NCBI GenBank assembly: GCA_040876345.1
Contig: JBBDPM010000006.1
Coordinates: forward strand, 456,547-520,546
Origin: Candidatus Woykebacteria bacterium
GTDB taxonomy: Bacteria; Patescibacteriota; Microgenomatia; Woykebacterales; RBG-16-39-9b
Reading direction: 5' to 3'
DNA: 64,000 bases
Within the stretch, counting starts at the first letter, position 1; the number at the start of each line of letters is the position of its first letter. The notes under the pieces were generated by a model that saw only the letters and a list, made by a program, of their open reading frames with translations, did no database searches and was not told the DNA's origin. This document shows positions 1-64,000 of this stretch, one piece after another. The position numbers and the translations under genes were made by a program.

Positions 1-501
1 ATCGGCACGAAGGCCGCCAGCATACAGTATCTCCTTGGAAACAAGGGAAAGAGCCGCCTGCTGGAAGCGCTGCTCATGGCGCTCCACCTCGTTATCTACG
101 TTGTGCTGGTGCTCTATGCTCTCGGCCCGGGGCAGGCTGTGGCGTTCATCGTGGTCCATCAGGCGCTGTTTGGGCTGTACCTAGGCCTAGTCTTCGCGCC
201 TAACCACAAGGGTATGCCCCTTCTGGACGGCGATAGCCAGCTAGGCTTCCTCAGAAGCCAAGTACGGACGAGTCGAGACATCATGGCCCACCCAATCACC
301 GACTTCTGGTACGGCGGCCTCAACTACCAGATCGAGCATCACCTCTTCCCCTGGATGCCCAGAAACAAGCTGCGAGAGGCCCAAGTCATCGTCAGGGCCT
401 TTTGCGAGGAACGCTCAATCCCTTACTACGAGACGAGCGCCGCGCGGTCTCTCAAGGAGATCTACCAGTACCTACGCGATGTCAGCGCTCCGGTACGCTA
501 A
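1..501 (+). CDS. Membrane fatty-acid desaturase, C-terminal fragment (front-end type, QxxHH third His box); the frame is open from base 1, so the 5' end lies outside the window
   Basis: Frame 1 is open from position 1 and translates to ...NYQIEHHLFPWMPRN... (His box QIEHH). GC is about 62%, unlike the rest of the window. Confidence 0.6.
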   Translation: MGTKAASIQYLLGNKGKSRLLEALLMALHLVIYVVLVLYALGPGQAVAFIVVHQALFGLYLGLVFAPNHKGMPLLDGDSQLGFLRSQVRTSRDIMAHPITDFWYGGLNYQIEHHLFPWMPRNKLREAQVIVRAFCEERSIPYYETSAARSLKEIYQYLRDVSAPVR

Positions 502-680
502 GCTGCAGCCTGACTCGGAGTTGAAGAAGGGAGACCTAACAGAGATCGGCCCGCCGCGGACATGTTCCAAAGCGGGCCTCTCTCGTTCTCTCGATGTGAA
601 TACGAAAATCAGTGCAATGTGTTGACCTTAATGAAAGGTTACTTCAGTAGTAGAAGTTTCTTAGAAAAACCAAAGGTGAA

Positions 681-770
681 TGGCGGAGAGGGAGGGATTC
701 GAACCCCCGGTGACGTTGCCGCCACACTGGTTTTCAAGACCAGCACCATAATCCACTCGGTCACCTCTCC
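681..770 (-). tRNA. tRNA-Ser (anticodon UGA), long variable arm, CCA encoded
   Basis: Reverse complement reads GGAGAGGTGACCGAGTGG...CTGGTCTTGAAAACCAG...GGTTCGAATCCCTCCCTCTCCGCCA. Anticodon loop is CTTGAAA and the acceptor stem is 7 bp. Confidence 0.8.
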
Positions 771-771
771 G

Positions 772-860
772 TGGCGGAGGGTACAGGATTCGAACCTGTG
801 TGGCACTTTCGCACCAACGGTTTAGCAAACCGTCGCCTTAAACCACTCGGCCAACCCTCC
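772..860 (-). tRNA. tRNA-Ser (anticodon GCU), long variable arm, CCA encoded
   Basis: Reverse complement reads GGAGGGTTGGCCGAGTGG...ACGGTTTGCTAAACCGT...GGTTCGAATCCTGTACCCTCCGCCA. Confidence 0.8.
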
Positions 861-940
861 AAATGTGCTGGAATTGTAACAAAAAGAGCTTTTAAATTCA
901 ACGAATCAGGAAGATGTTCATTGCTACTTGCTGGGCAAAC

Positions 941-963
941 AAAAAACCCACCTTATAGGTGGG
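941..963 (-). terminator. Rho-independent terminator downstream of ssrA (minus strand)
   Basis: CCCACC / GGTGGG hairpin with a 5-nt loop, followed by a U6 run on the minus strand. Confidence 0.5.
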
Positions 964-1010
964 TATTGTTGCTTAACTTGAGGCTTCGCCTTTGGGGCGA
1001 AGCCAAAAGA

Positions 1011-1375
1011 TGGTGGAGATGCCCGGCTTTGCACCGGGGTCCGTCCAGAATAAATGGATGGGTACTACAAGCTTAGCCAGCCTTTGTGAATCCTTTAAAC
1101 CCACTGGCTGACGAGTTAAGGATTTAAAGTAGGTTATTGATGAATTCTGAATCAACCTAGGTTACCAACCTAAACTGTTCGTCTTGACTTAAGTCACACC
1201 TAAAGGGCTTCGCCAAGAGAAAGCCTCAATAGACGGTCCTATTTACGCAAACGCGTAACGGACGGCCAAATCTTTGTTGGCATTTAATATTTCTTGGAGA
1301 TTTAACGGCATCTACCAAGATTATGCCGGCTTGCACCTTACCCACATACTCTACCGTCGAAATTTAAACATCCCC
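1011..1375 (-). ncRNA. ssrA: tmRNA (SsrA), one-piece form. Predicted tag reading frame is ANKDLAVRYAFA*
   Basis: The 5' end GGGGATGTTTAAATTTCGACGG...GGTGCAAGCCGG matches the tmRNA consensus GGGG..GATTCGACGGG..AAGGTGCATGCCG. The 3' end is a T-arm-like hairpin plus CATCTCCACCA, which forms a 7-bp acceptor stem with a G3:U70 pair. Internal ORF is GCC AAC AAA GAT TTG GCC GTC CGT TAC GCG TTT GCG TAA. smpB lies immediately upstream. Confidence 0.75.
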
Positions 1376-1403
1376 ACGGAAAGATAATATGAATAACAAG
1401 TTA

Positions 1404-1874
1404 CTAATTTTTCAATTGTTTTTGTGCTTTTAACTTAGGCGCTCGTACTATTGCTTCTGCTTCCCGCTCAATATCTCTTTTTTTCAATGCCTCTCTTTTA
1501 TCTGCCTTCTTCTTGGCTCTTGCTAAAGCAACCTCTAGCTTGACTAAGTTGTGCTTAGTATACATCTTGGTAGGCACAATTGTCAAGGAAGAGGTAGTTA
1601 TTTTACCTGACAAATGATCTATCTCTTTGCGGCTGAGTAAAAGTTTCCTTTGCCTCTTTGGATCATAAGACGGATCGAAGGCGGCTTTATAAGGAGAGAT
1701 ATGGGCATTTATCAGAAAGGCCTCGCCACCTTCTATTCTCACGTAACTATCCGAAAGGGAGGCTGCCTTACTCCTCACCGACTTCACTTCTGCCCCGGAA
1801 AGTATTATTCCCGCTTCAAATTTATCGTAAATAAGGTATTCGTACCTTGATTTTTTATTGGTTACCAGTACCAT
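1404..1874 (-). CDS. smpB: SsrA-binding protein SmpB
   Basis: 156-aa protein with basic C-terminal tail; adjacent to tmRNA. Confidence 0.85.
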   Translation of the reverse strand: MVLVTNKKSRYEYLIYDKFEAGIILSGAEVKSVRSKAASLSDSYVRIEGGEAFLINAHISPYKAAFDPSYDPKRQRKLLLSRKEIDHLSGKITTSSLTIVPTKMYTKHNLVKLEVALARAKKKADKREALKKRDIEREAEAIVRAPKLKAQKQLKN

Positions 1875-3786
1875 ACTTAAACCTTTTTATAGTATTGCCT
1901 ACCCCAATAAATACTTCTCTACCTTTCTCCACGACGGCAAGTCCTTCCGCTTTTGAAAAATCCTCTGATTTGTATTGCGAAACGTAGCTACCGTCTTTTC
2001 CAATCAGCACCACCCGCCCATTATTTTTATCCAAAACAAAAAGGGTGTCGCTACCAATTTCGGTGTAAAGATAGGATTTGTTTCCAAATGGCTCATCTAG
2101 ATTGCTTACCTCAAAATCCTGCCTTTTTCCGCCCAGAAACTTCATTAAAGCGCCTTCTTCGTCAATAACCCAAATGGCCCCATCAATAGCCATCCCCGAA
2201 AGAACACCTTTATCAGAGCTGTCTTTGAAATATCTCTGCGCCGAAGCCAAGCTAGAGCCAAGATTTAAATATTTCCAAATTTCCTTTTTCCCTTTGTCTA
2301 ATAAATACAGGTTGCCCTGATAAGTGGCTGCTTCAACAATCTCTCCCCAATCTGAAGATGACCCCTGAGCCTTAACTTTAACTTTGCTATTAATATCGAT
2401 TTTTTCGATACCAGCTGCATTTTGTAAGTAAAGAGTATTTTCGGATAATGAAATCGTATTTACTTCTGCTTCGGAGACAAGATCTTCCACTGTTTTTTTG
2501 TTTTTATCCAATATGAAAATCTTTTTCCCAGTTTTATCTAATACCAAAAACTTATTCCCAGCTAAAATCAGCTTGTTTATTTTAACTTCCGACGGAAAGG
2601 AATAAACTTCATCCAAACTCACCTCACTGATTTTTTTGACGGCCATCACTAACGCGTTGAAGCGTCTATAGACTTCCTCCACCTTACCTTTATCTACCCC
2701 TAGGTTTCTAAGATCGTCAATATCCTTTTCCGCCTCTGAAATTAAATCTCTTGATCTTCCGGGGTTTATTAACGCTAAGTTTTCCACTTCGTCGAGTTTT
2801 GTCGAAACTGTTTGTAATTTTTCCTCAAACCGGGCTTTCTTTTCGGAGGCTGCTCTGTTGACTAAGGCAAAACTAACACTCGCGACTAGTAAAACTACCA
2901 TTACCACGGCTACTTGTGCTGCTCTCGCTCGGCGACGCCTAGGGACCTCCTCAATCTCACCAGGAGATCTCGCCCTCCAAGGCTCTAAAATCTTGTCTAG
3001 AAGGCTTCTGGAAGAAGCCAGAAACAGATTCTTAGCTTTATAAGCAAACGGCCCAAGTCTCGCCTTTAAAAGGCTCAGAAGCCTCCTAGCAGCCCCTAGC
3101 AACCTTCCCAGTATTGAGGCTCTTTCGCCTGCAAGCTCCATCATTTCTAAAGTCTCTTGCGCCTGCGGCCCCTCAATGTAAATTCTCAGTATTAAGGCTA
3201 CTGCTCCTGGAATTTCGCCAATTTTTTCATCAACTCCCTTAAGGGCGCCCTGAAAATCTTCGGAGACTAAAAAACTGGGGATGGATGAGATATCGACTTG
3301 GTCCAGAAAACTTTGATTAGCTAAGACTATTGTATCTTCTTTTTCAACCGCGCCTGAAGCAGCTTTATGGAATTTTAGTTCTTTAATTGTATTTCCTCTT
3401 TGAAAAAGCACTGCGGCACCTTCCACTTTAACCACATACAAAGCCTCTCCCCATAAAACTGCCCCCACAAGTTCTAGCCTAGAGGGATAGATTCTCAGTT
3501 CTTCAAGACTTTTCTTGGCAGCACTAAGTGCTTCCTCCAAAGAAGGTAGAATACTTCCCAAGGGGCTGGCAAAGTAGGTGGACTGAAAAACCTGATATAG
3601 TTTTTCTTCTATCTCAGCTCCCCTTGCCTTAAAATCCCCGTGCAAGGTTATTAGGCTAAAAAGGCTGCCCTTGAGACTTCGCAACTCTTCCTCATTGGGT
3701 ACATATTGATGGGTAAATGAAAGTTGAGACTGCAAAGTCTTACCGCTTACTTGCCCAGCTAAAGAGTAAAGTGTTTTTTCCTTCAT
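1855..3786 (-). CDS. Hypothetical membrane protein. It has an N-terminal domain, a TM segment flanked by an R-rich stretch (VPRRRRARAAQVAVVMVVLLVASVSF), a coiled coil, and C-terminal repeats that look like beta-propeller blades
   Basis: Long ORF. Repeats of the LYLLDK / LFVLDK / IFILDK type appear in the C-terminal half. Confidence 0.5.
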   Translation of the reverse strand: MKEKTLYSLAGQVSGKTLQSQLSFTHQYVPNEEELRSLKGSLFSLITLHGDFKARGAEIEEKLYQVFQSTYFASPLGSILPSLEEALSAAKKSLEELRIYPSRLELVGAVLWGEALYVVKVEGAAVLFQRGNTIKELKFHKAASGAVEKEDTIVLANQSFLDQVDISSIPSFLVSEDFQGALKGVDEKIGEIPGAVALILRIYIEGPQAQETLEMMELAGERASILGRLLGAARRLLSLLKARLGPFAYKAKNLFLASSRSLLDKILEPWRARSPGEIEEVPRRRRARAAQVAVVMVVLLVASVSFALVNRAASEKKARFEEKLQTVSTKLDEVENLALINPGRSRDLISEAEKDIDDLRNLGVDKGKVEEVYRRFNALVMAVKKISEVSLDEVYSFPSEVKINKLILAGNKFLVLDKTGKKIFILDKNKKTVEDLVSEAEVNTISLSENTLYLQNAAGIEKIDINSKVKVKAQGSSSDWGEIVEAATYQGNLYLLDKGKKEIWKYLNLGSSLASAQRYFKDSSDKGVLSGMAIDGAIWVIDEEGALMKFLGGKRQDFEVSNLDEPFGNKSYLYTEIGSDTLFVLDKNNGRVVLIGKDGSYVSQYKSEDFSKAEGLAVVEKGREVFIGVGNTIKRFKYGTGNQ

Positions 3787-3788
3787 AG

Positions 3789-4022
3789 TTACGATAATAT
3801 TAGAATTAGGACTAAAATTGCCCCTACAACTCCTGATAAAAACAACAGTTTAGAGATTAATTTAAGGAGCGGGCTTAAGCTGCTTTCAACTACAGAGCAC
3901 ATCACCTGGACTTGTCTGATAACAAGGAACGAAAAAACAGTAAAACCGATCAAAAAAATAATCACAAAGATTTTTGCTATAGAGTCCAGCGGCAAACTAC
4001 TAGCTAAGTCAAACCCACTCAT
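3789..4022 (-). CDS. Small membrane protein (2 TM)
   Basis: 77-aa hydrophobic ORF, 4-bp overlaps with neighbours in the same operon. Confidence 0.4.
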   Translation of the reverse strand: MSGFDLASSLPLDSIAKIFVIIFLIGFTVFSFLVIRQVQVMCSVVESSLSPLLKLISKLLFLSGVVGAILVLILILS

Positions 4023-4615
4023 ATTTTCCCCTTAAAATGGCTTGGTCCCTTCTTGGTAAGTAAATTTATCACCTTTTTTTGAATCTCATTTGGCTTTGCT
4101 ATTGAATCAAACTCAAAATTTGTGATTGTTCCGGCCGTCTGAATAAAAACATTCCCATAATCAAATATTAATTGGGCCACGCCTCCCCTAGTATGGGTGA
4201 CATCCTGAATATCATCTAAAGTCGTGCTGGAAATCTGTTTGTAAAAAAGATTGAAGAAATCAATATCAACTACTCTTTTAGTGGTGACTATATAAACATT
4301 AAAAAACCAAAGCAAAAATCTTTGAAAGGCGTAAGCGACGACAAAAAGATACCAAGACAGGGTGAGTACGAATTGGGTCGTCTGCGAAAGTGAAATATTT
4401 ATTGGCGAATTGTTCCCAAAAGGGATCAACTTCAGAGCTGGCGGGACTAAAATTAAGACAACTACTAAAATGGTCCACCCAACGTTTGTAAAAAAATGGG
4501 CTCTTTCAAAAACAATCACCTCTTCATCAAGGCTTTGGGTCTCAAAGTGTGGAAACTTGGTAGAGTTGGTCTGGTTCATCGGCTCTATTGTACCCGCCCG
4601 TAAAGGAAGCGTCAA
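4019..4615 (-). CDS. Membrane protein with bacterial PH (bPH_2/DUF304-like) domain
   Basis: Two TM helices followed by ...IVTTKRVVDIDF...GGVAQLIFDYGNVFIQTAG... Confidence 0.5.
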   Translation of the reverse strand: MTLPLRAGTIEPMNQTNSTKFPHFETQSLDEEVIVFERAHFFTNVGWTILVVVLILVPPALKLIPFGNNSPINISLSQTTQFVLTLSWYLFVVAYAFQRFLLWFFNVYIVTTKRVVDIDFFNLFYKQISSTTLDDIQDVTHTRGGVAQLIFDYGNVFIQTAGTITNFEFDSIAKPNEIQKKVINLLTKKGPSHFKGKI

Positions 4616-4623
4616 ACCGAAAC

Positions 4624-6372
4624 TTAACGAATAATGACATCGAAAAGGTTTGTTGTTAGACTTAAAGTTCCTGGGGAACGAAGATGGTAGATGGAATTGA
4701 AAAAGTTGCCGCTAAATGTTTTACCTGAAGGGTAATTTGAGCTTACAAACGTGACCGATGATGTATGGCCCCTGCCATCGAATCCAATTAATATGTTCGA
4801 TAAGTTTCCAACTGTTTTTACGCCTTTTTTGCCTAGCTCCGAGCCAACTCTCGAACTGCTCCAGCCGGCTGCTCCCAAACAACCATCCGTCGGTGAGAGA
4901 TACTGATTATAACCGCTGGACACTTGCGACAAGAGAGCGGCGTTGAACAAATCTACTACTTGAGCTTGTGCTAGCCAAGGGAAGTAAGAGCCACTACAAC
5001 GGGAATTACCCCAAGCTTTATGAAACCAGGGGGAAGCTTTATCGTAAGCGCCTCCAGGCCAACTACCTCGGTAGTCGCGTATAGCTTGGGCATAAGGGCG
5101 CGCTCCTCCCCAAACTTCTGCAGATGAAAGGGTGTAACCGCCGGAGGTGGATGCGTACCAAGCCGTGATCGGAGAGCCTGCGTAAGTAACCACTATTCCT
5201 TTTGTTGCGGTCACAGCATCGCACCACCTTTTATTGTAAGTGCCCGAACAATTTGCCTGGGCCCTGTTGTAAACTTGGCAGGCTTGTGTGGTACAAATCG
5301 CCCGACCAGGGTTGCTTTGCAGCCAGTTCATGGCGAAAGTTCTGGCGGCTACCGCCTGGGCTTTTAAGGCTTCCATTGGCCAGCTTCTGGGCATCTCCGC
5401 AATTCCGCGCAGATAATCGCCTTCAAAGGAAATATTTCCGTATCCCACAACATTGATTTTGCTCGGCACAGAGTATTTCCCAACCGAAACTCCTTTGTAA
5501 TAAGTCTTAAGGATGGCGGTGTGACTTTGTCCTGCCTGTGCTCTTCCGTAAGCTCCGTATTGATTCATACCAACTCGGTGAGGATAACCGTAAGAAGCAA
5601 AAGCATAAGCTGGGGAGAAACCTGGATTTGGTAGGGGGGTAGAGGCTGGCGCTTGATTTCCGATAGTCTGATTTTGTTCACTAGCGGCTAGTCTTTTGGT
5701 TATTAAATCCTTTTGCTTCTGAGTCAGATTTTTAAGACTGGCGTTAATTTGGGAGCTTCTAGTTTGCAGGTAGTTTTGCTGATTGGCCGCGGAATAGTAT
5801 TGGGAACGAATTGAGGCTAGTCTTCCGGAAATTTCATGGGCGGCCTTTTCTAGGCTTTTCTTAACTGATGCTACCTGAGATTTTGTTTTTTCCACTCTGG
5901 AGATTTCTTCATTCACAACTACTATCAAATCTTGCGATTGCCCAATTACTCTTTCTTGATAAACTGAGAGGGACGCAAAATCTGAGAATCCGCTGCTGGT
6001 GAGAAATAGCGAAAGTTGGGAATCTCCTGGTCTTTTGTAAAGAGTGCGAATTTCCTGATTGCGTACACTAGTAAGATAATCCAGAGATTTTTTCTTTTCG
6101 GCCAAATCGTTTTCTACCTTTTTCAAATCTTTCCGAACTTTAGCTACTTTTTTGTTAGCCTCATTAAGCTGCGCTTCCGTACCAAACAAATTCCCAGAAA
6201 GATAGGCGATATCCTTTTCTATTTGCGACAACTCTGTCTGAGTTTTAGAATAGTCAGATTTGTTTTTATCAATGTTTTTTTGGACATCAAGAAGCTCATC
6301 TGCCTTTGCTTGGGCGATGAATACATTGAAGGACAGAACGATGGAGAGAAAAACCAAGGCAGTTTTTTTCAT
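4624..6372 (-). CDS. Secreted coiled-coil protein with C-terminal SpoIID/LytB-like (lytic transglycosylase) domain
   Basis: Signal peptide, long coiled coil, then EALKAQAVAARTFAMNW...CTTQACQVYN...YASTSGGYT motifs typical of the SpoIID/LytB domain. Confidence 0.65.
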   Translation of the reverse strand: MKKTALVFLSIVLSFNVFIAQAKADELLDVQKNIDKNKSDYSKTQTELSQIEKDIAYLSGNLFGTEAQLNEANKKVAKVRKDLKKVENDLAEKKKSLDYLTSVRNQEIRTLYKRPGDSQLSLFLTSSGFSDFASLSVYQERVIGQSQDLIVVVNEEISRVEKTKSQVASVKKSLEKAAHEISGRLASIRSQYYSAANQQNYLQTRSSQINASLKNLTQKQKDLITKRLAASEQNQTIGNQAPASTPLPNPGFSPAYAFASYGYPHRVGMNQYGAYGRAQAGQSHTAILKTYYKGVSVGKYSVPSKINVVGYGNISFEGDYLRGIAEMPRSWPMEALKAQAVAARTFAMNWLQSNPGRAICTTQACQVYNRAQANCSGTYNKRWCDAVTATKGIVVTYAGSPITAWYASTSGGYTLSSAEVWGGARPYAQAIRDYRGSWPGGAYDKASPWFHKAWGNSRCSGSYFPWLAQAQVVDLFNAALLSQVSSGYNQYLSPTDGCLGAAGWSSSRVGSELGKKGVKTVGNLSNILIGFDGRGHTSSVTFVSSNYPSGKTFSGNFFNSIYHLRSPGTLSLTTNLFDVIIR

Positions 6373-6461
6373 CAGTTATAGGTTATAATACTAGGATTCC
6401 ATGAATATTTCAAACTTAGGTTCCAAATACCGAACGGTCAGGGAAGAAATGTAATTACTAG

Positions 6462-6728
6462 GTGGTCATTATGAATTTTATTTACACAAAACATGCTGAA
6501 GAAAAACTTCAAAGGCTAGACGTAGTTAAATTTAGTGTGACTAAGAAAAGGCTTGAGAGTGTAATAAAACGCCCAAATCGGAGTGGCAAGTCAAAAACAG
6601 GTGAAGGGATAGCAATTGGATACTTATTTGGAACCTATATTATAAGAATCGTGCATGATATAATGACAGATGACAAAATAAAAATTATTACTTTCCACGT
6701 ATCTAAGAGAGGACGATATGGAACTTAA
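6462..6728 (+). CDS. DUF4258-family protein (putative toxin of a DUF4258/DUF2283 pair)
   Basis: 88-aa basic protein; 11-bp overlap with the downstream small acidic ORF. Confidence 0.5.
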   Translation: MVIMNFIYTKHAEEKLQRLDVVKFSVTKKRLESVIKRPNRSGKSKTGEGIAIGYLFGTYIIRIVHDIMTDDKIKIITFHVSKRGRYGT

Positions 6729-6936
6729 ATATTATAAAGAGGACGATATCTTGGTAATGAAATTCTCTAATAACCCTGTCGATGATTCCTTTGAGGTTGA
6801 TGACAATGCTGTATTGGAGGTCAGTAAAGATAACGAGCCGGTCACATTGGAGGTTCTACACGCCTCAAAATTCTTCAACTCGATTAATAAAGTGCTGCCA
6901 AAAGAGGTAAAAGAAGAATTCTTCACCCCAGTCTAG
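6718..6936 (+). CDS. DUF2283-family protein (putative antitoxin partner)
   Basis: 72-aa acidic protein, MELKYYKEDDILVMKFSN...; classic partner of DUF4258. Confidence 0.5.
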   Translation: MELKYYKEDDILVMKFSNNPVDDSFEVDDNAVLEVSKDNEPVTLEVLHASKFFNSINKVLPKEVKEEFFTPV

Positions 6937-7025
6937 ATTTTGCACCTCCAACTAACCTCTAAGATCTAATTTCTCGCTGACCGGTCTCTTGTCTCTGGTT
7001 ACTTGTTACTTGTCCCTAAACATGT

Positions 7026-7055
7026 TTGACAACCCGAAGCCAAACCGAGTACGAT
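7026..7055 (+). promoter_or_regulatory. Sigma70-like promoter for the pilin operon (TTGACA-N18-TACGAT)
   Basis: Perfect -35 hexamer, 18-nt spacer, TACGAT -10, 18 nt before the ATG at 7074. Confidence 0.4.
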
Positions 7056-7073
7056 TAATTAGCAATACTGTCC

Positions 7074-8084
7074 ATGAAAAAAACGACCTTATTTTTTTTA
7101 GCGCTACTAACATTTCTATTATGCTTTAATTTTTATACTCCATCTACCTTTGCAGCTAATTTAAGCTGTAGTGTCTTACCAAATACTATAGCTGCAAACG
7201 GAGTGGCCACAGCTCAGCTCACAATAACAGAGACGGGCCATAGTCTTACTGCATGGTTCATGTTAGCTAAAAAACTACCAAATGGTGGTGAGTATTTATT
7301 GGGAGCGCAACAAATTAGTCAATCCTTCGATGGTCATAACTCAACTGGAACCAAAACAATTGGGCCGTTTGATAATGGCCAGGCTGGAGACTATGTAATT
7401 TATATTGGGTCTAGCAGAGAAGCCGTTGAATCTAGAAATTCTTCCGGTTGTACATTTGATGTTTCCCCAGGGCCTCCACCACCCACTGGGGTTCAGTGCG
7501 TAAATTTTGTCTCAATACAGCCACCAGAAGAGGAGATAACATCCGGATCAAATATTATTTTGAAATACACCAGAGGTCAGTCTTCAACAACCGCTGATTA
7601 TAAAGTTGACATTTATAATAGTGATAGTGTATTAACCCGAACCGTCGACAGATTAACAGACTCCGGAAGTCTTTGGTCAGCCAATGTTGGCTCACTCCAA
7701 GGTCCAGAGGAAGTTTATTCTGCCAAATTATACTATATAAAAGTGTCACCACCCCACCTTTGTAATTCAACGAACATTTCCATTCTTGATGAAAGAGCAG
7801 CCGGGCAATTTCCAGAGGGAGATGATCAGACTTCTGCTTTACCTAGCCGAGTAGAAAAAATTGTGAACTATTTAATTACGTTTGGAATTGGAATTGCTGG
7901 TGGAGTGGCGTTTTTGATGCTAGTGTACGGTGGATTTAAATTTATATTCAGCCTTGGAAATCCAGAGAATGTTCAACAAGGCAGAGAGGTGATAACGGCT
8001 GCTATAATTGGCTTGATTGTAGTTGTATTTTCTGTTTTTCTTCTAAAATTGATTGGGATTAGTATTCTTGGTTTGCCAATATGA
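7074..8084 (+). CDS. Secreted protein with C-terminal TrbC/VirB2-like pilin domain
   Basis: Signal peptide, Pro-rich linker (PGPPPPTG), and a C-terminal pair of hydrophobic helices (…GGFKFIFSLGNPENVQQGREVITAAIIGLIVVV…) that share the motif of the downstream pilin paralogs. Confidence 0.6.
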   Translation: MKKTTLFFLALLTFLLCFNFYTPSTFAANLSCSVLPNTIAANGVATAQLTITETGHSLTAWFMLAKKLPNGGEYLLGAQQISQSFDGHNSTGTKTIGPFDNGQAGDYVIYIGSSREAVESRNSSGCTFDVSPGPPPPTGVQCVNFVSIQPPEEEITSGSNIILKYTRGQSSTTADYKVDIYNSDSVLTRTVDRLTDSGSLWSANVGSLQGPEEVYSAKLYYIKVSPPHLCNSTNISILDERAAGQFPEGDDQTSALPSRVEKIVNYLITFGIGIAGGVAFLMLVYGGFKFIFSLGNPENVQQGREVITAAIIGLIVVVFSVFLLKLIGISILGLPI

Positions 8085-8989
8085 AATATATTAAGTACTT
8101 TTTTTTATTTCTTTTCTTTAACTTAGTTTTTGCATCTTTTGCTTTTGCAGCAATCCCAGAGGGCTGCGAAAACAGGGACTTTAATGGTGATGGTGAAGTT
8201 ACCGTTAGCGATCAGACTATAGTACTTGCCAAGGTAGGTGTAAGATTAGGTAACCCCAGTTATGAACCTAGATTTGATTTGAATAACGACGGTGTGATTA
8301 GTCAAAGTGATGTAGATCTTGTATCACAATGCTTACCAGTTGCTGATAGCCCAAGCAACAGTGGGTCCTCTACACCTAATATTTTTAACCAGATTATTGA
8401 TCCTCTCCAAGGCCGATTTAACAGTCTTGGGCAGATTGCAAGTATGATTTTACCCTATGTTTTTGTGCTTGGCGGGATGATTTCTCTTCTTTTCATCATC
8501 TGGGGCGGCTTTAGATACATGACCGCTCAGGGAGACCCGAAAGCAATCGCATCTGCTCGCGGGACAATTGTTTCTGCTGTGATTGGTCTAGTCCTTCTCG
8601 CCTCTGTATTTGCAATTATGAAAATTCTCGAGATTGTCTTCAGAATAAAAGTTTTGGCATCTGCTTCCATAGTTTACGCTGCGCAAGGGGTAGATATTGG
8701 GTGTGAGTTTAAACTTGGCGACAGATGTGTAAGAGCAGTTTTTCCGACCCTGGGAACTCTTTTGACTAGTGTAATTACTTTTGCTCTTGCAGCAGCCGGC
8801 CTAGTATTTTTTGCTATGCTTTTGTGGGGCGGGATGCGCTACATGTTATCCAGAGGCGATGATAAAATAATTGTTGAGTCCAGGCAAACACTCACCAATG
8901 CGGTAATTGGCCTCTTGATAGTAATCTCCTCATTCGCGATAATTAAACTTGTATCAATTGCAACTAGCGCTAATATTTTAGTTTTTTAA
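8081..8989 (+). CDS. Dockerin-repeat protein fused to two tandem TrbC/VirB2-like pilin domains
   Basis: Signal peptide; DFNGDGEVTVSD...DLNNDGVISQSD (dockerin-type Ca-binding repeats); two copies of hydrophobic helix, GG(F/M)RYM(T/L)..GD(P/D)K, then I..A(V/I)IGL(V/L). Confidence 0.6.
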   Translation: MKYIKYFFLFLFFNLVFASFAFAAIPEGCENRDFNGDGEVTVSDQTIVLAKVGVRLGNPSYEPRFDLNNDGVISQSDVDLVSQCLPVADSPSNSGSSTPNIFNQIIDPLQGRFNSLGQIASMILPYVFVLGGMISLLFIIWGGFRYMTAQGDPKAIASARGTIVSAVIGLVLLASVFAIMKILEIVFRIKVLASASIVYAAQGVDIGCEFKLGDRCVRAVFPTLGTLLTSVITFALAAAGLVFFAMLLWGGMRYMLSRGDDKIIVESRQTLTNAVIGLLIVISSFAIIKLVSIATSANILVF

Positions 8990-8993
8990 GTTT

Positions 8994-9386
8994 ATGAACC
9001 GACTCAAAAATCTCTCCTCCATTATTGGTCTTGCGACTCTATTTGCTCTAACTTCAACTTCTATTAAAGCTCAAGAAGATCCACCTGTTATTGATACAAT
9101 TACACCACCAGCCGGATTTCCCTTGGATTTAAACACCATTATCAAGAGTTCCGTGGCTCTTGCGCTTGCGATCGCTGGTTTAATTTTCTTTGTAATGTTA
9201 GTTGTCGGCGGATTTCGTTACCTAACTGCCGGTGGGGATGAAAAGGCAGCCCAAGAGGCAAGGAAAGCCCTAACAAATGCAGCCGTCGGCCTTGTTATAA
9301 TCGTAGCATCATTCTTAATAGCTCAGCTGTTATTCGCCGTCTTTGGCCTCTCCCCATTAGTAAACGTGGCCAATCCAACAAGTTGA
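8994..9386 (+). CDS. TrbC/VirB2-like pilin paralog
   Basis: Signal peptide (…TSIKAQE), VVGGFRYLTAGGDEKAAQEARKALTNAAVGLVIIV motif. Confidence 0.6.
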   Translation: MNRLKNLSSIIGLATLFALTSTSIKAQEDPPVIDTITPPAGFPLDLNTIIKSSVALALAIAGLIFFVMLVVGGFRYLTAGGDEKAAQEARKALTNAAVGLVIIVASFLIAQLLFAVFGLSPLVNVANPTS

Positions 9387-9393
9387 GGATTAA

Positions 9394-9729
9394 ATGGAAG
9401 ATTTAGGCACTCCTGGATTCTTTTTTTCAATACCAAACTTATTACCATTTAGGGATTTTAGTGAGCTTTTCAACGCCTTATTATCAATCGCTTTTTTTGT
9501 TGCCGGCCTTGCCTTTTTAGTTAACTTGATAGTGGTAGGCATTCAGTGGATGTCATCTGGCGGAGACCCCAAGGCACTAGATAGTGCAAGGCGCCGAATT
9601 GCAAACTCCTTCATAGGACTGGTCATCGTTGTGGCTGCTTTTGCAACCGCCTTAATTGTCGAGCAGGTGCTTGGGATTAAAATCGTCAGTGGGTTTTGTA
9701 TTCCAACACCAGGGGGGCAATGTTCATAG
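9394..9729 (+). CDS. TrbC/VirB2-like pilin paralog (no obvious cleavable signal peptide)
   Basis: VVGIQWMSSGGDPKALDSARRRIANSFIGLVIVV motif. Confidence 0.5.
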   Translation: MEDLGTPGFFFSIPNLLPFRDFSELFNALLSIAFFVAGLAFLVNLIVVGIQWMSSGGDPKALDSARRRIANSFIGLVIVVAAFATALIVEQVLGIKIVSGFCIPTPGGQCS

Positions 9730-9766
9730 AGTTTGAATTACATTCTTTAAATTTCTGAATTAGTTC

Positions 9767-9796
9767 TTGCCAAATCATTTTTAACATGCATATAAT
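9767..9796 (+). promoter_or_regulatory. Sigma70-like promoter (TTGCCA-N18-TATAAT)
   Basis: Consensus -10 and near-consensus -35, upstream of the pilin gene at 9833. Confidence 0.4.
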
Positions 9797-9832
9797 CTAG
9801 TAGTTAAAGGGAGGTGAAACTGCTCAATTATT

Positions 9833-10222
9833 ATGCGTAAACTAGCTACTTTACTAGCAACAGGAAGTACTTTTTTAACACTAGCGGGCCCAGCATTTGC
9901 ACAGGCAAATATCACGGGTTTTGACTCAAGTATAGTTCCATTCCCAAACCTAGGAAAGCTTTTAAGCAACATTTTGGCCCTTCTTTTCTTTTTTGCGGCC
10001 TTACTTGCTTTTCTTTTCATCATTATCGGTGGTATTCAGTGGATTACAGCTGGTGGTGATAAAGCAGCTGCTCAAGCTGCTCGGGACCGAATTACCGCTG
10101 CGGTTGTGGGGCTCTTAATTGTGGTCGCCGCTTTTGCGATAACCTTAATACTTTCGACAGTACTAGGAATTAATCTCTTTGATTATCGCTTCCCAACTGC
10201 ACCACAAACTGCCGGTACTTAA
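9833..10222 (+). CDS. TrbC/VirB2-like pilin paralog
   Basis: Signal peptide (…AGPAFAQAN), IIGGIQWITAGGDKAAAQAARDRITAAVVGLLIVV motif. Confidence 0.6.
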   Translation: MRKLATLLATGSTFLTLAGPAFAQANITGFDSSIVPFPNLGKLLSNILALLFFFAALLAFLFIIIGGIQWITAGGDKAAAQAARDRITAAVVGLLIVVAAFAITLILSTVLGINLFDYRFPTAPQTAGT

Positions 10223-11481
10223 AAGCTGGAAATAAAGCCTGCAAATCCGCCCGATCCTGTGAGAATAGTCAGATACCAAAGCGGGACGGCAAGGTGCGAG
10301 AGCAGTGGGTAATAAAAAACGAAAAGAAGAACCACCGAAGCAGCAAACCCAATCAAGAGAAATTCCCTTTTTTCAAAATTTTCCTCGATAAATTTGGTAA
10401 CTAATAAAATTCCAAACGGAATAGCCGAGAGTAAGTAATAGGAAAAGTTGTAGCGTGGGACAAAAAACCAAGGCAACCAAAAAGTAAGGAAAGCCCCAAT
10501 CAAAAAGGTCTTCTCACTTGTTACTAAGCTCCTAGTGCGGTGAAAGACTAAATCCTTCGCTCCCTTCAGAATGAGCACAATACTTCCCCAAAAGAGAGCT
10601 GGATTAAACATAAAAAATATGGCCTGGACGCTGCCGTACTCTTGTCTACCAATGTACGAGTACAAGGGGTTTAGAAGCCACGTCATGGGGGTTAGGTGAA
10701 AAACTAAATTGTTGATTTCTTGCTTTTGCTCCACTTTTTCAAAAACCCCACCAGTGTGATAATCAAACATTTTTGCGTGAAGGTTAATTAGATCGGGAAG
10801 ACTGTGGTTAAGTAAATAGAAACTGTATGATCCTAGATAGACGACTCCCACGATTAAAAATAGCAGCCCAAGCTTCGGTAAGGACTTTAAAGGTGTAGCC
10901 CTTTTTTTCCAAAGGTAAAAGCAACTTCCAAATGCTAGCAAAAAAAGACCATTCCATTTTGAGGCGATTGATAAACCGAAGAAGATGCCCGCCAACCCTA
11001 AGTATCTAGCCTTTTCTTCCTTGAAAAAGCTCCAAAAGAAAAGAGTAGCCGCCAAGGAAAAAGTGGCTACATAAATTTCTGGGACGGCTACTCTTGAGTT
11101 AACAAACCAAGAAAACTCAAAGGTGAGGAAAAGAGCAGAAAGCGTTGGAATTAAGCGCCCACCGAACATTTTCTTGGCGAGAAGATAAATAAAGATAACC
11201 CCCAAACTACCGACTAAAACTTCCGGAATTCGCCAACCCCAAGGATTATCTCCGAAAATCTTTATTCCGGCTGCCATGAAAAGCTTGGCTAGGGGCGGAT
11301 GTTCAAAATTTGCCTCAAAATTCCCAGCGAGGAAGGAGCGCGCTGTCGGTATGTAATAGGCTCCTTCATCAAAGTAAACATCAGACGGGGAAGTTAACCT
11401 TAAAAATTTGATAGCTAGGTTAGCGATAAAAAGAGTAACAAGAACATTAATCTCTGACCTAAAAAACTTTCTCATAGGCAA
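10219..11481 (-). CDS. Polytopic GT-C glycosyltransferase, GT39/PMT_2 (ArnT/PMT-like)
   Basis: YFDEGAYY (DE motif), HPPLAKL, GWRIPEVLVGSLGVIFIYLLAKK; about 11 TM segments. Confidence 0.6.
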   Translation of the reverse strand: MPMRKFFRSEINVLVTLFIANLAIKFLRLTSPSDVYFDEGAYYIPTARSFLAGNFEANFEHPPLAKLFMAAGIKIFGDNPWGWRIPEVLVGSLGVIFIYLLAKKMFGGRLIPTLSALFLTFEFSWFVNSRVAVPEIYVATFSLAATLFFWSFFKEEKARYLGLAGIFFGLSIASKWNGLFLLAFGSCFYLWKKRATPLKSLPKLGLLFLIVGVVYLGSYSFYLLNHSLPDLINLHAKMFDYHTGGVFEKVEQKQEINNLVFHLTPMTWLLNPLYSYIGRQEYGSVQAIFFMFNPALFWGSIVLILKGAKDLVFHRTRSLVTSEKTFLIGAFLTFWLPWFFVPRYNFSYYLLSAIPFGILLVTKFIEENFEKREFLLIGFAASVVLLFVFYYPLLSHLAVPLWYLTILTGSGGFAGFISSF

Positions 11482-11556
11482 TTTGATTTTAACACAGGTT
11501 TAACTGAGTCAGACTCAGTTTGACTTTAGTAACTTACCCGTGTTAATTTGTAAAAA

Positions 11557-11973
11557 ATGGGCCGACTTAAAAATCTTTTCACCACAGCTACTCTCTTTAT
11601 CACCGTTTTGTTAGCACCAAAAACTGTACTTGCTCAGATTGGAAACAAAGTCAGCGATGATCCCGGATACACCCCTCTTAAGGACCTGGAGGTGGTTTTT
11701 GCAAATGCGTTGAATGTAATATCCATCTTAGCTGGGTTTGCGGTACTTTTGATGATCGTGATTGGAGCGTTTCGTTATATGGTGGCTCAAGGAGATCCAA
11801 AGGCAGTAACCGCCGCTCGAAGCCAAATTACTTGGGCGATCGGCGGGCTCTTCTTCATAATTGCTGGCTGGCTAGTGATACTTTTTGTTTCCCAATTTAC
11901 TGGTCTTAACCTGACCAACTTCTGTGTTGACCTACCAACCGATGATTTAACTTGCTCAATTCAAAGGCCTTAA
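11557..11973 (+). CDS. TrbC/VirB2-like pilin paralog
   Basis: Signal peptide (…VLAQIG), IGAFRYMVAQGDPKAVTAARSQITWAIGGLFFII motif. Confidence 0.6.
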   Translation: MGRLKNLFTTATLFITVLLAPKTVLAQIGNKVSDDPGYTPLKDLEVVFANALNVISILAGFAVLLMIVIGAFRYMVAQGDPKAVTAARSQITWAIGGLFFIIAGWLVILFVSQFTGLNLTNFCVDLPTDDLTCSIQRP

Positions 11974-12608
11974 CGTAGCGATCCTTTTGCAACATAGTTA
12001 ATATTCAGCGTAGCAAGATCTGCTACATCCTGTTGGGCAAACCAACCATTGGCTCTACCTTTGTAAGTAGCGAGCGGTGCTTTTTCCACAAAGACAAAGA
12101 ATTGGTCGGTTCCTGCATCGTAACTTATTCTATATCCTGATCCAACCAGAGGGAGTTTACTTCTCACATTATTCATTGCTGAGTATAGGTTAGTCTGACT
12201 TGTACCTTTGCTTTTTGTAGTTGCGTTCCACATGAAAAGAGTTTTTGATTCGTACTTAACTTTAAACTCATATTTAGCTCCTGGCTTTAAATTTGACTGC
12301 AGGCTAAAAGTGGCCTTTGTACCAGCTAAATCAAGCCCCAGAGTGAATTTCACGGCCGGTTTTGACTCTATGGAAACCTCTTTTCCGGCAATACTGGAGT
12401 CAAAATTAACCGTTATTTGCGGGGTTACACTAATTCCAGTCTGATCCACTAAAGGCTCAACACTGACAACTTTAGGCAGTTCTTCTTGGGTTTTTCCTCT
12501 GCCGGTAGGGACCTCCTTTGGCTTTGGCACCAATAAAATGCCAATTATTACAAGCCCCAGGGAAAATCCAAAGGCGGTGAGAATTATTATTCTTTTCGTC
12601 TTGTCCAT
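11970..12608 (-). CDS. Membrane-anchored hypothetical protein with Ig-like beta-rich ectodomain
   Basis: N-terminal TM; beta-rich Ser/Thr/Lys sequence; the three minus-strand genes 11970-14951 overlap by 4 bp at 13608-13611 and are separated by 1 nt at 12609. Confidence 0.45.
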   Translation of the reverse strand: MDKTKRIIILTAFGFSLGLVIIGILLVPKPKEVPTGRGKTQEELPKVVSVEPLVDQTGISVTPQITVNFDSSIAGKEVSIESKPAVKFTLGLDLAGTKATFSLQSNLKPGAKYEFKVKYESKTLFMWNATTKSKGTSQTNLYSAMNNVRSKLPLVGSGYRISYDAGTDQFFVFVEKAPLATYKGRANGWFAQQDVADLATLNINYVAKGSLR

Positions 12609-12609
12609 A

Positions 12610-13611
12610 TTAGTTCTCCTTTAAATATTTGCTGGATACAGCGTTGACCACTACTACAACCTCCACTTCTTGCTTATTGATAGTAGCACTTCCGGAAAGC
12701 TTCCAAAAGGGAAGCAGAAGGCCAGTCTCATCATCAATTAAATATACAAGTTCAATATCATTAAAGACTACATTGCTTGCCGCGCTCAAGCTCCCGCCGT
12801 TGTAGCCTCCTGGTAAAATTACCCTACCTTGCCCTGCCCTCAATCTATTTTCTATTCCTCCCAGATTAATTAAAGGGTAGGTGCCGATATTTTCCGTGTC
12901 TATTGCAACTTGCATATAAGAAAACTTAACAACCTCGCCACTCCTGGAGAGACTCGCTGATACCAAGGGGTTTAGCCCGCTATTATATATTTTGCGATCT
13001 GAAAAATTACAAGTGAGGTTTGTTAAGAATTGGTCGGCAGTTTTTGGATCATCAATAAAATCCAGCTCCAAGCCATATTCTTTCAGAGCTAGGGTTTCCT
13101 CATGCAAAAGATCTTTTTCTAGATTTAACTTTTTCAAGAAATTCTGAGCGGTCTGGGTAGCTTCGTCTAAAGTATTTATTAGCCTTTGACTTTTTGGTTT
13201 GCTGATTTTTAAATAGCTAAAGGCTCCTGTGCTAATATTGTAGTTTACAATACCATTTTTATCCTGAATCTTCCCAAACAAATCCCCACCAGTATCTTTC
13301 GATGTCTGTAATTTTCCATCAATCTTAAATACTTTTGCTAAAAATTTAGCTTTTTCAACGCTCCCCTTGGATTCTTTAACCAAAGCCACTTTAGAGCTGC
13401 CTTCCAGTTTCTTGCCGGAAATCTCTAAAGAAAAATCTTGCCTAAACCCCTCACCCACTGCTTGCGTAGGGGGCAGTTTTCCAAAGATAATTCTCGAGTT
13501 TTCCCGCAATTGATTGATAAAACTAAGCCCAATTAACACCGTCACAAACACGGAGACAAAAACGGTGATATCCAAAAAGTATTTCCTAAAAGTATCTAGT
13601 GTAAAGTTCAT
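12610..13611 (-). CDS. Membrane-anchored hypothetical protein (candidate VirB8-like T4SS component)
   Basis: Single N-terminal TM with a large extracytoplasmic domain; context only. Confidence 0.4.
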   Translation of the reverse strand: MNFTLDTFRKYFLDITVFVSVFVTVLIGLSFINQLRENSRIIFGKLPPTQAVGEGFRQDFSLEISGKKLEGSSKVALVKESKGSVEKAKFLAKVFKIDGKLQTSKDTGGDLFGKIQDKNGIVNYNISTGAFSYLKISKPKSQRLINTLDEATQTAQNFLKKLNLEKDLLHEETLALKEYGLELDFIDDPKTADQFLTNLTCNFSDRKIYNSGLNPLVSASLSRSGEVVKFSYMQVAIDTENIGTYPLINLGGIENRLRAGQGRVILPGGYNGGSLSAASNVVFNDIELVYLIDDETGLLLPFWKLSGSATINKQEVEVVVVVNAVSSKYLKEN

Positions 13612-14951
13612 TGTATTACTCCGCTTGCTCCTTCCTTACAATAATACGGGTAGCGTCCTCCCCTTACCTCCACTGGCAAGAAAGGTTCAGGACTTATCCG
13701 CACTCCTGTGGAATCAAAAACTTCGTAATGCACATGGGGAGCTGATGATGTGCCTGTATGATCCTCTGTAGCTATTGGCTGGCCGACACTAACCTGCGTT
13801 CCACGCTCGACTAAAATTGAACTATCCGCTAGGTGTCCGAAACGGACTGTGTATTGATCACCTTTTATATCAACATAATTACCGTAACCCCCAGGATCAG
13901 AGCCTATCAAATCAAGTTTTCCTGAGATAGTCGAACGGACTACATCCCCTGTGCGTATCCCGTTTGCCCAATTTGCAATAGCTTTATCGGATTGAATATC
14001 TACTCCCTGATGACGGTGATCTGACCTCTGCTCTAAGTAGCGTCCTGTGATTGTTCCCTCTACTGGGCAACGGCCGGCTGGGCTTGCCACATCTCCTACA
14101 GTCTCATCTTTTTTGTTTAGGTAAAATTGGTAAACATTTTCACAATAGGTTACACCCCTATCTTCACAAGCGCCAAGATAATGTCGGGCTGCCTCGTAAA
14201 CCTCAGCCTGCTCCCAGTCTTGAGTGGAATCGTTATAATCATATGTTGAGAAGTTTCCGCTAGAGCACTCTTCTGCATGATCTCTTGGAGTAGTATCGCA
14301 TTTAATTTTCCAGGCAGCCGCATAAACTGAGTCTGCTACATTGCAAATGTTTGAGGTGCGACTCTGCCCAGTGGCAATATTTATTGCAGTTTTATATCGC
14401 TCAAAAGTGCTTGGCAAAAACTGCATCGGGCCCCGTGCCCCCGCATCAGACTGCGCACAACCTGGTATTTCTCCATCTGGATTACTGTATAAAATTACAC
14501 TTGCTTCGGACAAAACCATAGCATCACCTAAATTCTCAGAAAGCCCTATTCCGTTCAAAACACCTGCCGGGACTTTGGCCCAAGAAGCTGCTTGCAGAAT
14601 TATATTTTCTAACTCCACTGAGCAATCATTGTGCTGCCCATCACCATCGAAATCATCCGGACTAATAAACGCTTGGCAGTAATTATCCTTTAATCCTAGA
14701 CCCGAACCCACCGGGGCTGCCACAGCCGTCCCACCTCCACCACCAATAATTCCAATGGCTACTAGAATAACAACTATAAAAATTACTATAAATAAAACTG
14801 CGGCGATTGCTGGAGCTGCCGCCCGCAGAGCCGCACTTGCCCCTAGCCTTGCCGCACCGGCTCCCCTCAGATTCATACCAGTTTGAGCAAGGTCGAGTGC
14901 ACTTTGAACGGGACTTTTTGATTTTTTTTGTGATTCTTCTTCCGCGGGCAT
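13608..14951 (-). CDS. Bifunctional cell-wall hydrolase: lytic transglycosylase (SLT) plus M23 metallopeptidase, membrane-anchored (VirB1-like)
   Basis: TM (…VLFIVIFIVVILVAIGIIGGGGG); SLT motif AGARGPMQFLPSTFERY; M23 motifs HQGVDIQS … HVHYEV. Confidence 0.65.
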   Translation of the reverse strand: MPAEEESQKKSKSPVQSALDLAQTGMNLRGAGAARLGASAALRAAAPAIAAVLFIVIFIVVILVAIGIIGGGGGTAVAAPVGSGLGLKDNYCQAFISPDDFDGDGQHNDCSVELENIILQAASWAKVPAGVLNGIGLSENLGDAMVLSEASVILYSNPDGEIPGCAQSDAGARGPMQFLPSTFERYKTAINIATGQSRTSNICNVADSVYAAAWKIKCDTTPRDHAEECSSGNFSTYDYNDSTQDWEQAEVYEAARHYLGACEDRGVTYCENVYQFYLNKKDETVGDVASPAGRCPVEGTITGRYLEQRSDHRHQGVDIQSDKAIANWANGIRTGDVVRSTISGKLDLIGSDPGGYGNYVDIKGDQYTVRFGHLADSSILVERGTQVSVGQPIATEDHTGTSSAPHVHYEVFDSTGVRISPEPFLPVEVRGGRYPYYCKEGASGVIQ

Positions 14952-15011
14952 TTATCTATAATTCTATCCATTAACAAACTCAAACACAACTGTCTTAAAC
15001 ACGTGTTTTCG

Positions 15012-15039
15012 TTGACAATCGTACATTCTTAGATATAAG
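15012..15039 (+). promoter_or_regulatory. Sigma70-like promoter (TTGACA-N16-TATAAG) ending 10 nt before the ATG at 15050
   Basis: Consensus -35; 16-nt spacer; predicted leader of 0-4 nt. Confidence 0.45.
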
Positions 15040-15049
15040 ATTAAATCAA

Positions 15050-16885
15050 ATGTGCCTGCCCAGGAAATTTAAAATCTTTCTTCTTGTTACAACTCTCAGC
15101 CTTTTTCTAATCAGTACTCTGACTCCAGCCTTTGCATCTCACGATAAAACCCAAGGCGCACAACAATCCCAAAACACAATCGAGCCAATTCCAACTCCGA
15201 ACCCGGACGCCCCGCAAATTCAACCGATACCAAAACCAACCGCTGATCCCAAAATCCGTCAGGCTTTAGGCTGGGAAGATTTAAATCCAATTAGTTGGCC
15301 TGGAGCAGTCTATGACTTTCTTCGTGGGGCAACCGCCAAGGCAGTAAAAGGCGCTTTTTATGCCAGTCAAGATGCGGGATTTGAACAAATCAATAATTGT
15401 TCGGGGGCTGAATTAGTTGATAGCCAACGTCTTAATAACAACGATCCAGAGGACACTTGTATCGAGAAAAAAATAAACCGCGCTGCAATGGGAGTTAGTA
15501 ATTTAAGCGAAGTGCCGAACCCAGGATTACTTGACTACCTAGGTTATGTAGGGTCTCAATCTTTAACATTACCTGTTCCCATCAATTCAACTCAATACTT
15601 CGCCTCTATTAATCCTTTTAAAGAAGCTCGTGCTGCAGCAGGGGCTGAAGAGCTAGCAAACAACAATATACTACTAAGTATTTGGCGAACGTCCAGGAAT
15701 ATTGCTTTTGCTCTCTCAGCAGCGGTTTTAATGGTTGTTGGTTTTATGATCATGTTCCGTTGGAAGCTAGACCCACGCACCACAGTTACAATTCAAAATT
15801 CACTACCTAGAGTAGTGGTGGCCTTGATTCTCATAACTTTTAGCTTCGCGATCGCTGGTCTTATGATTGATTTTACGAGATTGATCACTGAGGTTGTAAC
15901 CTCACTTGTCGCAGTGCCGGGTGAGGCTCTTTTAGGCTTGTCTGCCATTGGTTTGCTAGTACTTGCAGGTGGAAGCCTTAGCCTTGCCACCGGTGGTCTA
16001 TTCGCGTTGTTTATTCTACTTCTTGGTTTAATTTTGTCCATCATGATTCTAATCGTGTTTATTGTGCTGATCTTTAAACTGCTCATGCGCTATATAACTT
16101 TTCTAATTCTCACTATTTTTGCGCCGTTCTTTTTCTTAGCCGGCGCTTTGCCAGGAGGTGAGGGGATTATTTTTAACTGGTTCAAGCGCCAAACAGCCGC
16201 CCTTTTGGCGGTACCGTTTACCGCTCTTTTTGTGAATCTTTCATTCGCAATCGGTTTTTCTGGTTTCACCGGGCAAGGAGATTTGAATTTTCCCTCTCCC
16301 TGGCCAGTTGTGGGTGGTTTCGCTAACACTGCAGTTGGGTTTGCCGTTCTTGGCCCCTTGATAGGAATTGGCTTATTCTTTTTCGCTACAAAAGTTCCGG
16401 ACATTGTTGATGAGGTCTTTGGAATCAAAGAGCTTGGGGCTAGAAAAGGAATCGGTCCTGGAATAATAGTTGGTGCGCCTATTGGCGGTCTCCAAGCTGC
16501 GGGTAATATATCAAGGGGTGTTGAAGGTGTGCAACGTGGTGTTAAGGTTGGGAAAGATGTGGCTGGGAATTTATCCAGAAGAGGGTGGGGGCCAGAACAA
16601 ACTCAAACTGAAGGCGGTAATGTGAGCATTAGTAACCAGCCAACTCCTGGTCCAGCCGCTAGAACAGCAAGGCAGTTAGCCAGGACAATTTTGCGGCCTT
16701 TTGCTCCAAAAGATATGAGTGGTAGAAAGCCCTGGCAGAATATTTCCATGTCGGAAGCAGATTTTGCAGAACGCCAGAGGAGAATACAAGAACAAATTAA
16801 GGCGGCTGCTGCGAGAGGCCGTCGTGGAGGCGGTCCGCCTCCAACCGAAGATCAAGACGAAAGAGGCCCCCTAGAAACACCCTAG
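15050..16885 (+). CDS. Polytopic membrane protein, VirB6/TrbL-like
   Basis: Signal peptide, extracytoplasmic domain of about 170 aa, at least 6 TM helices, Gly/Pro/Arg-rich hydrophilic C-terminus. Confidence 0.5.
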   Translation: MCLPRKFKIFLLVTTLSLFLISTLTPAFASHDKTQGAQQSQNTIEPIPTPNPDAPQIQPIPKPTADPKIRQALGWEDLNPISWPGAVYDFLRGATAKAVKGAFYASQDAGFEQINNCSGAELVDSQRLNNNDPEDTCIEKKINRAAMGVSNLSEVPNPGLLDYLGYVGSQSLTLPVPINSTQYFASINPFKEARAAAGAEELANNNILLSIWRTSRNIAFALSAAVLMVVGFMIMFRWKLDPRTTVTIQNSLPRVVVALILITFSFAIAGLMIDFTRLITEVVTSLVAVPGEALLGLSAIGLLVLAGGSLSLATGGLFALFILLLGLILSIMILIVFIVLIFKLLMRYITFLILTIFAPFFFLAGALPGGEGIIFNWFKRQTAALLAVPFTALFVNLSFAIGFSGFTGQGDLNFPSPWPVVGGFANTAVGFAVLGPLIGIGLFFFATKVPDIVDEVFGIKELGARKGIGPGIIVGAPIGGLQAAGNISRGVEGVQRGVKVGKDVAGNLSRRGWGPEQTQTEGGNVSISNQPTPGPAARTARQLARTILRPFAPKDMSGRKPWQNISMSEADFAERQRRIQEQIKAAAARGRRGGGPPPTEDQDERGPLETP

Positions 16886-16937
16886 AATAAGAGAGAGGGC
16901 TGATCCGATACGATGCGGAAACAGCCCCCAATGCCTG

Positions 16938-19706
16938 TTAGGCAGCCTTGTCAGCTATGAACTTATAGAACTCCTCCTTTTCCAGTCGGGGGATGGTCCA
17001 TTTCCCGAAGTCCTCCCTGACTAATGTGTCGAAGCGCTCCTCGAGCACCTTCTCGGTCACCGTCTCCTCTTGATCGAATACTAGTGACCAATCGATCTCG
17101 GTCATTTTCGCTTCGCCAAACCTCTCCCTCAGCCCCAGGACCTTACCCTTGGACCATTCCACGGAGATCTCCGTGAGCGCGTCGAGCACCAGGAACAGAG
17201 GCATCCCGCCCTTGATCTCTGACTGGGCCGACTTAATGAGGTTTTCGATGTCGCGCAGGTAATGCGGTGTGCGTGTCCAGGAGCGTGCCCAGAACACCTG
17301 GAGGTCGATCTTCCCACACCGCCAGGCAAAGTCGTACGGGCGCTCCATGCTTTGTTGCATTTTGTGCTCGACTTCGGGGTCACCGGCCCTGTTGTACCGA
17401 ACCCCATACTGGCATTCGATCGCTACGTGGGCCGCATCTGGGAAAGTGAACCCACGCACACCCCTCTTCACCCTGGACTTGAAGACCATGTACAGGCTGA
17501 GGATGTCGTCGCAATGAGCGTGAAGCTCATCCAGTTCGTCGGCCATCGCCCAGATCACCTCAGGGGAGAGATCCTCAATCAGGCGCATGATCTTGGGCCA
17601 GACGAAGATCTCGCGGTTCTTCACAGCGCGTCGGAACACCCTGCGCAGACGCCGAAGGATCGGGCCCTTGGGCTGGTTGTTGAAGATCCGTTCCAGGACC
17701 TCCGTTTGGTGGAAGAACGTAACCTCGCGCCCACTCTTACGCGCTAGGTAGGCACTGCTGTCCTCGTCCTCCCCTGCTTCGCGGTCGAGTATGTTTTCTG
17801 GTACCACCTCCTTAACGATGGTGAACTTCGGGGTTCCATCCTCATTCTGGATGACACTAGCAACCCGGACGTATAGTTCGTTCATGATAGTGTCCGAATG
17901 GAGTCCCTTTTGGTTCTTGCCGATGTCCCGCGGGGCGATGAAGAAGAGTTCCTCCTGCTCGAGGATCTGCAACTCACCCCGTGAGTAGTTTCGCACCAGC
18001 CTAGTCTTCTCATGAAGATCTTTGCTGGTGATGATAGCACCCTCCCTAGCCGACACAATGGCACCGCGAATCATTGCGGCACCCTTGCAAACATCCTCAC
18101 GGCGACCGCCAAAGAGGCTGTAGTAAGTGCTGATCGTGTCCATCGGCGTTTCAGAGGCGTAGTTGGCAGTCGAGCGCATCATCGTGCGCCGGCGGTTCAT
18201 AGAACTCCGCCAAGCCCGCTTCTGTTCACTTGTCGCGTTCTCTGGAACTTCCCCCGGGTGTGGGTAGCGTTTGTTTAGCTCCCACCATACCCAGAAGTCG
18301 CCCCAGGTCTGCCGACTCTGACGCCCGCCCCAGTCTTCCCTCAATGCGGCAGCTACGTCTCTGGTGTCATACTCACCACCACCGTACTTCCAGACGCCGT
18401 TCCGGCTCATCCGGAAGTGGCCGTTGAAGCCGATGAGGTCGCGAATCTCCTCATAAGTCGGGTAGTCGATTAGGGAGTCGCTGACGTCCATCTTCTTGTA
18501 CCCAACCGCCCGAGGAGGACGAACTATCCAGCGGATTGAGTCCAAAGCTCGGAACCGTGCCCAAGCCCTGTCCCAGTTCGTCACTGAGCAAGTTACGTCA
18601 GCGTTCGGGCTGAACTGGTCGTACACCATGTCAAACCGGCGGGGATCCTCGACCCTCTCATCGATAAAGTCAGGGCCCCTGTCCGGTCCCCACCAGTCCA
18701 GGTGCTTCTCCAACTCGTCCATCACTTCGCCGTTTTCTGGATCCCTGCCCAGCTTGCGGCTAAGATTCTGGACTATGTGTGCCCGAAGCTTAAGCTTCCA
18801 GTCGTAGCGGCGCTGCCCGTCAAAGAACGCCCTGTCGGCGACGAGGCTCACGAAGTGAAGGAACTCGAAGTCGTTTAGGGCGCCGATTGTGACAACACGC
18901 TCCTTGGTGTTGATGTCGTAGACCGTGAGCCGATCGTACAGCTCACGGATTCCACCACGGGCTGCTCGGCGGACTGCTCGAGGAGCCTTCTCCAGACCAC
19001 CATAAGGCAGAAGCTTGTCGGGGATCACCCAGTTGGGGTTTTCCCTCTGGAACTTCCGCATCCAGTTACGCAGGAGGTGCTTGAACACGCGGGGCGTCTT
19101 GTTGAACACCTCGCGCTCTTGAGTCTCCCTCTCCTGGTGCGTGTCGTCCACCCACCAAAGAGTTTCGAACACGATGTCCTCGTTGGCAAGCAAGATCGAC
19201 CACTCGTGCTCGTTAGGCTCTTTATTAACGACAGTGGCGACGACCTCGAAGTCGACTCCCTCAACCTCCTTATCCTTCGGGGGAAGGTTGAGAGAAATTC
19301 TGCCGTCGGTGAAAACCCGGACCCTCACCCGTTTCTTGGTTTTTTTGCCTGCCTCCTCTACCGGCTTACCGTCCCCACCAATTATGAGGTCTCCCTCCCC
19401 GTCCTTCTTGTATACTTTTTCGGTTATTGCAACCCGCCGGTAGAAGTATCTCTTGAAGGCGGTGACCGGGACTAGGGTGCGGATGATTGTGTACCGCACA
19501 TCTTGGAAGTTGAAGTTGCGATGGTCCGCCTGCTTGGTACCGAGAATGCCCCAAAGCGCAGTGTCTATGGTCGCTACGAAACCGATCTGACCGTTAACGA
19601 TCTCATCAGTGCTAAACCAGCGCTTTTGCTCGGTCCAGCGCACTATACCGAACTCGTTTTCCTCCTGTTCACCGTTTTCGCCTTCCGGTTCTTCGCCGTC
19701 TAGCAT
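16938..19706 (-). CDS. Large orphan protein (922 aa) of unknown function in a GC-rich island
   Basis: Single uninterrupted ORF with an AAGGAGGT RBS 8 nt upstream of the ATG. GC is about 60% against a 40% background. The protein is Trp/Arg/Asp/Glu-rich and has no recognisable catalytic motif (no Walker A, GDD, YxDD or HUH motif seen). Reverse-strand ORFs in this span are GC-induced artefacts. Confidence 0.55.
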   Translation of the reverse strand: MLDGEEPEGENGEQEENEFGIVRWTEQKRWFSTDEIVNGQIGFVATIDTALWGILGTKQADHRNFNFQDVRYTIIRTLVPVTAFKRYFYRRVAITEKVYKKDGEGDLIIGGDGKPVEEAGKKTKKRVRVRVFTDGRISLNLPPKDKEVEGVDFEVVATVVNKEPNEHEWSILLANEDIVFETLWWVDDTHQERETQEREVFNKTPRVFKHLLRNWMRKFQRENPNWVIPDKLLPYGGLEKAPRAVRRAARGGIRELYDRLTVYDINTKERVVTIGALNDFEFLHFVSLVADRAFFDGQRRYDWKLKLRAHIVQNLSRKLGRDPENGEVMDELEKHLDWWGPDRGPDFIDERVEDPRRFDMVYDQFSPNADVTCSVTNWDRAWARFRALDSIRWIVRPPRAVGYKKMDVSDSLIDYPTYEEIRDLIGFNGHFRMSRNGVWKYGGGEYDTRDVAAALREDWGGRQSRQTWGDFWVWWELNKRYPHPGEVPENATSEQKRAWRSSMNRRRTMMRSTANYASETPMDTISTYYSLFGGRREDVCKGAAMIRGAIVSAREGAIITSKDLHEKTRLVRNYSRGELQILEQEELFFIAPRDIGKNQKGLHSDTIMNELYVRVASVIQNEDGTPKFTIVKEVVPENILDREAGEDEDSSAYLARKSGREVTFFHQTEVLERIFNNQPKGPILRRLRRVFRRAVKNREIFVWPKIMRLIEDLSPEVIWAMADELDELHAHCDDILSLYMVFKSRVKRGVRGFTFPDAAHVAIECQYGVRYNRAGDPEVEHKMQQSMERPYDFAWRCGKIDLQVFWARSWTRTPHYLRDIENLIKSAQSEIKGGMPLFLVLDALTEISVEWSKGKVLGLRERFGEAKMTEIDWSLVFDQEETVTEKVLEERFDTLVREDFGKWTIPRLEKEEFYKFIADKAA

Positions 19707-20532
19707 CGTGTAAACCTCCTTGGGTTGCTAAACCCCTCAGGCAAGAGCGCTAGCGCAACAAGACTGAGAGGACGCTGTCCAGCATACGTTCGTGAGGGTT
19801 GAAAACCCCTGAGCGGTAATACCGCTTTGGAGCCTATTCCCTGTATCACTTGGTGTATGCTAGAGCAGCAGCAACACCAAGGGGAGTTTGAATGTTAGTT
19901 CTTGGATTTAGGATCTAGGATTTTAACTTAAATCCAACATCCTGAATCTAATATCCAAAATCCCCCTGGCGTTACCCCGCTGTCTAGCGGAAACCAAGGA
20001 AGTCTTTTTGTTCGTTTTACTTAATTTTTGGCGAATCGTAATGTTATAGGTTTCCAATTCGCCTTATATTCGCTTGTTAAGGTACTCACCATCGCAAGTT
20101 TCAACTTACGAAAATGGGCTCTGACTAACGACCTTTCGTTAACCAGAGCCCACCTTCGGGGACATATGCAAAAACTCACCATGGAGGTGGCTCTGGTATA
20201 ATTAATTTCTTAATTCTAAGTTCTGCTTCGTTCATTGTTCTTAATTAACTACTTATTACTAATAACTAAGTTGCTAGTTTAGCACAAATCAGCTTCAATG
20301 TCAATCCTATAGGATCCTCGGTGATTAAATTCATTCGCTTCGCTCAAGTAATTTAGGTACTCTTGGGTTCTGCGGGCGGGCGTAGATTCTAGGTTTCTAT
20401 TCGTGTACTTTACGATACAGTATGAGTCGGTTGATTTCGAATCTACTATCGACCATAATATACCCTACAGTTTAATCAAAGGTATTTTTCGGCGAAGAAT
20501 TCTCGAAGCCAGCTGAAGGTTAATCAAACAAT

Positions 20533-21162
20533 ATGCAGCAGCATCCTGTCCCGCAGAACATAACCGGGTTTGAATTTAAGCTTATCGGCTTTTTGACGAT
20601 TAAGCAATTTGCTTACCTTGCGGTTGCTGGAATTTTTAGCTTCGTCTTTTTTATTTCCCCAATACCTGTTCTAGTTAAGATCATTGTTATTTCTCCAATT
20701 GCTCTCTTTGGTGCTGCCCTTGCCTTTGTGCCGGTAAACGGCCTGCCTTTTGAAAAGTGGCTAGTTGTTTTTATAAGCTCAATTTACTCTCCTTCAAGGA
20801 GGGTCTGGCACAAAGGCCTTAAGGAAATAAGTTTTCTGGCTCCGTCCTTTTCACGCTATCTAAAAAGACCCCCTGGACCAGCGCCAAAAGTGTTGCCCGA
20901 CAAATCTCGCCTGGAAAGCTTTTTAACCCAGATGCGGGGAAGGGGTGATAAAGCCGCCGTTGACAGAATAGAGGAGCAGCGGATTTCCCAAATAGACTTT
21001 AGTGCGACCGTGCCCCACTTCAGTGAAATTGATAATGAAGGTGAGTTAGAACCAACTTATAGCAAGGGGTCTGCGGGAAACAAACTGCCTGATATTTATG
21101 ACTATCCAGAAGCGCAAATAAATCCGGTCTCTACGAGCAGTGAGGTACAAAAAGATGAATAG
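20533..21162 (+). CDS. Small membrane protein with N-terminal TM hairpin (VirB3/PrgI-like candidate)
   Basis: Two or three TM helices in the first 90 aa, hydrophilic tail; located upstream of the VirB4-like gene. Confidence 0.4.
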   Translation: MQQHPVPQNITGFEFKLIGFLTIKQFAYLAVAGIFSFVFFISPIPVLVKIIVISPIALFGAALAFVPVNGLPFEKWLVVFISSIYSPSRRVWHKGLKEISFLAPSFSRYLKRPPGPAPKVLPDKSRLESFLTQMRGRGDKAAVDRIEEQRISQIDFSATVPHFSEIDNEGELEPTYSKGSAGNKLPDIYDYPEAQINPVSTSSEVQKDE

Positions 21163-22750
21163 TAATACTGAAGCTGAGGTCAAATTTACATACCCGGGTA
21201 AGAATCTCGCCCATCGTTTTAGACCGACTGAATCTATCCGCCAAATAATTGAGCCTTTGATAAAAAGGGCCCACCCCTTTGCTTCTCAAGTGAACTTTCA
21301 TCCAGTAGCCACACTGAACCTGCCGGATAAAAACGTCTACGTCCGGCCCATTCGCAACTTGCAACCAAGACATATATCACCTCTGCCTCTTCAAGGTCCT
21401 TTTGCCTTACCAATAAGGGGGGAGAGGACTTTCGAGCTCTCCGCGGACCTTCAAGACCAAATCCAAAAGCGGGTTGGTGTGGTAATGAGCCCTTACGAAG
21501 TCGACCCCAAAACGCGACCGGTACCGCCCGGACTTACGCCGCAGCCAGAACCCAACCCACCAATTCAAGTAAACAAACCGCAACAGAGTGTTCCTGTATC
21601 AGCGCCTATTCTATCCACCCAAACTCAAGTGGCTGTAGCGCCGCCAACTCAAGTTACAAGCTTTCAGACTAATCACCTACCAACTACACCCTCAACCCCA
21701 GTTGCCACCCAGGCGCCGCTTCCTAGAGTGCTGTCACCAACATCTCAGGTTAGTCAAGTACCGGTGGTCCAAATACCCCAAACCATTACTACTCCGCAAG
21801 CCCCACGTGCCCAGACTATTCAAACTAGCCAACCACCTCTAGCTCCAGTGCCTGTTCAAAAACCGATTGCTTTTTCACCAACTAATCAGGCCCTGATTGA
21901 TGATGTTGCCAAACTAAAGGAGGAACTTCTTAAAGAGTCCATTACAACCAATGTTACTCAAGAGAGGATCGGTGAACTTTCAAATAAATACCAATCTCAA
22001 ATTGTCAATTTAATTAACCAAAACAACTACCTGATTTCCGAAATTAACAATTTTAAAGCGAAGCTCACCGATGAATCTAGAAAAAGGCAGGCCTCAGAAA
22101 ATCAACTGTCAGTAGTTACCTCCCAATTAAAAAATGAGGTTGAAAAGCTCAAGATTGAGCGCGACGGACTTCTTGGTAAATTGAAAACGTCTGAGACCCA
22201 GTTTAGAAACTACCACGAAGCCCAGGAAAAAAATCTTCCCACTAAAATTGAGCTTACCCAGCTAAACGCCAAGATTGCGGAGTTGGAAAGGGAAAAATCA
22301 GAATCAGAAACAAAAGCAATTAAGCTCAAGAGCTTAGTTAATGAACTCCAAGAAAAAGGTGCCCAAAAACACTCTCAACTAAAAGAGATGGTGATGCCCA
22401 CACTGTCTTTTGGTAAATCTCAATATGATGCGCCTGTCAGAGTGATACAACCTACTCAAGCAATTGGTAAAATGGCTCCCGCCCTAACCACAATACCAAA
22501 CGTTGTGAGCGGCATAATCAAAGACCGAAACGGTCTTCTACTAACTGATGTGGTGGTAGTGGTAAAGGACGCTTCAGGGAATCCGGTTAGAGCTCTAAAA
22601 TCTAATAAAATTGGTCAGTTTGCGATATCGACTCCGCTGCCCGAGGGGACTTACACAATGGAACTCGAAAGAGAAGAGAACGAATTCGACGTGGTTCAAA
22701 TAAAGCTGGGGGGGAAAATAGTACCCCCAATTGAGATAAGAGCCCGCTAG
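21155..22750 (+). CDS. Pro/Gln/Thr-rich, coiled-coil protein with C-terminal carboxypeptidase-regulatory-like (transthyretin-fold) domain
   Basis: GAGGT RBS 8 nt before ATG 21155; low-complexity P/Q/T region; heptad coiled coil; C-terminal sequence GIIKDRNGLLLTDVVVVVKDASGNPV…. Confidence 0.5.
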   Translation: MNSNTEAEVKFTYPGKNLAHRFRPTESIRQIIEPLIKRAHPFASQVNFHPVATLNLPDKNVYVRPIRNLQPRHISPLPLQGPFALPIRGERTFELSADLQDQIQKRVGVVMSPYEVDPKTRPVPPGLTPQPEPNPPIQVNKPQQSVPVSAPILSTQTQVAVAPPTQVTSFQTNHLPTTPSTPVATQAPLPRVLSPTSQVSQVPVVQIPQTITTPQAPRAQTIQTSQPPLAPVPVQKPIAFSPTNQALIDDVAKLKEELLKESITTNVTQERIGELSNKYQSQIVNLINQNNYLISEINNFKAKLTDESRKRQASENQLSVVTSQLKNEVEKLKIERDGLLGKLKTSETQFRNYHEAQEKNLPTKIELTQLNAKIAELEREKSESETKAIKLKSLVNELQEKGAQKHSQLKEMVMPTLSFGKSQYDAPVRVIQPTQAIGKMAPALTTIPNVVSGIIKDRNGLLLTDVVVVVKDASGNPVRALKSNKIGQFAISTPLPEGTYTMELEREENEFDVVQIKLGGKIVPPIEIRAR

Positions 22751-22752
22751 CT

Positions 22753-23484
22753 ATGGCTACGAGTAAAAAGATCTATACAACACAGGAACATTTAGATGTC
22801 GATGACATTAGGGACTCTCTCGTGGTGCTAAAAAATGGCGAGGCTGTCGCCATGATTCAAACTAGCGCCATCAATTTTGACCTTCTTTCTGAAAGAGAGC
22901 AGGACGCCATGATCTTTGCTTATGCCGCCCTACTAAACTCGCTTACATTTCCAATCCAAATTTTAGTGAGATCAAAGCGTCTGGACATTTCTAATTATCT
23001 TGATAATCTAGCTCTAGCCCGGCGCCAAGTTAAAAACCCCCTTTTAGCTGGGCAAATTGACAAATACGCTTTCTTTATACGAGATCTAGTTTCCCAAAAC
23101 CAAGTGCTAGATAAAAGATTTTACATAGTGGTACCCTACCTTGCAATTAGCCTGGCCCAACTAAAAACCGCTGGACTAGATTTACTAGGCAAAAAGGCCC
23201 CACCCACCAACAAATGGGTGACCCTAGAAAAGGCTAAGGTAAATCTAGAGCCTAAAATCGCTCACATTACTAAGCAGTTAAACCGAATCGGGATTAAAGC
23301 TAAAGCCCTTAACACTGAGGAGCTAGTTGAGCTTTTCTATGATCTTTACAATCCAGAGATGGTCGGTGAGCAAAAGGCAGCCCTATCTCCTGAGGAGTAC
23401 ACCACGCCAATAGTTGAGCCGGCTGTGAGCCCAGTAATTGAAGAGGGTGGGCAAAATCAAAATGTAGTCAGGGAGCAACCATGA
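22753..23484 (+). CDS. VirB4/TraE N-terminal-domain-like protein (possible split VirB4)
   Basis: LVVLKNGEAVAMIQTSAINFDLLSEREQDAMIFAYAALLNSLTFPIQILV resembles the N-terminus of Gram-positive VirB4 ATPases; ATGA overlap with the next ORF. Confidence 0.45.
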   Translation: MATSKKIYTTQEHLDVDDIRDSLVVLKNGEAVAMIQTSAINFDLLSEREQDAMIFAYAALLNSLTFPIQILVRSKRLDISNYLDNLALARRQVKNPLLAGQIDKYAFFIRDLVSQNQVLDKRFYIVVPYLAISLAQLKTAGLDLLGKKAPPTNKWVTLEKAKVNLEPKIAHITKQLNRIGIKAKALNTEELVELFYDLYNPEMVGEQKAALSPEEYTTPIVEPAVSPVIEEGGQNQNVVREQP

Positions 23485-25376
23485 GTATCAATCCTTTCAA
23501 AAAAAAGGCAGTTATAGATCCCCAAGAAACCGAGCTCGCTCAGACTCGCGCTAAAGTCACTCAAGTGCTTGGTAGGGGGATGACCGACGTAAAAGATGTT
23601 ATTGCCCCCTCTGCAATAGAGGTGGACTTCGACTATATAAAAATTGGCGAGACTTACTTCCGCACGTTATTTGTGGTTGGCTACCCAAGATTTGTCGGCG
23701 CTAATTGGCTCTCTCCCATAATTAACTTTGACCACACCTTAGATATTTCCTTTTTCTACTACCCCGTCGAGTCTAAAGGGATTTTGGATGATCTTAGGAG
23801 AAAAATAGCGGAGATGGAAGCAACTCTTGAATCAGATCTTGAAGCCGGTAGAGTCCTTGACCCCGGAGTAAGAATTGCTCTCGAGGATGCTCAAGCTCTC
23901 CAGGAGCAGCTTACGGCTGGCGTCGAGAGGTTTTTTCAATTCTCGTTTTACATTACTATCCCCGCTTTTTCCTTGGAGGAGCTCTCATCAGTGACAAAAC
24001 AAGTTGAGTCAACTCTTGGATCTCTTCTGGTAATTTCGAAACACGCCACTCTGCAGCAGGAAAGGGCCTTTCAATCAGTACTACCAACCTTCACCGACAA
24101 ACTCTTGGTTACTAGGAATATGGACACCACTTCACTGGCCACAACCTTTCCTTTTACTTCAAGTGAGCTAACTGCCAACAAGGGAATTCTTTACGGGATA
24201 AACGAGCACAACGGTTCCCTAGTAATCTTTGATCGCTTTAGCCTGGAGAATGCAAACAGTGTTGTCTTTGCAAAAAGTGGGGCTGGAAAAAGCTACTTAG
24301 TTAAGCTTGAGGTGCTTCGCCAACTTATGTTTGGGACTGAGGCGATTGTAATTGATCCTGAGGACGAATATATAGCCCTGGCTAATGCGATCGGTGGAGA
24401 AGTTATAAAATTTAAGGCGGCCGAGCAAGTTAAAATTAATCCTTTTGATCTTTCCGGAATCTATCAAGAAGGGGAGAACGAGCTGGGTCTAAAAATCCTT
24501 ACTCTACACTCTTTATTTAGAGTCATGATGGGAACCCTCACACCGACTGAGGACGCTCTCCTTGATAGGGCGCTGGTCGCTACTTACAAATTGAAGGGCA
24601 TCACGCCAGATCCCGCAACCCAAACTAAAGAACCACCGGTGATGGAGGACCTTTACAATGTTTTGCTAAACATGGGGGAGCCTGAAGCCAAAAATATGGC
24701 TGCCAGACTTGAGAAATTTATAAGAGGATCACTGTCTGGTATATTCGACCAACAAAGCACTATAAATATAAAGAACACCTTCACCGTTTTTTCTATACGA
24801 GACATGGAGGATGAACTACGACCAATCGCTATGTTTATTATCCTCGATTTTATCTGGACGCGGATTAAAAAGGAGCTGAAAAGGCGGATATTAGTTGTTG
24901 ACGAGGCTTGGTATCTGATGAAACATCAAGACTCGGCAGCCTTTCTTTATTCAATCGCTAAAAGAGCCCGAAAATATTTTCTGGGACTAACCTCAATAAC
25001 TCAAGACGTTGAGGATTTTCTTGGAAGCGACTACGGTAAGGCAATTGTCACCAACTCTTCGTTACAATTTTTGCTTAAACAATCAACTGCTTCAATCGAT
25101 AAGCTTGCTGAAGTGTTTTACCTTTCGGAGGGGGAGAAAAACCTTCTCCTTTCCTCAGAAATAGGGGAGGGTCTTTTCTTTGCCGGCCAAAATCACGTTG
25201 CGATTCGAATTCAAGCCGCGCCTCATGAACACGTTCTAATTACCTCAAACCCCGAAGAATTAAACCGAAACGAGGCTCTTGCAGCTGCACAACAGAATGC
25301 TTCTCAAAACCCCACTACAACGCAGGTGGCCGCTCAAGATCAAAAAACCAACCCTTACCCAGAAAACCCAGTCTAG
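23481..25376 (+). CDS. VirB4/TraE-like conjugation ATPase
   Basis: Walker A AKSGAGKSY, Walker B ILVVDEAWYLM; 631 aa, similar in size to pIP501 TraE-type VirB4. Confidence 0.75.
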   Translation: MSINPFKKKAVIDPQETELAQTRAKVTQVLGRGMTDVKDVIAPSAIEVDFDYIKIGETYFRTLFVVGYPRFVGANWLSPIINFDHTLDISFFYYPVESKGILDDLRRKIAEMEATLESDLEAGRVLDPGVRIALEDAQALQEQLTAGVERFFQFSFYITIPAFSLEELSSVTKQVESTLGSLLVISKHATLQQERAFQSVLPTFTDKLLVTRNMDTTSLATTFPFTSSELTANKGILYGINEHNGSLVIFDRFSLENANSVVFAKSGAGKSYLVKLEVLRQLMFGTEAIVIDPEDEYIALANAIGGEVIKFKAAEQVKINPFDLSGIYQEGENELGLKILTLHSLFRVMMGTLTPTEDALLDRALVATYKLKGITPDPATQTKEPPVMEDLYNVLLNMGEPEAKNMAARLEKFIRGSLSGIFDQQSTINIKNTFTVFSIRDMEDELRPIAMFIILDFIWTRIKKELKRRILVVDEAWYLMKHQDSAAFLYSIAKRARKYFLGLTSITQDVEDFLGSDYGKAIVTNSSLQFLLKQSTASIDKLAEVFYLSEGEKNLLLSSEIGEGLFFAGQNHVAIRIQAAPHEHVLITSNPEELNRNEALAAAQQNASQNPTTTQVAAQDQKTNPYPENPV

Positions 25377-25379
25377 ACT

Positions 25380-26486
25380 CTAGCGCTTGACTTCAGACAC
25401 GCCCCCATCCTTGACTGAATAAATCTTGGCTCTCTCCAAAACTTTATTGGGGAAAAATTCCTTAGAGGTAGCCGTGATAATACTCTGCTGACGATAGACT
25501 ACTTCTAAGATATGTTCCCGATTGTTTTTATCAAATTCGCTCAGAATGTCGTCTAAAAGTAGGGTGGGTTTCTCGCCCCGGACTTTTTCGATGTAATTAG
25601 TCTCCACCAATTTCAGAGCGAGAGTGGCAATACGCTGCTCGCCACGAGATCCAAAAGTCCCAATATCTTCTTCCAAAATTTCATTGTCCTTGAAAATCTC
25701 CAGCAACACTCGGAAATCATCCCGGTGGGGCCCAAAACTAGTTAATCCTCTTTCAACATCAATCTTTTTTCTCTTAGCTAGATTCTGGGCGAAAAAATCC
25801 CCTATTTCTTCATCTTTAACCACTGCTTCAGCGAAAGGGCGATAATTTATTCTAATCTCGGATCCAGAGAGTCCCCGCCCAATTTTTTTCAATAAGTTGT
25901 TGGCGTAATGATAGAAAGAGATCCGTGCTTTCCAGACTAAGTTTCCAGAATCTACTAACTGCCTGTCCCAAACGCTAAAGTCTTGGGGGAATCCCTCTCT
26001 TTCAAGCCAAAGCAACTTATTCCTTCGTTTCATTACTTGACCAAACCTGGCTAGGTGGTAAAGATAGGTTTTATCTGTCACCGATAAAACTTGATCTAAA
26101 AAACGCCGCCGCCTATCTGGCGGCCCTGAAACAACCTCGATGCTCTCCGGAGAAAACAAAACGATTGGGAACAGCCCAATTATGCGCTGCTTTTTGTTTT
26201 CATTGTTGTCCAAAAAAACTCTCTTGCCCTCTCTCGTGACGATAGTTTTTATCTTGTGGGGCCCAACCGTTCCCGCTAAAAGGGCGTGCTCGGATCCCCA
26301 GTTGATCAACTCTAAATCTTTACCAGCTCGAAATGACTTAGTGGTTGAGAGAAGATGGACTGCCTCGATAATGTTAGTTTTGCCTTGCGCGTTATCGCCC
26401 ACGAACAAATTTATCTTATCGCCGAAGGAGATTTTTAGATTTTTAAAGTTTCTAAAATCGGAAATTTCTAGATTCTCAATCCACAT
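25380..26486 (-). CDS. recF: DNA replication and repair protein RecF
   Basis: N-terminal …NFKNLKISFGDKINLFVGDNAQGKTNIIEAV… (Walker A); synteny recF-dnaN-dnaA. Confidence 0.85.
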   Translation of the reverse strand: MWIENLEISDFRNFKNLKISFGDKINLFVGDNAQGKTNIIEAVHLLSTTKSFRAGKDLELINWGSEHALLAGTVGPHKIKTIVTREGKRVFLDNNENKKQRIIGLFPIVLFSPESIEVVSGPPDRRRRFLDQVLSVTDKTYLYHLARFGQVMKRRNKLLWLEREGFPQDFSVWDRQLVDSGNLVWKARISFYHYANNLLKKIGRGLSGSEIRINYRPFAEAVVKDEEIGDFFAQNLAKRKKIDVERGLTSFGPHRDDFRVLLEIFKDNEILEEDIGTFGSRGEQRIATLALKLVETNYIEKVRGEKPTLLLDDILSEFDKNNREHILEVVYRQQSIITATSKEFFPNKVLERAKIYSVKDGGVSEVKR

Positions 26487-27593
26487 TTACGTTTGGGTGC
26501 GGACCGGCATAACTATGTAAATAAACGACTCATCCTCGGGAGATTTTATTTGGGCTGGATTTGTGGGTCCGGCAAATCTAATCTCTACTGACTCTCCTGG
26601 TATACTTGTTAGCCCCTCAGATAAATAGCGGCTATTAAAAGCTATTTGAATTTCTTGCCCCTCTATTTTATTTGCAGCTAGTTCGACCGAGCCCTCTCCA
26701 ACCTGACCTGATGATGCTAGAAGCTTAACTTCTCCTTCTCCACTGACATTCATGCGCAAAACGTTTCCCAAGTCCCGGGCGAATGTATTAACTGTTTTAA
26801 TCCCATTCAATAATTCCTCCTTGTTTATCACCATCGTGGTAACAAACGACTTTGGTATTACTGAATCAACATTGGGAAATTCTCCTGCTAAAAGCTTAGT
26901 GTAATAGTCAATGTGGCCGGCTGAAAAAACAACTAAATTGTCTTCGCTAGATATATTTATTTTTAGGCTCTCCTCCTCGAGGCCCCCAATAATTCTCTCT
27001 GCTTCAACAAGAGCTCGGGCCGGAATTATCACCTCATCTAGCTTCATTTTCTTAAGTTCTTTACTAGCTAACCTATAACCGTCCGTTGCTACCAGTAGGG
27101 TTTTCTCCCCGTCCTGTTTAACCAGAACACCAGTTAGTACCGGTCTGCCTTCATCTTGGCTGGCCGCAATACTTACTGCCTTGGCCGCCCTTAGAAAATC
27201 TTCCTTAACAACGCTGCTTGCTTTAGCGTCCATAACTCTGGGTGGCTCCGGGAACTCTTTAGCCGATATAGTCGGTATTTTGGCCTCCGTCTTGCCGGAT
27301 TTAATCTCGGCTGTCTCTTGGACCACTGCAATTGTGATACTCTCATCTATTAAAGTGCTGATGAACTCGAGTAGAGTTCTTGCCGGCACAGTTATTTCTC
27401 CTTCGGTCACCACTTTTGCTGGAGCCCAGGTTTTAATTGTGGTATCTAAGTTTGTTCCAATTAAAGTTACCCCGCCTTCCTGGGTTTTTAGAAGTACGTT
27501 TCCTAAAACCGGTGTAGTTGGACGTGCCGAGATTGCCTTTGCGGCGATACCGACATTTTTGAGGAATGTTTCTTTACTAATTTCTATCCGCAT
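26487..27593 (-). CDS. dnaN: DNA polymerase III beta sliding clamp
   Basis: 368 aa, MRIEISKETFLKNVGIAAKAIS…; synteny. Confidence 0.85.
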   Translation of the reverse strand: MRIEISKETFLKNVGIAAKAISARPTTPVLGNVLLKTQEGGVTLIGTNLDTTIKTWAPAKVVTEGEITVPARTLLEFISTLIDESITIAVVQETAEIKSGKTEAKIPTISAKEFPEPPRVMDAKASSVVKEDFLRAAKAVSIAASQDEGRPVLTGVLVKQDGEKTLLVATDGYRLASKELKKMKLDEVIIPARALVEAERIIGGLEEESLKINISSEDNLVVFSAGHIDYYTKLLAGEFPNVDSVIPKSFVTTMVINKEELLNGIKTVNTFARDLGNVLRMNVSGEGEVKLLASSGQVGEGSVELAANKIEGQEIQIAFNSRYLSEGLTSIPGESVEIRFAGPTNPAQIKSPEDESFIYIVMPVRTQT

Positions 27594-27704
27594 AGGCTTT
27601 CTTATTAGCTGTTTATATTTAAATTAGTAGTATTAGACAGTGTGAATTTGTTAATATTACACTAGCTCCAGCCTAAAATCCAGAAGAACTAGTGTTGAAA
27701 ATGG

Positions 27705-27724
27705 TGTGGACAGAATGTGGAAAA
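27705..27724. promoter_or_regulatory. DnaA-box-like motifs (TGTGGACAG, TGTGGAAAA) in the dnaA-dnaN intergenic region; candidate oriC
   Basis: Two 7-8/9 matches to TGTGGATAA, 2 nt apart, with a third (TGTGAAAAC) at 27745-27753. Confidence 0.35.
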
Positions 27725-27741
27725 CCACCACAAAACGAAGC

Positions 27742-29112
27742 CTATGTGAAAACCCTGCTTCTGATTTCCCCAACAATTTCACATGTTTTAGGAGAAGTCG
27801 CCAGGCTAGCTAAAATCTTATTCACAGAATATATCACGCTAGTATGATCAGCTTTGTTTAAAACCTCAGCAATATTTACAAGGCTTAGTTTTAAATCAGT
27901 GCGTAATATATACATTGCTATTTGGCGGGGAAATACAAGATTACGCTTTCGGCTCTGACCATTTAAGTCTTGGACGGAGAGTAGGAAATGCTTGGCCACC
28001 TCATTTAACACAAGTTTGGGGTCCGCTTTTTTTAGTCGCTCTCTGTTTGTTAGATCAATCACCTCGCTAAGCAGTGCCTGTGAGATTGGGCGGCTCGTTA
28101 CTCTGGAGTATGTGAAAAGTCTAACTAGGCCTCCCTCCACGTCTCTAATACTTCCAGGAAAAGCTTCGGCGAGAGTTCTAATAATTGCCTGGGACAAGCT
28201 TAAGTTTTGGGCTTTGGACTTATGGGCAACAACCGCCTCCCGCAATTCTAACTCTGGAGACCCGATGTCCGCAACCATTCCACTTTGAAATCGCCCTTTA
28301 AGACGCTCGTCCACTCTCTTAAGAACAACAGGCGGTCGGTCACTAGCCAAAACGATTTGTTTTCCGGTAGCAAAAAGGGAGTTAAATGTATGAAAAAGTT
28401 CTTCTTGAGTGGCCTCCCGGCCGGATAAGAATTGGACATCATCAATTAGCAACACATCCACGCCGCGGAATTTTTTTCTAAAATTAACCGTAGTTTTAGC
28501 CTGAATTGAGGCGACAAGTTCGTTGGTAAAATCTTCACACGTGCAGTAGAGAGTTTTTAGATTATTGTTTTGGTAAAGCTTTTCCTGGGCGATTGCTTGG
28601 ATGAGGTGAGTTTTTCCGACGCCCGCCCCTCCATAAACAAAAAACGGGTTTGGGCTGTTTCCGCCTCCGACAATTGCTCTCGCCACGGCGTAGGCAAGCT
28701 CATTACTTTTTCCAACAACAAAATTATCAAAACTGAAATTTGGGTTAAGACGAGCCTTAGTTAGGGCCTCTTCGAGTACGTCTTTTTCCGTGTTTGGAAA
28801 AAGTGGCGCGTGTTGGTATCTGTCGATAGGAGCCGTTCTTCTTCTAACAACCTCCTGTTTGATCATAGGGTTCACGGTAAAAGCTATATCAACTGTTCTA
28901 CCGGCCACCTGTTCTATAATTGCTTTTATCTGCGCTTGGTAGCGCGACTCTAACCAGTTTTTAACGTAAGGGGAGTTACACCCAATCTCTAGGATATTTT
29001 CATCCCAAGAATTTATCGCTGTTTTTCCTTTAAACCAAGTTTGAAAATTGGCAGAAGATAAGTTTAATTGTAACTGCGCAAGCGCGGATTCCCACAAAGT
29101 ACTGTTATCCAT
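27742..29112 (-). CDS. dnaA: Chromosomal replication initiator DnaA
   Basis: AAA+ Walker A GGAGVGKTHL, Walker B LLIDDVQF, C-terminal helix-turn-helix. Confidence 0.9.
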   Translation of the reverse strand: MDNSTLWESALAQLQLNLSSANFQTWFKGKTAINSWDENILEIGCNSPYVKNWLESRYQAQIKAIIEQVAGRTVDIAFTVNPMIKQEVVRRRTAPIDRYQHAPLFPNTEKDVLEEALTKARLNPNFSFDNFVVGKSNELAYAVARAIVGGGNSPNPFFVYGGAGVGKTHLIQAIAQEKLYQNNNLKTLYCTCEDFTNELVASIQAKTTVNFRKKFRGVDVLLIDDVQFLSGREATQEELFHTFNSLFATGKQIVLASDRPPVVLKRVDERLKGRFQSGMVADIGSPELELREAVVAHKSKAQNLSLSQAIIRTLAEAFPGSIRDVEGGLVRLFTYSRVTSRPISQALLSEVIDLTNRERLKKADPKLVLNEVAKHFLLSVQDLNGQSRKRNLVFPRQIAMYILRTDLKLSLVNIAEVLNKADHTSVIYSVNKILASLATSPKTCEIVGEIRSRVFT

Positions 29113-29224
29113 AATGTTCTTAAATTATTAGGGGTAGGGGGATTATATTATTGGGGTAGGGGTTCTTTGGTCAAGAAGGACGTTCTACTACTCTTCTGCA
29201 TCATTGATCTAAAAGATGCCAGTA

Positions 29225-29253
29225 TAAAGAAATTTGACATGAAAACTGCACTT
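29225..29253 (+). promoter_or_regulatory. Sigma70-like promoter of rpmH (TTGACA-N17-TATACT), 10 nt before the ATG
   Basis: Perfect -35, 17-nt spacer; predicts a near-leaderless rpmH transcript. Confidence 0.5.
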
Positions 29254-29263
29254 CTCTATACTA

Positions 29264-29410
29264 CCCGATACTATGCCAAAAAGAACATATCAGCCAAAAA
29301 AGGTAAAAAGAAAAAGGAAACACGGGTTCCTTTCTCGTATGAGTAAAAAGATAAGCCAAAGAGTAATAAAAAGAAGAAGAGCTAAAGGTAGAAAAAAAAT
29401 TTCAGTCTAA
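29264..29410 (+). CDS. rpmH: 50S ribosomal protein L34
   Basis: [45 protein letters not shown] (hand-translated; too short for the ORF track); rpmH-rnpA-yidC-jag synteny. Confidence 0.8.
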
Positions 29411-29748
29411 TGCTCTCAGCAAAGCACCGCCTGAATTTAAGTAAAAATCGTTTCAGGACAGCTGATAAAAGCTTCAGTTCATCCTTTTTTAAGTTACTTA
29501 TTAAAAAAGGAGCCGGCGAAGGCCCAAAAATAGGCTTCATTGTGAGTGGAAAAATTGGCAAAGCGGTCACCAGAAATAGGGTAAAGAGGCTGCTCTCGGA
29601 AATACTGGCAAAAAGGATCGAGGCTATCCCAAAGGACTTGTCGTTAATTTTTATTGCATTTCCGGCTTCAAAGGACAAGTCTTATGAGGAATTGGAAGCT
29701 GAAACAGAAAAGATTTTAAACAAGCTATCTAATTTGTCAGAAGAGTAA
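29410..29748 (+). CDS. rnpA: RNase P protein component
   Basis: 112-aa basic protein; ATG overlaps the rpmH stop (TAATG). Confidence 0.8.
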   Translation: MLSAKHRLNLSKNRFRTADKSFSSSFFKLLIKKGAGEGPKIGFIVSGKIGKAVTRNRVKRLLSEILAKRIEAIPKDLSLIFIAFPASKDKSYEELEAETEKILNKLSNLSEE

Positions 29749-29753
29749 TAGTT

Positions 29754-30479
29754 ATGGATTTTTTAGTTAACATTTTAATTAACCTGAATAACTTGACCGG
29801 AAGCTTGGGTCTAACCCTGATTATAATCGGTATCTTAAGCCGAATTATTTTTTACCCCGCGACTGTAAGTAGTATAAGACAATCTAAGAAAATGGCCGAT
29901 CTTCGGCCGAAGCTTGAGGAAATAAAAAAAAGGCACGGTAGTGACAAGAAAAAATTAGCCGAAGAGCAGGCTAGACTTTACCGTGAGTCTGGAATCAGTG
30001 CCCTTGGTTGTTTAGCGCCAATAGTCCAGTTAGTAGTGGCTTTAGTTTTGTTCCAGGTTTTACTCAGGCTTTTAAAGACTGGTGTTGAGACCGATTTTCT
30101 TATTTGGGATCTAGCTAAACCAGATTCTTACGCGGTTGCAAATATTCCTTTCAAGCTGCCGGGAGTTTTGGTAATTTTGACGGCTGTAGCCACGTTTATC
30201 CAATCAAAAATGAGTTTACCCGAGCCAGTTCATGAGTACAAATCAGATTCTCCCAAGGAGAAAAAGGAAAAGGAAGGTTTTGCAGAGGCGATGGCGGCGA
30301 GTCAAGGGCAGATGGTTTATCTTTTTCCGTTTTTGATCCTCTTTACAGGAACACTTTGGCCCTCGGGGCTAGCTTTATACTGGATTGTTAGTACAATCTT
30401 GGGTATAATCCAGCAGTATTATATTGCTGGTTGGGGGAGCCTAAAACCATGGATACAAAAATTACCGCTAAAAACTTAA
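29754..30479 (+). CDS. yidC: Membrane protein insertase YidC (short form)
   Basis: 241 aa, 5 TM, conserved C-terminal sequence ALYWIVSTILGIIQQY. Confidence 0.75.
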   Translation: MDFLVNILINLNNLTGSLGLTLIIIGILSRIIFYPATVSSIRQSKKMADLRPKLEEIKKRHGSDKKKLAEEQARLYRESGISALGCLAPIVQLVVALVLFQVLLRLLKTGVETDFLIWDLAKPDSYAVANIPFKLPGVLVILTAVATFIQSKMSLPEPVHEYKSDSPKEKKEKEGFAEAMAASQGQMVYLFPFLILFTGTLWPSGLALYWIVSTILGIIQQYYIAGWGSLKPWIQKLPLKT

Positions 30480-30940
30480 AAATCGCTAAAGAGACAACCG
30501 AAGAGTTACTTAAACTATTAAATATCGAGGCTGGTGTAAAAGCAGAGAGCCTTGAGTCTTCCATCAGCATTGATATATCCGGCGAGGATCTGGGACTGCT
30601 TATTGGGCACCAGGGTGACAATTTAGAGGCTCTTCAGCTGGTTTTGGGTCTTATTGTTAATAACAAGAAGAACGGCCCAGCAGACTGGACACCGGTAAGT
30701 GTTGACGTGGGTGGTTGGCGAGAAGAAAAATCCCAAGCGCTAAAGAGCATGATAGAAAATATTGCTGCCGAGATTGAGAAAGAAGGTGGAGAGAGGGCCC
30801 TGCCTCCGATGCCAGCTTCTCAAAGACGTATGGCCCACTTAATTTTAGCTGATTTCCCAGGATTGATTTCTGAATCGGATGGAGAAGAGCCAAACCGCAG
30901 AGTTATCATAAAAAAGGGTAGTAAAGAAAATGGAGGCTAG
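30431..30940 (+). CDS. jag: Jag/KhpB-like RNA-binding protein (KH + R3H)
   Basis: …LIGHQGDNLEALQLVL… and …RRMAHLILADFPGL…; follows yidC. Confidence 0.65.
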   Translation: MGEPKTMDTKITAKNLKIAKETTEELLKLLNIEAGVKAESLESSISIDISGEDLGLLIGHQGDNLEALQLVLGLIVNNKKNGPADWTPVSVDVGGWREEKSQALKSMIENIAAEIEKEGGERALPPMPASQRRMAHLILADFPGLISESDGEEPNRRVIIKKGSKENGG

Positions 30941-31379
30941 TAAACTCCCTATTACGTTCACCATCTACACTGATGGAGGCTCACGAGGCAACCCCGGCCC
31001 AGCAGCTAGTGCATGCGTAGTCAAGGATTCTGCGGGAAAAGTGCGGGTTATAAGCGGGAAATATCTGGGAAGAGCCACTAATAATTATGCCGAGTATCAA
31101 GGGGTTGTCCTGGCTTATGAGGAGCTTGCTAAAATGCCCAGTATTGATACAACCACGTTAATTATTAAATTCAATTTAGATTCAAAATTAGTAGTAAATC
31201 AGCTCAATGGGTTATTTAAGATTAAAGACCCAGCTATTAGAGAGGCCGTGGTAAAAATTAAGGGCCTGGAAAATATGTTCTCGCAGGTCTCATACACATA
31301 TATACCCAGAGAGAAAAATACGTTCGCTGATAGAATTGTCAACGAAACGCTAGACCAGTCAACCAAGTTTAAGAGCTGA
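30930..31379 (+). CDS. rnhA: Ribonuclease HI
   Basis: YTDGGSRGNPGPAA…NNYAEYQGVV motif set. Confidence 0.75.
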   Translation: MEASKLPITFTIYTDGGSRGNPGPAASACVVKDSAGKVRVISGKYLGRATNNYAEYQGVVLAYEELAKMPSIDTTTLIIKFNLDSKLVVNQLNGLFKIKDPAIREAVVKIKGLENMFSQVSYTYIPREKNTFADRIVNETLDQSTKFKS

Positions 31380-31456
31380 AAGTACTCAAGGCGGGCTTCA
31401 ATGCTGACCCTTGTAATTTGGCAAAGTGTTGAATTAAAATCGAGCAGAATAAAAAT

Positions 31457-33127
31457 ATGAGCACTTCTGCCCAAGATAGAATCTTTCCATTCAAATTTAC
31501 TAATAGTCAAACTAAAACTGCTTTAGTGGCCGGTGGGGCAGGTATAGTTGGCTCTAACATCTGCGAGAGTTTATTGTCCCTAGGGTTTTCGGTAATTTGT
31601 ATTGATAACCTGACTTCCGGGGAAAAAAGTAATGTCGAAAGCCTAGTGAACTCCCCGAATTTTTCATTCGTTAAGGCTGATATTAATTCCCCCAGTTTTA
31701 TTCTCCCCGAAGAAGTAAAAGTAGATGTTATTTTCCATGCCGCCGGCCTTGAAGAGTTTTCAATAAACAAAAACCTCTCTTTAGAGACACTATTGGTTAA
31801 CTCTTTAGGAACCAGGGTACTTTTAGAAATTGCAAAAGTAAAAAAAGCAAAATTTATCTTTGTTTCTACAGCGGAGCTTTATAGCGGTGCTTTTTCCTCC
31901 ACATCTCTGAAGTACTATTTTGGAAAAAATCCTCAAGATGAGTCAACCTTTACTCACAATGAAGCAAAACGCTTTGCAGAAGCTTTAGTTTTCGAATACT
32001 TCAAACAATACAATTTAGACGCTTTAATTGTGAGAATAAAAGACGTTTATGGTCCAAAGATGAACCTGCAAGCTGAAGGGGTAGTTAATAAGCTTATAAA
32101 AGAGACGATTGAAGAAAGAAAACTAACCATTGCGGGTGATGGGCTAAAGACAATTAACCCCACGTTTATCTCAGACGTGACAAGAGGAATAATTAAGGCA
32201 ACCCAGGAGGGGTCTTCAGGAGAAATATATAATCTTGTTAGCCCTGAGAAAATCACTGTTGCCAATTTTGCTCAGACTCTGAATCAGGTAGTAGGGGGAC
32301 TACAGATTTTTTACAAAAAAGGCCTTGAGGATATGGAGATACCTTACCACCAGCTTGATTTGAGTACAACCATCGAAAAGCTGGGTTGGAGACCGATCGT
32401 TAATTTAGCCGATGGAGTCTACGAAACTTTAAACTATTTTACAAAAAAAGCGGCTCCGGAGCAGAAGAAGGCCCCGATACCCATTTTCTCCCCCGCGGAG
32501 GCAGTATCAAAAAAAGCGGAAAAACCCAGAATAGCCTCATCCCTCCACCGCCACTTAAGATTAATAATCTTTATTAGTTCTTTAGCGCTTATCTTAATTA
32601 CAGTGGTGTACCCAGGCTCCGCTCTACTTATTAATACTTTCCAGGGAAATTCGAATTTTGAGAAGTCCATTGATGGCCTTGAGGCCGATGATATAGCGTC
32701 TAGTAAAACTCAAGCTGAAAAATCGGAAAAATATTATCAGAAGGCCTCACAAAACTTAAATAATTTGAAGTGGCTGTTACAAATTTTTATTGAAAGGGAG
32801 AAACTTTCTGCCTTATCTGATTTTTATTTCGGCGGGGAAAAAATTTCCGCCTCTGAAGTTTCAGCTGCCCAGGCTCTAACTACCTTGAGCCAAGAAGGAT
32901 CGAAAGAGGAAATAATTAGTGAAGCAGACTTAAATAAGTTCCTTTTAGATATAAAAGCCCTAGCGCAGGAAGCCGAGATTAAACTTGAAATGGGCTCAAC
33001 CAAGCTGGACTCTATCGAAACTAGTAAACTCCCAAATTCCCTTTTGGATGATGCGTCAAAGTTTAGGGAAGGCAAAAGCATTTTGGAAGATATTATTAAG
33101 CAGCTTTTAAACTCGACAAACACTTGA
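31457..33127 (+). CDS. NAD-dependent epimerase/dehydratase (SDR-e) fused to a C-terminal TM segment and coiled-coil extension
   Basis: Rossmann GGAGIVGSNICESLL; catalytic YSGAF…K region; then RLIIFISSLALILITVV TM helix and a 180-aa coiled coil. Confidence 0.6.
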   Translation: MSTSAQDRIFPFKFTNSQTKTALVAGGAGIVGSNICESLLSLGFSVICIDNLTSGEKSNVESLVNSPNFSFVKADINSPSFILPEEVKVDVIFHAAGLEEFSINKNLSLETLLVNSLGTRVLLEIAKVKKAKFIFVSTAELYSGAFSSTSLKYYFGKNPQDESTFTHNEAKRFAEALVFEYFKQYNLDALIVRIKDVYGPKMNLQAEGVVNKLIKETIEERKLTIAGDGLKTINPTFISDVTRGIIKATQEGSSGEIYNLVSPEKITVANFAQTLNQVVGGLQIFYKKGLEDMEIPYHQLDLSTTIEKLGWRPIVNLADGVYETLNYFTKKAAPEQKKAPIPIFSPAEAVSKKAEKPRIASSLHRHLRLIIFISSLALILITVVYPGSALLINTFQGNSNFEKSIDGLEADDIASSKTQAEKSEKYYQKASQNLNNLKWLLQIFIEREKLSALSDFYFGGEKISASEVSAAQALTTLSQEGSKEEIISEADLNKFLLDIKALAQEAEIKLEMGSTKLDSIETSKLPNSLLDDASKFREGKSILEDIIKQLLNSTNT

Positions 33128-33152
33128 GCAGCGTGCTATACTTAATTCAACT

Positions 33153-33530
33153 ATGACGGATAAGGTCATAAAGCAGTTTGAAGAGCAATTTGGTAAGGAG
33201 TGGCGGTGTGTTTGTAAAGCTTTGTTCAGAAAGGGAAATTTAGAAATTTTATCAGAGTCTGATAATTCTTTACTTGCCCATTACCGATGTCCAAGTTGTG
33301 GGAGGGAACAAATGTTAGCAGCTGCAATTAGTGATTCGGAAGAAATAGAAGAAAGAGGTATAAAAAGAGGGGAGTTTATAAAACTTCCGAAAACTACAAT
33401 AACCTCAGACGACGTTTTGGATATAAAGTTGGCAGTCCAAAGAATGAAGGCTAATACGATCAAATCTTTAGCAGCCTCAAAGAGGAAATCGGTAGTTACT
33501 GTCTCTAAAATCCCTTCCTCCAAAAATTAG
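33153..33530 (+). CDS. Hypothetical zinc-ribbon protein
   Basis: CxC…CPSC pairs (WRCVCKALF … RCPSCGRE). Confidence 0.4.
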   Translation: MTDKVIKQFEEQFGKEWRCVCKALFRKGNLEILSESDNSLLAHYRCPSCGREQMLAAAISDSEEIEERGIKRGEFIKLPKTTITSDDVLDIKLAVQRMKANTIKSLAASKRKSVVTVSKIPSSKN

Positions 33531-33630
33531 ATATCCGGATGGATGTGAGTGTCTACTCGAATAGATTCTAGTTTTTAATTCGAGAAAGTTAAAGTACTTA
33601 CCTTGACTAGGCCAGTATAATAGTTAATCT

Positions 33631-34335
33631 ATGGAAAAAACCGTTCTCAAAGCAGAAGTAAGAAAAATCTTAGGAAAAAAAGTTAAAAGAATCAGAAAAG
33701 AAGGCACGCTTCCGGCAAACCTTTTTGGCAAAGGTATAAAGTCAAAATCCCTACAAGTTACTGAAAAGGATTTTCGCGAGGTTTTTAAACAGGTTGGGGA
33801 GACCGGTGTTGTAACGGTTAAAGTAGAAGGGGAGGATTACCCAGCCCTTATTCATAATATACAACTTCAACCCAAGACAGATGCAATTTTGCATGCCGAT
33901 TTTCACAAAGTCAATTTGAAAGAAAAAATTACTACCCATGTACCGGTGAGTTTGGAAGGAGAGTCCCCAGCCGAAAAAACTGGTGTTGGGCTTCTACTTC
34001 AGACCATAAGTGAGGTAGAGGTTGAGTCTTTGCCAGCTGATATTCCGCACGAGATTAAAGTGGATGTTTCTAAACTCGAAGAAGTAGGCCAGTCCATCCA
34101 CGTGAAAGATCTTAAAGTAGCTAAAGATAAAGTTGAAATCAAGAACGATCCAGAAGCCACTGTCATTACAGTCCAAACTGCTGAAATGAAAGAGGAACCC
34201 GTAGAAGAAACTCCCGCCCCAGAGGAAGTAGAAGCTACCGCCGAAAAGGGTGAAAAGGAAGAAGCAGAAGGCTCCCAGGCTGGTGGAGAAAAACCCTCCC
34301 AAGAATCCTCAGAAGAAAAACCCCAAGAATCTTAA
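33631..34335 (+). CDS. rplY: 50S ribosomal protein L25 / general stress protein Ctc with long acidic tail
   Basis: N-terminal …VRKILGKKVKRIRKEGTLPANLFGKG…; C-terminal Glu/Lys-rich extension. Confidence 0.75.
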   Translation: MEKTVLKAEVRKILGKKVKRIRKEGTLPANLFGKGIKSKSLQVTEKDFREVFKQVGETGVVTVKVEGEDYPALIHNIQLQPKTDAILHADFHKVNLKEKITTHVPVSLEGESPAEKTGVGLLLQTISEVEVESLPADIPHEIKVDVSKLEEVGQSIHVKDLKVAKDKVEIKNDPEATVITVQTAEMKEEPVEETPAPEEVEATAEKGEKEEAEGSQAGGEKPSQESSEEKPQES

Positions 34336-34442
34336 AGTTATTACGTCTGTAGGAAGGTAATATTATGAAGGAAACCGAGGACTTTAGCCTTCGTAGTTGT
34401 TCATACCCTGAGTAATGCGCAAAAGATGGACCCGCCAGAAAT

Positions 34443-36293
34443 ATGTATTACTGGTACAATATCTCTATGTATCAAGATGGAACAACCCACCGCGAAGGGC
34501 GCATTAATCGTGAAATTCATAAACTGTTTTGGCAAGCAAATTTTCAAGATAAAAATAGACTAATCTTGACCTACTTAACTCGTATACCCGCAGTTGCTGC
34601 CTACAATGTTTTTATTCCCTTAGTTAGCGCATACGGGATCCAAGCCATAATAGATAAAAGGTTAGATCAGGTTAATCATTACGCCTTACTGGTTATACTG
34701 TTATCCATTTTTTACTGTCTATGCTGGTCTATAGGTGGTATAGCTATAAGTAAACAAGCTATTAAGGGTTCTAAATACATTCAAAATAGAATATTCGCAA
34801 ACTTTTTGGCCAAGGATTACGACTTTTATACCAACGCCTACTTTGGCTCGTTAGGAGCCCAGGCCGCCCGTATACGAGATGCATTTAACATGTACGGTGA
34901 GATAGTAACATTGGCTCTACCCAAGCAGATCACTATTGTTGTTGCAGGAGTAGCAATTATCGCCTTTCAATCGCTCGCACTGGCAGTGGCGACGGTAGTG
35001 GCGATGCTATTTGTGTTGAGTTACACCGTGCTGACCAGCTCATGGCGGCTGCAATTCAGACGCAAAACAAGCGAGGCTAGCAGTGAAGTGGCTGGTAGTA
35101 TCGGCGACTCATTAACGCATGGCCCAACTGTAAAAAGCTTTGCCATGGAAGATTATGAAATGCAACGTCTGCAAAAGCCGCTTGCTCGTTGGGCAAAAGA
35201 ACAGTACAGAACCTGGGTCACTTTTGTGCCGGCCGATACTGGGCGGATGCTGTTAGCAGCCATCACTACCGCCGTTCTATTAATTTATTCGTCAAGATTG
35301 TACCAGCAAGGCGCAATATCTATAACTATAGTCATTTTAATTCAGCTATACGTCATTAGGCTCGTAGCCAGCACTCTTGATATAGCAGAGATGATAAAGC
35401 GCTATGAAGAAGCAATGGGCAACGCCTATGAGCCTGTTAAAACCATGGGCATACTTGTAAATATTAAAGATCCTGAAAGCCCCAAAAAATTGGCGCAAAG
35501 CACCACACATACATTAGAGTTGCAAGAAGTTTCGTACCAATACCCAGAGGCGGCAAAGTCACAATATGCAGTAAGTAACTTCTCGCAAAAGATTAAGCCA
35601 GGCGAAAAAGTCGGTCTTGTTGGTTATTCCGGAAGTGGCAAGACTACTCTCACGAAGTTGCTACTGCGCTTTATGGATGTGACAACAGGTAAGATTATTA
35701 TTGATGGCTTGGATATTAAGGAGATAGGGCAAAAAGATTTGCGTAACGTGATCTCTTATGTGCCACAAGAGCCTTTACTGTTTCACCGCTCTATCGCCGA
35801 AAATATTGCTTATGCCAACCCCAATGCACCCAAAAGTATCGTTATCAAAGCCGCCAAAATGGCCTATGTAGATGAATTTGCAGAAGAGTTACCAAAAGGT
35901 TACGACACGCTTGTGGGAGAAAGAGGTGTAAAGCTCTCCGGTGGGCAGCGCCAACGGGTAGCCATAGCCCGTGCATTACTAAAAGACAGCCCAATACTAG
36001 TTTTAGATGAAGCTACTAGTGCTTTAGATAGTAAGAGTGAAAAATATATACAGGACGGCCTGCGCCAGCTAATGAAAAACCGAACCTCGTTAGTAATTGC
36101 CCATCGACTCAGTACTATCCAACGAATGGATAGAATAGTAGTTATGGACAAGGGTCGTGTTGTGCAAAATGGTACACACCAACAATTGCTTGAAGAAGAG
36201 AATGGAATTTACTCCAAGTTGTGGAGTCATCAAAGCGGTGGCTACATAGGTGTTGTATCTAGCTTCGCATCAGAAGAAAGTGAAGCTTTATAA
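34443..36293 (+). CDS. ABC transporter, fused permease/ATPase (exporter type)
   Basis: 6 TM; Walker A GYSGSGKTT, signature LSGGQRQRVAIARAL, Walker B ILVLDEATSALD. Confidence 0.8.
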   Translation: MYYWYNISMYQDGTTHREGRINREIHKLFWQANFQDKNRLILTYLTRIPAVAAYNVFIPLVSAYGIQAIIDKRLDQVNHYALLVILLSIFYCLCWSIGGIAISKQAIKGSKYIQNRIFANFLAKDYDFYTNAYFGSLGAQAARIRDAFNMYGEIVTLALPKQITIVVAGVAIIAFQSLALAVATVVAMLFVLSYTVLTSSWRLQFRRKTSEASSEVAGSIGDSLTHGPTVKSFAMEDYEMQRLQKPLARWAKEQYRTWVTFVPADTGRMLLAAITTAVLLIYSSRLYQQGAISITIVILIQLYVIRLVASTLDIAEMIKRYEEAMGNAYEPVKTMGILVNIKDPESPKKLAQSTTHTLELQEVSYQYPEAAKSQYAVSNFSQKIKPGEKVGLVGYSGSGKTTLTKLLLRFMDVTTGKIIIDGLDIKEIGQKDLRNVISYVPQEPLLFHRSIAENIAYANPNAPKSIVIKAAKMAYVDEFAEELPKGYDTLVGERGVKLSGGQRQRVAIARALLKDSPILVLDEATSALDSKSEKYIQDGLRQLMKNRTSLVIAHRLSTIQRMDRIVVMDKGRVVQNGTHQQLLEEENGIYSKLWSHQSGGYIGVVSSFASEESEAL

Positions 36294-36460
36294 CACCAAA
36301 CTGACATAGATGCCCTAAATATTGATACCAAAAAGATTCACGATGACCTTCAGCTCACAAGCATAAGTAAGTAGGCTAATCAGGCTACCAACTACTTCAT
36401 CAGAACCAAGATCAAAACGTTTTTCGTGTCGGGCCAGTCCCCATTGCATTTCTTGGGATT

Positions 36461-36489
36461 TTGACAAACCTCTTACTGTTTAGTAAAAT
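36461..36489 (+). promoter_or_regulatory. Sigma70-like promoter of vapB (TTGACA-N17-TAAAAT), 11 nt before the ATG
   Basis: Consensus -35; predicts a leaderless vapBC transcript. Confidence 0.45.
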
Positions 36490-36500
36490 GTAAGACAATT

Positions 36501-36731
36501 ATGCCGCAAACAAAGATTAGCGATAAATACCAAGTAGTTATTCCAAAGGAGATAAGGAAAAAAGTTGGTTTAAAAGAAGGCCAAAGTCTTAACGTTTACG
36601 CGGCTGGAGACAAAATTGTACTTTCCCCTCAAAAAATTTGGCCAGATGGTTATATTGGTAGCCAGGAGGACATCTGGAAGGACGTAGATGTAGCTAAATA
36701 TCTTGCCGCCGAGAGAGATTCATGGCAGTGA
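36501..36731 (+). CDS. AbrB/MazE-fold antitoxin (VapB-like)
   Basis: SpoVT/AbrB-type swapped-hairpin sequence …YQVVIPKEIRKKVGLKEGQSLNVYAAGDKIVLSPQ…. Confidence 0.6.
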   Translation: MPQTKISDKYQVVIPKEIRKKVGLKEGQSLNVYAAGDKIVLSPQKIWPDGYIGSQEDIWKDVDVAKYLAAERDSWQ

Positions 36732-37165
36732 CAAGTGGTTTAGTCAGTGTGTTTTCTTCCCATAAGATAATTTTTATCGATACAAATGTTTTTATCTATG
36801 CTTTAGAGGATAATCCAAATTTCCCCGCAGCAAAAGAAATATTTCGCTTAATTAAAGAAAAACACAAGGAAACTTATACATCAGTAATTAGTCTACTTGA
36901 AGCTTCAGTTAAACTTTTTGACTTAGGACAAAAGGAAAAGATCGAAGAATATCTGAATTTTATTAGTGGTCATGGTCTAATACAAATTTTAGATATAAAT
37001 AAATCGGTATCTATAAAAGCAGCCGAGATCCGATCAAAATATCGATTTAAGACCCCAGATTCGATACAGTTAGCAGCTGCAATTCTTGCCAGAGCCACCC
37101 TTTTTATTACTGCAGACAGAGATTTTGTAAAGAAGGCCGAAAATTTAGAAATATTAGTTATTTAG
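36722..37165 (+). CDS. PIN-domain ribonuclease toxin (VapC-like)
   Basis: IFIDTNVFIYALED… (first acidic PIN residue), conserved D later; overlaps the antitoxin by 10 bp. Confidence 0.65.
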   Translation: MAVTSGLVSVFSSHKIIFIDTNVFIYALEDNPNFPAAKEIFRLIKEKHKETYTSVISLLEASVKLFDLGQKEKIEEYLNFISGHGLIQILDINKSVSIKAAEIRSKYRFKTPDSIQLAAAILARATLFITADRDFVKKAENLEILVI

Positions 37166-39296
37166 TTGGCCAGACAGCTACTATCAAATCTTCTTTTTCT
37201 TCGATCATTTTTGCTTCCTTCATCTTTTGCCAAAGATCCTCAGTGATAAACGGCATATATGGATGTAGGAGTTTTAGCGAAGTTAATAATACGTGCTCAA
37301 GAATTGGTTGGGCTTCTTCGCGGCGATTCTTTGAATCCTCGATATATTTATCCGCAAAATCGTGCCATATGAAGTTATAAAGGACTTCTGCGGCAATTCC
37401 AAAGTGATAACTTTCAATTCCTCGTGTGACGGAGTTAACAACCTCATCCAACTCTCTTAATATCCATTGGTCTTCTTTGGTTTGCCTTGGGTTTTCTTTG
37501 ACTTTTTCTGGCTTAGTATCGATTACATACCGACCTATGTTCCATAGTTTGTTGGAAAAGTTACGCATCCCTTTGATTTTGTGCTCGCCCACATTCGCGT
37601 CATTTCCCGCTCCAGTTCCAAAAACAAGAGCCATGCGGACGGCGTCCGCCCCATATTTTTCCGCAACTTCTAAAGGATCAATTACGTTATCTTTACTTTT
37701 ACTCATCTTTTGCCCTTTCTCGTCTCTTACTAAGCCATGCAGGTAGACTGTCTCAAAAGGAATTTTACCGGTTGCATAAATCCCAAGCATTATCATCCGA
37801 GCAACCCAGAAGAAAAGTATGTCATAGCCTGTTTCCATCACAGTGGTGGGGTAAAAGCGTTTGAAATCCGAGTCATCTGTTTGCCCCCAACCAAGGGTGG
37901 TGTATGGCCACTGTCCTGAAGAGAACCAGGTATCTAGTGTGTCTGGATCTTGTTTCCAAGCCTCCCCAGGTGGGTGTTCACTACCAACATAGACTTCGTC
38001 TCCTCGATACCAAACAGGAATTTGGTGTCCCCACCAAAGTTGGCGGCTTATACACCAATCGTGAATGTTTTCCATCCAGTTGAAGTAAATCTTTTCAAAA
38101 CGAGTCGGAGTGATTTTTATTTTCTTCGATCTAACAGCGGCGATTGCATCTTTTGCCAAGTTTTTTCCTGATTTTCCAGTTTTGTTCACGGCCACGAACC
38201 ACTGTTTTGAAACTTGGGGTTCAACAACCGTGCCGCAGCGTTCACAAATACCGACACTAGTCTTGTAACGCTCTGTTTTTTCCAATAAATTAAGTTCTTC
38301 CAGGCGAGCGATTATTTGCTTGCGGGAAGCGTATTTATCCAAACCAGAATAATCCCCGGCCTCTTTGGTCATCTTGTCATCCAAACCGATAACTTGGATT
38401 GAAGGCAACTTGTGTCTTTCACCGATTTCGTAGTCGTTAGGATCGTGGGCGGGAGTGATTTTAACCGCACCACTACCAAAGCTAGGGTCGACATAAGAGT
38501 CTTCTATAATTGGAATCTCCCGTTTCATCAGAGGTAAAACTACCGTTTTTCGAACCAAATTTTTATAACGTTTATCCTTCGGGTTTACCGCTACGGCGGT
38601 ATCTCCAAGCATAGTTTCGGGACGCTGAGTCGCAACAATTATCTGATCGGTGGAGTTTTTGATCGGATATTTCAGGAACCACAAGTTAGATTCTTTATCT
38701 TTGTGGTTGACCTCGAGGTCAGATAATACTGTGGCACACCTTGGGCACCAGTTGATCATTCTGGTACCACGGTAGATTAAACCATCCTCATAGAGCGTCT
38801 TAAAAGTTTTATATACGGCCTTTGAAATTTCTGGGTCTAGGGTAAATTTTTCTCTCGTCCAATCCAAGGAAAAACCCATGGCGCGAAGTTGCTCGTACAT
38901 TTGCTTTTTATTTTCTTGGGTAAATGCGTAAGTTTGTTTGAAAAATTCTTCACGTCCAAGGTCGTGTCGGCTCTTACCCTTTTTTTCTAACTTTCGCTCG
39001 TAAACTACCTGGGTTAAAATTCCAGCGTGATCGGCTCCAGGAAGCCAGAGGGTGGGGTCGCCCCTCATTCGGTGGAACCGAATCATAATGTCCTCAAGTA
39101 CGTACATGGCGTGTCCAATGTGAAGCCGGCCATTTGCATTTGGCGGAGGCAGGATTATAGTGAAAGGTTTTTTACCCCCTTTTTTTGGGGCAAAGGCGCC
39201 TTTCTTTTCCCAGAGCTCGTAAAGGGGTTTCTCGACATTTTTATGGTTGTATATCGGTTCCATATTATTGCTCATGAGGTTAATACATTTCGCCAA
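37158..39296 (-). CDS. valS: Valyl-tRNA synthetase (compact form)
   Basis: PPPNANGRLHIGHA (HIGH), DWCISRQLWWGHQIP, KMSKS; 712 aa, so lacks the long C-terminal coiled coil. Confidence 0.75.
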   Translation of the reverse strand: MAKCINLMSNNMEPIYNHKNVEKPLYELWEKKGAFAPKKGGKKPFTIILPPPNANGRLHIGHAMYVLEDIMIRFHRMRGDPTLWLPGADHAGILTQVVYERKLEKKGKSRHDLGREEFFKQTYAFTQENKKQMYEQLRAMGFSLDWTREKFTLDPEISKAVYKTFKTLYEDGLIYRGTRMINWCPRCATVLSDLEVNHKDKESNLWFLKYPIKNSTDQIIVATQRPETMLGDTAVAVNPKDKRYKNLVRKTVVLPLMKREIPIIEDSYVDPSFGSGAVKITPAHDPNDYEIGERHKLPSIQVIGLDDKMTKEAGDYSGLDKYASRKQIIARLEELNLLEKTERYKTSVGICERCGTVVEPQVSKQWFVAVNKTGKSGKNLAKDAIAAVRSKKIKITPTRFEKIYFNWMENIHDWCISRQLWWGHQIPVWYRGDEVYVGSEHPPGEAWKQDPDTLDTWFSSGQWPYTTLGWGQTDDSDFKRFYPTTVMETGYDILFFWVARMIMLGIYATGKIPFETVYLHGLVRDEKGQKMSKSKDNVIDPLEVAEKYGADAVRMALVFGTGAGNDANVGEHKIKGMRNFSNKLWNIGRYVIDTKPEKVKENPRQTKEDQWILRELDEVVNSVTRGIESYHFGIAAEVLYNFIWHDFADKYIEDSKNRREEAQPILEHVLLTSLKLLHPYMPFITEDLWQKMKEAKMIEEKEDLIVAVWPTK

Positions 39297-39342
39297 TTAT
39301 ATACAGCGACTGTCTTGCTTGCAACGATCCCTTAGGGATAAA

Positions 39343-39972
39343 ATGGAGAAGATGAACCAAATTGAGGAATTGCCCAACCTCGATATTTTAGCCGAGGATA
39401 ATATTCGAACTCTCCATCTACCAAAAAACCGCCTCGTGAAACCTCTGGCCGTAACATTTGTGGGTATTCCTGCCGCCGGTAAGACAAGTCTTACTAATAC
39501 TCTAGCCCAAGCCCTTCCCCTTGCAGTTTTATCCGAAGAGGAGATGCTCAAGTTTCTCGCCCCACGCCTAACTTTTTTTGAAAGAGGGGAAGAGCGAATT
39601 TTGAGTCTGGCAACCAAAACAATGGAGGCTCTTATAGCGAGAGGAATAAGTTGTATATTTGATCACAATGTTAAAAAGAAAGCATACCGAGATTATATTA
39701 GGAAAGTAGTCGAAAAAGCCGCTGGTGCATCTGTCCTAGTCTATGTAGATATACCAAAAGAGGTAGCTTATAAGCAGCTTAGCGCCGCTAACTATCAAGT
39801 GAGTCGGGGTGATAAAAAAGGAGTTATTATGAACAAAGATCTTTTTGAATACGAAGTAGCCTCGACGGAAATCCCAACAACAGATGAACACCCTTTTGTC
39901 TATCAGCCCAAAAACGCAGCAAGTCTAAACAGTTTGATAGGCCAAATCTCTAAATTTGGAGGAATGGCTTAA
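39343..39972 (+). CDS. P-loop NTPase/kinase-like protein (zeta-toxin/AAA_33-like)
   Basis: Walker A GIPAAGKTS. I chose the MEKMNQ… start because the ORF-track start at 39247 overlaps the valS 5' end. Confidence 0.45.
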   Translation: MEKMNQIEELPNLDILAEDNIRTLHLPKNRLVKPLAVTFVGIPAAGKTSLTNTLAQALPLAVLSEEEMLKFLAPRLTFFERGEERILSLATKTMEALIARGISCIFDHNVKKKAYRDYIRKVVEKAAGASVLVYVDIPKEVAYKQLSAANYQVSRGDKKGVIMNKDLFEYEVASTEIPTTDEHPFVYQPKNAASLNSLIGQISKFGGMA

Positions 39973-40952
39973 ATCAGTATTCCAGGATCTGCCTTTACTT
40001 TATCCCAGCGGACGTTCTTAAAGTTAAAATAAGCAGCCGAAGCAATCATGGCGGCGTTGTCTACAGAGAGTTTTGGGTCTCCCGCTGTAATTTTTCCGGA
40101 AAATTTTTCCGCTGCCTTTTTCCTAAGCAGGTTATTAGCAGCGACCCCACCACCTAAGAGGATCTCGGAAACTTCGAACTTTTTGGCCACCTTCAAGGTT
40201 TTTATAAGAAGGGAATCAACAATTGCTTCTTGGATACTAGCGGAAAAATCAGCAACTTCCTGATGCGACTTTGGTTTGTTCTTATTAACTAAGTTAACCA
40301 CGGCAGTTTTTAGACCTGAGAAAGAAAAGTCAAAGTCGGTTGAGTCAGACAGTGGTCTTGGAAGGTTGAATTTGGTTGGGTCGCCACTTTCGGCTGCTTT
40401 TTGAATCGCAGGACCACCAGGGTATCCAAGACCCAAAAGCCTTGCGGTTTTGTCAAAGGCCTCCCCTGCAGCATCATCCCTTGTACCACCAAGCCACTTA
40501 AATTTTCCGTGGCCTTCCATAAGAACTAGCTCTGTGTGACCACCACTAACAATCAAAGCAATATTGGGAAAGGAAGGTTGCTGCTCGCCGAGCCAATTGG
40601 AGTAGATGTGGCCGATGAGGTGATTTACTGGTACTAAGGGTTTGTTCCATACATACGCGAGCGTTTTAGCAGTTTCCACCCCAATTAATAAAGATCCTAT
40701 TAGGCCGGGCCCGTAGGTGACAGCGATGGCGTCAATATTGTGATGGGTTAATCGTGATGAGTGAAACGCTTCTTCAAGAGTCGGTACCATCGCTTTTACT
40801 TGTTCCCTTGCGGCAATCTCTGGGATTATTCCGCCAGTTTTAGCGTGAATTGGTAAGGAAGAGGCAATAACGTTCACTAAGATTTTAGTGCCGTCTTCAA
40901 CAATAGCCGCCGAAGTCTCATCACAAGACGTTTCGATTCCTAAAATTCGCAT
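39969..40952 (-). CDS. tsaD: tRNA N6-adenosine threonylcarbamoyltransferase TsaD
   Basis: MRILGIETSCDETSAAIV… Kae1/TsaD N-terminus. Start set at this Met rather than the upstream ORF-track start. Confidence 0.8.
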   Translation of the reverse strand: MRILGIETSCDETSAAIVEDGTKILVNVIASSLPIHAKTGGIIPEIAAREQVKAMVPTLEEAFHSSRLTHHNIDAIAVTYGPGLIGSLLIGVETAKTLAYVWNKPLVPVNHLIGHIYSNWLGEQQPSFPNIALIVSGGHTELVLMEGHGKFKWLGGTRDDAAGEAFDKTARLLGLGYPGGPAIQKAAESGDPTKFNLPRPLSDSTDFDFSFSGLKTAVVNLVNKNKPKSHQEVADFSASIQEAIVDSLLIKTLKVAKKFEVSEILLGGGVAANNLLRKKAAEKFSGKITAGDPKLSVDNAAMIASAAYFNFKNVRWDKVKADPGILI

Positions 40953-41026
40953 GGTGTCTAAGGGAATTATACACAAAATTGAGATTAGAGACCGAGGTAG
41001 GAGTAAATTACCTATCCTATAGCAAC

Positions 41027-41055
41027 TTGACAACACTAATTGGATGTTGTACAAT
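41027..41055 (+). promoter_or_regulatory. Strong sigma70-like promoter (TTGACA-N17-TACAAT) reading into the GC-rich mini-island
   Basis: Perfect -35, 17-nt spacer, 5/6 -10; no + strand housekeeping gene lies downstream. Confidence 0.5.
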
Positions 41056-41182
41056 ACGCGTTATCTTGAAGGAGGAGGTCGCGCGTGAGACAGCGCAACA
41101 AGGACCCGGCCTAAGGGCTCAAATTGGGCTCCTGAAACAAGCTCTCGAGGGTCGAGATCTGTAACCGAAAAAGGAGGCCGTT

Positions 41183-41317
41183 ATGGACCGGCGCGACACA
41201 GGCTCCCGTAAAGGCAAGTTCAGCTCCAAGCCCTTCGCCACGCTCTCACCGGACGACGCGATCAGCGCGGCCAGCCGCGGCGACCAGTACGGCGCTGTCG
41301 ACGACGACACCTGCTGA
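41183..41317 (+). CDS. Small GC-rich ORF (44 aa) with strong Shine-Dalgarno (AAAAAGGAGG-N5-ATG)
   Basis: Hand translation MDRRDTGSRKGKFSSKPFATLSPDDAISAASRGDQYGAVDDDTC*. Preceded by a 9-codon uORF (GTG at 41075, MRQRNKDPA*) with RBS GAAGGAGGAGG. Confidence 0.3.
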   Translation: MDRRDTGSRKGKFSSKPFATLSPDDAISAASRGDQYGAVDDDTC

Positions 41318-41385
41318 TCGACGCGGCCTACGGATCTTTGACGGCGAATCCGTAGGTTAGGATCCATCAACCATCGAAGCCGTCA

Positions 41386-41455
41386 CTCGCCCGCCCTCAC
41401 CGATTTGGGCATATTCATGTTGATATGTTCACAGGTGGGGGCGGGCGTTACTCTT
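41386..41455. terminator. Long GC hairpin (CGCCCGCCCTCAC…GTGGGGGCGGGCG) plus T-run; probably a bidirectional terminator
   Basis: 13-bp imperfect inverted repeat with a loop of about 35 nt, then TTACTCTTTTT; it abuts the stop of the minus-strand NYN gene. Confidence 0.4.
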
Positions 41456-41456
41456 T

Positions 41457-42008
41457 TTAGAGTTGTTCTGGACCAAAATTGAGTTTCTTAGGAGATTGCC
41501 TTTCTTTCGCGGGGAATACATACCTTTCGTAGTTCTCATCCATATCCACAAATTCATCAACTTCCGCAAGTAACTTTGCCGAAGTACTTTTTCCAAAAGC
41601 AACGGCTTCCACTCGGTGACCTTGGTTTCTAAGATATTCTACAAGCGGAACATAGTCCCCATCGCCTGAAACTAGTATTAAAACGTCAAGGCGTGGAGCA
41701 AGACGAATCATATCCAGCGCAATTCCCACATCCCAATCACCTTTTTTTACGCCTCCGGGAAATATTTGTACTTCTTTTGATTTCACTTCGAAACCGGCTT
41801 TTTCTAAAGCGTCAAAAAATGATTGCTCTTCCGGCATAGAAGCTTTTATTACATAGGCAATAGCTCTAATTAATTGTCTGCCGGCAACTGCGGTATCTAA
41901 AATATTGCTGAAGTTGACCCTTTTCCCGTACAAATTCTTGGCAGAGTAATACATATTTTGAACATCAACAAAAACGCCTACTCTCTGATTTGGATTTTTC
42001 TTTAACAT
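41457..42008 (-). CDS. NYN/LabA-like domain protein
   Basis: VGVFVDVQNMYYSAKN…LILVSGDGDYVPLVEYLRNQGHRV. Confidence 0.7.
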   Translation of the reverse strand: MLKKNPNQRVGVFVDVQNMYYSAKNLYGKRVNFSNILDTAVAGRQLIRAIAYVIKASMPEEQSFFDALEKAGFEVKSKEVQIFPGGVKKGDWDVGIALDMIRLAPRLDVLILVSGDGDYVPLVEYLRNQGHRVEAVAFGKSTSAKLLAEVDEFVDMDENYERYVFPAKERQSPKKLNFGPEQL

Positions 42009-42042
42009 ATGAATATGATAACATTAATGGGCAAAATTACCT

Positions 42043-42927
42043 ATGAAAAAAATTACTAAGGCGATAATTCCGGCAGCAGGTTATGGCACTAGGTTCTTGC
42101 CAGTGACCAAAGCAATGCCCAAAGAAATGCTCCCAATTGTGGACAAACCAATCATCCAATACGTAGTTGAAGAGGCAGTGGCTTCTGGCATCGAAGACGT
42201 CATTATTGTTACGGGTGGTAACAAAAGAGCCATTGAGGATCATTTTGACCGCTCCCAAGAACTGGAAGAATGGCTTCGGGATGCGGGCAAAAAAGATAAG
42301 TTAGAAGAGATAATAAAAATTGCTCACATGGCCAACTTTATCTATGTTCGCCAGAAGGGCCCTTATGGCAACGCCACTCCGGTGCTTTCAGCCAAGAATT
42401 TAGTTGAAGGGGAACCTTTTGCAGTGCTTTGGGGAGACGAGTTTATTTATTCGCAGCCACCACGCCTCAAACAACTCCTTGATACTTTTGAAAAATACCA
42501 AGCCAGTGTCATAAGCGGAGTGAAAATTGAGAAAAAGGAGGATCTTGCCAAATACGGTATCGCTGATCTTGAACATGTTGAAGGCAACGTTTACAAAATA
42601 AAGAAAATCATTGAAAAACCAGATCCTGATAAGGCACCATCAGACGTTGCCACCCACGGAGCCTATGTTTTTACCCCTTCAATTTTTGAGCATCTGGAGA
42701 CGCTTGTGCCGGGTAAAGGTGGAGAGCTTTGGCTACCGGAAGCAATTGACTCTCTTATCCAGAAAGAGCCTGTCTACACGGTTATCATTGAAGGTGGGCG
42801 CTACTACGATATTGGAAACAAGCTTGGTTTTATCGAAGCTAATATTGAGTTTGCCCTGAAGAACGATGAGCTCAAGAATGATTTGAGGCTCTTTCTCAAA
42901 AAGCTTGCTGAAAACTCCCCATCTTAA
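42043..42927 (+). CDS. galU: UTP--glucose-1-phosphate uridylyltransferase
   Basis: KAIIPAAGYGTRFLPVTKAMPKEMLPIVDKPIIQY. Confidence 0.85.
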   Translation: MKKITKAIIPAAGYGTRFLPVTKAMPKEMLPIVDKPIIQYVVEEAVASGIEDVIIVTGGNKRAIEDHFDRSQELEEWLRDAGKKDKLEEIIKIAHMANFIYVRQKGPYGNATPVLSAKNLVEGEPFAVLWGDEFIYSQPPRLKQLLDTFEKYQASVISGVKIEKKEDLAKYGIADLEHVEGNVYKIKKIIEKPDPDKAPSDVATHGAYVFTPSIFEHLETLVPGKGGELWLPEAIDSLIQKEPVYTVIIEGGRYYDIGNKLGFIEANIEFALKNDELKNDLRLFLKKLAENSPS

Positions 42928-42945
42928 TACAATGTACTTGCTGCC

Positions 42946-44307
42946 ATGACGAAAAAAAGAATTATCCTTTTTGGCATTTTATTCATCGCCGTCGAAATTA
43001 TAGTTGGGTTGGTAATTATTCTTGCTGATCAAGGAGCCTTCACGAAAAAAGAAGAAAATACCCACCTTTCCTACGTGGGTCTCTGGGAGCCTGCGATAAT
43101 TAATCCCTTAATAGAAGAGTATCAAAGAGACAATCCTAAAGTCTCTATAGAGTACGAAGAAAAAGACCCTAAGCGCTACTTTGAGACTCTAAGAAACTCG
43201 CTTGCCTCGGACGCTCCCCCCGACATTTTTTGGTGGCATTCTGGTTGGGGCCCGATGTTAAAAAATGATCTAGCCCTACTCACCGAGTCTGTTTTAGCAG
43301 CCTTCGATTTTGAAAAAACTTATTACCCGGTTACTAAACTCGATGCAAAAATTGGCGGTGGTTATCGTGGGATTCCCTTGGAATTTGATGGGTTAGCTCT
43401 TATCTACAATAAAGATCTGTTAAAGGCCAAGAAACTCTCCAACCCGCCAAAAACTTGGACGGATTTGCAAAGAACTTACGTCCCTGCTCTAAGCAGAGTC
43501 GATGAGAATAAAACCATAATTTCTTCAGCAATTGCTTTGGGAACTGCAAATAACATCGCAAATTTCTCCGAAATTATGGGACTCCTCTTTCTACAAAATG
43601 GGGTAATCTTTGCAAAAGATGGAAAGATAAACATTGATAAAAGTCTAGCTCTAAATGGGGATAATTTAGGTGATAAGGCAGCTGAGTTTTATATAGCTTT
43701 TACAAAAAATCCCAAGGTGTGGGATACTGCGCAGCCTGACTCCATCCGCGCTTTTGCACGTGGCAAGGTAGCAATGATTTTTCTGCCCGTTCATAAGTTG
43801 CCTACTCTACAGTCTCAGATTAAAGCAGCTGGCGGAAAAGTGAAATTTGGCGTGGCAAGAGTCCCGCAACCGCCAAATGTTGTGCCGATCTCCTGGGCTA
43901 GCTACTGGCTTTCCGGAGTTTCGGCTAAAAGTAAGAATCAACTTGAGGCGTGGAAGTTTATTAAATTTCTAGGAGAGAGGGAAAATTTGAAGAAAATTTT
44001 TCAGGAAGAAGCGAAAATAAGAAAAATAGGCAGACCTTACCCTAGGATTGATATGGCCAGAGAATTGAGAAGCGACCCGCTTTTAGGTGCTTATGTCTCT
44101 GACGCCCCCTTTGCAAAAAGTTGGTATCTACACCCAGATACTTTTGATGGAGCACTAAATGATAAAATAGTTGAAAAATTAAAGGAACTAGTCGATACAA
44201 TGCTACGGGGAAGCGGTTCAACCCCCTCCAGTCTTAAGAAATTTTCAGACGCGGCTGTTAGCATAATAGCCCAATACGGTGGTCTTGGAGGAATAACGGA
44301 AAGATGA
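42946..44307 (+). CDS. Extracellular solute-binding protein (ABC, family 1-like), membrane-anchored
   Basis: N-terminal TM anchor and size/composition typical of family 1 SBPs. Confidence 0.6.
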   Translation: MTKKRIILFGILFIAVEIIVGLVIILADQGAFTKKEENTHLSYVGLWEPAIINPLIEEYQRDNPKVSIEYEEKDPKRYFETLRNSLASDAPPDIFWWHSGWGPMLKNDLALLTESVLAAFDFEKTYYPVTKLDAKIGGGYRGIPLEFDGLALIYNKDLLKAKKLSNPPKTWTDLQRTYVPALSRVDENKTIISSAIALGTANNIANFSEIMGLLFLQNGVIFAKDGKINIDKSLALNGDNLGDKAAEFYIAFTKNPKVWDTAQPDSIRAFARGKVAMIFLPVHKLPTLQSQIKAAGGKVKFGVARVPQPPNVVPISWASYWLSGVSAKSKNQLEAWKFIKFLGERENLKKIFQEEAKIRKIGRPYPRIDMARELRSDPLLGAYVSDAPFAKSWYLHPDTFDGALNDKIVEKLKELVDTMLRGSGSTPSSLKKFSDAAVSIIAQYGGLGGITER

Positions 44308-44332
44308 AAAATTCGGTTGGTACAACCACCCC

Positions 44333-44360
44333 TTGACAAACTGCAATCCTCCGGTATAAT
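44333..44360 (+). promoter_or_regulatory. Consensus sigma70 promoter of groES-groEL (TTGACA-N16-TATAAT)
   Basis: Perfect hexamers; 106-nt leader with GGAGG RBS before groES. Confidence 0.55.
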
Positions 44361-44361
44361 T

Positions 44362-44388
44362 TTAGCGGACTTACAGTCCGAGTGCGAG
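44362..44388 (+). promoter_or_regulatory. Degenerate CIRCE-like element (TTAGCGGAC-N9-GAGTGCGAG)
   Basis: 13/18 match to TTAGCACTC-N9-GAGTGCTAA, placed right after the -10 as CIRCE usually is; the arms are not fully complementary. Confidence 0.25.
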
Positions 44389-44466
44389 TTTTAATTCGCA
44401 CCACCACTTAAGATTTCTGCCAACATTAAAATTTAAGAAACGTTAAGTATCTAATACGGAGGTAAT

Positions 44467-44766
44467 ATGGTAAAAACCAAAGTTAATATTAAACCACTTT
44501 CAGGTTACGCTCTAATAGAGCCACGAGAGGCGGAGGAAGTAACTGCTTCGGGTATTGTCCTTCCCGATACTGCTCAAGAAAAGCCAGCTCAAGGAAAAGT
44601 TTTGGCAGTTGGTGCCTCAACTTACGATCATGGTCGGGAAATAAAACCAGAGTTTAAGGTTGGAGACTTGGTTTTGTACAAAAAATGGGGCGGAGACGAG
44701 ATTAAAACTGAAGGCAAAGAGTTTAAATTAGTAAAATTTGAAGATGTAATGGCTATTATAGATTAA
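44467..44766 (+). CDS. groES: Co-chaperonin GroES
   Basis: 99 aa, IKPLSGYALIEP… mobile loop. Confidence 0.9.
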   Translation: MVKTKVNIKPLSGYALIEPREAEEVTASGIVLPDTAQEKPAQGKVLAVGASTYDHGREIKPEFKVGDLVLYKKWGGDEIKTEGKEFKLVKFEDVMAIID

Positions 44767-46404
<1,638 letters not shown>

Positions 46405-46443
46405 AGTTAGTTAATTAGCAATTAAAGGTTAGTAAAATTGGAA

Positions 46444-46471
46444 AGGGCCGATAAGGCCCTTCTCCTTTTTT
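46444..46471 (+). terminator. Rho-independent terminator after groEL
   Basis: AGGGCC-gataa-GGCCCT hairpin then TTCTCCTTTTTT. Confidence 0.6.
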
Positions 46472-46501
46472 CTGGATAAACAATTTGCTATAATTAACTG
46501 A

Positions 46502-47137
46502 ATGGAACAGAACGCACCGCCTCTCCAACCCACTAAAGCTAGTTCTACACCAAGTAAAAAACCAGTTCTGATAACAGCAGCAACCTTCATGGTAGTAATT
46601 ATTTTGGCGGTTTTTGGTGTTTACAATTGGCAGCAAGGCGTGGTGGAAGAAGTTAAAGGTGAAAAAGAATCCTTGGAATCTAAAGTAGCGTCGCAGAGTG
46701 CCGGTCTCACCGCGCTTAAAAAGGAAAGCGTAGAGCTTAAATCTAAAGTAAACTTCCTGGAGGGAAAATTAAAAGAAGCCACCGCTAGTGCAAATTTTGA
46801 AGTTGGTGAATTGACACTATCTATAAAGAAAACTAGTAGGTCCAATTACACTGGCGATGTTACACCCGACACAAATACGGTAAGTGTTGAAATAAGTGCC
46901 GTGAACGACACTGAACAAACATTATTCATTTCCAAATCAAGCTTTAAATTAAAAGACGACGCTAATCGTAGTTACCTAGTTGGTATTACCCCGCCTGGCT
47001 ATAGTGAATTGCAAGATCAACAAGTGCAACCTGGAGAGACAATTGTAGCTTACGTTGCTTTTGATGACGTTCCCAAGAACAAGACTTCCCTCACCCTTTT
47101 CTACAATTCAAAGACCTTCAGAATTACTGCAAAGTAA
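46502..47137 (+). CDS. Membrane-anchored protein with coiled coil and C-terminal DUF4352-like beta domain
   Basis: TM, heptad region, …SISAVNDTEQTLFISKSSFKLKDDANRSYL…. Confidence 0.5.
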   Translation: MEQNAPPLQPTKASSTPSKKPVLITAATFMVVIILAVFGVYNWQQGVVEEVKGEKESLESKVASQSAGLTALKKESVELKSKVNFLEGKLKEATASANFEVGELTLSIKKTSRSNYTGDVTPDTNTVSVEISAVNDTEQTLFISKSSFKLKDDANRSYLVGITPPGYSELQDQQVQPGETIVAYVAFDDVPKNKTSLTLFYNSKTFRITAK

Positions 47138-47207
47138 AGATAGCTTTTAGCTATTGCCAAAGGTAAAATTTAGTGTATAATTTTCTCACTGCTCCTTTTA
47201 AAATTAA

Positions 47208-47918
47208 ATGGCTAGGGCAAAGAAAACAGAAGTCAAAAAAGTAGGGTCTGCAACCAAAGCGCAAGGGTCAACCACCGCTAGGATCACACCCAGTAAAAGA
47301 AAACCTTTCAACCTCCAAGAACTTTCCAAAAACTTAAAGGAAAGGTTTCAACAGCACCAAGTCTTGTACTCAGTTTTAGCTACACTGTTAATAATTATTA
47401 TTTTACTTGGCGGCACTTTTTTCTGGAAAAAGGATCTTTTTCTGGCTGGATCAGTAAACGGCAAATTTATTACTAGCGTAGAATTTTACAACCGCCTTAT
47501 CAAAGCTTCAGGCACAGATGCTTTCGATTCAATAATTCAAGAAACGCTTATAAAACAAGAGGCAAAGAAGGCAGGCCACGCAGCTACGCAAGAGGAAATT
47601 GACGCTGAGATTTCTAAGATAGAAAAGCGGGTTGGCGGAAGGGAAGAGCTAGAAAAATTACTTGCCGGCAGTAACATGAATGTTGACGGTCTAAGAGAGC
47701 AGCTTGTGACTCAAGTTTTGGTCGAAAAAATCTTGGAAAAAGACATTCAGGTTTCTGACGCGGAAGTAGATAAATATATTAAGGAAAATAAAGATAGCGC
47801 AAAAGGTTTAAGCAAGGAAGAAGTAAAGGAGCAACTGCGCTCCCAAAAGCTAAATGAAAAATTCCCCTCTTGGTACGAAGAGATCAAAAAGAACGCTTCA
47901 ATTCAGAAATATTTTTGA
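47208..47918 (+). CDS. SurA N-terminal-domain chaperone-like protein (no PPIase domain), membrane-anchored
   Basis: TM then …NGKFITSVEFYNRLIKASG…QEEIDAEISKIEKRVGG…. Confidence 0.5.
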   Translation: MARAKKTEVKKVGSATKAQGSTTARITPSKRKPFNLQELSKNLKERFQQHQVLYSVLATLLIIIILLGGTFFWKKDLFLAGSVNGKFITSVEFYNRLIKASGTDAFDSIIQETLIKQEAKKAGHAATQEEIDAEISKIEKRVGGREELEKLLAGSNMNVDGLREQLVTQVLVEKILEKDIQVSDAEVDKYIKENKDSAKGLSKEEVKEQLRSQKLNEKFPSWYEEIKKNASIQKYF

Positions 47919-47951
47919 TAAGCCTTTCCTCAAAAACTTAAAATCAACTTC

Positions 47952-48587
47952 ATGACACGCGCGATCATCTTTGATTTAGATGGGGTCTTAGTTAATACCG
48001 AGCCACTTTGGTACGAGGCTTTTGAGAAAGTTTCCAGGGAATTTGGGTTTGAGTATTCAGAGGAACTTCATCGATTAAGTCTAGGGCGCTCCGATCACGC
48101 TTTGAGGTTGACTATTAAGATGGGGATTTCGGAAAAACACCCAGAGTTTTTGGAAAGAATTAGGGAAGTATTCAAGAGTCTTTTTGAAAAAAGAGCAAAA
48201 CTAATGCCAGGAGTTGTGGATCTGCTCCCAAAACTGAAAGATAAATACAAACTTGCTATTGCTACCTCAGCGTATAAGCCGCGGCTAGATTATAATCTAG
48301 AAAAATTTCCCGAGTTAAAAAAGTTTTTTGACGCTTTTGTGTCTGGTGACCTGGTAGAAAAAAGTAAACCAGCACCAGATATTTTTCTGTTGGCAGCAGG
48401 TAAACTTGGAGTAGATTCTAAAGAATGTTTAGTGATAGAAGATGCAGAGTCTGGAGTGGCGGCTGCTAAAAAAGCAGGGATGAAAGTTATTGGGGTTGCT
48501 CCGAAACATATGTTTTACCAAGATTTGTCAAAAGCAGATAAAATTGTGATCTCTCTTTCTGATATTCGCCTCACTGACTTAAAATAA
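47952..48587 (+). CDS. HAD-superfamily hydrolase (beta-phosphoglucomutase-like)
   Basis: Motif I IIFDLDGVLVNTE; motif III K; motif IV EDAESGVAAAKKAG. Confidence 0.75.
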   Translation: MTRAIIFDLDGVLVNTEPLWYEAFEKVSREFGFEYSEELHRLSLGRSDHALRLTIKMGISEKHPEFLERIREVFKSLFEKRAKLMPGVVDLLPKLKDKYKLAIATSAYKPRLDYNLEKFPELKKFFDAFVSGDLVEKSKPAPDIFLLAAGKLGVDSKECLVIEDAESGVAAAKKAGMKVIGVAPKHMFYQDLSKADKIVISLSDIRLTDLK

Positions 48588-48790
48588 TTCCCTCAAGCCA
48601 AAATTGACTATAAGACGTATAATTGATCTAGTTTGCGTGAAAAGCTGACAAACTACGCTGGAAGAAAGCGGGAGGTCGCGCATGAACTAGCACCTAATAA
48701 TAAGAATAAATTTGCGGAAAGGAGGCCGTATCGGAGTCCAGCAACCAACGATCGGTAAGTAACAAAAGTTCATCCGAGGAGGTTTTTTCC

Positions 48791-49627
48791 ATGGCACTTG
48801 ACTTATCCGCTGTCGGTAAGGAACTACCGCCAGCCACCTACGAGTACACTGATCGAGACGTCATTCTTTATGCCCTCGGCGTCGGCGCAACGGCTCGGGA
48901 TCTGGCGTTCGTTTACGAAAGGGGTGGCCTTCTGGCGTTGCCAACGTTCGGAGTCGTTCCGGCGTTTTCGGCGCTGACGTCGTTGGGTACGGTGCTGGAG
49001 TTCAACCCGCTATCACTGCTTCATGGTGAACAGCGCATCGAACTGCACGGGCAGATCCCGACTAGTGGGGTTCTGACTACGCAAGGCAGAATCACCGGCA
49101 TTTACGACAAGAGGAGAGGCGCTTTGGTGGTGATCGATGCCGACACGAAAGACGCAGAAGGTAGGACACTGGTCACGAATAGGTTCGGCGCGTTCATCCT
49201 TGGCGAGGGCGGTTTCGGGGGAGTGCGCGATCCGAACGCCTCAAAGCAACACGTCCTACCGACTCGTCCGCCTGACTACACGATGGCGTACAAGACTTCA
49301 CAGAACCAGGCAGTACTCTACCGACTCTCCGGCGACCTTAACCCCTTGCACATCGACCCAGGGTTCGCGAAGCTCGCGGGGTTCGAGCGGCCGATTCTGC
49401 ATGGCCTCTGCACCTTCGGTCACGTGGGGTGCGCCGTGCTGCATGCCTGCTGCGGCGGAGACCCATCGCGACTCAAGATCCTTGAAGCGCGTTTCTCCGG
49501 CGAGGTTTACCCGGGCGAGACGATCATTACGGACATCTGGCAGGATGGTTCGACAGCGATTTTGCAAGCGCGAACGGAGGAGCGTGACAAAGTCGTTATT
49601 TCGAACGCCGCCGCGACGATCGCCTAA
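48791..49627 (+). CDS. MaoC-like (R)-specific enoyl-CoA hydratase/dehydratase, double hot-dog (GC-rich)
   Basis: YRLSGDLNPLHIDPGFAKLAGFERPILHG hydratase-2 motif; about 62% GC; GAGGAGG RBS. Confidence 0.7.
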   Translation: MALDLSAVGKELPPATYEYTDRDVILYALGVGATARDLAFVYERGGLLALPTFGVVPAFSALTSLGTVLEFNPLSLLHGEQRIELHGQIPTSGVLTTQGRITGIYDKRRGALVVIDADTKDAEGRTLVTNRFGAFILGEGGFGGVRDPNASKQHVLPTRPPDYTMAYKTSQNQAVLYRLSGDLNPLHIDPGFAKLAGFERPILHGLCTFGHVGCAVLHACCGGDPSRLKILEARFSGEVYPGETIITDIWQDGSTAILQARTEERDKVVISNAAATIA

Positions 49628-49754
49628 TGCTGTTCACAAAATCCCACGGGGATTACCAGAGTCACAGACTCTTGAAAAAGGAGGTGATCGGCTGAATAGC
49701 ACATAACAGTACCAAACGACTCGAGCGAGACTAGCATGAATAGGAGGCTCACCA

Positions 49755-50645
49755 ATGAACTTACTTCAGGGAAAAGTCGCCATTGTCACAGGGTCAGGTG
49801 GCGGTCTCGGTGAGCAGTACGCGCTCGCATTGGCAGGAGCTGGTGCGAGGGTGGTGGTGAACGATCCCGGCTCTGGCAGGGACGGTATAGGTGGTACCAT
49901 CACGATGGCCGACACAGTCGTGAAGAAGATAAGAGACGTCGGTGGCGAAGCTGCAGCGAACTACGATTCTGTTGCCACCATGGGAGGCGCCGAGGCCATC
50001 TTCAGCACGGCCATGGACGCCTACGGCCAGGTCGACATCCTGGTGAACAACGCCGGGATCCTCCGCGATGCGGCCTTCCACAACATGACTGAGGAAGAGT
50101 GGGACGCCGTGATAGCGGTCCACTTGAAGGGGACCTTCTGCATCACTCGCCTCGTCTTTCCTCACATGCGTGAGCGAGGGAGCGGAGTGGTCATCGGCAT
50201 CTCCTCACCCACCGGTCTCACCGGTAACTTCGGCCAGGCGAACTACGGCGCTGCCAAGGGGGGAGTCTGGGGACTCATGAATTGCCTGGCTAGGGAGGGC
50301 TATCGTAGAGGGGAGGTGGATCCCTTCGCACGCGTTTTCACTGTGGTGCCGGTGGCATTCACTCGCATGACGGCCGATCTGCCCCAGTTCAGTAGTGAGG
50401 AGGCAAAGGCCCAAACCGACCCCAAGTTCGTGGCGCCGCTGGTTGTCTACCTTGCCAGCGATTTGTCGGCAGGTATGACTGACAAGACCTTCAGCGTCAT
50501 GGGCAGCCGAATCCGGGAGATGAGGATGGTCTCCAGCCACGGCGCGACGAAGGAAGATGACGGAGGCCTCTGGAGTGCACAGGAGATCTCCAGACGAATG
50601 AGCGAGATCTTGCTCGCAGATAAAGAGGCCGCGAGCGCTGGATAA
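49755..50645 (+). CDS. SDR-family oxidoreductase (HSD17B4 / 3-hydroxyacyl-CoA dehydrogenase-like) (GC-rich)
   Basis: TGSGGGLGEQYALALAGAGARVVVND, NNAGILRD, Y…K (YGAAK). Confidence 0.8.
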   Translation: MNLLQGKVAIVTGSGGGLGEQYALALAGAGARVVVNDPGSGRDGIGGTITMADTVVKKIRDVGGEAAANYDSVATMGGAEAIFSTAMDAYGQVDILVNNAGILRDAAFHNMTEEEWDAVIAVHLKGTFCITRLVFPHMRERGSGVVIGISSPTGLTGNFGQANYGAAKGGVWGLMNCLAREGYRRGEVDPFARVFTVVPVAFTRMTADLPQFSSEEAKAQTDPKFVAPLVVYLASDLSAGMTDKTFSVMGSRIREMRMVSSHGATKEDDGGLWSAQEISRRMSEILLADKEAASAG

Positions 50646-50679
50646 CACGGAAGACAGGGGGGGGTAGCAAATCTGCTCA

Positions 50680-50712
50680 ACGCAAGGGCGAGACCACAAG
50701 TCCGCCCTTGTT
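50680..50712 (+). terminator. Hairpin (AAGGGCG…CGCCCTT) plus partial T-run closing the GC-rich island
   Basis: 7-bp GC stem, 12-nt loop, followed by GTTCCCCTTTG. Confidence 0.35.
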
Positions 50713-50717
50713 CCCCT

Positions 50718-50746
50718 TTGACAAACCTAAATTAAAGATTTACAAT
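50718..50746 (+). promoter_or_regulatory. Sigma70-like promoter (TTGACA-N17-TACAAT), 9 nt before ATG 50756
   Basis: Same architecture as the promoter at 41027. Confidence 0.45.
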
Positions 50747-50755
50747 TTCCTTGAT

Positions 50756-51085
50756 ATGAAATTTAACCATGCACAATTTATTAACTCAATAACTGGTGTT
50801 TCGACTGCGGCAGGTGTGCTTTTACTTATGTATAAAAGATACGATTTAGCCGCCCTCGCCTTTACTTTGCTCTCAGCCGGTGCTGCCGGTGTCCTTTGGG
50901 AGAGATACACAAGTCGATCCGGCCACCCTTTAAGTTTAAAGGCGTTAACAACAAAGCGATTACCGGAAAGGAATGGTGAAATTGACTTTGCTCTAACTCA
51001 CTTGCCTTACCCCACACTCGCAGCTATTAGTTTTTTTCTAGCCAAGAGAAAGGCCAGGAGTAATCATGACCTCCAAGCCCTCTAA
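50756..51085 (+). CDS. Small membrane protein
   Basis: Two TM helices. Start set at the Met after the promoter, not the 50708 start of the ORF track. Confidence 0.4.
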   Translation: MKFNHAQFINSITGVSTAAGVLLLMYKRYDLAALAFTLLSAGAAGVLWERYTSRSGHPLSLKALTTKRLPERNGEIDFALTHLPYPTLAAISFFLAKRKARSNHDLQAL

Positions 51086-51662
51086 AAAAAGAGAGCCCAC
51101 CAAGGTGCAGAAAAGACTTATCTTAGTGCATGGCTGGGAAGGAAGCCCAGAACATGGTTGGTTTCCTTGGCTTAAGGTGGAGATGGAAAAAAGAGGTTGG
51201 GAAGTGCTTGCCCCAGCAATGCCAAACACAAATGAGCCAAAAATTTACGAGTGGCTCCCCTATCTTAAACAAGTTGCTGGAGAGGTGGATGAAAGAACTT
51301 TTATGGTGGGGCATTCTCTCGGATGCATCACGATACTCAGGCTACTAGAGAATATTCCGGAAGGACAAAAAATTGGCGGCTCTGTCTTAGTAGCTGGTTT
51401 TGATAACCCACTAAAAAATAAGGAACTTGGAAACTTTTTTGAAGCCCCGATAAATTGGGTGAAGATTAAGGAAAATTGTAAAAAGTTTGTATCTATTCAT
51501 TCAGTTGACGATCCGTACGTTCCAATTGAGAACAGCATAAGCTATGAGCGTAATCTTTCCGCAAAAACGTTAAAACTTTCCGGTTGGCGCCATTTTAGCG
51601 GGGATGAAGGCACCACTTCTGTACCCCCTGTCCTCGAAGAGCTTCTTAGCATTTCAGCGTAA
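51066..51662 (+). CDS. Alpha/beta serine hydrolase (YdeN/RBBP9-like)
   Basis: ILVHGWEGSPEHGWF…; nucleophile elbow GHSLGC. Confidence 0.6.
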   Translation: MTSKPSKKREPTKVQKRLILVHGWEGSPEHGWFPWLKVEMEKRGWEVLAPAMPNTNEPKIYEWLPYLKQVAGEVDERTFMVGHSLGCITILRLLENIPEGQKIGGSVLVAGFDNPLKNKELGNFFEAPINWVKIKENCKKFVSIHSVDDPYVPIENSISYERNLSAKTLKLSGWRHFSGDEGTTSVPPVLEELLSISA

Positions 51663-51703
51663 GTTTTTAAAATTTTCACGATCTTGTGTTAAACTAAGCC
51701 TTC

Positions 51704-52237
51704 ATGGCTAATAAATTAGAAGAAGAGGATTTAATAGAAGAAGCAAGACAAGGTAATGTTTCTTCCTTTCAGACCTTATACATGAGGTATCTTGACCCAA
51801 TCTACCGCTATTTCTTTTTTCAAACGAAAGATAAGTTTTTAGCCGAAGACCTAGCCCAGGAAGTTTTTATTAGGGTCTACCGATCAATTGGTAGTTACAA
51901 TAAGGAGAAAGGCAGCTTCACAAGCTGGCTATATCGTATTGCCCATAATTTACTAGTTGACTATTATCGGGGTAAAAAGACTCTTTCCTTGAAGGAAGGA
52001 ATCGAGGCCTCATATTCTGAGGATTGGCTTGAGAAACTTGACCGAGATGAAAAACTCCAAAAAGTAAAAGAAGCTTTAACTCTTCTGCCTTCCGATTATC
52101 ATGAAGTTGTGGTTTTACGTTTCTTCGAAGACTTAAGTGTGGAGGAAGTGGCCGAGATTGTGGGTAAGAGTGAAGAAAACGTACGTGTAATTCAGCATCG
52201 GGCTATACGTAAATTAAAAGAAGTAATCATATTATGA
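51704..52237 (+). CDS. RNA polymerase ECF-type sigma factor
   Basis: Sigma-70 region 2 (…FIRVYRSIGSY…WLYRIAHNLLVDYYR) and region 4 (…VVVLRFFEDLSVEEVAEIVGKSEENVRVIQHRAIRKL). Confidence 0.8.
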   Translation: MANKLEEEDLIEEARQGNVSSFQTLYMRYLDPIYRYFFFQTKDKFLAEDLAQEVFIRVYRSIGSYNKEKGSFTSWLYRIAHNLLVDYYRGKKTLSLKEGIEASYSEDWLEKLDRDEKLQKVKEALTLLPSDYHEVVVLRFFEDLSVEEVAEIVGKSEENVRVIQHRAIRKLKEVIIL

Positions 52238-52920
52238 ATGATACAGAATTTATTGAGAAATTAAGAAAAATAGCTAAGATTGAACATACTGGCGCCCAAA
52301 AAGAAATTTTGTGGGGCCGGCTTTACCAATATCTAAAGACTACTAAAGTAGGTGGAGGGCTCTGGTACTTTAGTTTCCGGATTACTTATTTAGTTGCCTT
52401 AGTATTGGTAGTTCTTGCAGCATCCACCGGAATTAGTTTCGCTTCTCAAAGTTCTTTACCAGGGGAACCACTGTACTCCGTCAAACGCTTCAGTGAAGAA
52501 GCCAGGGTCTTTGTAATATTTGGGGAAAAAGCTAAGAAAAAGGAAAGAATTAAGCTTACCACCGAGCGTGTAGGTGAGGTGCAAGAACTTATCTCAAAGG
52601 ATCCTGAAAAAGCCGAAGGGTTACTAAGTGAGTACGAAGCGCAGATGGAAAACTACAAGAAGGAGTTTGCAGAAGATCCTGAACTTTCCGAAAGTCTAAA
52701 TTCGACAATTATGGTGAATAAAGACGTCTTTGTTAAAGTGGTGGAAACTGCTCCGGACCAGATAAAAATCCGCATCAGAGTGCTGATTGATGAACCTGAG
52801 GGACAAGATACAACTGAATCTGGTGGTGAGGTTGAGGGGCAGCAAACAACTAAAAAGAAACCCGAGGTCAAATCAACTGAGATTTTGGATGAGCCTTCAT
52901 CAACTGAGACAAATCGTTAG
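52234..52920 (+). CDS. Putative anti-sigma factor (single-pass membrane protein with DUF5667-like ectodomain)
   Basis: 4-bp overlap with the sigma gene; 45-aa cytoplasmic N-terminus, one TM, acidic ectodomain. Confidence 0.45.
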   Translation: MNDTEFIEKLRKIAKIEHTGAQKEILWGRLYQYLKTTKVGGGLWYFSFRITYLVALVLVVLAASTGISFASQSSLPGEPLYSVKRFSEEARVFVIFGEKAKKKERIKLTTERVGEVQELISKDPEKAEGLLSEYEAQMENYKKEFAEDPELSESLNSTIMVNKDVFVKVVETAPDQIKIRIRVLIDEPEGQDTTESGGEVEGQQTTKKKPEVKSTEILDEPSSTETNR

Positions 52921-53423
52921 TGGTATCGTTTTTCACCAGCTTTAATCTCAACGTCTAATGTATTTTCTTCTGGTGAAATGGGGCAGCGAAAGTTTTCATT
53001 GTAGGCACAATAAGGGTTGTAGGCGTAGTTGAAGTCGATATCCAACTTCCCGTTTTCCTCCTCAGCTTCAACAAACCGACCATCATGATAAGTATCAGTA
53101 CCGTTCGTTGTATCTCTAAAAGGAACAAATAGATGGCCACTATCAGTACTTTGGTAAATATTTAAAGCGACTTCTCTACCTTGTACGCTAAAACTAACCT
53201 TACCATAACGTTTATAGGGCTGAATATCGCCCACACTAGTTTTAATGTTAATAATTTCTTCAGAGGGATTTTTCGAGAGGTTTCCGGAAACCTGATAATT
53301 TGAATCCTCAGGATAATAATTTAGGCCTTTGAACTGGGCTTTTTGCTCTTGATTAAGAGGAGACTCATCTTTAGTACCGAAAAGTTCATCCTTCTCTTTT
53401 CTAAAATCTGAGAGATCGCTCAT
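52917..53423 (-). CDS. DUF1684-domain protein
   Basis: …FRDTTNGTDTYHDGRFV… and …NPYCAYNENFRCP… motifs. Confidence 0.55.
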   Translation of the reverse strand: MSDLSDFRKEKDELFGTKDESPLNQEQKAQFKGLNYYPEDSNYQVSGNLSKNPSEEIINIKTSVGDIQPYKRYGKVSFSVQGREVALNIYQSTDSGHLFVPFRDTTNGTDTYHDGRFVEAEEENGKLDIDFNYAYNPYCAYNENFRCPISPEENTLDVEIKAGEKRYH

Positions 53424-53479
53424 AAATTAATTTTAGCAAAGAAAAAAAGTACAGTCCAGTAAAATAAAAAACCACAAAA

Positions 53480-55141
53480 TTGACACGTCCAAAAAGAACT
53501 GCTAATCTTGAATTACAGATGGAGCCTCAAACTGCCCAACCCCAAGCTCCCCAAAAAGCCGAGAACAAAAAAGTATTACTATTGTTATTAGCTTTATTGG
53601 GATTATTAGTAATTGGGTTTCTAGGATACCTTATTTTCGCAAGGCAAAGTGAAAAAGAGCCCACCTCAAGAGTGGTGACTGGACTTTCTAGAGATTCAAT
53701 AGTAATTGGCCAAAGAAGCGCTGTTACTGGTGTATTTCCCGATTCGGCCCCAGAATTCTACAGTGTTGTTTTCAACAATCATATTTTTGAAGGCCTTGGT
53801 AGAATTGTAGACGGTGAGCCAAAACCGGCTCTTGCCACAAGCTGGACAAACCAAGATAAGAACACTTGGCGGTTTATGATTAGAAAAGGAGTAAAATTTC
53901 ACAACGGTAATACCTTAACCGCAGATGATGTTAAATTTAGCATTGACGAAGCTCTCAAAAACAATTGGCCCAACGCTTTTAACTTAGGTACCGTAAAATC
54001 TGTCACGGTCGTTGATGATTTCACAGTTGATATAAAGACAAATGGACCAGATCCTGTCCTTCTTAACCGGCTTGTTTACGCTTTTGTAGTTTCCGAGAAA
54101 CAATTCAAGGAGAAGGGTGATAAACCTGCAGTTGGCACAGGCCCCTATAAATTCGTGGGCCTTAATAAAAGTGAAGCTATCCTTGAGTCTAATGGAGATT
54201 ATTACTTAGGCCAGCCAAAGATAAAGAAAGTAACCTGGAAGTTTTTGCCAAATGCTTCAACCGACGAAAAGTTAGTAGAGGCAGTGAAGAATGGCGAGGT
54301 GGATATTATAGCTATAAGAGGTAAAAACCTGGGGAACGCTGTTGGCAGTGGATATCAAGTGAAAACCTTGGCAGATCCATTCATCACCTTCCTTTGGTTA
54401 GATACTGCAAGAGACAAAAGCCCTTACATCAGTAAAAGCCCAAGCCCCCTTAAAAACAAATTGGTTCGTGAGGCGATGTACAAAGTGGTGGATATAAACA
54501 GGATAATCGAAAGCTCGGAGATTGCGGGAGTAGCCGCCTCGCAATTTGTTACTGAAGATATTTTTGGTTACAATCCGGACGTTAAAAGGCCCGAACCAAA
54601 TGTAGAAGAAGCTAAGAATCTTATGAAACAAGCAGGTTTACCAGATGGTTTTAGCTTGACCGTTGATCTTGAAGACGCGGCAGAGCCTGTTTTTGAGCCA
54701 ATAATAAAGGAGCTTGCGAAAATAAATGTTAAGGTTAAGCTGAATCCAATTAGTTTTGATGATCTAGGTAAAAAAGTATTCGAGACTAAAGACACTTCAG
54801 CCTTTATTTTGGAGTATGGAGCGGAAACGTTTGACGCAGGAGAAATATTCTTAAACGTGTTACATACCCCCGGAGGTGGTTTTGGCGGTGATAATTTTCT
54901 CAAGTTTAACAATCTAGAGATTGATAAATTAGCGGAGGAAATTGCCACAACTTTTGAGTCGAGATCAAGAAGAGAAAAACTGCAAGAGACAACAAAGAAA
55001 GCGGTGGTAGAGCTCCCGATGATCCCGCTTTTCAGCACAAAGTTTACTTATATTTTCCGTGACAATTTTGATTGGACTCCCACTTCCTTTGGAGCAATTT
55101 ACGTTAATGAAATTTCCGGAAGAGAAATTGTTACAGAGTAG
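53480..55141 (+). CDS. ABC transporter substrate-binding protein, family 5 (peptide/nickel type), membrane-anchored
   Basis: N-terminal TM; size and motifs (…LATSWTNQDKNTWRFMIRKGVKFHNG…) of SBP_bac_5. Confidence 0.7.
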   Translation: MTRPKRTANLELQMEPQTAQPQAPQKAENKKVLLLLLALLGLLVIGFLGYLIFARQSEKEPTSRVVTGLSRDSIVIGQRSAVTGVFPDSAPEFYSVVFNNHIFEGLGRIVDGEPKPALATSWTNQDKNTWRFMIRKGVKFHNGNTLTADDVKFSIDEALKNNWPNAFNLGTVKSVTVVDDFTVDIKTNGPDPVLLNRLVYAFVVSEKQFKEKGDKPAVGTGPYKFVGLNKSEAILESNGDYYLGQPKIKKVTWKFLPNASTDEKLVEAVKNGEVDIIAIRGKNLGNAVGSGYQVKTLADPFITFLWLDTARDKSPYISKSPSPLKNKLVREAMYKVVDINRIIESSEIAGVAASQFVTEDIFGYNPDVKRPEPNVEEAKNLMKQAGLPDGFSLTVDLEDAAEPVFEPIIKELAKINVKVKLNPISFDDLGKKVFETKDTSAFILEYGAETFDAGEIFLNVLHTPGGGFGGDNFLKFNNLEIDKLAEEIATTFESRSRREKLQETTKKAVVELPMIPLFSTKFTYIFRDNFDWTPTSFGAIYVNEISGREIVTE

Positions 55142-55184
55142 CCTATTCTGAATTCCTCATTTCTTTGTGCTAAACTTAGTTTAA

Positions 55185-56663
55185 TTGATGCTCCAATTGC
55201 CTAAGTTTGTACTCAAATCACTACGGGTTAAGTTCGCCTTGGTATTACTTATTATCTTGTTTTTGGTTTTTTCTGTTTCCTCTGGAGTGTTAATTTACAG
55301 AAGCCTAGTGGCTGAGAGAGCTAATCTAATTGATCAAGCAAGAGCTTTTGCTAAATTAAGTGCGAAACCAATTGGCAACACCTATTCCCTCTATTACGAT
55401 TCGGGGTATTTAAAGTTTAAAGGGTTAATCGGCGAAACCTTATCGTTAAATACAGATATTGAAAAAATAGAGATAATTTCAGTAACCGGTGATATTTTAT
55501 TTGATTCCAAGGACTTAAAAACTGGTAAGAGAGCTGAAATTTGGAAGACTGAAGATAAAAATATTTTAGATAAGGTAGCCGCAAATGTAGGTAGCGAGGT
55601 TCCACTACGCACAAAAACTTCTACTCCCAACCAATTAATCGAACCTTACATTGAAGATTTCGGAGCGCATCCGTTCTCAATAAGATATTTTTTGTCCTAC
55701 GATTCTATCTCCCAAAATGTTCTCTATACTATATTAACTACTCTTCTACTAAGCTCGATCTTTTTTATTGGTTCCATTATTCTAATAGTTTTGGTGGTTA
55801 ACAGGACAATTTTGAACCCAATCGAGATGGTTATTAAGGGCGCTAAAAAAATAAGTTCTGGTGATTTATCCCACGCTATAAAAGTTAACACTAATGATGA
55901 GGTTGAGGATCTTGCAGTTGCGGTAAACCAAATGGCTCAAACACTGAAGAAGAACATTGAGGATTTAAAGGAATTGGATAGACTTAAAGATGAATTTGTG
56001 TTTCTTGCATCCCATAACCTTCGGACTCCATTAACAATAATTAAAGGTTACGTTAGCTCTTTACTGGAGGAGACGTCTCTTGTAAAGGCAGATCGAGATA
56101 AAATTAGCAAAATCTCAGACAGTACTCGTCAACTTGAATCAATGGCGGAGACACTTCTGAGTTTGGTTTCTTTAGAGAAGGGACAGGAGGTTTTGAAAAA
56201 AACACAAGTAGATTTGGGTAAACTTCTCGAAGAAATTGCGGGTAAATTTGGTAAAGAAACAGCCAAGAAAAAGATAAGTTTTATATTTGAACTACCTTCT
56301 GATCCTGTCCCACAGGTGGCAGTCGAAAAAAACCGAATCACCCAGGCGTTTGCGAGCCTAATCGATAACGCTATTAAGTTTAATAAGGAAGGAGGTAAGG
56401 TAACTGTAAGGATTGAAAAAAGGGAGAAAGAGCTTGTCGTTTCTGTAAAAGATGAAGGAATTGGAATACTCGAGAAAGAGAAGGACAAAGTTTTCAAAAA
56501 GTTTCATAGAGCGACTGATGTTCTAACTTATAATTATGGAGGAATTGGTCTTGGTCTTTACTTGACTAAGCTAATTACCGAGGCCCACGGTGGGCGAATT
56601 TGGTTTGATTCCAAGGTTGGAGAAGGCTCCAGTTTCTATATAAGCCTTCCCCTTAGTTCTTAG
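55185..56663 (+). CDS. Sensor histidine kinase (2 TM, HAMP, HisKA, HATPase_c)
   Basis: H-box FLASHNLRTPL; N, G1 and G2 boxes (…NAIKFN…DEGIGI…GGIGLGL). Confidence 0.8.
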   Translation: MMLQLPKFVLKSLRVKFALVLLIILFLVFSVSSGVLIYRSLVAERANLIDQARAFAKLSAKPIGNTYSLYYDSGYLKFKGLIGETLSLNTDIEKIEIISVTGDILFDSKDLKTGKRAEIWKTEDKNILDKVAANVGSEVPLRTKTSTPNQLIEPYIEDFGAHPFSIRYFLSYDSISQNVLYTILTTLLLSSIFFIGSIILIVLVVNRTILNPIEMVIKGAKKISSGDLSHAIKVNTNDEVEDLAVAVNQMAQTLKKNIEDLKELDRLKDEFVFLASHNLRTPLTIIKGYVSSLLEETSLVKADRDKISKISDSTRQLESMAETLLSLVSLEKGQEVLKKTQVDLGKLLEEIAGKFGKETAKKKISFIFELPSDPVPQVAVEKNRITQAFASLIDNAIKFNKEGGKVTVRIEKREKELVVSVKDEGIGILEKEKDKVFKKFHRATDVLTYNYGGIGLGLYLTKLITEAHGGRIWFDSKVGEGSSFYISLPLSS

Positions 56664-57381
56664 GTACGTAAGTTAAGGGGTTCACCACCTTACCTTCGTT
56701 ATAAACCTCAAGGTGAAGGTGGGCTCCAGTCGCGAAACCAGTGGCCCCAACCAAGCCGATAACAGTCTCATTTGTTACCTTACTACCCTTTTTAACCAAA
56801 ATTTTTGATAAATGAGCGTATCGGGAAGAAAAGCCTGCTTTGTGCTTTATTACCACACTGTATCCATACCCACCGTCCCAGCTTGCTAGTGTTACTTCTC
56901 CAGAAGCAATTGGTTTTACCCTTGATCCGTACGGATTAGGAATATCGATTGCTGGGTGGACATACCAAAAACCTTGAGATATAGCGCCTTTGACAGGGCG
57001 TTGAAATATTGGGGCTTCAGACGCAACTACAGAGGCGCGAAATGAATTTTGGCTTTGGATCTCAGCCGCAGATTTGGTTGCTACTGAGATAGGTAAAATC
57101 GGTAATACTTGAAATGCCGAAAAACCAAGTACGAAAAATCCAAAGATATACTCTCCTAAGAGCTTATGTACTTTTTTTAAATATTTTTTAGACCAATGGA
57201 ATAATTCCCCACCGGAAATAAAAGCATCCGCAACAATTAATCTGGAATCAAACCCAGTCTTACGGATACGGTGAGGTGAGATATAAATTCGGCTAAAGTG
57301 TCTATTGAATTGTCCATTACGCTGGGGCAGAGAGCGTCCCTCGATAAGATCGGGATGTCTCTGGTTTAACATAACCCCCAC
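56653..57381 (-). CDS. M23-family metallopeptidase, membrane-anchored
   Basis: HPAIDI (HxxxD) … HLHLEV (HxH); N-terminal TM. Confidence 0.7.
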   Translation of the reverse strand: MGVMLNQRHPDLIEGRSLPQRNGQFNRHFSRIYISPHRIRKTGFDSRLIVADAFISGGELFHWSKKYLKKVHKLLGEYIFGFFVLGFSAFQVLPILPISVATKSAAEIQSQNSFRASVVASEAPIFQRPVKGAISQGFWYVHPAIDIPNPYGSRVKPIASGEVTLASWDGGYGYSVVIKHKAGFSSRYAHLSKILVKKGSKVTNETVIGLVGATGFATGAHLHLEVYNEGKVVNPLTYVPKN

Positions 57382-57474
57382 CGAAGCTTTAGCGAAGGTG
57401 GGGAATCAAAAAATCTCCCACTACTTTGGGAGACAAATGTATTTTATCAGACTATGAGACAAATGTCAAATTTT

Positions 57475-57548
57475 TGGAGGCGCGGAGGGGATTCGAACCC
57501 CTGTGATAGGTTTTGCAGACCCATGTCTAGCCACTCGACCACCGCGCC
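57475..57548 (-). tRNA. tRNA-Cys (anticodon GCA), CCA encoded
   Basis: Reverse complement reads GGCGCGGTGGTCGAGTGGCTAGACATGGGTCTGCAAAACCTATCACAGGGGTTCGAATCCCCTCCGCGCCTCCA. Anticodon loop is CTGCAAA; a G13:A22 mismatch is typical of tRNA-Cys. Confidence 0.75.
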
Positions 57549-57679
57549 AGCGAAAATGAATCTAGATTATAACATAACTTTCAGCGGTAAATGTAGGCTG
57601 CTAGCCCGCAAGTGTAATCTTGAATGGATGTATGTTATTACTTGCCCAAATTGGATGGGATCTATAATTGAGTTCAGAT

Positions 57680-58810
57680 CTAGAGCTTTTTAGCAAACTG
57701 GGAGGCGATCCAGCCGGATTTTGCGGAGGAGAGCTCTATCTGATACCAATAGTTTTTCTCAGAAAGCAGCTCGTAAATCTCTCCCGGATTTATTTTTTGA
57801 ATAATCGAAAAACTTGTTCCTGGACCGGCTCTTACATTTAGGAAGGCGTTTGGAGTATCAAGAATGGTGACTTTTTTTGATGAGCTTTTGGCCGAAGTAG
57901 ATTTCGAAATATTGCTCCAAACTTTTAAAGCTGGAGAGCTTAACTTGCCAGGGTCAGTTCCTAAATACCCTACTTTAACTTCCTTTTTCTTTTCCCATCC
58001 GTTCTCTAAAGTGTAGGTTTTACCACTGATGTCGATAAGCAGATCAAACTTTTCTGGAACGTCCTTACTAGTTTTTTGAAAATGCCAAATGCCTTCTGCC
58101 CATGTCTGTGCATCGCCGCTGAGATCTGAGTTTGATGTTGATAGATCAAATAAAGTAAAGTTCTTATTTTCGTCTGCCTTCTTGACCTGTTGTGGGTATG
58201 GGTCTAGTGCTAGCGATACCCAGGCGACTAATCCGTAGCCCTCCTCAATGTTTATCCCTAACCCTCTTGTTAAATATCCTTTTTTCGACACAGTAAGAGT
58301 ATAAATCCCAGAGTCGGCTATCTGTGATAGAGGTGAGTTACCAAGTGTTTTTCCGTTCAAGGAAATTTCAGCATCTCCTGGTGAGGTCACGATAGATATC
58401 CCCCCACCTTCCCGCAAACCCAAAATCTCTCCGGCGGAAAACTTTTCGGTAGGACCAAATTCATAGTTTACGATAGTAATCGCGCCGGGGTTCAAATCAA
58501 CCTTTTGGCTAAACTCGGCGGCTTTGACCTCCTCGTTAGCTAAATTATCTCCTAAGGTGGCAACATTGGCTTTCATGCTTAAACTGTATCCTCCCACCTT
58601 CAAATTCTTCTGTTGGAGTGGGGTTTTGCCAATTAAATTACCACCCAGAAAGACTTCGGCTTCATAGTTAGATTCAATTTTAAGGAATCCTTGTGGCGGT
58701 TTAAGAGCCGGTAATAAATATTGGTAAGCGATAAAGCCAAGAGCTAAGAGCAATATTAAACTTAGAAGTTGCAAAAATTTCCCCATGCTAGAAGAGAAAG
58801 AATAACACAA
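57680..58810 (-). CDS. Membrane-anchored protein with PEGA-like domains and a C-terminal bacterial SH3 (SH3_3) domain
   Basis: TM; …YEAEVFLGGNLIGKTPL… and …AEISLNGKTLGNSPL… (PEGA); …LNVRAGPGTSFSIIQKINPGEIYELLSEKNYWYQIEL… (SH3b). Confidence 0.55.
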   Translation of the reverse strand: MCYSFSSSMGKFLQLLSLILLLALGFIAYQYLLPALKPPQGFLKIESNYEAEVFLGGNLIGKTPLQQKNLKVGGYSLSMKANVATLGDNLANEEVKAAEFSQKVDLNPGAITIVNYEFGPTEKFSAGEILGLREGGGISIVTSPGDAEISLNGKTLGNSPLSQIADSGIYTLTVSKKGYLTRGLGINIEEGYGLVAWVSLALDPYPQQVKKADENKNFTLFDLSTSNSDLSGDAQTWAEGIWHFQKTSKDVPEKFDLLIDISGKTYTLENGWEKKKEVKVGYLGTDPGKLSSPALKVWSNISKSTSAKSSSKKVTILDTPNAFLNVRAGPGTSFSIIQKINPGEIYELLSEKNYWYQIELSSAKSGWIASQFAKKL

Positions 58811-58869
58811 GAGTCTGACTACGTAAACTCACCTTGTTAAAATTATTCAAAGCTGATAGATTTTAGTTA

Positions 58870-59406
58870 ATGCTCAAGATCTCTGCTCTAAAACTTGTAG
58901 ATAGGTTAATCGCTCCGATAGTGTTGGTTTTTGGTACCAAGTATATTGCCGTTTTAGCGATAAATTTGGTCTTCGATTTTCACTGGGACATGGGATTTTC
59001 CTCTCAGCAGGTATTTTCATTGCCGTTTATCAATTATTCAAATGCGGCCGACTTAGTATTTACAAACACCCTCTCGTCGTTTCTTATGGTGATAGTTTTA
59101 GCACTGGGTTTTACCTTCATTCTTTTGAGATTTCAAAATTTTACCAAAAATCGAGTAAAACCTAAAGTGGCTTCAAGGTTGAGCAAAAAGAGTATGGAAT
59201 ATCTTCTTATCGACGAGGAAGAAGCGTTTCACCAAGTGCTCGCTTGGTATGTTTTATCTTGGGTTGTCTTTCTGTTGGTCCTAGGCGAGTTTTTGGCTAG
59301 TAGCGTAAGCCCTATTGTGCTTAGCTTTAGCTTAACAGTAGTTTTTGTTCTGACGGTTTTGAGTACTATAGAAGCTCATAAAAGCCTTTACGAAGGCACC
59401 AAATAA
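58870..59406 (+). CDS. Hypothetical polytopic membrane protein
   Basis: 178 aa, 4 hydrophobic helices. Confidence 0.35.
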   Translation: MLKISALKLVDRLIAPIVLVFGTKYIAVLAINLVFDFHWDMGFSSQQVFSLPFINYSNAADLVFTNTLSSFLMVIVLALGFTFILLRFQNFTKNRVKPKVASRLSKKSMEYLLIDEEEAFHQVLAWYVLSWVVFLLVLGEFLASSVSPIVLSFSLTVVFVLTVLSTIEAHKSLYEGTK

Positions 59407-60308
59407 ATAATAATAAATACTGAAGAAAGCCACAGGATAATAGTTGCTAGTAAAGGAAAATCCGTAACTAAAACTTTCTCTGGTGACTCTCCTTTACCCT
59501 CAAAAATTAAATAAAGATAGCGCAAAATTCCATAAACCACCAAGGGAATTGTGGCCATGAGCCATTTTGGAGATGCCAAAGTTTGGGGCAAAAAGGAAAT
59601 AATAAATTCTTTGCTGTGCGTCTCTAACTCATTAAAGGTAAAAATACTGTAAGTTATTAGAGTCGCCGTACCCATCATAAAAGTGACCCCATCTAGAAAT
59701 TTTGTTGGGTAGTAATAAAGAGTTTCGCGGTGTTTTGCTGCAAGTTTGTGGGTTAGGATAGTTAACTCCGCTCTTCTTTTTCCGGAAGCAAGGAGCAAGG
59801 AAAGCATTATCGTGGTCAGAATCAACCAGGAGGATAGAGGAACCCCGATTATAAAAGAGCCAGCAAATACTCTGAGCATAAATCCAAGGGCAATCGTGGT
59901 TATATCCAAAAGGATAATAAATTTCAGTAAGAAGTTATAGGTGAGTTGAAGAATAATAAACACTAGCGCAATGGTAAAAAGGTAAGTTGATAGCTGGAAG
60001 CTAGTGTAAAGGCCTGCTATTGTCAAAAACAAAGAAATTACCAAAGCTAAGTTTTTGTCAATTTTACCCTGAGCAATTGGCCGCAGTCTCTTGTACAGGT
60101 GAGCTTTATCCCGCTCGATATCAAAGACGTCATTAACTAGGTACATTGATGAGGAGAGGATGTTGAAAATCCAGAATGATGCAAAAACAGGTAGCAGAAA
60201 AGATTCTTGAAAAAATTTACCTGAAAAAAGTATTGCGGCAAATACAGCTAAATTTTTTAACCATTGCAGAGGGCGCAGGCTTATCAGTACCGATTTAAAG
60301 CTAATCAT
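59388..60308 (-). CDS. UbiA-family polyprenyl-phosphate glycosyl/prenyltransferase (decaprenyl-phosphate phosphoribosyltransferase-like)
   Basis: RPLQWLKN…; NDVFDIERDKAH (NDxxDxxxD). Confidence 0.65.
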   Translation of the reverse strand: MISFKSVLISLRPLQWLKNLAVFAAILFSGKFFQESFLLPVFASFWIFNILSSSMYLVNDVFDIERDKAHLYKRLRPIAQGKIDKNLALVISLFLTIAGLYTSFQLSTYLFTIALVFIILQLTYNFLLKFIILLDITTIALGFMLRVFAGSFIIGVPLSSWLILTTIMLSLLLASGKRRAELTILTHKLAAKHRETLYYYPTKFLDGVTFMMGTATLITYSIFTFNELETHSKEFIISFLPQTLASPKWLMATIPLVVYGILRYLYLIFEGKGESPEKVLVTDFPLLATIILWLSSVFIIIYLVPS

Positions 60309-61404
60309 TAGATTTTACCCCAAATTTTCTGGCAACAGCGGCTATTGTTAGAAGAGCTGCTAAAAGAATTGCAAAAATCATTACAATGGCGAAGAATTTA
60401 CCGCGGCTATCTAAACTGATTGCGAAAATCGCAAATAGAGCGGTTAAAAAATAATAAAAAATAGCTATTTTAGGTATGCTCCATCCTAAGGCAATCAGAT
60501 GGTGGTGTAAATGCTCTTTGTCTCCCCAAACTGGAATTTTGCCAGATAAGACTCTTCTCCCAACCGTCCAGGCACCGTCCACTAAAGGTACTGCTAGTAC
60601 AATTGCGGCTATGGCAAGCTTCCCACCGGCTAAAATAGATAAAACCGCAATCATAAAACCAGCTAAGCTTGCACCGCTATAGCCGGGCATAATTTTTTGC
60701 GGGAAAAAGCTCCAGGGAAGGAACCCCAGGTATGAGCCAGCGGTTGCAAAAGCCAAAATTGCCAGCGGTACTTGGGATGGATCTGAAGATAAATAACTTA
60801 TCGATACGAATCCTAAAGTTACGCTGGCAATCGCGGCAATTCCGGAAATTTGCCCGTCAACGCCGGAAGACCAGTTCAAGGCGTTCATGAGCCAAGCTAT
60901 CCACAAAAACGCAAAAAGATCAGCAAATAGAACGATTGAATGAGGCCCCCCAAAGGGGTAACCCTGAGGCAGGGTGAAATGCAGAATTATTTCATCAAAA
61001 CGAATTTGCCCCCCAAATGGATTTGTAATCCAATTTATACCAACTCCGAAGGCAACTACTGCTAAAGCCGCCAAAAAATTACTTAAGAGTCTTACGTAAG
61101 GGTTGATGTCATATTTATCATCTAGCAAACCGACAACCACTACTATCAAAGCACCTAAGAAGACCCCAATTATATGTTTAGTTATGAGAGTTGGTTCCAA
61201 AAAAACGAAAAAAAGATAGGTTAAAAGTATTGCGGCAAATATTGCTAGTCCACCCCCCCTGGGAAGGGGCTTTTTGTGTAAGATAGCTGGATGCGGCCTT
61301 GTTGGGTAGTCTATTATTTTGAAAGCCTGGGAGAGCTTAATTACAAGAGGAGTTATTAAAACTGAGAGTAAAAAACTAACACCAACTACCCACAAAGTAA
61401 TCAT
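60301..61404 (-). CDS. GT4 polyprenyl-phosphate N-acetylhexosamine-1-phosphate transferase (WecA/MraY-like)
   Basis: …GLLDDKYDINPYVRL… and polytopic topology. Confidence 0.7.
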   Translation of the reverse strand: MITLWVVGVSFLLSVLITPLVIKLSQAFKIIDYPTRPHPAILHKKPLPRGGGLAIFAAILLTYLFFVFLEPTLITKHIIGVFLGALIVVVVGLLDDKYDINPYVRLLSNFLAALAVVAFGVGINWITNPFGGQIRFDEIILHFTLPQGYPFGGPHSIVLFADLFAFLWIAWLMNALNWSSGVDGQISGIAAIASVTLGFVSISYLSSDPSQVPLAILAFATAGSYLGFLPWSFFPQKIMPGYSGASLAGFMIAVLSILAGGKLAIAAIVLAVPLVDGAWTVGRRVLSGKIPVWGDKEHLHHHLIALGWSIPKIAIFYYFLTALFAIFAISLDSRGKFFAIVMIFAILLAALLTIAAVARKFGVKSND

Positions 61405-61412
61405 AACGCGCC

Positions 61413-61760
61413 TTAAGTAGCAATAAGTAAGATTCTAAGGAGGGAATAGCTTATCACTGCTCCGGAAAACAGGGTTGCCCAAGTAATTATTTGGGTAAGA
61501 ACTGGGGATTTAAGCAGTTTTGCAATAAATTGGTTTATTAGAAAGATCAAAATTAAAAGGGAGGGGATAATAAAAAGCCACCTTGGCTCGGCTAACCTTT
61601 CAACCCCCCACACCTTTGAATACCACAGTGGGACTTGAGGCGGGAGTTTCTCAAGATGGGACCAGACTAAATAACTGGAAGCAATAATTATTATTAAAGA
61701 TACAAAAGTTGCAGGGGCATTAATCGGGCGTAGAATCTTTAGAAAGTTCATAAATTGCAT
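61413..61760 (-). CDS. Small membrane protein
   Basis: 3 TM helices. The start is uncertain because this gene overlaps the 3' end of the upstream GT39-like gene. Confidence 0.3.
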   Translation of the reverse strand: MQFMNFLKILRPINAPATFVSLIIIIASSYLVWSHLEKLPPQVPLWYSKVWGVERLAEPRWLFIIPSLLILIFLINQFIAKLLKSPVLTQIITWATLFSGAVISYSLLRILLIAT

Positions 61761-63249
61761 AATCTTCTGAAATGGCAAAGAGATTATAACTTCTCTTAAC
61801 AAACCTGTCCAATTCAGGGAATGGTGGAGATCCTAAGGTATCTAAAATTATATATTTTGGCTTGCTTCGTTCTAGGTCGTTGACCACCCTATCCTTAGCA
61901 GTACTACTGCCTGATACATGAAAGGCCGTTATATATCTTGAAGCTGGGTCAAGCCCTGATAGGAAGTATATTGAAGGTTGGTTTGCCCAAAGGTAAATTT
62001 TTTCATTGGCTGACTCTAGGTTTTTGCATTCAGGTTGATCTCCTTTGGCACATCGTGTAAATAGAGATGCCACAGCGTAGTTTCTACTTGTGTTTGCATC
62101 GAAATTATTTTGAAATTCTTCCACGGAGATTCGGTTAGTGGCTAAGTTAAAAAAGTTGGGGTAGTAGGCTAGGACGTTTACATTGGGTTTAAATCCGAGA
62201 AGGGCACTTAAAATCAAAACAATACCGATAATAGAGAAACCAAATTTCCTGAATCTTACATCAGTGAGAGCTTTAGCTAGTATTATAGAAAAAGGGGCTG
62301 CTGCCTGTATTAAATAATGAAAATAGGGTCTTCCTCCAAAAACAGCCCCGTAGTAACTGAATGCTAGCCACAAAACTGAAATTTCTACAGCACCTGGCAC
62401 ACTAGCAGCCCTCTTTTTAGAGAGAAAAAACCTCCAAAAGTAATAAAGAACAATTGCAATCACGGGCAAGAATTTTAGTACTAAAAGGCCGTTTGGAATA
62501 ATAAATTCATTACCATAATTTGTATATGATGCGTTAAAGAAGAAAGCGGAATTTATGTAGGAAGAAAGAGTACCCCTTGAAGCAAAGTACACTAAAGTAA
62601 GAGCAAAGGGAATTGCAAAGCCCACTATCAATTTAAATAAGTTTACAAGCGTTGGCAGAGCCCCATTTTTACGTACGAAGAGAAAAACGAAAACAAAAAA
62701 AGCCGCAAAATCAAAAATTGCTGGAAACTTCAGAAGAAGAGCCAAGGAAAAAAATATTCCCGAGATAAGAAAGTGGTTTCTTAAACCGAAAAGTAAAGCA
62801 AGACAAGCGGGAAGGATAATTAGAATCTCGCTGTTAACGATATTTCCTTCAGTCAGTGGAGTAGTAGTTAAGGCGGCTAGTATTATCAAACCGAAAAACG
62901 CAGTTTTTTTGTCGAAGAGTTCTTTTACCAACAAATAAAAACATACCAATGTTGGGATCATCCATATACCTAACAGAAACTTAAATGACCAAACCATATC
63001 ACCGAAAAGCTTAGTAGACCAGGCTGCCAAGTAATAAATTCCAGGGGTTTTATGATCGAAAATTTCAGCGTAAAGCAAGCCACCCCGATTAATTTTTTGC
63101 CCAATCACCAAATAAATTGCCTCGTCTCCATACCAGAGAGGCTCAAGTAAAGAGGGAATACGGAGTATGAAAACAATAAGAACAATTAAAATAAGAAGTC
63201 TTTGGGAAGAGGCGAACTGTTCTATTTTACCTAAGTAATTTTTCACCAT
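61720..63249 (-). CDS. GT-C glycosyltransferase, GT39/GT83-like (ArnT/PMT_2 family)
   Basis: …LWYGDEAIYLVIGQKI… (DE motif), …FDHKTPG…; about 12 TM. Confidence 0.6.
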   Translation of the reverse strand: MVKNYLGKIEQFASSQRLLILIVLIVFILRIPSLLEPLWYGDEAIYLVIGQKINRGGLLYAEIFDHKTPGIYYLAAWSTKLFGDMVWSFKFLLGIWMIPTLVCFYLLVKELFDKKTAFFGLIILAALTTTPLTEGNIVNSEILIILPACLALLFGLRNHFLISGIFFSLALLLKFPAIFDFAAFFVFVFLFVRKNGALPTLVNLFKLIVGFAIPFALTLVYFASRGTLSSYINSAFFFNASYTNYGNEFIIPNGLLVLKFLPVIAIVLYYFWRFFLSKKRAASVPGAVEISVLWLAFSYYGAVFGGRPYFHYLIQAAAPFSIILAKALTDVRFRKFGFSIIGIVLILSALLGFKPNVNVLAYYPNFFNLATNRISVEEFQNNFDANTSRNYAVASLFTRCAKGDQPECKNLESANEKIYLWANQPSIYFLSGLDPASRYITAFHVSGSSTAKDRVVNDLERSKPKYIILDTLGSPPFPELDRFVKRSYNLFAISEDYAIYELSKDSTPD

Positions 63250-63314
63250 TCAAGCAGTACCAAAATTTTAACTCAGAGTTCGATTTAATTCAATGAGTCT
63301 TAGATGTAGCACTT

Positions 63315-64000
63315 TTACTTTTTACTTATCTTCTCCGTAACTTGATAATCAAGCCTCTTGCCCAATATGAGTCTTGTGTGGGCATCCATTCCGGGGAGGG
63401 CACCAAAGAGGAGACCAGTTAAAGGTAAAAGAATATACTGAAGAATGGTGAAAGGCAGGAAACTTTTCTTGAAGTATTCTGGTCTTGGAGGTCGAAGGAG
63501 CCAATCAACCACAATTACACAAACAATAAAAATTGCACAGACTGTTAATATAAACCCGGAAATTCTGGGTAAATAAAAGCCCAGAGCAGTAAATCGAAAA
63601 GCGGGATTGATCAAAGGTGGGATACTTGCCCCCAGTGTTAAGAGCCACCAGTTTGCCGGCCAAAGAAGATGCTGCTCCAAGGCCCTTGCAAATCTAAAAA
63701 AGAAATTAATCTTTGATATTTCGGCTCTTCTCTTCCAAAACTCCCTAATTGCGTAACCAATATCAGTTACTCCCCAGGCCCAACGCCGGTTTTGTTTGTA
63801 CTGGGCTTGAAGAGATTTCCAGTAAGAAGACCCTTCGGCAGCGTCAGCAAATAGTGGTAAAAATATAGAGTCGAGGCTCACCGAACCTTTATGGAGGAAG
63901 AAGGCTTTAAAAAATAGATGCCAATCCTCAGCTACAACATCAGCGTCCCAGAAATTAGTTTCTTCCAAAAGATTCCAGGAAAGTGAGTAGGTGGAATAGT
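63315..64000 (-). CDS. GT2-family processive glycosyltransferase, C-terminal part (gene continues past the window end; the track start is TTG)
   Basis: QNRRWAWG (Q[QR]xRW motif) followed by TM helices; the frame stays open to position 64000. Confidence 0.55.
   Translation of the reverse strand, partial: YSTYSLSWNLLEETNFWDADVVAEDWHLFFKAFFLHKGSVSLDSIFLPLFADAAEGSSYWKSLQAQYKQNRRWAWGVTDIGYAIREFWKRRAEISKINFFFRFARALEQHLLWPANWWLLTLGASIPPLINPAFRFTALGFYLPRISGFILTVCAIFIVCVIVVDWLLRPPRPEYFKKSFLPFTILQYILLPLTGLLFGALPGMDAHTRLILGKRLDYQVTEKISKK

Follow-up and report, generated by a model that had tools for sequence, protein, structure and literature searches.

Promoters abutting start codons predict leaderless or near-leaderless mRNAs in a lineage of the Patescibacteria

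Background

The rpmH gene opens the rpmH-rnpA-yidC gene order in a 64,000-nt stretch of a Candidatus Woykebacteria contig (JBBDPM010000006.1, positions 456,547 to 520,546; referred to below as the window), and its upstream region lacks a Shine-Dalgarno (SD) sequence. The gene is preceded by a promoter that ends only a few nucleotides before the ATG, which raises the question of whether the mRNA starts at or beside its start codon and whether this arrangement extends to other genes of the genome. In the literature, a -10 motif located just upstream of start codons serves to diagnose leaderless genes in bacteria (PMC3160421; PMC6028130).

Results

Four TTGACA promoters adjoining start codons

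We denote by d the number of nucleotides that lie between the 3' end of the -10 box and the start codon. The initial annotation had described four promoters with a TTGACA box abutting an ATG, all of which are present in the sequence along with the following genes:

29234-29262, plus strand: rpmH promoter, TTGACA 29234-29239, spacer 17, TATACT 29257-29262, d = 10, ATG 29273
29273-29410, plus strand: rpmH (ribosomal protein L34, 45 aa), Pfam Ribosomal_L34 spanning residues 3-45
15012-15041, plus strand: promoter of the gene for a 611-aa T4SS-cluster membrane protein, TTGACA 15012-15017, ATG 15050
15050-16885, plus strand: polytopic 611-aa protein (putative label VirB6-like), with a signal peptide and about eight hydrophobic segments by hydropathy
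36461-36489, plus strand: vapB promoter, TTGACA 36461-36466, spacer 17, TAAAAT 36484-36489, d = 11, ATG 36501
36501-37165, plus strand: vapB (MazE/AbrB-type antitoxin) and the overlapping PIN toxin gene, Pfam MazE_antitoxin at residues 3-45 and PIN at residues 17-140
50718-50746, plus strand: promoter of a 109-aa ORF, TTGACA 50718-50723, spacer 17, TACAAT 50741-50746, d = 9, ATG 50756
50756-51085, plus strand: 109-aa ORF, called from this ATG in both NCBI and Logan assemblies

These promoters scored 10-11 of 12 against the TTGACA/TATAAT consensus. For rpmH, the relative distance and the location of the motifs within 29225-29266 had been given correctly, but the coordinates assigned to the end of the -10 box (29253) and to the ATG (29264) were about 9 nt too low. 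For the 611-aa gene, the proposed TATAAG (15034-15039, spacer 16, d = 10) is present behind TTGACA but lacks the conserved final T, and TAAGAT (15036-15041, spacer 18, d = 8) fits better. Pfam searches gave no match for the 611-aa protein, of which a 100% identical NCBI protein exists, and no family for the 109-aa ORF.

Further promoter-abutting start codons in the window

The arrangement is much broader than these four genes. In total, 22 promoters were catalogued in the window, 20 by rule (-10 box at d = 6-12) and two by manual reading. The cases beyond the four, which include a dozen promoters with an extended -10 box as well as those of the genes starting at 53519, 4579, 33153 and 47952, are:

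4587-4615, minus strand: promoter of a 186-aa gene, TTGACG-17-TACAAT, d = 7, ATG 4579
6385-6413, minus strand: promoter of a SpoIID-domain protein gene, TTGAAA-17-TATTAT, d = 12, ATG 6372
11486-11549, both strands: back-to-back promoters of a PMT glycosyltransferase and a T4SS pilin gene in an 81-nt divergent intergenic region
within 11486-11549, minus strand: PMT glycosyltransferase promoter, TGTTAAAAT, d = 10, ATG 11475
within 11486-11549, plus strand: T4SS pilin promoter, TTGACT-18-TGTTAATTT, d = 7, ATG 11557
14961-14989, minus strand: M23 peptidase promoter, divergent from that of the gene at 15050, TAGAAT, d = 9, ATG 14951
33113-33142, plus strand: promoter of a 125-aa gene, TCGACA-18-TGCTATACT, d = 10, ATG 33153
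33593-33621, plus strand: ribosomal protein L25/Ctc promoter, perfect TATAAT, d = 9, ATG 33631
34432-34460, plus strand: ABC transporter promoter, TGGTACAAT, d = 6, ATG 34467
42015-42043, minus strand: promoter of a NYN-domain gene, TGTTATCAT, d = 6, ATG 42008, in a divergent intergenic region of just 34 nt
42905-42933, plus strand: solute-binding protein promoter, a weaker case, TACAAT, d = 12, ATG 42946, the gene lying only 18 nt behind the preceding one
46466-46494, plus strand: promoter of a DUF4352 gene, TGCTATAAT (perfect extended -10), d = 7, ATG 46502
47915-47944, plus strand: HAD hydrolase promoter, TTGATA-18-TAAAAT, d = 7, ATG 47952, Pfam match from residue 5
51667-51695, plus strand: promoter of a sigma-70 family/ECF-like factor gene, TGTTAAACT, d = 8, ATG 51704
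53430-53458, minus strand: promoter of a DUF1684 gene, divergent partner of the following promoter, TGGACT-17-TGCTAAAAT, d = 6, ATG 53423
53480-53508, plus strand: promoter of an SBP_bac_5 solute-binding protein gene, TTGACA-17-TGCTAATCT, d = 10, ATG 53519
55148-55176, plus strand: histidine kinase promoter, TGCTAAACT, d = 11, ATG 55188
58799-58862, both strands: divergent promoter pair of a PEGA/SH3 protein gene and the gene at ATG 58870 in an 83-nt intergenic region
within 58799-58862, minus strand: PEGA/SH3 protein promoter, TGTTATTCT, d = 12, ATG 58786
within 58799-58862, plus strand: promoter of the gene at ATG 58870, TGATAGATT, d = 7

For the ABC transporter gene, the start at 34467 was preferred to the upstream ATG at 34443 because TGGTACAAT lies 6 nt before it. 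At the genes starting at 33153, 47952 and 42946, which follow a gene on the same strand after a short gap, read-through from upstream is also possible. All 22 start codons are ATG; three held-out or relative cases with d = 6 begin with GTG, and an SD core is missing upstream. A -35 box matching at least 5 of 6 positions at 16-18 nt is present in 10 of the 22 promoters and a TGn extension of the -10 box in 12, the two features being largely complementary in that a weak -35 box is offset by the extension and vice versa. The values of d are spread broadly and fairly evenly from 6 to 12 nt, and an Rfam search explained none of the promoter-proximal regions.

Several other genes were left out of this set. 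The dnaA gene carries an AATAAT 11 nt upstream of its start, but this box has no -35 partner and the relatives do not share it; the more plausible candidate is a TTGACC-16/18 promoter located 32-34 nt before the start. The dnaN gene and the genes at 31457, 63249, 47208 and 39275 have -10 boxes 15-26 nt before the ATG and no SD sequence, and possibly possess short SD-less leaders.

Enrichment and position of the promoter motifs

Hexamers of this kind could arise fortuitously in AT-rich intergenic DNA of about 40% GC and bear no relation to start codons. At a lax threshold of 9 of 12 matches the promoter counts are indeed equal to the shuffle expectation (24 vs 26.8, 42 vs 34.6 and 39 vs 30.4), and TANNNT alone occurs at a background of about 1.9 hits per position in the regions upstream of 67 starts. 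At least 11 of 12 matches to TTGACA-N16-18-TATAAT, however, were counted 10 times in the window, whereas 100 dinucleotide shuffles yielded 1.04 +/- 0.93 with a maximum of 3. The TANNNT motif peaks at d = 7-12 with 27 hits, and the extended -10 box (TGnTAnnnT; TGNTANNNT) lies at d = 6-12 from 11 starts against 0.52 expected (Poisson p = 1e-11), a density about 15-fold higher than at d = 13-60. Moreover, six intergenic promoters with at least 10 of 12 matches are located at d = 6-12, compared with 1.35 expected under uniform intergenic placement (p = 5e-4). The initial annotation had allowed that the motif positions might fall within chance expectation, which these figures contradict. Together with the conserved geometry in orthologues, its replication in held-out DNA and its absence from a negative control (see below), they effectively refute an origin by chance. 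Accordingly, the promoter signatures, which are of the sigma-70/sigma-A housekeeping type, are real and enriched over chance.

Distribution of -10 boxes and SD sequences among first and internal genes

A -10 box at d = 6-12 was found at 20 of 42 genes that are the first of their transcription unit (TU-first) and at 4 of 22 operon-internal genes (Fisher p = 0.03), whereas an SD core (GGAG, GAGG or AGGA) precedes 5 of 42 TU-first genes and 8 of 22 internal genes (p = 0.046). Both tests are marginal at a sample of about 64 genes. Only a single gene combines the -10 box with an SD core. The coexistence of two initiation modes that had been proposed is thus supported, with the -10 box prevailing at TU-first genes, SD sequences at internal genes, and near mutual exclusion between them. 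The contrasting type of upstream region is exemplified by groES:

44333-44766, plus strand: groES with a 12/12 promoter (TTGACA-16-TATAAT, 44333-44360), a leader of about 100 nt, GGAGG and ATG 44467

The groEL gene following groES is preceded by AGGAGG, as are the genes at 19706, 48791 and 49755. The contrast with SD-led genes drawn in the initial annotation was confirmed in part: groES has the long leader and GGAGG, whereas the gene at 21155 is SD-led but operon-internal, and is not a long-leader gene. Canonical GGAGG-type SD sequences are a feature of operon-internal genes and of a minority of first genes with longer leaders, comprising groES/groEL, the large T4SS-cluster protein gene and the GC-rich genes.

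The TA-rich box might alternatively be a non-SD translation signal, A/U-rich and S1-dependent or unstructured as in Bacteroidetes and in group B of GeneMarkS-2, that acts on longer or read-through transcripts. An AT-rich bias at -20 to -10 has been read both ways (PMC5397173), several candidates lie 18-46 nt behind a gene on the same strand, and the spacing of 6-12 nt is looser than in Mycobacterium. A translation signal should, however, be carried by internal genes too, where the motif is in fact depleted and GGAG-type SD sequences are used; this pattern does not qualify it as a group B ribosome-binding motif. In addition, TTGACA-like hexamers at exactly 16-18 nt and TGn extensions are features recognized by RNA polymerase rather than by the ribosome. 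Many cases are also located in divergent intergenic regions of only 34-98 nt, in which two leaders do not fit and an upstream promoter or read-through is impossible. A translation signal is on these grounds very unlikely, and a role of the boxes as promoters is preferred.

Start codons and annotation

A second objection accepts the promoters but holds that the annotated ATGs are wrong and that translation begins further downstream, at a codon preceded by a ribosome binding site and an ordinary leader. Gene callers do disagree on the SBP_bac_5 protein (553 vs 540 aa, one caller having begun at a TTG within the -35 box), on the PEGA protein (364 vs 368 aa) and on a VirB6-like orthologue in relative L086 (14 codons shorter), and the 109-aa ORF contains in-frame GTG/ATG codons 20-24 codons downstream. 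We attribute the disagreements to gene callers ignoring leaderless starts. The Pfam alignments begin close to the N-terminus of each protein (L34 at residue 3, MazE at 3, HAD at 5, L25 at 6 and NYN at 9), and the N-termini of L34 (MPKRTYQP) and of the 611-aa protein (signal peptide M(S/C)LP) are conserved from the promoter-proximal ATG. Furthermore, NCBI starts agree for dnaA, rpmH, the 611-aa ORF and the 109-aa ORF, and no SD core was found before the alternative downstream starts. Misplaced start codons are thus a very improbable explanation, and on the evidence of the Pfam alignments and matching NCBI starts the promoter-proximal codons mark the true N-termini.

Conservation in relatives, replication and negative control

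Orthologous upstream regions were compared in relatives with 43-61% protein identity (loci L081-L087). The TTGACA and TATACT boxes of rpmH are identical in four genomes with diverged spacers, and d amounts to 10 in the window, 7 in L081, 6 in L082 (GTG start) and 9 in L083/84. Likewise, the VirB6-like gene is preceded by TTGACA-17-TAAAAT-7-ATG in L085 and likewise in L086 (ATG 9959) and by TTGACA-18-TATACT-11-ATG in L087, so that TTGACA is kept, the spacers have diverged and d across the four is 7, 7, 8 (window) and 11. The geometry is also retained for the PMT gene, two pilin genes, the 125-aa gene (same promoter in L083, d = 11) and the 186-aa gene (TTGACC-17-TACAAT-6-ATG in L087), the orthologues of the PMT/pilin region being located at 5563 in L086 (d = 9, GTG), 5680 in L085 (d = 7) and 5638 in L086 (d = 7). 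The distance between -10 box and ATG is not invariant, since the conserved promoter of the T4SS pilin gene 7074 lies 18 nt from the ATG in the window and L087 but 7 nt in L085 and L086. Over the whole loci of the relatives the TANNNT signal is weak (23 vs 15.5 expected, p = 0.04). Six other dnaA loci labelled as Patescibacteria gave no TGNTANNNT signal, and an extension to all Patescibacteria is not shown from these six small loci.

Among the 13 first genes in 18 kb of held-out flanking sequence from the same contig, five show the arrangement, two of them being dnaG (TATAAT-7-ATG) and tatD (TGGTATAAT-6-GTG). The same pipeline was applied as a negative control to 74 non-Patescibacteria dnaA loci from a DnaA scan of GTDB genomes, which are mostly Firmicutes with a best identity of 40% and too distant for promoter conservation. 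The ratio of hits at d = 6-12 to those at d = 13-60 was 0.49 in the control loci versus 2.2 in the window for TANNNT, and 0.86 versus 25 for TGNTANNNT. In more than 20 of the non-Patescibacteria loci, the -10 box of rpmH lies 35-45 nt upstream of the start and is accompanied by a GGAGG SD sequence.

Discussion

Proposed mechanism

It is likely that the sigma-70/sigma-A promoters set the transcription start site (TSS) at the start codon or 1-6 nt before it, and that this arrangement is the default for about half of the TU-first genes. Housekeeping RNA polymerase would thereby generate leaderless or near-leaderless mRNAs that offer no space for an SD sequence and whose translation would have to depend on the 5' end and not on an SD sequence. 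In the bacteria studied, such initiation consists of direct binding of 70S ribosomes or of 30S-IF2-fMet-tRNA to the 5'-proximal AUG or GUG. We infer the TSS positions and the recruitment of ribosomes from the motifs, their enrichment and positional peak at TU-first genes, the exclusion of SD sequences, the conservation in orthologues, the replication in held-out DNA, the control and the N-termini, all of which favour the leaderless mode first suggested for the four genes. Transcript-derived contigs were sought by exact-protein look-up for rpmH and the 109-aa ORF, and every location retrieved was a genomic assembly.

Across 49 bacteria, TSS positions are centred 7 bp after the -10 box (PMC12641261). 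By this 7-nt rule the candidates would have leaders of 0-6 nt, the four promoters described first (d = 8-11) leaders of 2-5 nt, and the TSS would fall on the start codon in just about 40% of the cases. Since d is 8-12 in 15 of 27 candidates (22 from the window and five held-out), implying a leader of non-zero length, many of the mRNAs are predicted to be near-leaderless rather than strictly leaderless.

The prediction of such leaders lends some weight to the view that genuine promoters produce leaders of mostly 2-6 nt, but that these transcripts are poorly translated and that expression depends on longer transcripts or on special conditions, for example stress ribosomes. Leaderless translation in E. 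coli requires a 5'-terminal AUG and is inefficient, and extra 5' nucleotides lower it. The genes concerned nevertheless include essential and highly expressed ones (rpmH, the L25 gene and dnaG) that have neither an alternative promoter nor an SD sequence. What is conserved across the relatives is moreover the geometry and not the exact distance, which suggests a working arrangement. Poor translation is accordingly a very improbable outcome, and functional initiation on leaderless or near-leaderless mRNAs is the preferred reading.

Comparison with known systems

The predicted architecture resembles that of 'TA-led' genes (Zheng et al. 2011, PMC3160421) and of GeneMarkS-2 'group C' genomes (Lomsadze et al. 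2018, PMC6028130), in which a Pribnow-type -10 box about 10 nt (here 6-12) before the start of operon-first genes is combined with SD sequences at the others. The share of leaderless transcription units estimated here, about 40-50%, lies inside or at the upper limit of the 25-50% reported for such genomes. The surveys cover mainly Actinobacteria and Deinococcus-Thermus, whereas the present case belongs to the Patescibacteria, has a genome of 43% GC and uses Firmicutes-like promoters with a strong TTGACA -35 box or TGn extension. These similarities support the assignment to the known leaderless architecture in a new lineage, the probable mechanism itself not being new. Within the searchable library, a literature search on leaderless and SD initiation in Patescibacteria, CPR and Saccharibacteria retrieved only incidental mentions and no link to this architecture.

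Leaderless transcriptomes have reportedly been mapped in Mycobacterium by Cortes (2013) and in Deinococcus deserti by de Groot (2014). A mapped leaderless transcriptome is also available for Mycobacterium tuberculosis and M. smegmatis (Shell 2015, PMC4633059). As in Mycobacterium and D. deserti, many mRNAs are predicted here to start at or beside the AUG or GUG and to coexist with SD-led mRNAs, with a TANNNT -10 box adjoining the coding sequence. Those systems are documented by dRNA-seq, proteomics and reporters, whereas the present one is predicted from sequence, with many predicted leaders of 2-6 nt and a spacing of 6-12 nt, broader than the narrow 6-8 nt described in M. tuberculosis.

In the classical example, the cI mRNA of phage lambda transcribed from PRM, a sigma-70 promoter sets +1 at the A of the AUG, and translation is SD-independent and relies on 70S ribosomes or IF2. 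Such mRNAs are rare in E. coli, whereas the corresponding arrangement is the commonest one at first genes here, including ribosomal protein genes. The rpmH-rnpA leaders of Firmicutes and other phyla share the dnaA/rpmH-rnpA-yidC gene order and a sigma-A promoter upstream of rpmH; the difference is that their -10 box is 35-45 nt away and accompanied by GGAGG, compared with 6-10 nt and no SD sequence in this clade.

Implications

CPR/Patescibacteria are almost all uncultured and have pared-down ribosomes with few ribosome-biogenesis factors. SD-free translation of about half of the transcription units would shape ideas on this translation machinery and is relevant to the proposal that leaderless initiation is ancient. 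We tentatively consider, as a possibility rather below even chances, that a leaderless or near-leaderless default combining a strong -35 or extended -10 box with a broad -10-to-AUG distance of 6-12 nt characterizes a CPR lineage. If so, either CPR ribosomes would initiate efficiently when the AUG lies 0-6 nt behind the 5' end, or RNA polymerase would start further from the -10 box and more variably than 7 nt; the sole CPR TSS set, that of TM7x, is unusually variable (PMC12641261). Under this reading, no earlier account of such a mode of translation would exist for CPR, and the annotation of CPR MAGs would contain systematic errors in gene starts.

Gene callers that assume a ribosome binding site misplace starts, as in the SBP_bac_5 gene and the VirB6-like orthologue, and a leaderless gene model would improve N-termini and signal peptides predicted from CPR MAGs. 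Finally, TTGACA-17-TAnnnT or TGnTAnnnT abutting an ATG may serve as ready-made elements for driving expression in the genetic systems now being developed for Patescibacteria.

Promoters upstream of start codons

The window, from a metagenome-assembled genome of Candidatus Woykebacteria (Patescibacteria/CPR), has a GC content of 43% and contains, among others, dnaA-dnaN-recF, rpmH-rnpA-yidC, a type-IV-secretion-like (T4SS) cluster with pilins, PrgI, TraC-like and VirB4-like genes, and groES/EL, vapBC and tmRNA/smpB. The nearest DnaA relatives outside the same organism show 55-61% protein identity and are located on metagenome contigs; the best DnaA identity among GTDB representatives is only 40%. 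The initial annotation had proposed leaderless mRNAs lacking a Shine-Dalgarno (SD) sequence from four promoters, all of which are present and score 10-11/12 in our own promoter scan. They are listed with d, the number of nucleotides between the -10 box and the start codon.

rpmH: TTGACA 29234-39, 17-nt spacer, TATACT 29257-62, d=10, ATG 29273
611-aa VirB6-like gene: 18-nt spacer, TAAGAT, d=8, ATG 15050
vapB: TTGACA 36461, 17-nt spacer, TAAAAT, d=11, ATG 36501
109-aa ORF: TTGACA 50718, 17-nt spacer, TACAAT, d=9, ATG 50756

The latter two were found as described. The rpmH arrangement was likewise recovered, at coordinates about 9 nt higher than those first assigned, and for the 611-aa gene TAAGAT replaces the proposed TATAAG, located 2 bases upstream, as the better -10 box because TATAAG lacks the conserved terminal T.

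Weak matches carry no meaning, since promoter-like sites at 9/12 are as frequent as in shuffled sequences. Fortuitous occurrence in intergenic DNA is contradicted by the 10 sites of at least 11/12, compared with 1.04 +/- 0.93 expected from 100 dinucleotide-preserving shuffles, and by the placement of promoter motifs. Start codons were fixed objectively as the first ATG of greedy, non-overlapping ORFs, and upstream of these 67 starts the motif TANNNT peaked at 7-12 nt: these six positions accounted for 27 hits, whereas the background was about 1.9 per position. The extended -10 motif TGNTANNNT, present 143 times in the window on both strands, occurred 11 times at 6-12 nt upstream of start codons versus 0.52 expected (Poisson 1e-11) and only five times in the next 48 positions upstream. 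The four promoters listed are absent from these eleven cases, which therefore provide independent evidence. Moreover, six of the 12 first genes with a promoter of at least 10/12 in their intergenic region (IGR) carried it at 6-12 nt, compared with 1.35 expected under uniform placement within the IGR (p=5e-4). The motif positions thus exceed chance expectation.

First and internal genes

Genes with an upstream gap of at least 25 nt or in divergent orientation were regarded as first in a transcription unit. A TAnnnT box (at least 4/6, a preceding TGn counting as one match) was located at 6-12 nt in 20 of 42 first genes; among internal genes the figure was only 4 of 22 (p=0.03). This difference contradicts the alternative that longer transcripts carry the box as a non-SD ribosome-binding motif. 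SD cores showed the reverse distribution (5/42 versus 8/22, p=0.046), and both elements coincided only in groEL, by chance. Among the 22 best candidates, 10 have a -35 box of at least 5/6 at 16-18 nt, and 12 carry a TGn extension, which mostly accompanies a poor -35 box; genuine sigma-70 promoters typically show such compensation. The values of d were 6 (three genes), 7 (five), 8 (two), 9 (three), 10 (four), 11 (two) and 12 (three). Placing the transcription start site (TSS) at the canonical distance of 7 nt beyond the -10 box (PMC12641261) predicts leaders of 0-6 nt, too short for any SD sequence. Divergent pairs separated by only 34-98 nt (42008/42043, 11475/11557, 58786/58870, 53423/53519, 14951/15050) fit promoters abutting both coding regions. 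The first genes 39275, 47208, 63249 and 31457 have -10 boxes 15-26 nt upstream and no SD sequence.

That the annotated ATGs are not real starts is contradicted by Pfam alignments beginning at residue 3 (L34 and MazE-type antitoxin), 5 (HAD), 6 (L25) and 9 (NYN), and by identical NCBI starts for dnaA, rpmH and the 611-aa and 109-aa ORFs. The 611-aa protein has an N-terminal M(S/C)LP signal peptide that is kept in orthologues.

Three start calls are at odds with promoter positions.

53480/53519: SBP_bac_5 start placed, in one Logan contig, at the TTG within the gene's -35 box
34443/34467: upstream ATG of an ABC transporter within the predicted promoter of 34467
9959/10001 in the relative's locus L086: VirB6-like gene called from an in-frame ATG 14 codons downstream

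Each of these conflicts disappears under a leaderless model.

Held-out genes, control loci and orthologues

In 18 kb of flanking sequence from the contig that carries the window, unused in forming the hypothesis, 5 of 13 first genes showed the geometry, and six others were SD-led.

dnaG: TATAAT-7-ATG
tatD: TGGTATAAT-6-GTG
rmuC: TTTACA-17-TGTTAAGAT-10-ATG
two small genes: d=6

The identical pipeline applied to 74 non-Patescibacteria dnaA loci (468 genes) revealed depletion, not enrichment, at 6-12 nt: the ratios of d6-12 to d13-60 were 0.49 (TANNNT) and 0.86 (TGNTANNNT), compared with 2.2 and 25 in the window. At rpmH these control loci differ from the window, with a -10 box 35-45 nt upstream and an SD sequence, GGAGG. 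Enrichment across the whole loci of clade relatives was weaker (1.4-fold), and the six other Patescibacteria-labelled loci were too few to judge.

Promoters of rpmH in the window and in relatives' loci with DnaA 57-61% identical to that of the window
Window: TTGACA-17-TATACT, d=10
L081: TTGACA-18-TATACT, d=7
L082: TTGACA-17-TATACT, GTG start, d=6
L083/84: TTGACA-17-TATACT, d=9

The rpmH hexamers are identical in four genomes, whereas spacers and discriminators diverge. Orthologues of the 611-aa gene (39-43% identity) have TTGACA-17-TAAAAT-7-ATG in both L085 and L086 and TTGACA-18-TATACT-11-ATG in L087, and similar conservation was detected at the PMT glycosyltransferase gene, two pilin genes, a 125-aa gene and a 186-aa gene. 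Conservation thus extends to the abutment of promoter and start codon but not to a fixed distance between them.

At the first T4SS pilin gene the promoter TTGACA-18-TACGAT/TAAAAT is conserved (window 7026-7074; L087 5040-5090; L085 640-685; L086 980-1024). However, -10 box and ATG are 7 nt apart in L085 and L086 and 18 nt apart in the window and L087, where a leader of about 12 nt lacking an SD sequence would result.

Other promoters and elements

19707-20310 (-): upstream region of the 922-aa T4SS-cluster protein (ATG 19706), with a strong promoter (TTGACA 20304, 17 nt, TGCTAAACT) about 570 nt upstream of an AGGAGG SD sequence
29129-29160: two G-rich 10-mers of the GGGGTAGG(G) type in the dnaA-rpmH IGR
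1898-1907 (-): third copy, just upstream of smpB
41027-41360 (+): GC-rich, SD-led small-ORF cassette between tsaD-like and NYN genes
57413-57469 (-): 11/12 promoter with TG extension (TTGACA 57469, 17 nt, TGATAAAAT), directly after tRNA-Cys
1557-1586 (-): 11/12 promoter TTGACA-18-TATACT in the 3' part of smpB
48791-50645 and 16938-19706: segments of 50-55% GC (background about 41%) encoding a MaoC-type hydratase with a short-chain dehydrogenase, and the 922-aa protein

The promoter of the 922-aa gene is kept in 4/4 relatives, and several downstream blocks are common to L081 (9343-10157), L085 (15371-16242) and L086 (14813-15602). Among these blocks is a long hairpin, CCAGAGCCACCTCC...GGTGGGCTCTGG; its 3' arm can also be recognised in L087. 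No Rfam family matches this region, which may be a long structured leader or a novel ncRNA and lies at the other end of the range from the leaderless genes.

The dnaA-rpmH IGR contains four G-runs (GGGG-TA-GGGGG-N11-GGGG-TA-GGGG). Matches to the GGGGTAGG(G) type with at most one mismatch number 8 versus 3.4 expected, and these repeats possibly represent a regulator site or a G-quadruplex. Within the cassette, GGAGGAGG and a 9-codon GTG ORF lie downstream of an 11/12 promoter (TTGACA-17-TACAAT), and AAGGAGG, a 44-aa GC-rich ORF (41184-41318) and a hairpin (41330-41358) come next. The predicted start of the 57469 promoter coincides with a terminator-like hairpin and T-run (57434-57413) upstream of the M23-peptidase ATG 57372, indicating either a promoter within the tRNA terminator or an attenuator-like leader. 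The promoter in smpB precedes the tmRNA gene (1375-1011) by about 175 nt and is likely that of ssrA, with a precursor leader.

All 50-55% GC segments have strong AGGAGG SD sites. Since the same organism's Logan contig (L090) starts inside the dehydrogenase gene, the hydratase-dehydrogenase pair may be a variable or acquired island; unlike this pair, the 922-aa gene is conserved in relatives.

Implications for translation initiation

The window pattern matches exactly the signature published for bacterial leaderless genes (PMC3160421; PMC6028130). The most likely mechanism is therefore that transcription would start at the AUG or no more than a few nucleotides from it and that SD-independent, 5'-end-dependent translation would follow. 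As proposed initially, two initiation modes appear to coexist, with promoter-abutted first genes on one side and, on the other, SD-led internal genes plus a small number with long leaders (groES/EL, the large T4SS-cluster protein and GC-rich metabolic genes). Because the spacing is broad (6-12 nt), many transcripts would have an AUG preceded by 2-6 nt, not a strictly 5'-terminal one; a leader of up to 5 nt is still termed leaderless by the convention of mycobacterial studies. The mechanism and its sequence signature are already well known, and in the literature library searched no paper tied Patescibacteria/CPR to leaderless initiation or to SD usage. For CPR there is a single TSS set, that of TM7x, which derives from plain RNA-seq and was described as having an unusually variable -10-to-TSS distance (PMC12641261). 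The practical relevance of the finding lies in gene-start annotation in CPR genomes.

What the first reader, a model, noticed from the sequence alone, without database searches (positions are those of the whole stretch)
41027..41456. Self-contained GC-rich mini-cassette: consensus promoter, 9-codon uORF, strongly SD-led 44-aa ORF, then a GC hairpin terminator
A perfect TTGACA-N17-TACAAT promoter fires rightward into about 390 bp of roughly 65% GC DNA. No + strand housekeeping gene lies in that direction. The GC-rich stretch contains:
- GAAGGAGGAGG-N5-GTG AGA CAG CGC AAC AAG GAC CCG GCC TAA (9 codons);
- AAAAAGGAGG-N5-ATG, opening a 44-codon ORF (MDRRDTGSRKGKFSSKPFATLSPDDAISAASRGDQYGAVDDDTC);
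- a 9-bp hairpin (CCTACGGAT…ATCCGTAGG);
- a 13-bp GC hairpin followed by a T-run.

XhoI, BglII and BamHI sites also sit inside. Composition, SD strength and codon usage all differ from the host genes. This could be a horizontally acquired small-protein or sRNA gene, or an engineered or chimeric insert.
Basis: seen in the sequence. Interest (0 to 1): 0.6.

Follow-up and report, generated by a model that had tools for sequence, protein, structure and literature searches.

The report
Fast-evolving GC-rich micro-gene cassette
The GC-rich stretch is a real, self-contained little gene (strong promoter, ribosome-binding sites, 44-codon reading frame, terminator), and related tiny-genome bacteria carry equally GC-rich versions at the same spot, so it is a lineage-specific micro-protein gene of unknown function rather than an engineered insert or a recent foreign fragment.

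Summary
The composition anomaly is significant: the unit is 0.595 GC against a background of 0.415 (z = 5), and ORF GC3 is 0.89 against 0.29-0.47 in host genes.

The contig is a Candidatus Woykebacteria (CPR) MAG. The region is identical in an independent Logan assembly and has no vector, plasmid or phage match, so it is not an artefact.

The unit lies between a NYN-domain gene and tsaD, antisense to both. Of 13 distinct syntenic relatives:
- 9 carry a comparable GC-rich unit (0.53-0.60 GC for the eight measured) at the same spot and in the same orientation;
- 2 have no spacer at all;
- 1 carries a different gene there;
- 1 was not informative.

One of the nine carriers holds a DinB_2 gene plus the small ORF.

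The units share a YRTAG-TTGACA-N17-TAnAAT promoter, an AAGGAGG-type SD, a 16-44-codon ORF, a 3' UTR of about 100-220 nt, and a CCCG...CGGG terminator. All nine ORFs tabulated show GC3 > GC1 > GC2. The body diverges faster than the flanking genes yet stays GC-rich. No Rfam, Pfam, NCBIfam, PHROG or PADLOC family matches, and no protein homologue was found.

Best reading: a strongly expressed, rapidly evolving micro-protein gene (confidence 0.5). A dual-function or non-coding RNA is the main rival.

The parts
41014..41025 (+). ATCCTATAGCAA, an imperfect copy of the palindrome ATCCTATAGGAT lying just upstream of the -35 (possible factor site or UP-like element)
   Evidence: YRTAG-N2-4-TTGACA sits at the equivalent place in 7 of the 9 related units (not checkable in L163, whose promoter is N-masked). 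A perfect palindrome precedes a second promoter at window 20299-20315 (-).
41027..41055 (+). Sigma-70-type promoter: TTGACA, N17, TACAAT
   Evidence: 11 of 12. (5 such sites against 0.2 expected; another lies just upstream of groES). The promoter is conserved in the related units.
41062..41456 (+). Predicted transcript of about 395 nt, 0.595 GC. The start is inferred from the -10 and the end from the terminator.
   Evidence: Start and end are inferred, with no expression data.
41068..41078 (+). SD1, GAAGGAGGAGG
41085..41114 (+). 9-codon upstream ORF (GTG start), VRQRNKDPA*. It carries the family motif K-D-P-A (nucleotides GACCCGG).
   Evidence: L163 has a 9-codon SD-led uORF, MLHKLGPAS*, in the same position. 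GC3 periodicity continues in this frame to about 41180 despite two stops.
41143..41157 (+). Small hairpin TCTCGA-GGG-TCGAGA between the two ORFs. It contains the XhoI site and overlaps the BglII site.
41168..41177 (+). SD2, AAAAAGGAGG, five bases before the ATG
41183..41317 (+). 44-codon ORF, MDRRDTGSRKGKFSSKPFATLSPDDAISAASRGDQYGAVDDDTC (annotated at NCBI as hypothetical protein WD231_05670)
   Evidence: GC1/2/3 = 0.59/0.57/0.89. No family or homologue. AlphaFold gave mean pLDDT 68, pTM 0.19, and one short helix at residues 23-33.
41327..41356 (+). 3' UTR hairpin with a 9-bp stem and 12-nt loop
   Evidence: Most related units fold into one or two hairpins in a 3' UTR of 104-160 nt, or 222 nt in L165 counted from its first stop.
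41388..41458 (+). Intrinsic terminator: 14-bp GC stem (one G-U), structured 32-nt loop, then TTACTCTTTTT. The T-tract overlaps the stop codon of the convergent NYN gene (41457-41459).
   Evidence: The stem base CCCG...CGGG is conserved in 10 of 10 units, with compensatory changes above it (read directly).
40953..41026 (-). Divergent tsaD upstream region, with TATAAT about 13 nt before the tsaD ATG. It is present only in genomes that carry the unit.
   Evidence: The motif ATTATAC is shared at the tsaD-proximal end of the spacers. In L006 and L168 tsaD follows NYN after 15 and 5 bp.

Best explanation
This is a lineage-specific, independently transcribed micro-gene occupying a variable 'slot' between the NYN-domain gene and tsaD in a Woykebacteria-like CPR clade.

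Proposed mechanism:
1. A near-consensus sigma-70 promoter, of the same type as the one just upstream of groES, drives an mRNA of about 395 nt. The mRNA runs antisense to the NYN-to-tsaD direction.
2. Two very strong SD sequences direct translation of a 9-codon upstream ORF and a 44-residue, acidic, largely unstructured peptide.
3. A structured 3' UTR of about 140 nt and a long GC hairpin with a T-tract end the transcript exactly at the stop codon of the convergent NYN gene.
4. The peptide is taken to be the functional product. It belongs to a very fast-evolving set of 16-44-residue peptides that share little beyond an N-proximal [RK]-D-P-[GV] motif and a C-terminal Gly-hydrophobic patch.
5. 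The GC-richness is a maintained property of the locus, not a leftover of recent import. It would be kept either by selection for a stable, structured mRNA or by GC-biased gene conversion at a recombination hotspot.

Shown: the sequence anatomy, the composition anomaly, the synteny, the presence/absence pattern, the codon periodicity, and the absence from all libraries searched.

Inferred: transcription limits, translation, that the peptide rather than the RNA is the effector, and the cause of the GC bias. The biochemical role is not known. The rapid turnover suggests a role in interaction with other organisms, but this is speculation.
For: Real DNA, not an artefact:
- It is identical in two independent assemblies, and six contigs carry the adjacent NYN protein.

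Conserved locus:
- galU, NYN, spacer, tsaD, (AAA_33), valS are syntenic in L003, L004/L174, L163, L164/165, L166/167, L170, L172, L173, L176-178 and L186.
- All except L173 carry an antisense GC-rich unit. The eight measured are 0.53-0.60 GC against 0.40-0.45 for their loci.

Shared anatomy:
- YRTAG-N2-4-TTGACA-N17-TAnAAT promoter.
- 5' end GTTATCTTGAAGG in the window against GTTTATCTGAACGG in L165 and L166.
- An AAGGAGG-type SD lies 5-9 nt before the start in eight of the nine units tabulated. L163 has a weaker AAAGGAATGAGG 12 nt upstream.
- 3' UTR 104-160 nt, or 222 nt in L165 counted from its first stop.
- Terminator base CCCG...CGGG.

Coding signature:
- GC3 > GC1 > GC2 holds in the SD-led frame of all 9 units tabulated, with GC3 0.66-0.89. 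By my own calculation, chance for GC3 being highest in 9 of 9 is about 5e-5.
- In the window the three codon positions are heterogeneous (26, 25 and 39 G+C of 44; chi-square about 12.8, p about 0.002, own calculation).
- The D-P-[GVA] motif is in frame at codons 2-9 in six reading frames from five units and the window's uORF.
- L163 and L004 share ATCGTCGAC (I-V-D) in the same frame (read).

Not a known RNA: no Rfam hit in the window or in nine related loci.

High expression is implied by the promoter class.

Fast evolution: L165 and L166 are 82-85% identical in the flanking genes but 63% across the unit. Promoter plus the first 20 transcribed bases are about 94% identical.
Against: - Peptide-level similarity between units is no better in the proposed frame than in shifted frames: 5 of 45 pairs, exactly the chance value. 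The test is confounded by composition.
- nhmmer does not connect the window's unit to any other. Homology therefore rests on position, orientation, architecture and short motifs.
- L165 carries a frameshift relative to L166 that splits the ORF into two overlapping pieces.
- The motif GAYC(C)GG also occurs at codons 2-3 of the 44-codon ORF, where it encodes D-R rather than D-P. The conserved entity might therefore be nucleic acid rather than peptide.
- The UTRs are GC-rich too, which a purely coding explanation does not require.
- No expression or proteomic data exist.
- AlphaFold gives no confident fold.
Confidence: 0.5

Rival explanations
1. The functional product is the RNA: a stable, structured small RNA of about 300-450 nt, or a dual-function RNA whose small ORFs are secondary. 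It could act by base-pairing or protein titration. It could also act simply as a strong convergent transcript that blocks read-through from NYN into tsaD.
For: - The whole transcript is GC-rich in a 0.43-GC genome, UTRs included.
- A long 3' UTR with hairpins recurs in the related units.
- The window transcript folds better than shuffles, z = -3.1.
- Peptide sequences are barely conserved, and one relative is frameshifted.
- The motif GAYC(C)GG is conserved regardless of what it encodes.
- Genomes without the unit have NYN and tsaD 5-15 bp apart as an apparent operon. The unit therefore sits where an antisense transcript would uncouple them.
Against: - No Rfam family matches.
- MFE structures of nine units share nothing except the terminator and generic 3' hairpins.
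- The reverse strand folds equally well, z = -3.8.
- A strong SD, a start codon and in-phase GC3 periodicity recur in the units, which a pure ncRNA does not need.
- With about 10 very divergent sequences, covariation cannot be assessed.
Confidence: 0.25
2. It is a decaying remnant of DNA imported from a high-GC donor, with no present function. The ORFs would be leftovers of a larger foreign operon.
For: - GC3 of 0.89 is typical of high-GC organisms.
- The same window has three larger GC-rich islands with ordinary metabolic genes: a desaturase fragment, MaoC hydratase plus SDR, and a 922-aa ORFan, with GC3 0.68-0.72.
- In L172 the small ORF follows a GC-rich DinB_2 gene in the same unit.
- The window's 5' region shows GC3 periodicity in a frame interrupted by two stops.
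Against: - No donor homologue at DNA or protein level.
- No DinB_2 remnant in any other unit.
- The unit is at the same site in genomes whose TsaD is only 65-75% identical. An import would therefore be old.
- Neutral decay in a genome with GC3 of about 0.39 should have erased both GC-richness and periodicity, yet both are kept while the sequence diverges faster than the neighbours.
- The promoter is host-type and conserved.
- No mobility genes flank the unit.
Confidence: 0.15
3. It is an assembly chimera, contamination or engineered insert.
For: - Abrupt composition change.
- Three common cloning sites.
- Textbook promoter, SD and terminator.
Against: - It is identical across both junctions in the MAG and in an independent Logan assembly.
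- Comparable units occur at the same spot in nine other metagenome-derived genomes from unrelated samples.
- No vector-like match in 72,556 plasmids or 50,697 phages.
- GGATCC also recurs in the natural relatives.
Confidence: 0.02
4. It is a precursor of a modified peptide (RiPP-like, with a short conserved N-terminus and a hypervariable remainder) or a type I toxin.
For: - Short ORF, strong SD and a hairpin after the stop.
- Conserved N-proximal motif with a variable C-terminal part.
- Rapid diversification.
Against: - No modifying enzyme, transporter or protease gene is adjacent in any of the loci. The neighbours are NYN, TsaD, an AAA_33 kinase, a GalU-like transferase and ValRS.
- No RiPP or bacteriocin model in NCBIfam or Pfam matches.
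- No transmembrane-like segment: the highest 15-residue Kyte-Doolittle mean is 1.62, and 0.33 for the window peptide.
- No antisense promoter inside the unit.
Confidence: 0.05

Closest known systems
Stand-alone small-ORF (micro-protein) genes of bacteria, for example the lineage-specific sORFs found by ribosome profiling
   Same: Monocistronic unit with its own promoter, strong SD, an ORF under 50 codons and an intrinsic terminator. It has no detectable homologues and is annotated only as hypothetical.
   Different: The unit is 15-18 GC points richer than its genome, and this excess is conserved across relatives. The sequence turns over faster than the neighbouring genes. The 3' UTR is about as long as the ORF. 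A second, 9-codon SD-led ORF precedes the main one.
Dual-function sRNAs (SgrS/SgrT, RNAIII/delta-haemolysin, SR1/SR1P; from general knowledge)
   Same: A structured RNA of a few hundred nucleotides that also carries a translated small ORF. The peptide is poorly conserved relative to the architecture.
   Different: No base-pairing target or conserved seed could be identified. No conserved secondary structure was found beyond the terminator. No Rfam family matches.
RiPP precursor genes (lanA-type)
   Same: Short, highly expressed ORF followed by a stable hairpin, with a conserved N-terminal part and a hypervariable remainder.
   Different: No biosynthetic genes nearby. The conserved part is only about 4 residues. 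No precursor-family model matches.
Genomic islands or horizontally transferred cassettes at integration hotspots
   Same: Atypical composition. Presence/absence polymorphism at one intergenic site. Variable cargo: DinB_2 in L172, a 196-aa secreted protein in L173, and a further 680-bp insert flanked by a 38-bp direct repeat in L004.
   Different: No integrase, transposase or attC-like site. The promoter and terminator are conserved with the host clade. No donor was found.

Membership tests
Any described RNA family (Rfam 15) | Match to a covariance model at or near its gathering score | tested here: not met
   (gathering threshold, whole window: only tmRNA and tRNAs elsewhere). (E-value mode on 40950-41500: only hairpin-type chance hits, 25 bits or less against gathering scores of 45 bits or more, 82 for the best hit). 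(nine related loci: nothing in the units).
Any described protein family (Pfam-A, NCBIfam, PHROGs, PADLOC) | Profile match of the 44-aa product or of the related peptides | tested here: not met
   zero families, even at E-value thresholds of 1 to 10.
Recently horizontally acquired island | Atypical base composition and codon usage | tested here: met
   (z = 5.0; GC3 0.89 against 0.29-0.47).
Recently horizontally acquired island | Absent from the same site in related genomes | tested here: not met
   Nine of 13 distinct syntenic relatives carry a comparable unit at the same site. Two lack it (L006, L168).
Recently horizontally acquired island | Identifiable donor-lineage homologue or flanking mobility genes or repeats | tested here: not met
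   (no homologue). (no integrase or transposase among the neighbours).
Type I toxin-antitoxin | Hydrophobic, membrane-spanning toxin peptide | tested here: not met
   GRAVY -0.97 and highest 15-residue hydropathy 0.33 for the window peptide. No relative exceeds 1.62.
Type I toxin-antitoxin | Overlapping or adjacent antisense sRNA with its own promoter | tested here: not met
   no promoter-like site on the minus strand within 41027-41460.
RiPP precursor | Adjacent modifying enzyme, protease or transporter genes | tested here: not met
   the neighbours are NYN, TsaD, AAA_33 kinase, GalU-like transferase, SBP, GroES/EL and ValRS.
RiPP precursor | Conserved leader with hypervariable core | tested here: inconclusive
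   only a motif of about 4 residues ([RK]-D-P-[GV]) and one Gly column are shared. One search shows no frame-specific similarity.
Leader-peptide attenuator or regulatory uORF | A regulated structural gene downstream on the same strand | tested here: not met
   the terminator is followed directly by the convergent NYN gene. The next + strand gene starts at 42043, beyond it.
Integron gene cassette | attC site (R''/L''...L'/R' with GTTRRRY) and a nearby integrase | tested here: not met
   Read: the 3' hairpin ends GCGTTACTC, which does not fit GTTRRRY. There is no integrase in the loci. No dedicated attC model was run.
Dual-function sRNA | Conserved secondary structure or seed region in addition to a translated sORF | tested here: inconclusive
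   no shared fold beyond the terminator. About 10 highly divergent sequences are too few for covariation analysis.
Translated small-protein gene | SD, start codon and three-base compositional periodicity in phase, conserved across relatives | tested here: met
   GC3 > GC1 > GC2 in all nine tabulated units. Eight have an AAGGAGG-type SD 5-9 nt from the start, and L163's SD is weaker and farther.
Translated small-protein gene | Direct evidence of translation (Ribo-seq or peptides) | not testable with these tools
   No expression data are available for this uncultured organism.

The most novel reading that the evidence does not exclude
The NYN-tsaD spacer of this CPR clade is a dedicated 'expression slot'. 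It is a conserved strong promoter and terminator pair that takes up foreign or newly arisen GC-rich coding sequence: micro-peptides, DinB_2, a secreted protein, or a second promoter-to-terminator unit. Its contents are exchanged by recombination so often that GC-biased gene conversion, or selection for RNA stability, keeps them 15-18 GC points above the genome. The micro-peptides would then be rapidly diversifying effectors in the symbiont's dealings with its host or its phages.
Probability: 0.12. Interest if true: 0.7.

Novelty: new member of a known kind. Interest (0 to 1): 0.4.

Why it matters
CPR bacteria have very small genomes in which most intergenic DNA is short and AT-rich. A strongly promoted unit that stays GC-rich while its sequence turns over faster than the neighbouring essential genes is unusual there. 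It is a concrete candidate for an undescribed micro-protein, or a dual-function RNA, in an uncultured lineage.

It also offers a natural test of what maintains local GC content in a reduced genome. The candidates are selection on RNA structure, biased gene conversion at a recombination hotspot, and repeated import.

For annotation practice, it shows that a 'foreign-looking' island need not be recent or artefactual. The practical importance is modest until a function is shown.

Tried and rejected
- Rfam at gathering and at permissive thresholds, on the window and on nine related loci: nothing.
- BLASTN of the region against plasmids and phages: only two 50-nt, E = 3e-3 hits to a Streptantibioticus megaplasmid, treated as chance.
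- Protein searches with the 44-aa product (word-indexed and exhaustive phmmer) and with an 8-peptide profile: only the protein itself, plus two low-complexity hits at 1e-4.
- nhmmer of each related unit against the window: no hit. Homology could not be shown by alignment statistics.
- Frame-specific amino-acid similarity test: the true frame was best in 5 of 45 pairs, exactly chance. Shifted frames score higher because of Arg/Pro/Ala-rich low complexity, so the test is uninformative and gives no support.
- Idea that the window's 5' region is a remnant of the DinB_2 gene seen in L172: tblastn gave nothing better than E = 5.9. A short block around the upstream stop codon aligns between the window, L163 and L172, but this is weak.
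- Apparent paralogy between the 5' UTR and the leader of the GC-rich MaoC/SDR operon (GGAGGTCGCGCRTGA and AAAGGAGGCCGT in the same order at 48671 and 48718): local-alignment z = 3.6, rank 2 of 1260 windows. This is not significant.
- Metagenome scan with TsaD gave only distant relatives (58% or less) without NYN synteny. The viral-contig scan was likewise uninformative.
- The antisense 83-aa ORF 41119-41370 was considered as the real gene. It has no SD, shares third positions with the sense ORF (a typical shadow frame), and has no counterpart in L166, where the longest antisense ORF is 15 aa.
- Scan of 1.1 Mb of fetched CPR and DPANN loci for further SD-led, GC3-rich small ORFs: none outside the NYN-tsaD spacer.
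- Literature searches for Woykebacteria, and for Patescibacteria with small proteins and GC content: nothing relevant.
Full report
**Observation**

- A TTGACA-N17-TACAAT promoter. It scores 11 of 12 and is the best site in 40000-42500.
- GAAGGAGGAGG, six bases, then a GTG-initiated 9-codon ORF at 41085-41114.
- AAAAAGGAGG, five bases, then the 44-codon ORF at 41183-41317.
- A 9-bp hairpin at 41327-41356.
- A 14-bp GC stem (41388-41401 with 41434-41447, one G-U pair) followed by TTACTCTTTTT.

The T-tract overlaps the stop codon of the convergent NYN-domain gene (41457-42008, minus strand). On the other side, tsaD (39969-40952, minus strand) starts 74 bp from the -35 and points away. Pfam confirms both neighbours.

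**Is the composition really different?**

GC peaks at 0.625-0.64 in 200-nt windows. The predicted transcript is 0.595 GC. Against the window without its three large GC-rich islands, this is z = 5.0, and no ordinary 395-nt window exceeds 0.554.

Forty-six ordinary genes have GC3 of 0.29-0.47. The 44-codon ORF has 0.89 and the 9-codon ORF 0.89. The compositional claim therefore survives a proper test.

The ORF length itself is not remarkable in DNA this GC-rich, and the restriction sites carry no weight.

**Artefact or engineered insert?**

The source is a 586-kb contig of a Candidatus Woykebacteria MAG (GCA_040881185.1). An independent Logan assembly of SRR27977661 gives the identical 517 bases across both junctions.

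The plasmid collection (72,556 records) gave only two 50-nt chance-level hits, and the phage collection (50,697 records) gave none. I reject the artefact and engineered readings.

**Known RNA or protein?**

No Rfam family matches at gathering or permissive thresholds. No Pfam, NCBIfam, PHROG or PADLOC family matches.

No homologue was found among 5.8 billion proteins or 1.84 billion cluster representatives. AlphaFold without an alignment gives a low-confidence coil with one short helix (pLDDT 68, pTM 0.19).

**The decisive evidence came from relatives**

The order galU, NYN, tsaD, (AAA_33 kinase), valS is conserved in a clade whose TsaD is 60-75% identical to the window's. The NYN-tsaD spacer varies as follows.

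| Loci | What lies between NYN and tsaD |
|---|---|
| L006, L168/L169 | Nothing: tsaD follows NYN after 15 or 5 bp, an apparent operon |
| L003, L004=L174, L163, L164=L165, L166=L167, L170, L172, L176-178, L186 | 440-1200 bp holding a GC-rich unit on the opposite strand, as in the window |
| L172 | The unit also carries a GC-rich DinB_2 gene upstream of the small ORF |
| L173 | A 196-aa secreted-type protein instead |
| L166, L186 | A second promoter-to-terminator unit in tandem |
| L004 | A further 680-bp insert flanked by a 38-bp duplication of the NYN 3' end |

The spacer is therefore a variable slot, and the window's cassette is one occupant type that is widespread in the clade.

**Shared anatomy of the units**

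1. A YRTAG-N2-4-TTGACA-N17-TAnAAT promoter in 7 of the 9 other units. One further unit (L163) could not be checked because its promoter is masked by Ns. The loose motif has a background of about 0.5 per 64 kb, so finding it at exactly the homologous position is not chance.
2. A similar 5' end: GTTATCTTGAAGG in the window, GTTTATCTGAACGG in L165 and L166.
3. An AAGGAGG-type SD 5-9 nt before the start in eight of the nine units tabulated. L163's SD is weaker.
4. An ORF of 16-44 codons.
5. A 3' UTR of 104-160 nt with one or two hairpins, or 222 nt in L165 counted from its first stop.
6. A long terminator hairpin whose base is CCCG...CGGG in 10 of 10 units, with compensatory changes above it.

The eight other units measured are 0.53-0.60 GC in loci of 0.40-0.45.

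**Coding or not?**

Evidence for coding:
- In all nine units tabulated, the SD-led frame shows GC3 > GC1 > GC2, with GC3 0.66-0.89. This is the standard coding periodicity, in phase with a conserved SD and start.
- The motif [RK]-D-P-[GV] (nucleotides GAYCCGG) lies in frame at codons 2-9 in six reading frames, including the window's 9-codon ORF. One Gly near the C-terminus aligns in all eight longer peptides.

Evidence against coding:
- Pairwise amino-acid similarity is not higher in the proposed frame than in shifted frames: 5 of 45 pairs, the chance value. The test is confounded by composition.
- nhmmer cannot link the window's unit to the others.
- L165 is frameshifted relative to L166.
- GAYC(C)GG also occurs where it encodes D-R.

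I conclude that translation is likely but the peptide is under weak or diversifying constraint. An RNA-level function cannot be excluded.

**Evolutionary behaviour**

L165 and L166 are 82-85% identical in tsaD and NYN DNA but only 63% across the unit. The promoter and first 20 transcribed bases are about 94% identical.

The body therefore changes faster than the neighbours and nevertheless remains GC-rich and periodic. That is hard to reconcile with neutral decay of an old import in a genome whose GC3 is about 0.39.

It points to a force that maintains GC. The candidates are selection on mRNA structure or stability, GC-biased gene conversion at a recombination hotspot, or repeated replacement from an unseen GC-rich pool. 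I could not discriminate between these.

**Mechanism proposed**

- A promoter of the same type as the one just upstream of groES makes an mRNA of about 395 nt.
- The 9-codon and 44-codon ORFs are translated from very strong SDs.
- The structured 3' UTR and terminator stabilise and end the RNA at the NYN stop codon.
- Because the unit is convergent with NYN and sits where relatives have an operon junction, it also necessarily separates NYN and tsaD transcription. The tsaD-proximal end of the spacers shares a TATAAT-type element (ATTATAC on the strand shown), which is consistent with tsaD having acquired its own promoter.
- The biochemical role of the peptide is unknown.

**Comparison with known kinds**

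It works like a stand-alone micro-protein gene or a dual-function sRNA.

It is not a member of any described family.
- Type I toxin: no hydrophobic segment and no antisense promoter.
- RiPP precursor: no enzymes nearby in any locus and no precursor model hit.
- Leader-peptide attenuator: no downstream gene.
- Integron cassette: no attC fit and no integrase.
- Recent HGT island: composition fits, but it is present in relatives and no donor was found.

**Verdict**

The feature is a new, lineage-specific member of the small-ORF gene kind, with an unusual, conserved GC excess and fast turnover. Interest is moderate (0.4).

Noticed in passing
window 1-800, 16800-19700, 48790-50720: Three larger GC-rich islands (0.54-0.61 GC) in a 0.43-GC genome: a fatty-acid desaturase fragment (76-501 +), a 922-aa ORF with no Pfam, PADLOC or PDB match (16938-19706 -, GC3 0.72), and a MaoC-type hydratase plus short-chain dehydrogenase pair (48791-49627 and 49755-50645 +, GC3 0.68 and 0.72). 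They look like imported lipid-metabolism genes.
   Followed up: partly
window 20299-20315 (-): A perfect palindrome ATCCTATAGGAT abuts TTGACA-N17-TAAACT. This is the same promoter motif as the finding. It points into a leader of about 580 nt with hairpins (20270 down to 19707) ahead of the GC-rich 922-aa ORF. This could be a shared regulator site or an unrecognised leader RNA.
   Followed up: partly
window 48671-48729: The leader of the MaoC/SDR operon contains GGAGGTCGCGCATGA and AAAGGAGGCCGT, in the same order as in the finding's 5' region. The similarity ranks 2nd of 1260 windows (z = 3.6), so it is not significant on its own.
   Followed up: yes
L166 2500-2930 (-) and L186 2150-2460 (-): A second promoter-to-terminator unit of about 300-400 nt lies between tsaD and the micro-ORF unit. 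It has its own promoter (AAAAACTTGACAAGG), its own terminator and no convincing ORF. The two copies share only the promoter. Candidate sRNA; no Rfam hit in L166 (L186 was not scanned).
   Followed up: partly
L004 4530-4575 and 5215-5260 (same in L174): A 38-bp direct repeat duplicating the NYN 3' end flanks a 680-bp insert that encodes a small membrane-type ORF. This is evidence that the site takes up DNA by a duplicative mechanism.
   Followed up: no
L172 657-1187 (-) and L173 1783-2373 (-): Other cargo occupies the same slot: a GC-rich DinB_2-family gene co-oriented with the small ORF in L172, and a 196-aa protein with an N-terminal signal or lipobox-like sequence in L173.
   Followed up: partly
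window 681-1375 (-): A tmRNA gene (tag ANKDLAVRYAFA) lies next to two tRNA-Ser genes. A tRNA-Cys gene is at 57475-57548 (-).
   Followed up: no
window 36461, 44333, 50718 (+) and 57469 (-): Exact TTGACA-N16-18-TAnAAT promoters occur 5 times against 0.2 expected by chance. One lies just upstream of groES and one just upstream of a MazE/PIN toxin-antitoxin pair (36501-37165). This CPR organism apparently uses canonical sigma-70 promoters for strongly expressed units.
   Followed up: no
L003-L082: The NYN-domain protein is 57-72% identical across many CPR bacteria and DPANN archaea (Woesearchaeota, Nanoarchaeota). This is much more conserved across domains than TsaD and suggests inter-domain transfer among ultra-small cells.
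   Followed up: no

Follow-up and report, generated by a model that had tools for sequence, protein, structure and literature searches.

A GC-rich hydratase and dehydrogenase gene pair with a repeated leader, probably acquired horizontally, in a Candidatus Woykebacteria chromosome

Peroxisomal multifunctional enzyme 2 (MFE-2, HSD17B4) contains two catalytic modules, an R-hydratase and a (3R)-hydroxyacyl-CoA dehydrogenase, and its chemistry is D-specific. The Actinobacterial steroid side-chain pair consists of Hsd4A, an MFE-2-type SDR, and Hsd4B, a MaoC hydratase. CPR bacteria have a minimal metabolism and are thought to obtain lipids from host cells. The window analysed here is a 64 kb stretch of DNA from a member of the CPR (Patescibacteria), Ca. 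Woykebacteria, and contains a GC-rich island of 2.1 kb (48.66-50.71 kb) with two intact genes; the features of this island and of a second islet at 41 kb are given on the plus strand. The preferred reading, to which a probability of about 0.7 is assigned, is that the 2.1 kb segment is a fixed, horizontally acquired insertion in the Ca. Woykebacteria chromosome, with the donor and leader history proposed below.

The hydratase and dehydrogenase genes

The first gene (48791-49627) encodes a hydratase 2, a putatively R-specific enoyl-CoA hydratase of 278 residues with the double hot-dog fold of the MFE-2 type. A non-catalytic N-terminal hot-dog domain (PF22622, MFE-2_hydrat-2_N, residues 17-138, 2.3e-37) and a C-terminal MaoC domain (PF01575, MaoC_dehydratas, residues 157-271, 1.8e-26) are contained in the one chain, and the best PDB match was 1s9c (E = 1.8e-69, residues 6-276). 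The hydratase-2 motif is [YF]-x(1,2)-[LVIG]-[STGC]-G-D-x-N-P-[LIV]-H-x5-[AS], with the catalytic Asp and His, complemented by the glutamate of HGEQ; the segments YRLSGDLNPLHIDPGFA and LHGEQ of the island protein align with the human enzyme at these positions in the 1s9c alignment. The protein is predicted from this homology to convert 2-enoyl-CoA to (3R)-hydroxyacyl-CoA. Its gene is preceded by a Shine-Dalgarno (SD) site, GAGGAGGT (48776-48783), 7 nt before the ATG.

The second gene (49755-50645) encodes an MFE-2-type (3R)-hydroxyacyl-CoA dehydrogenase of the SDR type with 296 residues (adh_short, 1.4e-39) and has the ribosome-binding site AGGAGG (49742-49747), also 7 nt before the ATG, so both genes carry the canonical GGAGG-type sites that had been described for them. 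Classical SDRs share a TGxxxGxG cofactor motif, NNAG and a catalytic Ser...Tyr-x3-Lys, and the alignment with 2et6 gave TGSGGGLG, NNAG(I), SSPTG and NYGAAK (S...YGAAK) for the island protein. The closest solved relatives were the dehydrogenase domains of MFE-2, including the C-terminal extension, and not FabG or other SDRs; the matches comprised 2et6 (7e-101, residues 6-289), 1zbq (2.9e-56), 1gz6 (4.4e-56) and 3oml, with FabG-type structures weaker (E of 1e-39 or higher). By homology the enzyme would convert (3R)-hydroxyacyl-CoA to 3-ketoacyl-CoA. These structural matches agree with the preliminary description of the locus as a split MFE-2-type hydratase/dehydrogenase pair.

The two proteins are stand-alone counterparts of both catalytic modules of MFE-2. 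Both modules are represented, the motifs are kept and the similarity to the solved enzymes (human hydratase 2, 1s9c; dehydrogenases 1zbq and 1gz6; Candida tropicalis 2et6 and 1pn2) is full-length, and the same D-specific chemistry is expected. Homology indicates that the pair could carry out the two central steps of D-specific beta-oxidation, in either direction. The island modules are two genes, hydratase then dehydrogenase, whereas the eukaryotic fusion has the reverse order; in addition the island pair lacks an SCP2 domain and belongs to a CPR bacterium. The window contains no further beta-oxidation gene (acyl-CoA dehydrogenase, thiolase or ligase). Because no such genes accompany the pair in the window its metabolic role is speculative, and the processing of acyl chains scavenged from a host is a plausible one to propose from sequence. 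Hsd4A and Hsd4B are the same two enzyme types, likewise separate proteins, but the island has no steroid-catabolic neighbours and no Actinobacteria among its named nearest relatives. Membership of the steroid side-chain system is not supported, since the named best matches are not Actinobacteria and the neighbouring genes are CPR housekeeping genes.

Composition, expression signals and nearest relatives

The island is approximately 60% GC in a host genome of 41% GC. Along the window the GC content climbs at approximately 48.66-48.79 kb and drops at approximately 50.71 kb. The two ORFs were found where they had been reported, with a measured GC of 59.1% for the hydratase and 60.0% for the SDR, slightly below the earlier figure of about 62%. 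Their GC3 of 0.68 and 0.72, compared with 0.33-0.41 in the flanking host genes, together with the overall GC contrast gives the island the composition of acquired DNA. It adjoins a gene for a HAD hydrolase on one side and a small membrane-protein/serine-hydrolase gene pair on the other. At the right edge the previously noted closing GC hairpin was confirmed at 50683-50710; it is formed by CAAGGGCG...CGCCCTTG and followed by TTCCCCTTT (50683-50719 in all), and the 81-nt 3' end of the island folded at -33.1 kcal/mol (z = -3.35), none of 200 shuffles being equally stable. The strong hairpin probably represents the terminator and the right boundary of the island. It escaped the consensus terminator scan, as its tail has an interrupted T-run.

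Transcription of the island probably starts from a -10-like box, TATAAT (48618-48623). The promoter scan gave no full sigma-70 promoter at this position, where no properly spaced -35 is present and TTGACT lies just 8 nt upstream; in many host genes a -10 box near the start is the only element present. An SD-like site of any kind was found in only 7 of 57 host genes, and strong SD sites preceded all four island genes compared with 4 of the 57 host genes. The island genes would be transcribed from the AT-rich host-type -10 box as far as the GC hairpin, and would be translated from strong SD sites that are rare in the host genome.

The closest relatives of the hydratase share 66-72% identity with it, and the named ones nearest to it belong to Dehalococcoidia/Chloroflexi (68%). 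In a rough neighbour-joining tree the protein fell inside the clade containing all named Chloroflexota matches. The best SDR matches (67-69% identity) carry no taxon names; the best named match with a stated identity was from Myxococcota (59%), and a longer, partial Chloroflexi protein was also matched, with no identity value. Chloroflexota, Binatota, Kryptonia and Myxococcota were named among the matches to the island proteins, and no CPR protein other than the query itself was named among the 120 best matches listed for each protein, most of which are nameless; within that list the relatives lie outside the host lineage. The pair had been called typical of Actinobacteria, which is not borne out by the grouping of the hydratase with Chloroflexota/Dehalococcoidia or by the Myxococcota match of the SDR. 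Judged by sequence, Chloroflexota/Dehalococcoidia, not Actinobacteria, is the nearest sampled lineage for the putative hydratase donor.

The stand-alone MaoC hydratases of Chloroflexota/Dehalococcoidia (P0014, P0021 and the M20-3HCDH-MaoC-SnoaL group) have the same 278-residue length and the same domain pair as the island protein. The M20-3HCDH-MaoC-SnoaL synteny is conserved in that lineage (one context partial), where the hydratase gene adjoins a 3HCDH-type dehydrogenase and a SnoaL-like gene but never an MFE-2-type SDR. Hydratase and SDR were adjacent in none of the eight genomic contexts of the closest relatives, and a conserved donor unit comprising the two is not supported. The Chloroflexota/Dehalococcoidia genes also differ in their leaders, which are short and lack the module described below, and in their GC3 of 0.91-0.98 compared with 0.68 in the island. 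The island DNA would stem from a high-GC, non-CPR donor. Its intermediate GC3 (0.7, against 0.9 in the relatives and 0.37 in the host) and a best identity of only about 70% to any database protein point to an old transfer or an unsampled donor rather than a very recent event. All six strain-level contigs with an identical HAD protein carry the island. A search for a close Woykebacteria genome lacking it gave none, and the one relative retrieved from the genome collection with the SurA-like neighbour as query was 44% identical and non-syntenic; as no empty site was found, the insertion is deduced from composition and phyletic pattern.

The shared leader module and the island junctions

The second islet lies approximately 7 kb from the hydratase-SDR island. 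A host-type promoter, TTGACA-17-TACAAT (41027-41055, 11 of 12 consensus matches), precedes it, and two tandem GC hairpins (41327-41356, and 41388-41447 with a T-rich tail; inverted repeats I1 and I3) close it over 41327-41447, with a fold of -63 kcal/mol (z = -5.44). Its single ORF of 44 codons (41183-41317; GC3 0.87-0.89, with the stop codon counted or not) is an orphan with no Pfam match. A HMMER search of 1.84 billion representative proteins returned only the ORF itself and two weak matches, one to a TPR-repeat protein and one to a protein with internally repeated segments; both proteins are longer and unrelated, and the matches were judged to be noise. The suggestion that all GC-rich material in the window belongs to lipid metabolism is contradicted by this orphan, by the largest GC-rich gene (16938-19706, 922 residues), which has no lipid or any other Pfam domain, and by a further GC-rich islet, close to the window but not within it, that encodes a sortase. 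GC-rich patches outside the window at 13.3-13.6 and 16.3-16.4 kb of L010 proved to be native tRNAs and not islands. An acyl-CoA desaturase islet adjoins two tRNA-Ser genes and tmRNA.

Three leader segments in the two islands each consist of an SD site followed by a mini-ORF. The copy upstream of the hydratase gene, I48a (48656-48750), contains an SD (GGGAGGT) together with motif 1, GGAGGTCGCGC (48671-48681, identical to 41074-41084), a two-codon mini-ORF, ATG AAC TAG (48682-48690), 6 nt after the GGAGG core, a second SD, motif 2, AAAGGAGGCCGT (48718-48729, identical to 41170-41181), which is followed by ATC and so has no start codon, and a degenerate version of the ribosome-binding site that precedes the SDR gene. 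In I41 (41062-41114) TCTTGAAGGAGGAGGTCGCGC precedes a nine-codon GTG mini-ORF (41085-41114); farther along the 41 kb islet, motif 2 (41170-41181) serves as the actual ribosome-binding site for the 44-codon ORF. The third copy, I48b (49668-49761), occupies the hydratase-SDR spacer, with AAAGGAGGTGATC (49677-49689), the mini-ORF CTG AAT AGC ACA TAA and the real SDR ribosome-binding site; deletion of one C from the I48a mini-ORF gives ATG AAT AGC ACC TAA, which matches I48b. This combination of SD and mini-ORF stands out because so few host genes have an SD-like site. The three would be diverged copies of one ancestral module of 40-95 nt with the layout SD, 5-6 nt, a start codon overlapping TGA, and mini-ORF. 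As copies of one module they would give the three foreign ORFs a common history, either within one donor operon or vector or through duplication of the leader within the recipient. The common origin proposed earlier for the two islands is supported to this extent, the leaders being alike beyond chance and a third copy lying in the MaoC-SDR spacer, while the construct design that was offered with it is excluded. A profile of the three copies (nhmmer) gave no further copy in the window, the 8.5 kb beyond it or the loci of relatives, with approximately 72 kb of genome covered.

The preferred guess is that the module is a translated upstream mini-ORF or a site for ribosome loading, and that it may derive from an SD-ATGA junction between genes. 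The motif is in the same frame in the two long ORFs (EVAR/HE..A), but a coding role for the leader as a small protein was discarded as unsupported: the matches are spread evenly over the codon positions, and I48b is interrupted by in-frame stops. I48a showed no significant extended homology with the coding start of the 44-codon ORF or of the SDR. As a structured or known cis-regulatory RNA the leader was likewise rejected, with no Rfam match at the gathering score or, in the two leaders, at E <= 1, and no significant fold was obtained (z of -1.2, +0.8 and -1.1).

Alternatively, the modules could be non-functional relics of a gene-gene junction in a donor operon, with the SD in the end of the upstream gene and an ATGA/GTGA stop-start overlap, which arrived with each gene or were duplicated later and merely resemble regulatory leaders. 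This is unlikely, although the order SD-N5-6-[A/G/C]TGA in all three copies is the classic overlap layout, the mini-ORFs are broken differently (two codons, a CTG start, nine codons), in I48a the start codon after motif 2 is gone, and several I41-I48a differences are G-to-A, as expected for decay in an AT-rich genome. Against it, two perfect blocks of 11-12 nt in otherwise unalignable leaders look more like selection than uniform neutral decay, and the regions upstream of the relatives' genes showed no such junction. It is rather doubtful that the module is a functional adaptor, a reusable ribosome-loading leader through which foreign SD-dependent genes become expressible or regulated in a host whose genes mostly start with no SD site, or the mark of an unrecognised capture route that assembled the pair stepwise out of separate donor loci.

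The islands themselves might be cassettes that were taken up through some unrecognised site-specific or cassette mechanism, integron-like or a small mobile element, with the module or the edge sequence CAAAATTGA as recombination site. Three unrelated ORFs share the 5' module and end in hairpins, hydratase and SDR are adjacent in no relative, which suggests stepwise assembly, CAAAATTGA occurs five times in the window with three of the five at island edges, a 12/13 direct repeat flanks the 41 kb islet and a T4SS-like cluster is present in the window. This reading is nevertheless very unlikely: neither the 64 kb window nor its flanks contained an integrase or transposase, the islands are scattered among core genes and form no array, an attC-like R''/L''-L'/R' layout was not seen by eye in the spacers, and the flank similarities are within chance. 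The I48a/I48b pattern (given below) had no matches in viral contigs, and its four matches in metagenome contigs, at least one of them inside an SDR coding sequence, were on reading judged to be chance, about two being expected. An integron gene cassette was rejected for the lack of an integrase in the window, the dispersal of the islets and the spacer layout as read by eye. A target-site duplication or att site formed by CAAAATTGA and the direct repeat was rejected as the flank alignments do not exceed chance, and neither an adjacent tRNA nor convincing flanking repeats were found near 41 or 48.6 kb.

There is only a slight chance that the shared motifs are a coincidence of canonical SD sites complementary to the 16S rRNA tail, with accidental matches in their flanks. 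Both motifs are centred on GGAGG, single shared 10-12-mers are common (among the 1,770 upstream-region pairs of the window, 56 have a 10-mer in common), and at least one shared 11-mer arose in 1.7% of shuffles with the SD cores fixed. However, two shared words of at least 11 nt arose in 1 of 20,000 dinucleotide shuffles, and two colinear ones in just 16 of 100,000 with all GGAGG cores fixed, giving a probability of approximately 5e-5 to 1.6e-4, and the 41 kb and 48.6 kb leaders were the only one of the 1,770 pairs with two. The flanks CGCGC and CCGT are not complementary to the anti-SD. In the window GGAGGTCGCGC was found only at 41074 and 48671 and AAAGGAGGCCGT only at 41170 and 48718, with no further copies even with one mismatch, so that the objection of a generic ribosome-binding context fails there and the earlier judgement that exact 11-12-mers are unlikely to be shared by chance holds. 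I48b, an independent third copy, is similar to I48a over approximately 95 nt, with a local alignment score of 21 (shuffles 10.9 +/- 1.8, 0 of 3000 as high, z of about 5.7; nhmmer E = 5e-6 for I48a), and the pattern GGAGGT-N5-6-NTGAA(N)TAGCACMTAA matches these two copies only and none of the shuffles. Pairwise alignment of the 41 kb and 48.6 kb leaders, as had been advised, gave the exact 11- and 12-mers, while the I41-I48a similarity elsewhere was non-significant (378 of 1000 shuffles as good); I41 against I48b was marginal (42 of 2000 shuffles) and not significant with more sequence included.

That the GC-rich segment is a chimeric assembly, a contaminant or engineered DNA and not CPR chromosome has a negligible probability: the compositional edges are sharp and one Logan contig stops within the SDR gene, at window position 50061, but the left junction is 100% identical in single-run Logan contigs and in a 586 kb NCBI MAG contig, the right junction is identical in GCA_040881185.1 except for a poly-G tract (50657-50664, G8 in the window and G9 in that assembly), the proteins are each deposited under three NCBI accessions, and a host-type promoter of the next host gene directly follows the right edge. 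The tract was the sole difference from GCA_040881185.1 over the approximately 32 kb compared. NCBI names the island proteins Ca. Woykebacteria and they are also present in Logan data. The same junctions in NCBI and single-run Logan assemblies exclude both an artefact and the shared construct design put forward in the preliminary description.

Comparison with other acquired genes

The findings overturn no current view, and the acquisition favoured here is a well-supported and fairly ordinary horizontal gene transfer. The fixed import of two fatty-acyl-CoA enzymes, together with the nearby acyl-CoA desaturase islet, is a hint that some CPR modify scavenged acyl chains. Strong SD sites on imports in a mostly SD-poor genome offer a simple foreign-gene marker for such lineages, and the leader, if functional, would be relevant to the expression of foreign genes in streamlined genomes. 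The affinity of the hydratase to Chloroflexota is a testable clue to the organisms living with this Woykebacterium. The Dehalococcoidia genome with the 68%-identical hydratase has an accession series adjacent to that of the Woykebacterium and may therefore come from the same study. The literature on beta-oxidation imports or SD usage in CPR yielded nothing that bears directly on the island.

CPR acquisitions generally are of the same kind, in that small-genome episymbionts gain metabolic genes from other bacteria and the gains are visible by composition and phyletic pattern; Saccharibacteria reportedly contain horizontally acquired genes. The imports described here differ in being islets of 0.4-2.8 kb with one or two genes and no mobility genes, and two of the islets have a private SD/mini-ORF leader in common. 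Short upstream ORF initiation regions are known to boost cassette expression, an example being ORF-11 in attI1 of class 1 integrons. In both that system and the island a strong SD and a very short ORF lie upstream of a captured gene, but the island has no integron platform, integrase or attC, and the effect on translation is here putative.

Gene content and origin of the 48.6-kb island

The GC content of the window averages approximately 41% and rises to 58–63% across approximately 48.66–50.71 kb, a stretch that contains two forward-strand open reading frames, at 48791–49627 (278 amino acids) and 49755–50645 (296 amino acids). The first product matched the Pfam families MFE-2_hydrat-2_N and MaoC_dehydratas and the second, a short-chain dehydrogenase (SDR), matched adh_short. 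Comparison with solved structures gave a full-length alignment of the hydratase with human peroxisomal multifunctional enzyme 2 (MFE-2; hydratase 2 domain, 1s9c, E 1.8e-69), in which both motifs, YRLSGDLNPLHIDPGFA and HGEQ, are conserved. The SDR matched the (3R)-hydroxyacyl-CoA dehydrogenase of Candida MFE-2 (2et6, 7e-101) as well as human and rat HSD17B4 (1zbq and 1gz6), and its TGSGGGLG, NNAG and S...YGAAK motifs are all intact. The MFE-2-type enzyme pair named in the preliminary description is borne out by these domain matches, structural matches and intact motifs, and its account of the island was accurate apart from the GC content of the genes, given as 62% and measured as 59–60%. The pair is predicted to hydrate and oxidize acyl-CoA in a D-specific manner, and the substrates may be scavenged lipids. 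Strong ribosome-binding sites lie 7 nt before each ATG, GAGGAGGT for the hydratase and AGGAGG for the SDR, and the island is closed by a stable hairpin at 50683–50710 (z = −3.35). Transcription would start at the TATAAT (48618) and stop at this 50.7-kb hairpin.

The third-position GC content (GC3) of the hydratase and SDR genes is 0.68 and 0.72 respectively, that of the host genes flanking the island is 0.33–0.41 and that of the closest relatives is 0.87–0.98. Among the best 120 matches listed for each protein, most of them nameless, no CPR protein was named other than the protein itself. The best listed hydratase matches were 66–72% identical and those that were named came from Dehalococcoidia/Chloroflexi. 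In a rough NJ tree the Woykebacteria hydratase fell within a 95-member clade containing all named Chloroflexota matches, with Binatota and Kryptonia outside it, and four relatives have, in whole or in part, the gene order peptidase M20–3HCDH (a different dehydrogenase type)–MaoC–SnoaL. The best listed SDR matches (67–69%) were nameless and located on GC-rich contigs, while the best named matches with an identity value were from Myxococcota (59%); a longer, partial Chloroflexi protein was listed with no identity value. The taxonomy of these matches therefore does not support the actinobacterial origin proposed earlier. Composition and similarity suggest that the island was acquired horizontally and that its donor was GC-rich and Chloroflexota-like; the transfer would not be very recent, because GC3 is intermediate and the best identity is approximately 70%. 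Hydratase and SDR genes were adjacent in none of the eight relative contexts examined. The actual donor is unsampled, or else the pair was put together in the recipient lineage.

A Dehalococcoidia MAG (GCA_040882355.1) encodes a hydratase 68% identical to that of the island. Its accession falls in the same series as that of the Woykebacteria MAG and, judging from these numbers, the two may come from one study; Chloroflexota bearing this hydratase family may co-occur with the CPR organism.

Leaders of the GC-rich genes

A Shine-Dalgarno-like tetramer at −18 to −5 was present in 7 of the 57 host genes in the window (starts at e.g. 46502, 33631, 50756 and 47952), an approximate count using start codons from ORF calls. 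A −10-like box was located within 20 nt of the start in 12 of the 57, and many host genes have a TATAAT-like box 7–12 nt ahead of the start codon. The arrangement suggests leaderless or near-leaderless mRNAs, with leaderless or SD-independent initiation widespread among host genes. Strong AGGAGG(T) sites precede all four GC-rich island genes, compared to approximately 4/57 host genes with a strong site, which makes SD-rich leaders a foreign feature here.

The leader of the hydratase gene shares sequence with that of the 41-kb islet, a second GC-rich insert 7 kb away. GGAGGTCGCGC was found only at 41074 and 48671 and AAAGGAGGCCGT only at 41170 and 48718, in the same order in both leaders. Two common 11-mers or longer occurred in 1 of 20,000 dinucleotide shuffles, and in 16 of 100,000 with each GGAGG kept in place; among 1,770 pairs of upstream regions this was the only pair to share two. 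A third copy (I48b, 49668–49761) was located in the 127-nt hydratase–SDR spacer, and its alignment with the hydratase leader (I48a, 48655–48750) scored 21, compared to 10.9 ± 1.8 for shuffles, none of 3000 scoring as high. The pattern GGAGGT-N5-6-NTGAA(N)TAGCACMTAA matched at I48a and I48b only. All three copies, including that of the 41-kb leader (I41), are laid out as a Shine-Dalgarno sequence, 5–6 nt, a start codon overlapping TGA and a mini-ORF, which is GTG plus 8 codons in I41, ATG AAC TAG in I48a and CTG AAT AGC ACA TAA in I48b. I41 gave no significant alignment with I48a beyond the exact blocks and a marginal one with I48b, and the leaders showed neither unusual folding nor an Rfam match. 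The module was not found in any of the upstream regions read from relatives, elsewhere in 72 kb of this genome or in viral contigs; JGI metagenome contigs gave four matches, judged on reading to be chance, and no others.

This three-member family ties the 48.6-kb island to the 41-kb islet, and the common origin first proposed for the two leaders stands, given the exact motifs unique to both, the shuffle tests and the third copy. Common descent of the three leaders is favored, through one donor or vector context or through duplication in the recipient, and the module could be what is left of an SD-ATGA operon junction, or else an upstream mini-ORF that still works. The 41-kb islet has CAAAATTGA at either edge (40974–40986 and 41474–41486), as a 12/13 direct repeat 500 nt apart, and the 48.6-kb island has it at its left edge (48598–48611), so that three of its five occurrences in the window are at island edges. 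The sequence may mark a target or duplication site. A cassette-type capture mechanism for the islands is possible; however, neither a recombinase nor an array was found, and the flank repeats, like the island flank alignments around CAAAATTGA, are within chance.

A comparison of the 44-codon ORF of the 41-kb islet (41183–41317; GC3 0.87–0.89 according to the treatment of the stop codon) with 1.84 billion representative proteins yielded no relatives. A 32-codon TTG-initiated ORF within 41066–41317 begins approximately 10 nt past a −10 box and is in the same frame, separated from the 44-codon ORF by one TAA and six codons. Its GC3 of 0.53 does not look coding, while the 0.89 of the 44-codon part does. 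Within a minus-strand host ORF (61720–63249), AAAGGCCGTTATATATCTTGAAG (61918–61945) carries two 10-mers back to back, AGGCCGTTAT and TATCTTGAAG, which stand at opposite ends of the 41-kb leader; this resemblance is probably coincidence.

Other GC-rich stretches and chromosomal setting

An acyl-CoA desaturase gene (349 amino acids, GC3 0.75, SD AAGGAGGT) spans window positions 1–501 and positions 11374–12423 of L010, the sequence extending beyond the window start. It directly adjoins two tRNA-Ser genes and a tmRNA gene (listed at window 681–1375), a classic setting for island insertion, and its leader lacks the module. A GC-rich (57%) orphan gene on the minus strand (16938–19706, 922 amino acids) contains no Pfam domain and adjoins a T4SS-like cluster (PrgI, TraC-like and VirB4-like; 20.5–25.4 kb). 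Upstream of it (19707–20532) is an unusually long non-coding stretch, approximately 620–800 nt, in which there are hairpins and copies of a repeated motif, GGGGTTT(T/AG)CAACCC; Rfam matches in this region were at noise level. Approximately 2.8–4.9 kb beyond the window start, an islet of 53–65% GC (L010 14150–16300), bracketed by tRNA genes, contains a sortase, a 180-amino-acid protein and approximately 500 nt with no clear ORF. This further GC-rich stretch points to small GC-rich imports being frequent in the genome and, with the 922-amino-acid orphan, it contradicts the view that all the GC-rich material is lipid-related.

Exact-protein look-ups matched the window to a 586-kb contig of the Candidatus Woykebacteria (CPR) assembly GCA_040881185.1, and the neighborhood of the island consists of CPR housekeeping genes (TsaD, GroES/EL, LeuRS, T4SS-type pilins and dnaA/dnaN). 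Across 25380–29112 and about 29.1–29.4 kb, minus-strand recF-like, dnaN and dnaA genes give way to plus-strand rnpA and yidC; cumulative GC skew turns at ~28–29 kb, and this region is likely the chromosomal replication origin. In approximately 32 kb compared, the sole difference between the window and GCA_040881185.1 was a poly-G tract just past the SDR stop (50657–50664), G8 in the window and G9 in the assembly; the discrepancy may have arisen in sequencing or assembling the homopolymer, or the tract may be truly polymorphic in length. The window accordingly derives from a sister assembly. One single-run Logan contig, SRR27977661_363945, ends within the SDR gene at window position 50061. The construct suggested in the preliminary description, or a chimera, is effectively excluded by the near-identity to GCA_040881185.1, by a left junction base-for-base identical in Logan single-run assemblies, by the presence of the island in 6/6 contigs encoding an identical HAD neighbor and by the three NCBI accessions deposited for its proteins. 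No mobility gene or tRNA lies alongside the island, and an empty site in a close Woykebacteria genome was looked for and not found.

The island is thus a fixed two-gene unit of foreign DNA in a CPR chromosome, and both of its MFE-2-type modules, the hydratase and the dehydrogenase, are intact. The original observation is confirmed overall; the interpretation keeps its enzyme pair and common leader origin and loses its Actinobacteria, construct and exclusively lipid-related elements. The locus would be an islet gained by a CPR genome through horizontal transfer, and it carries a small leader repeat.
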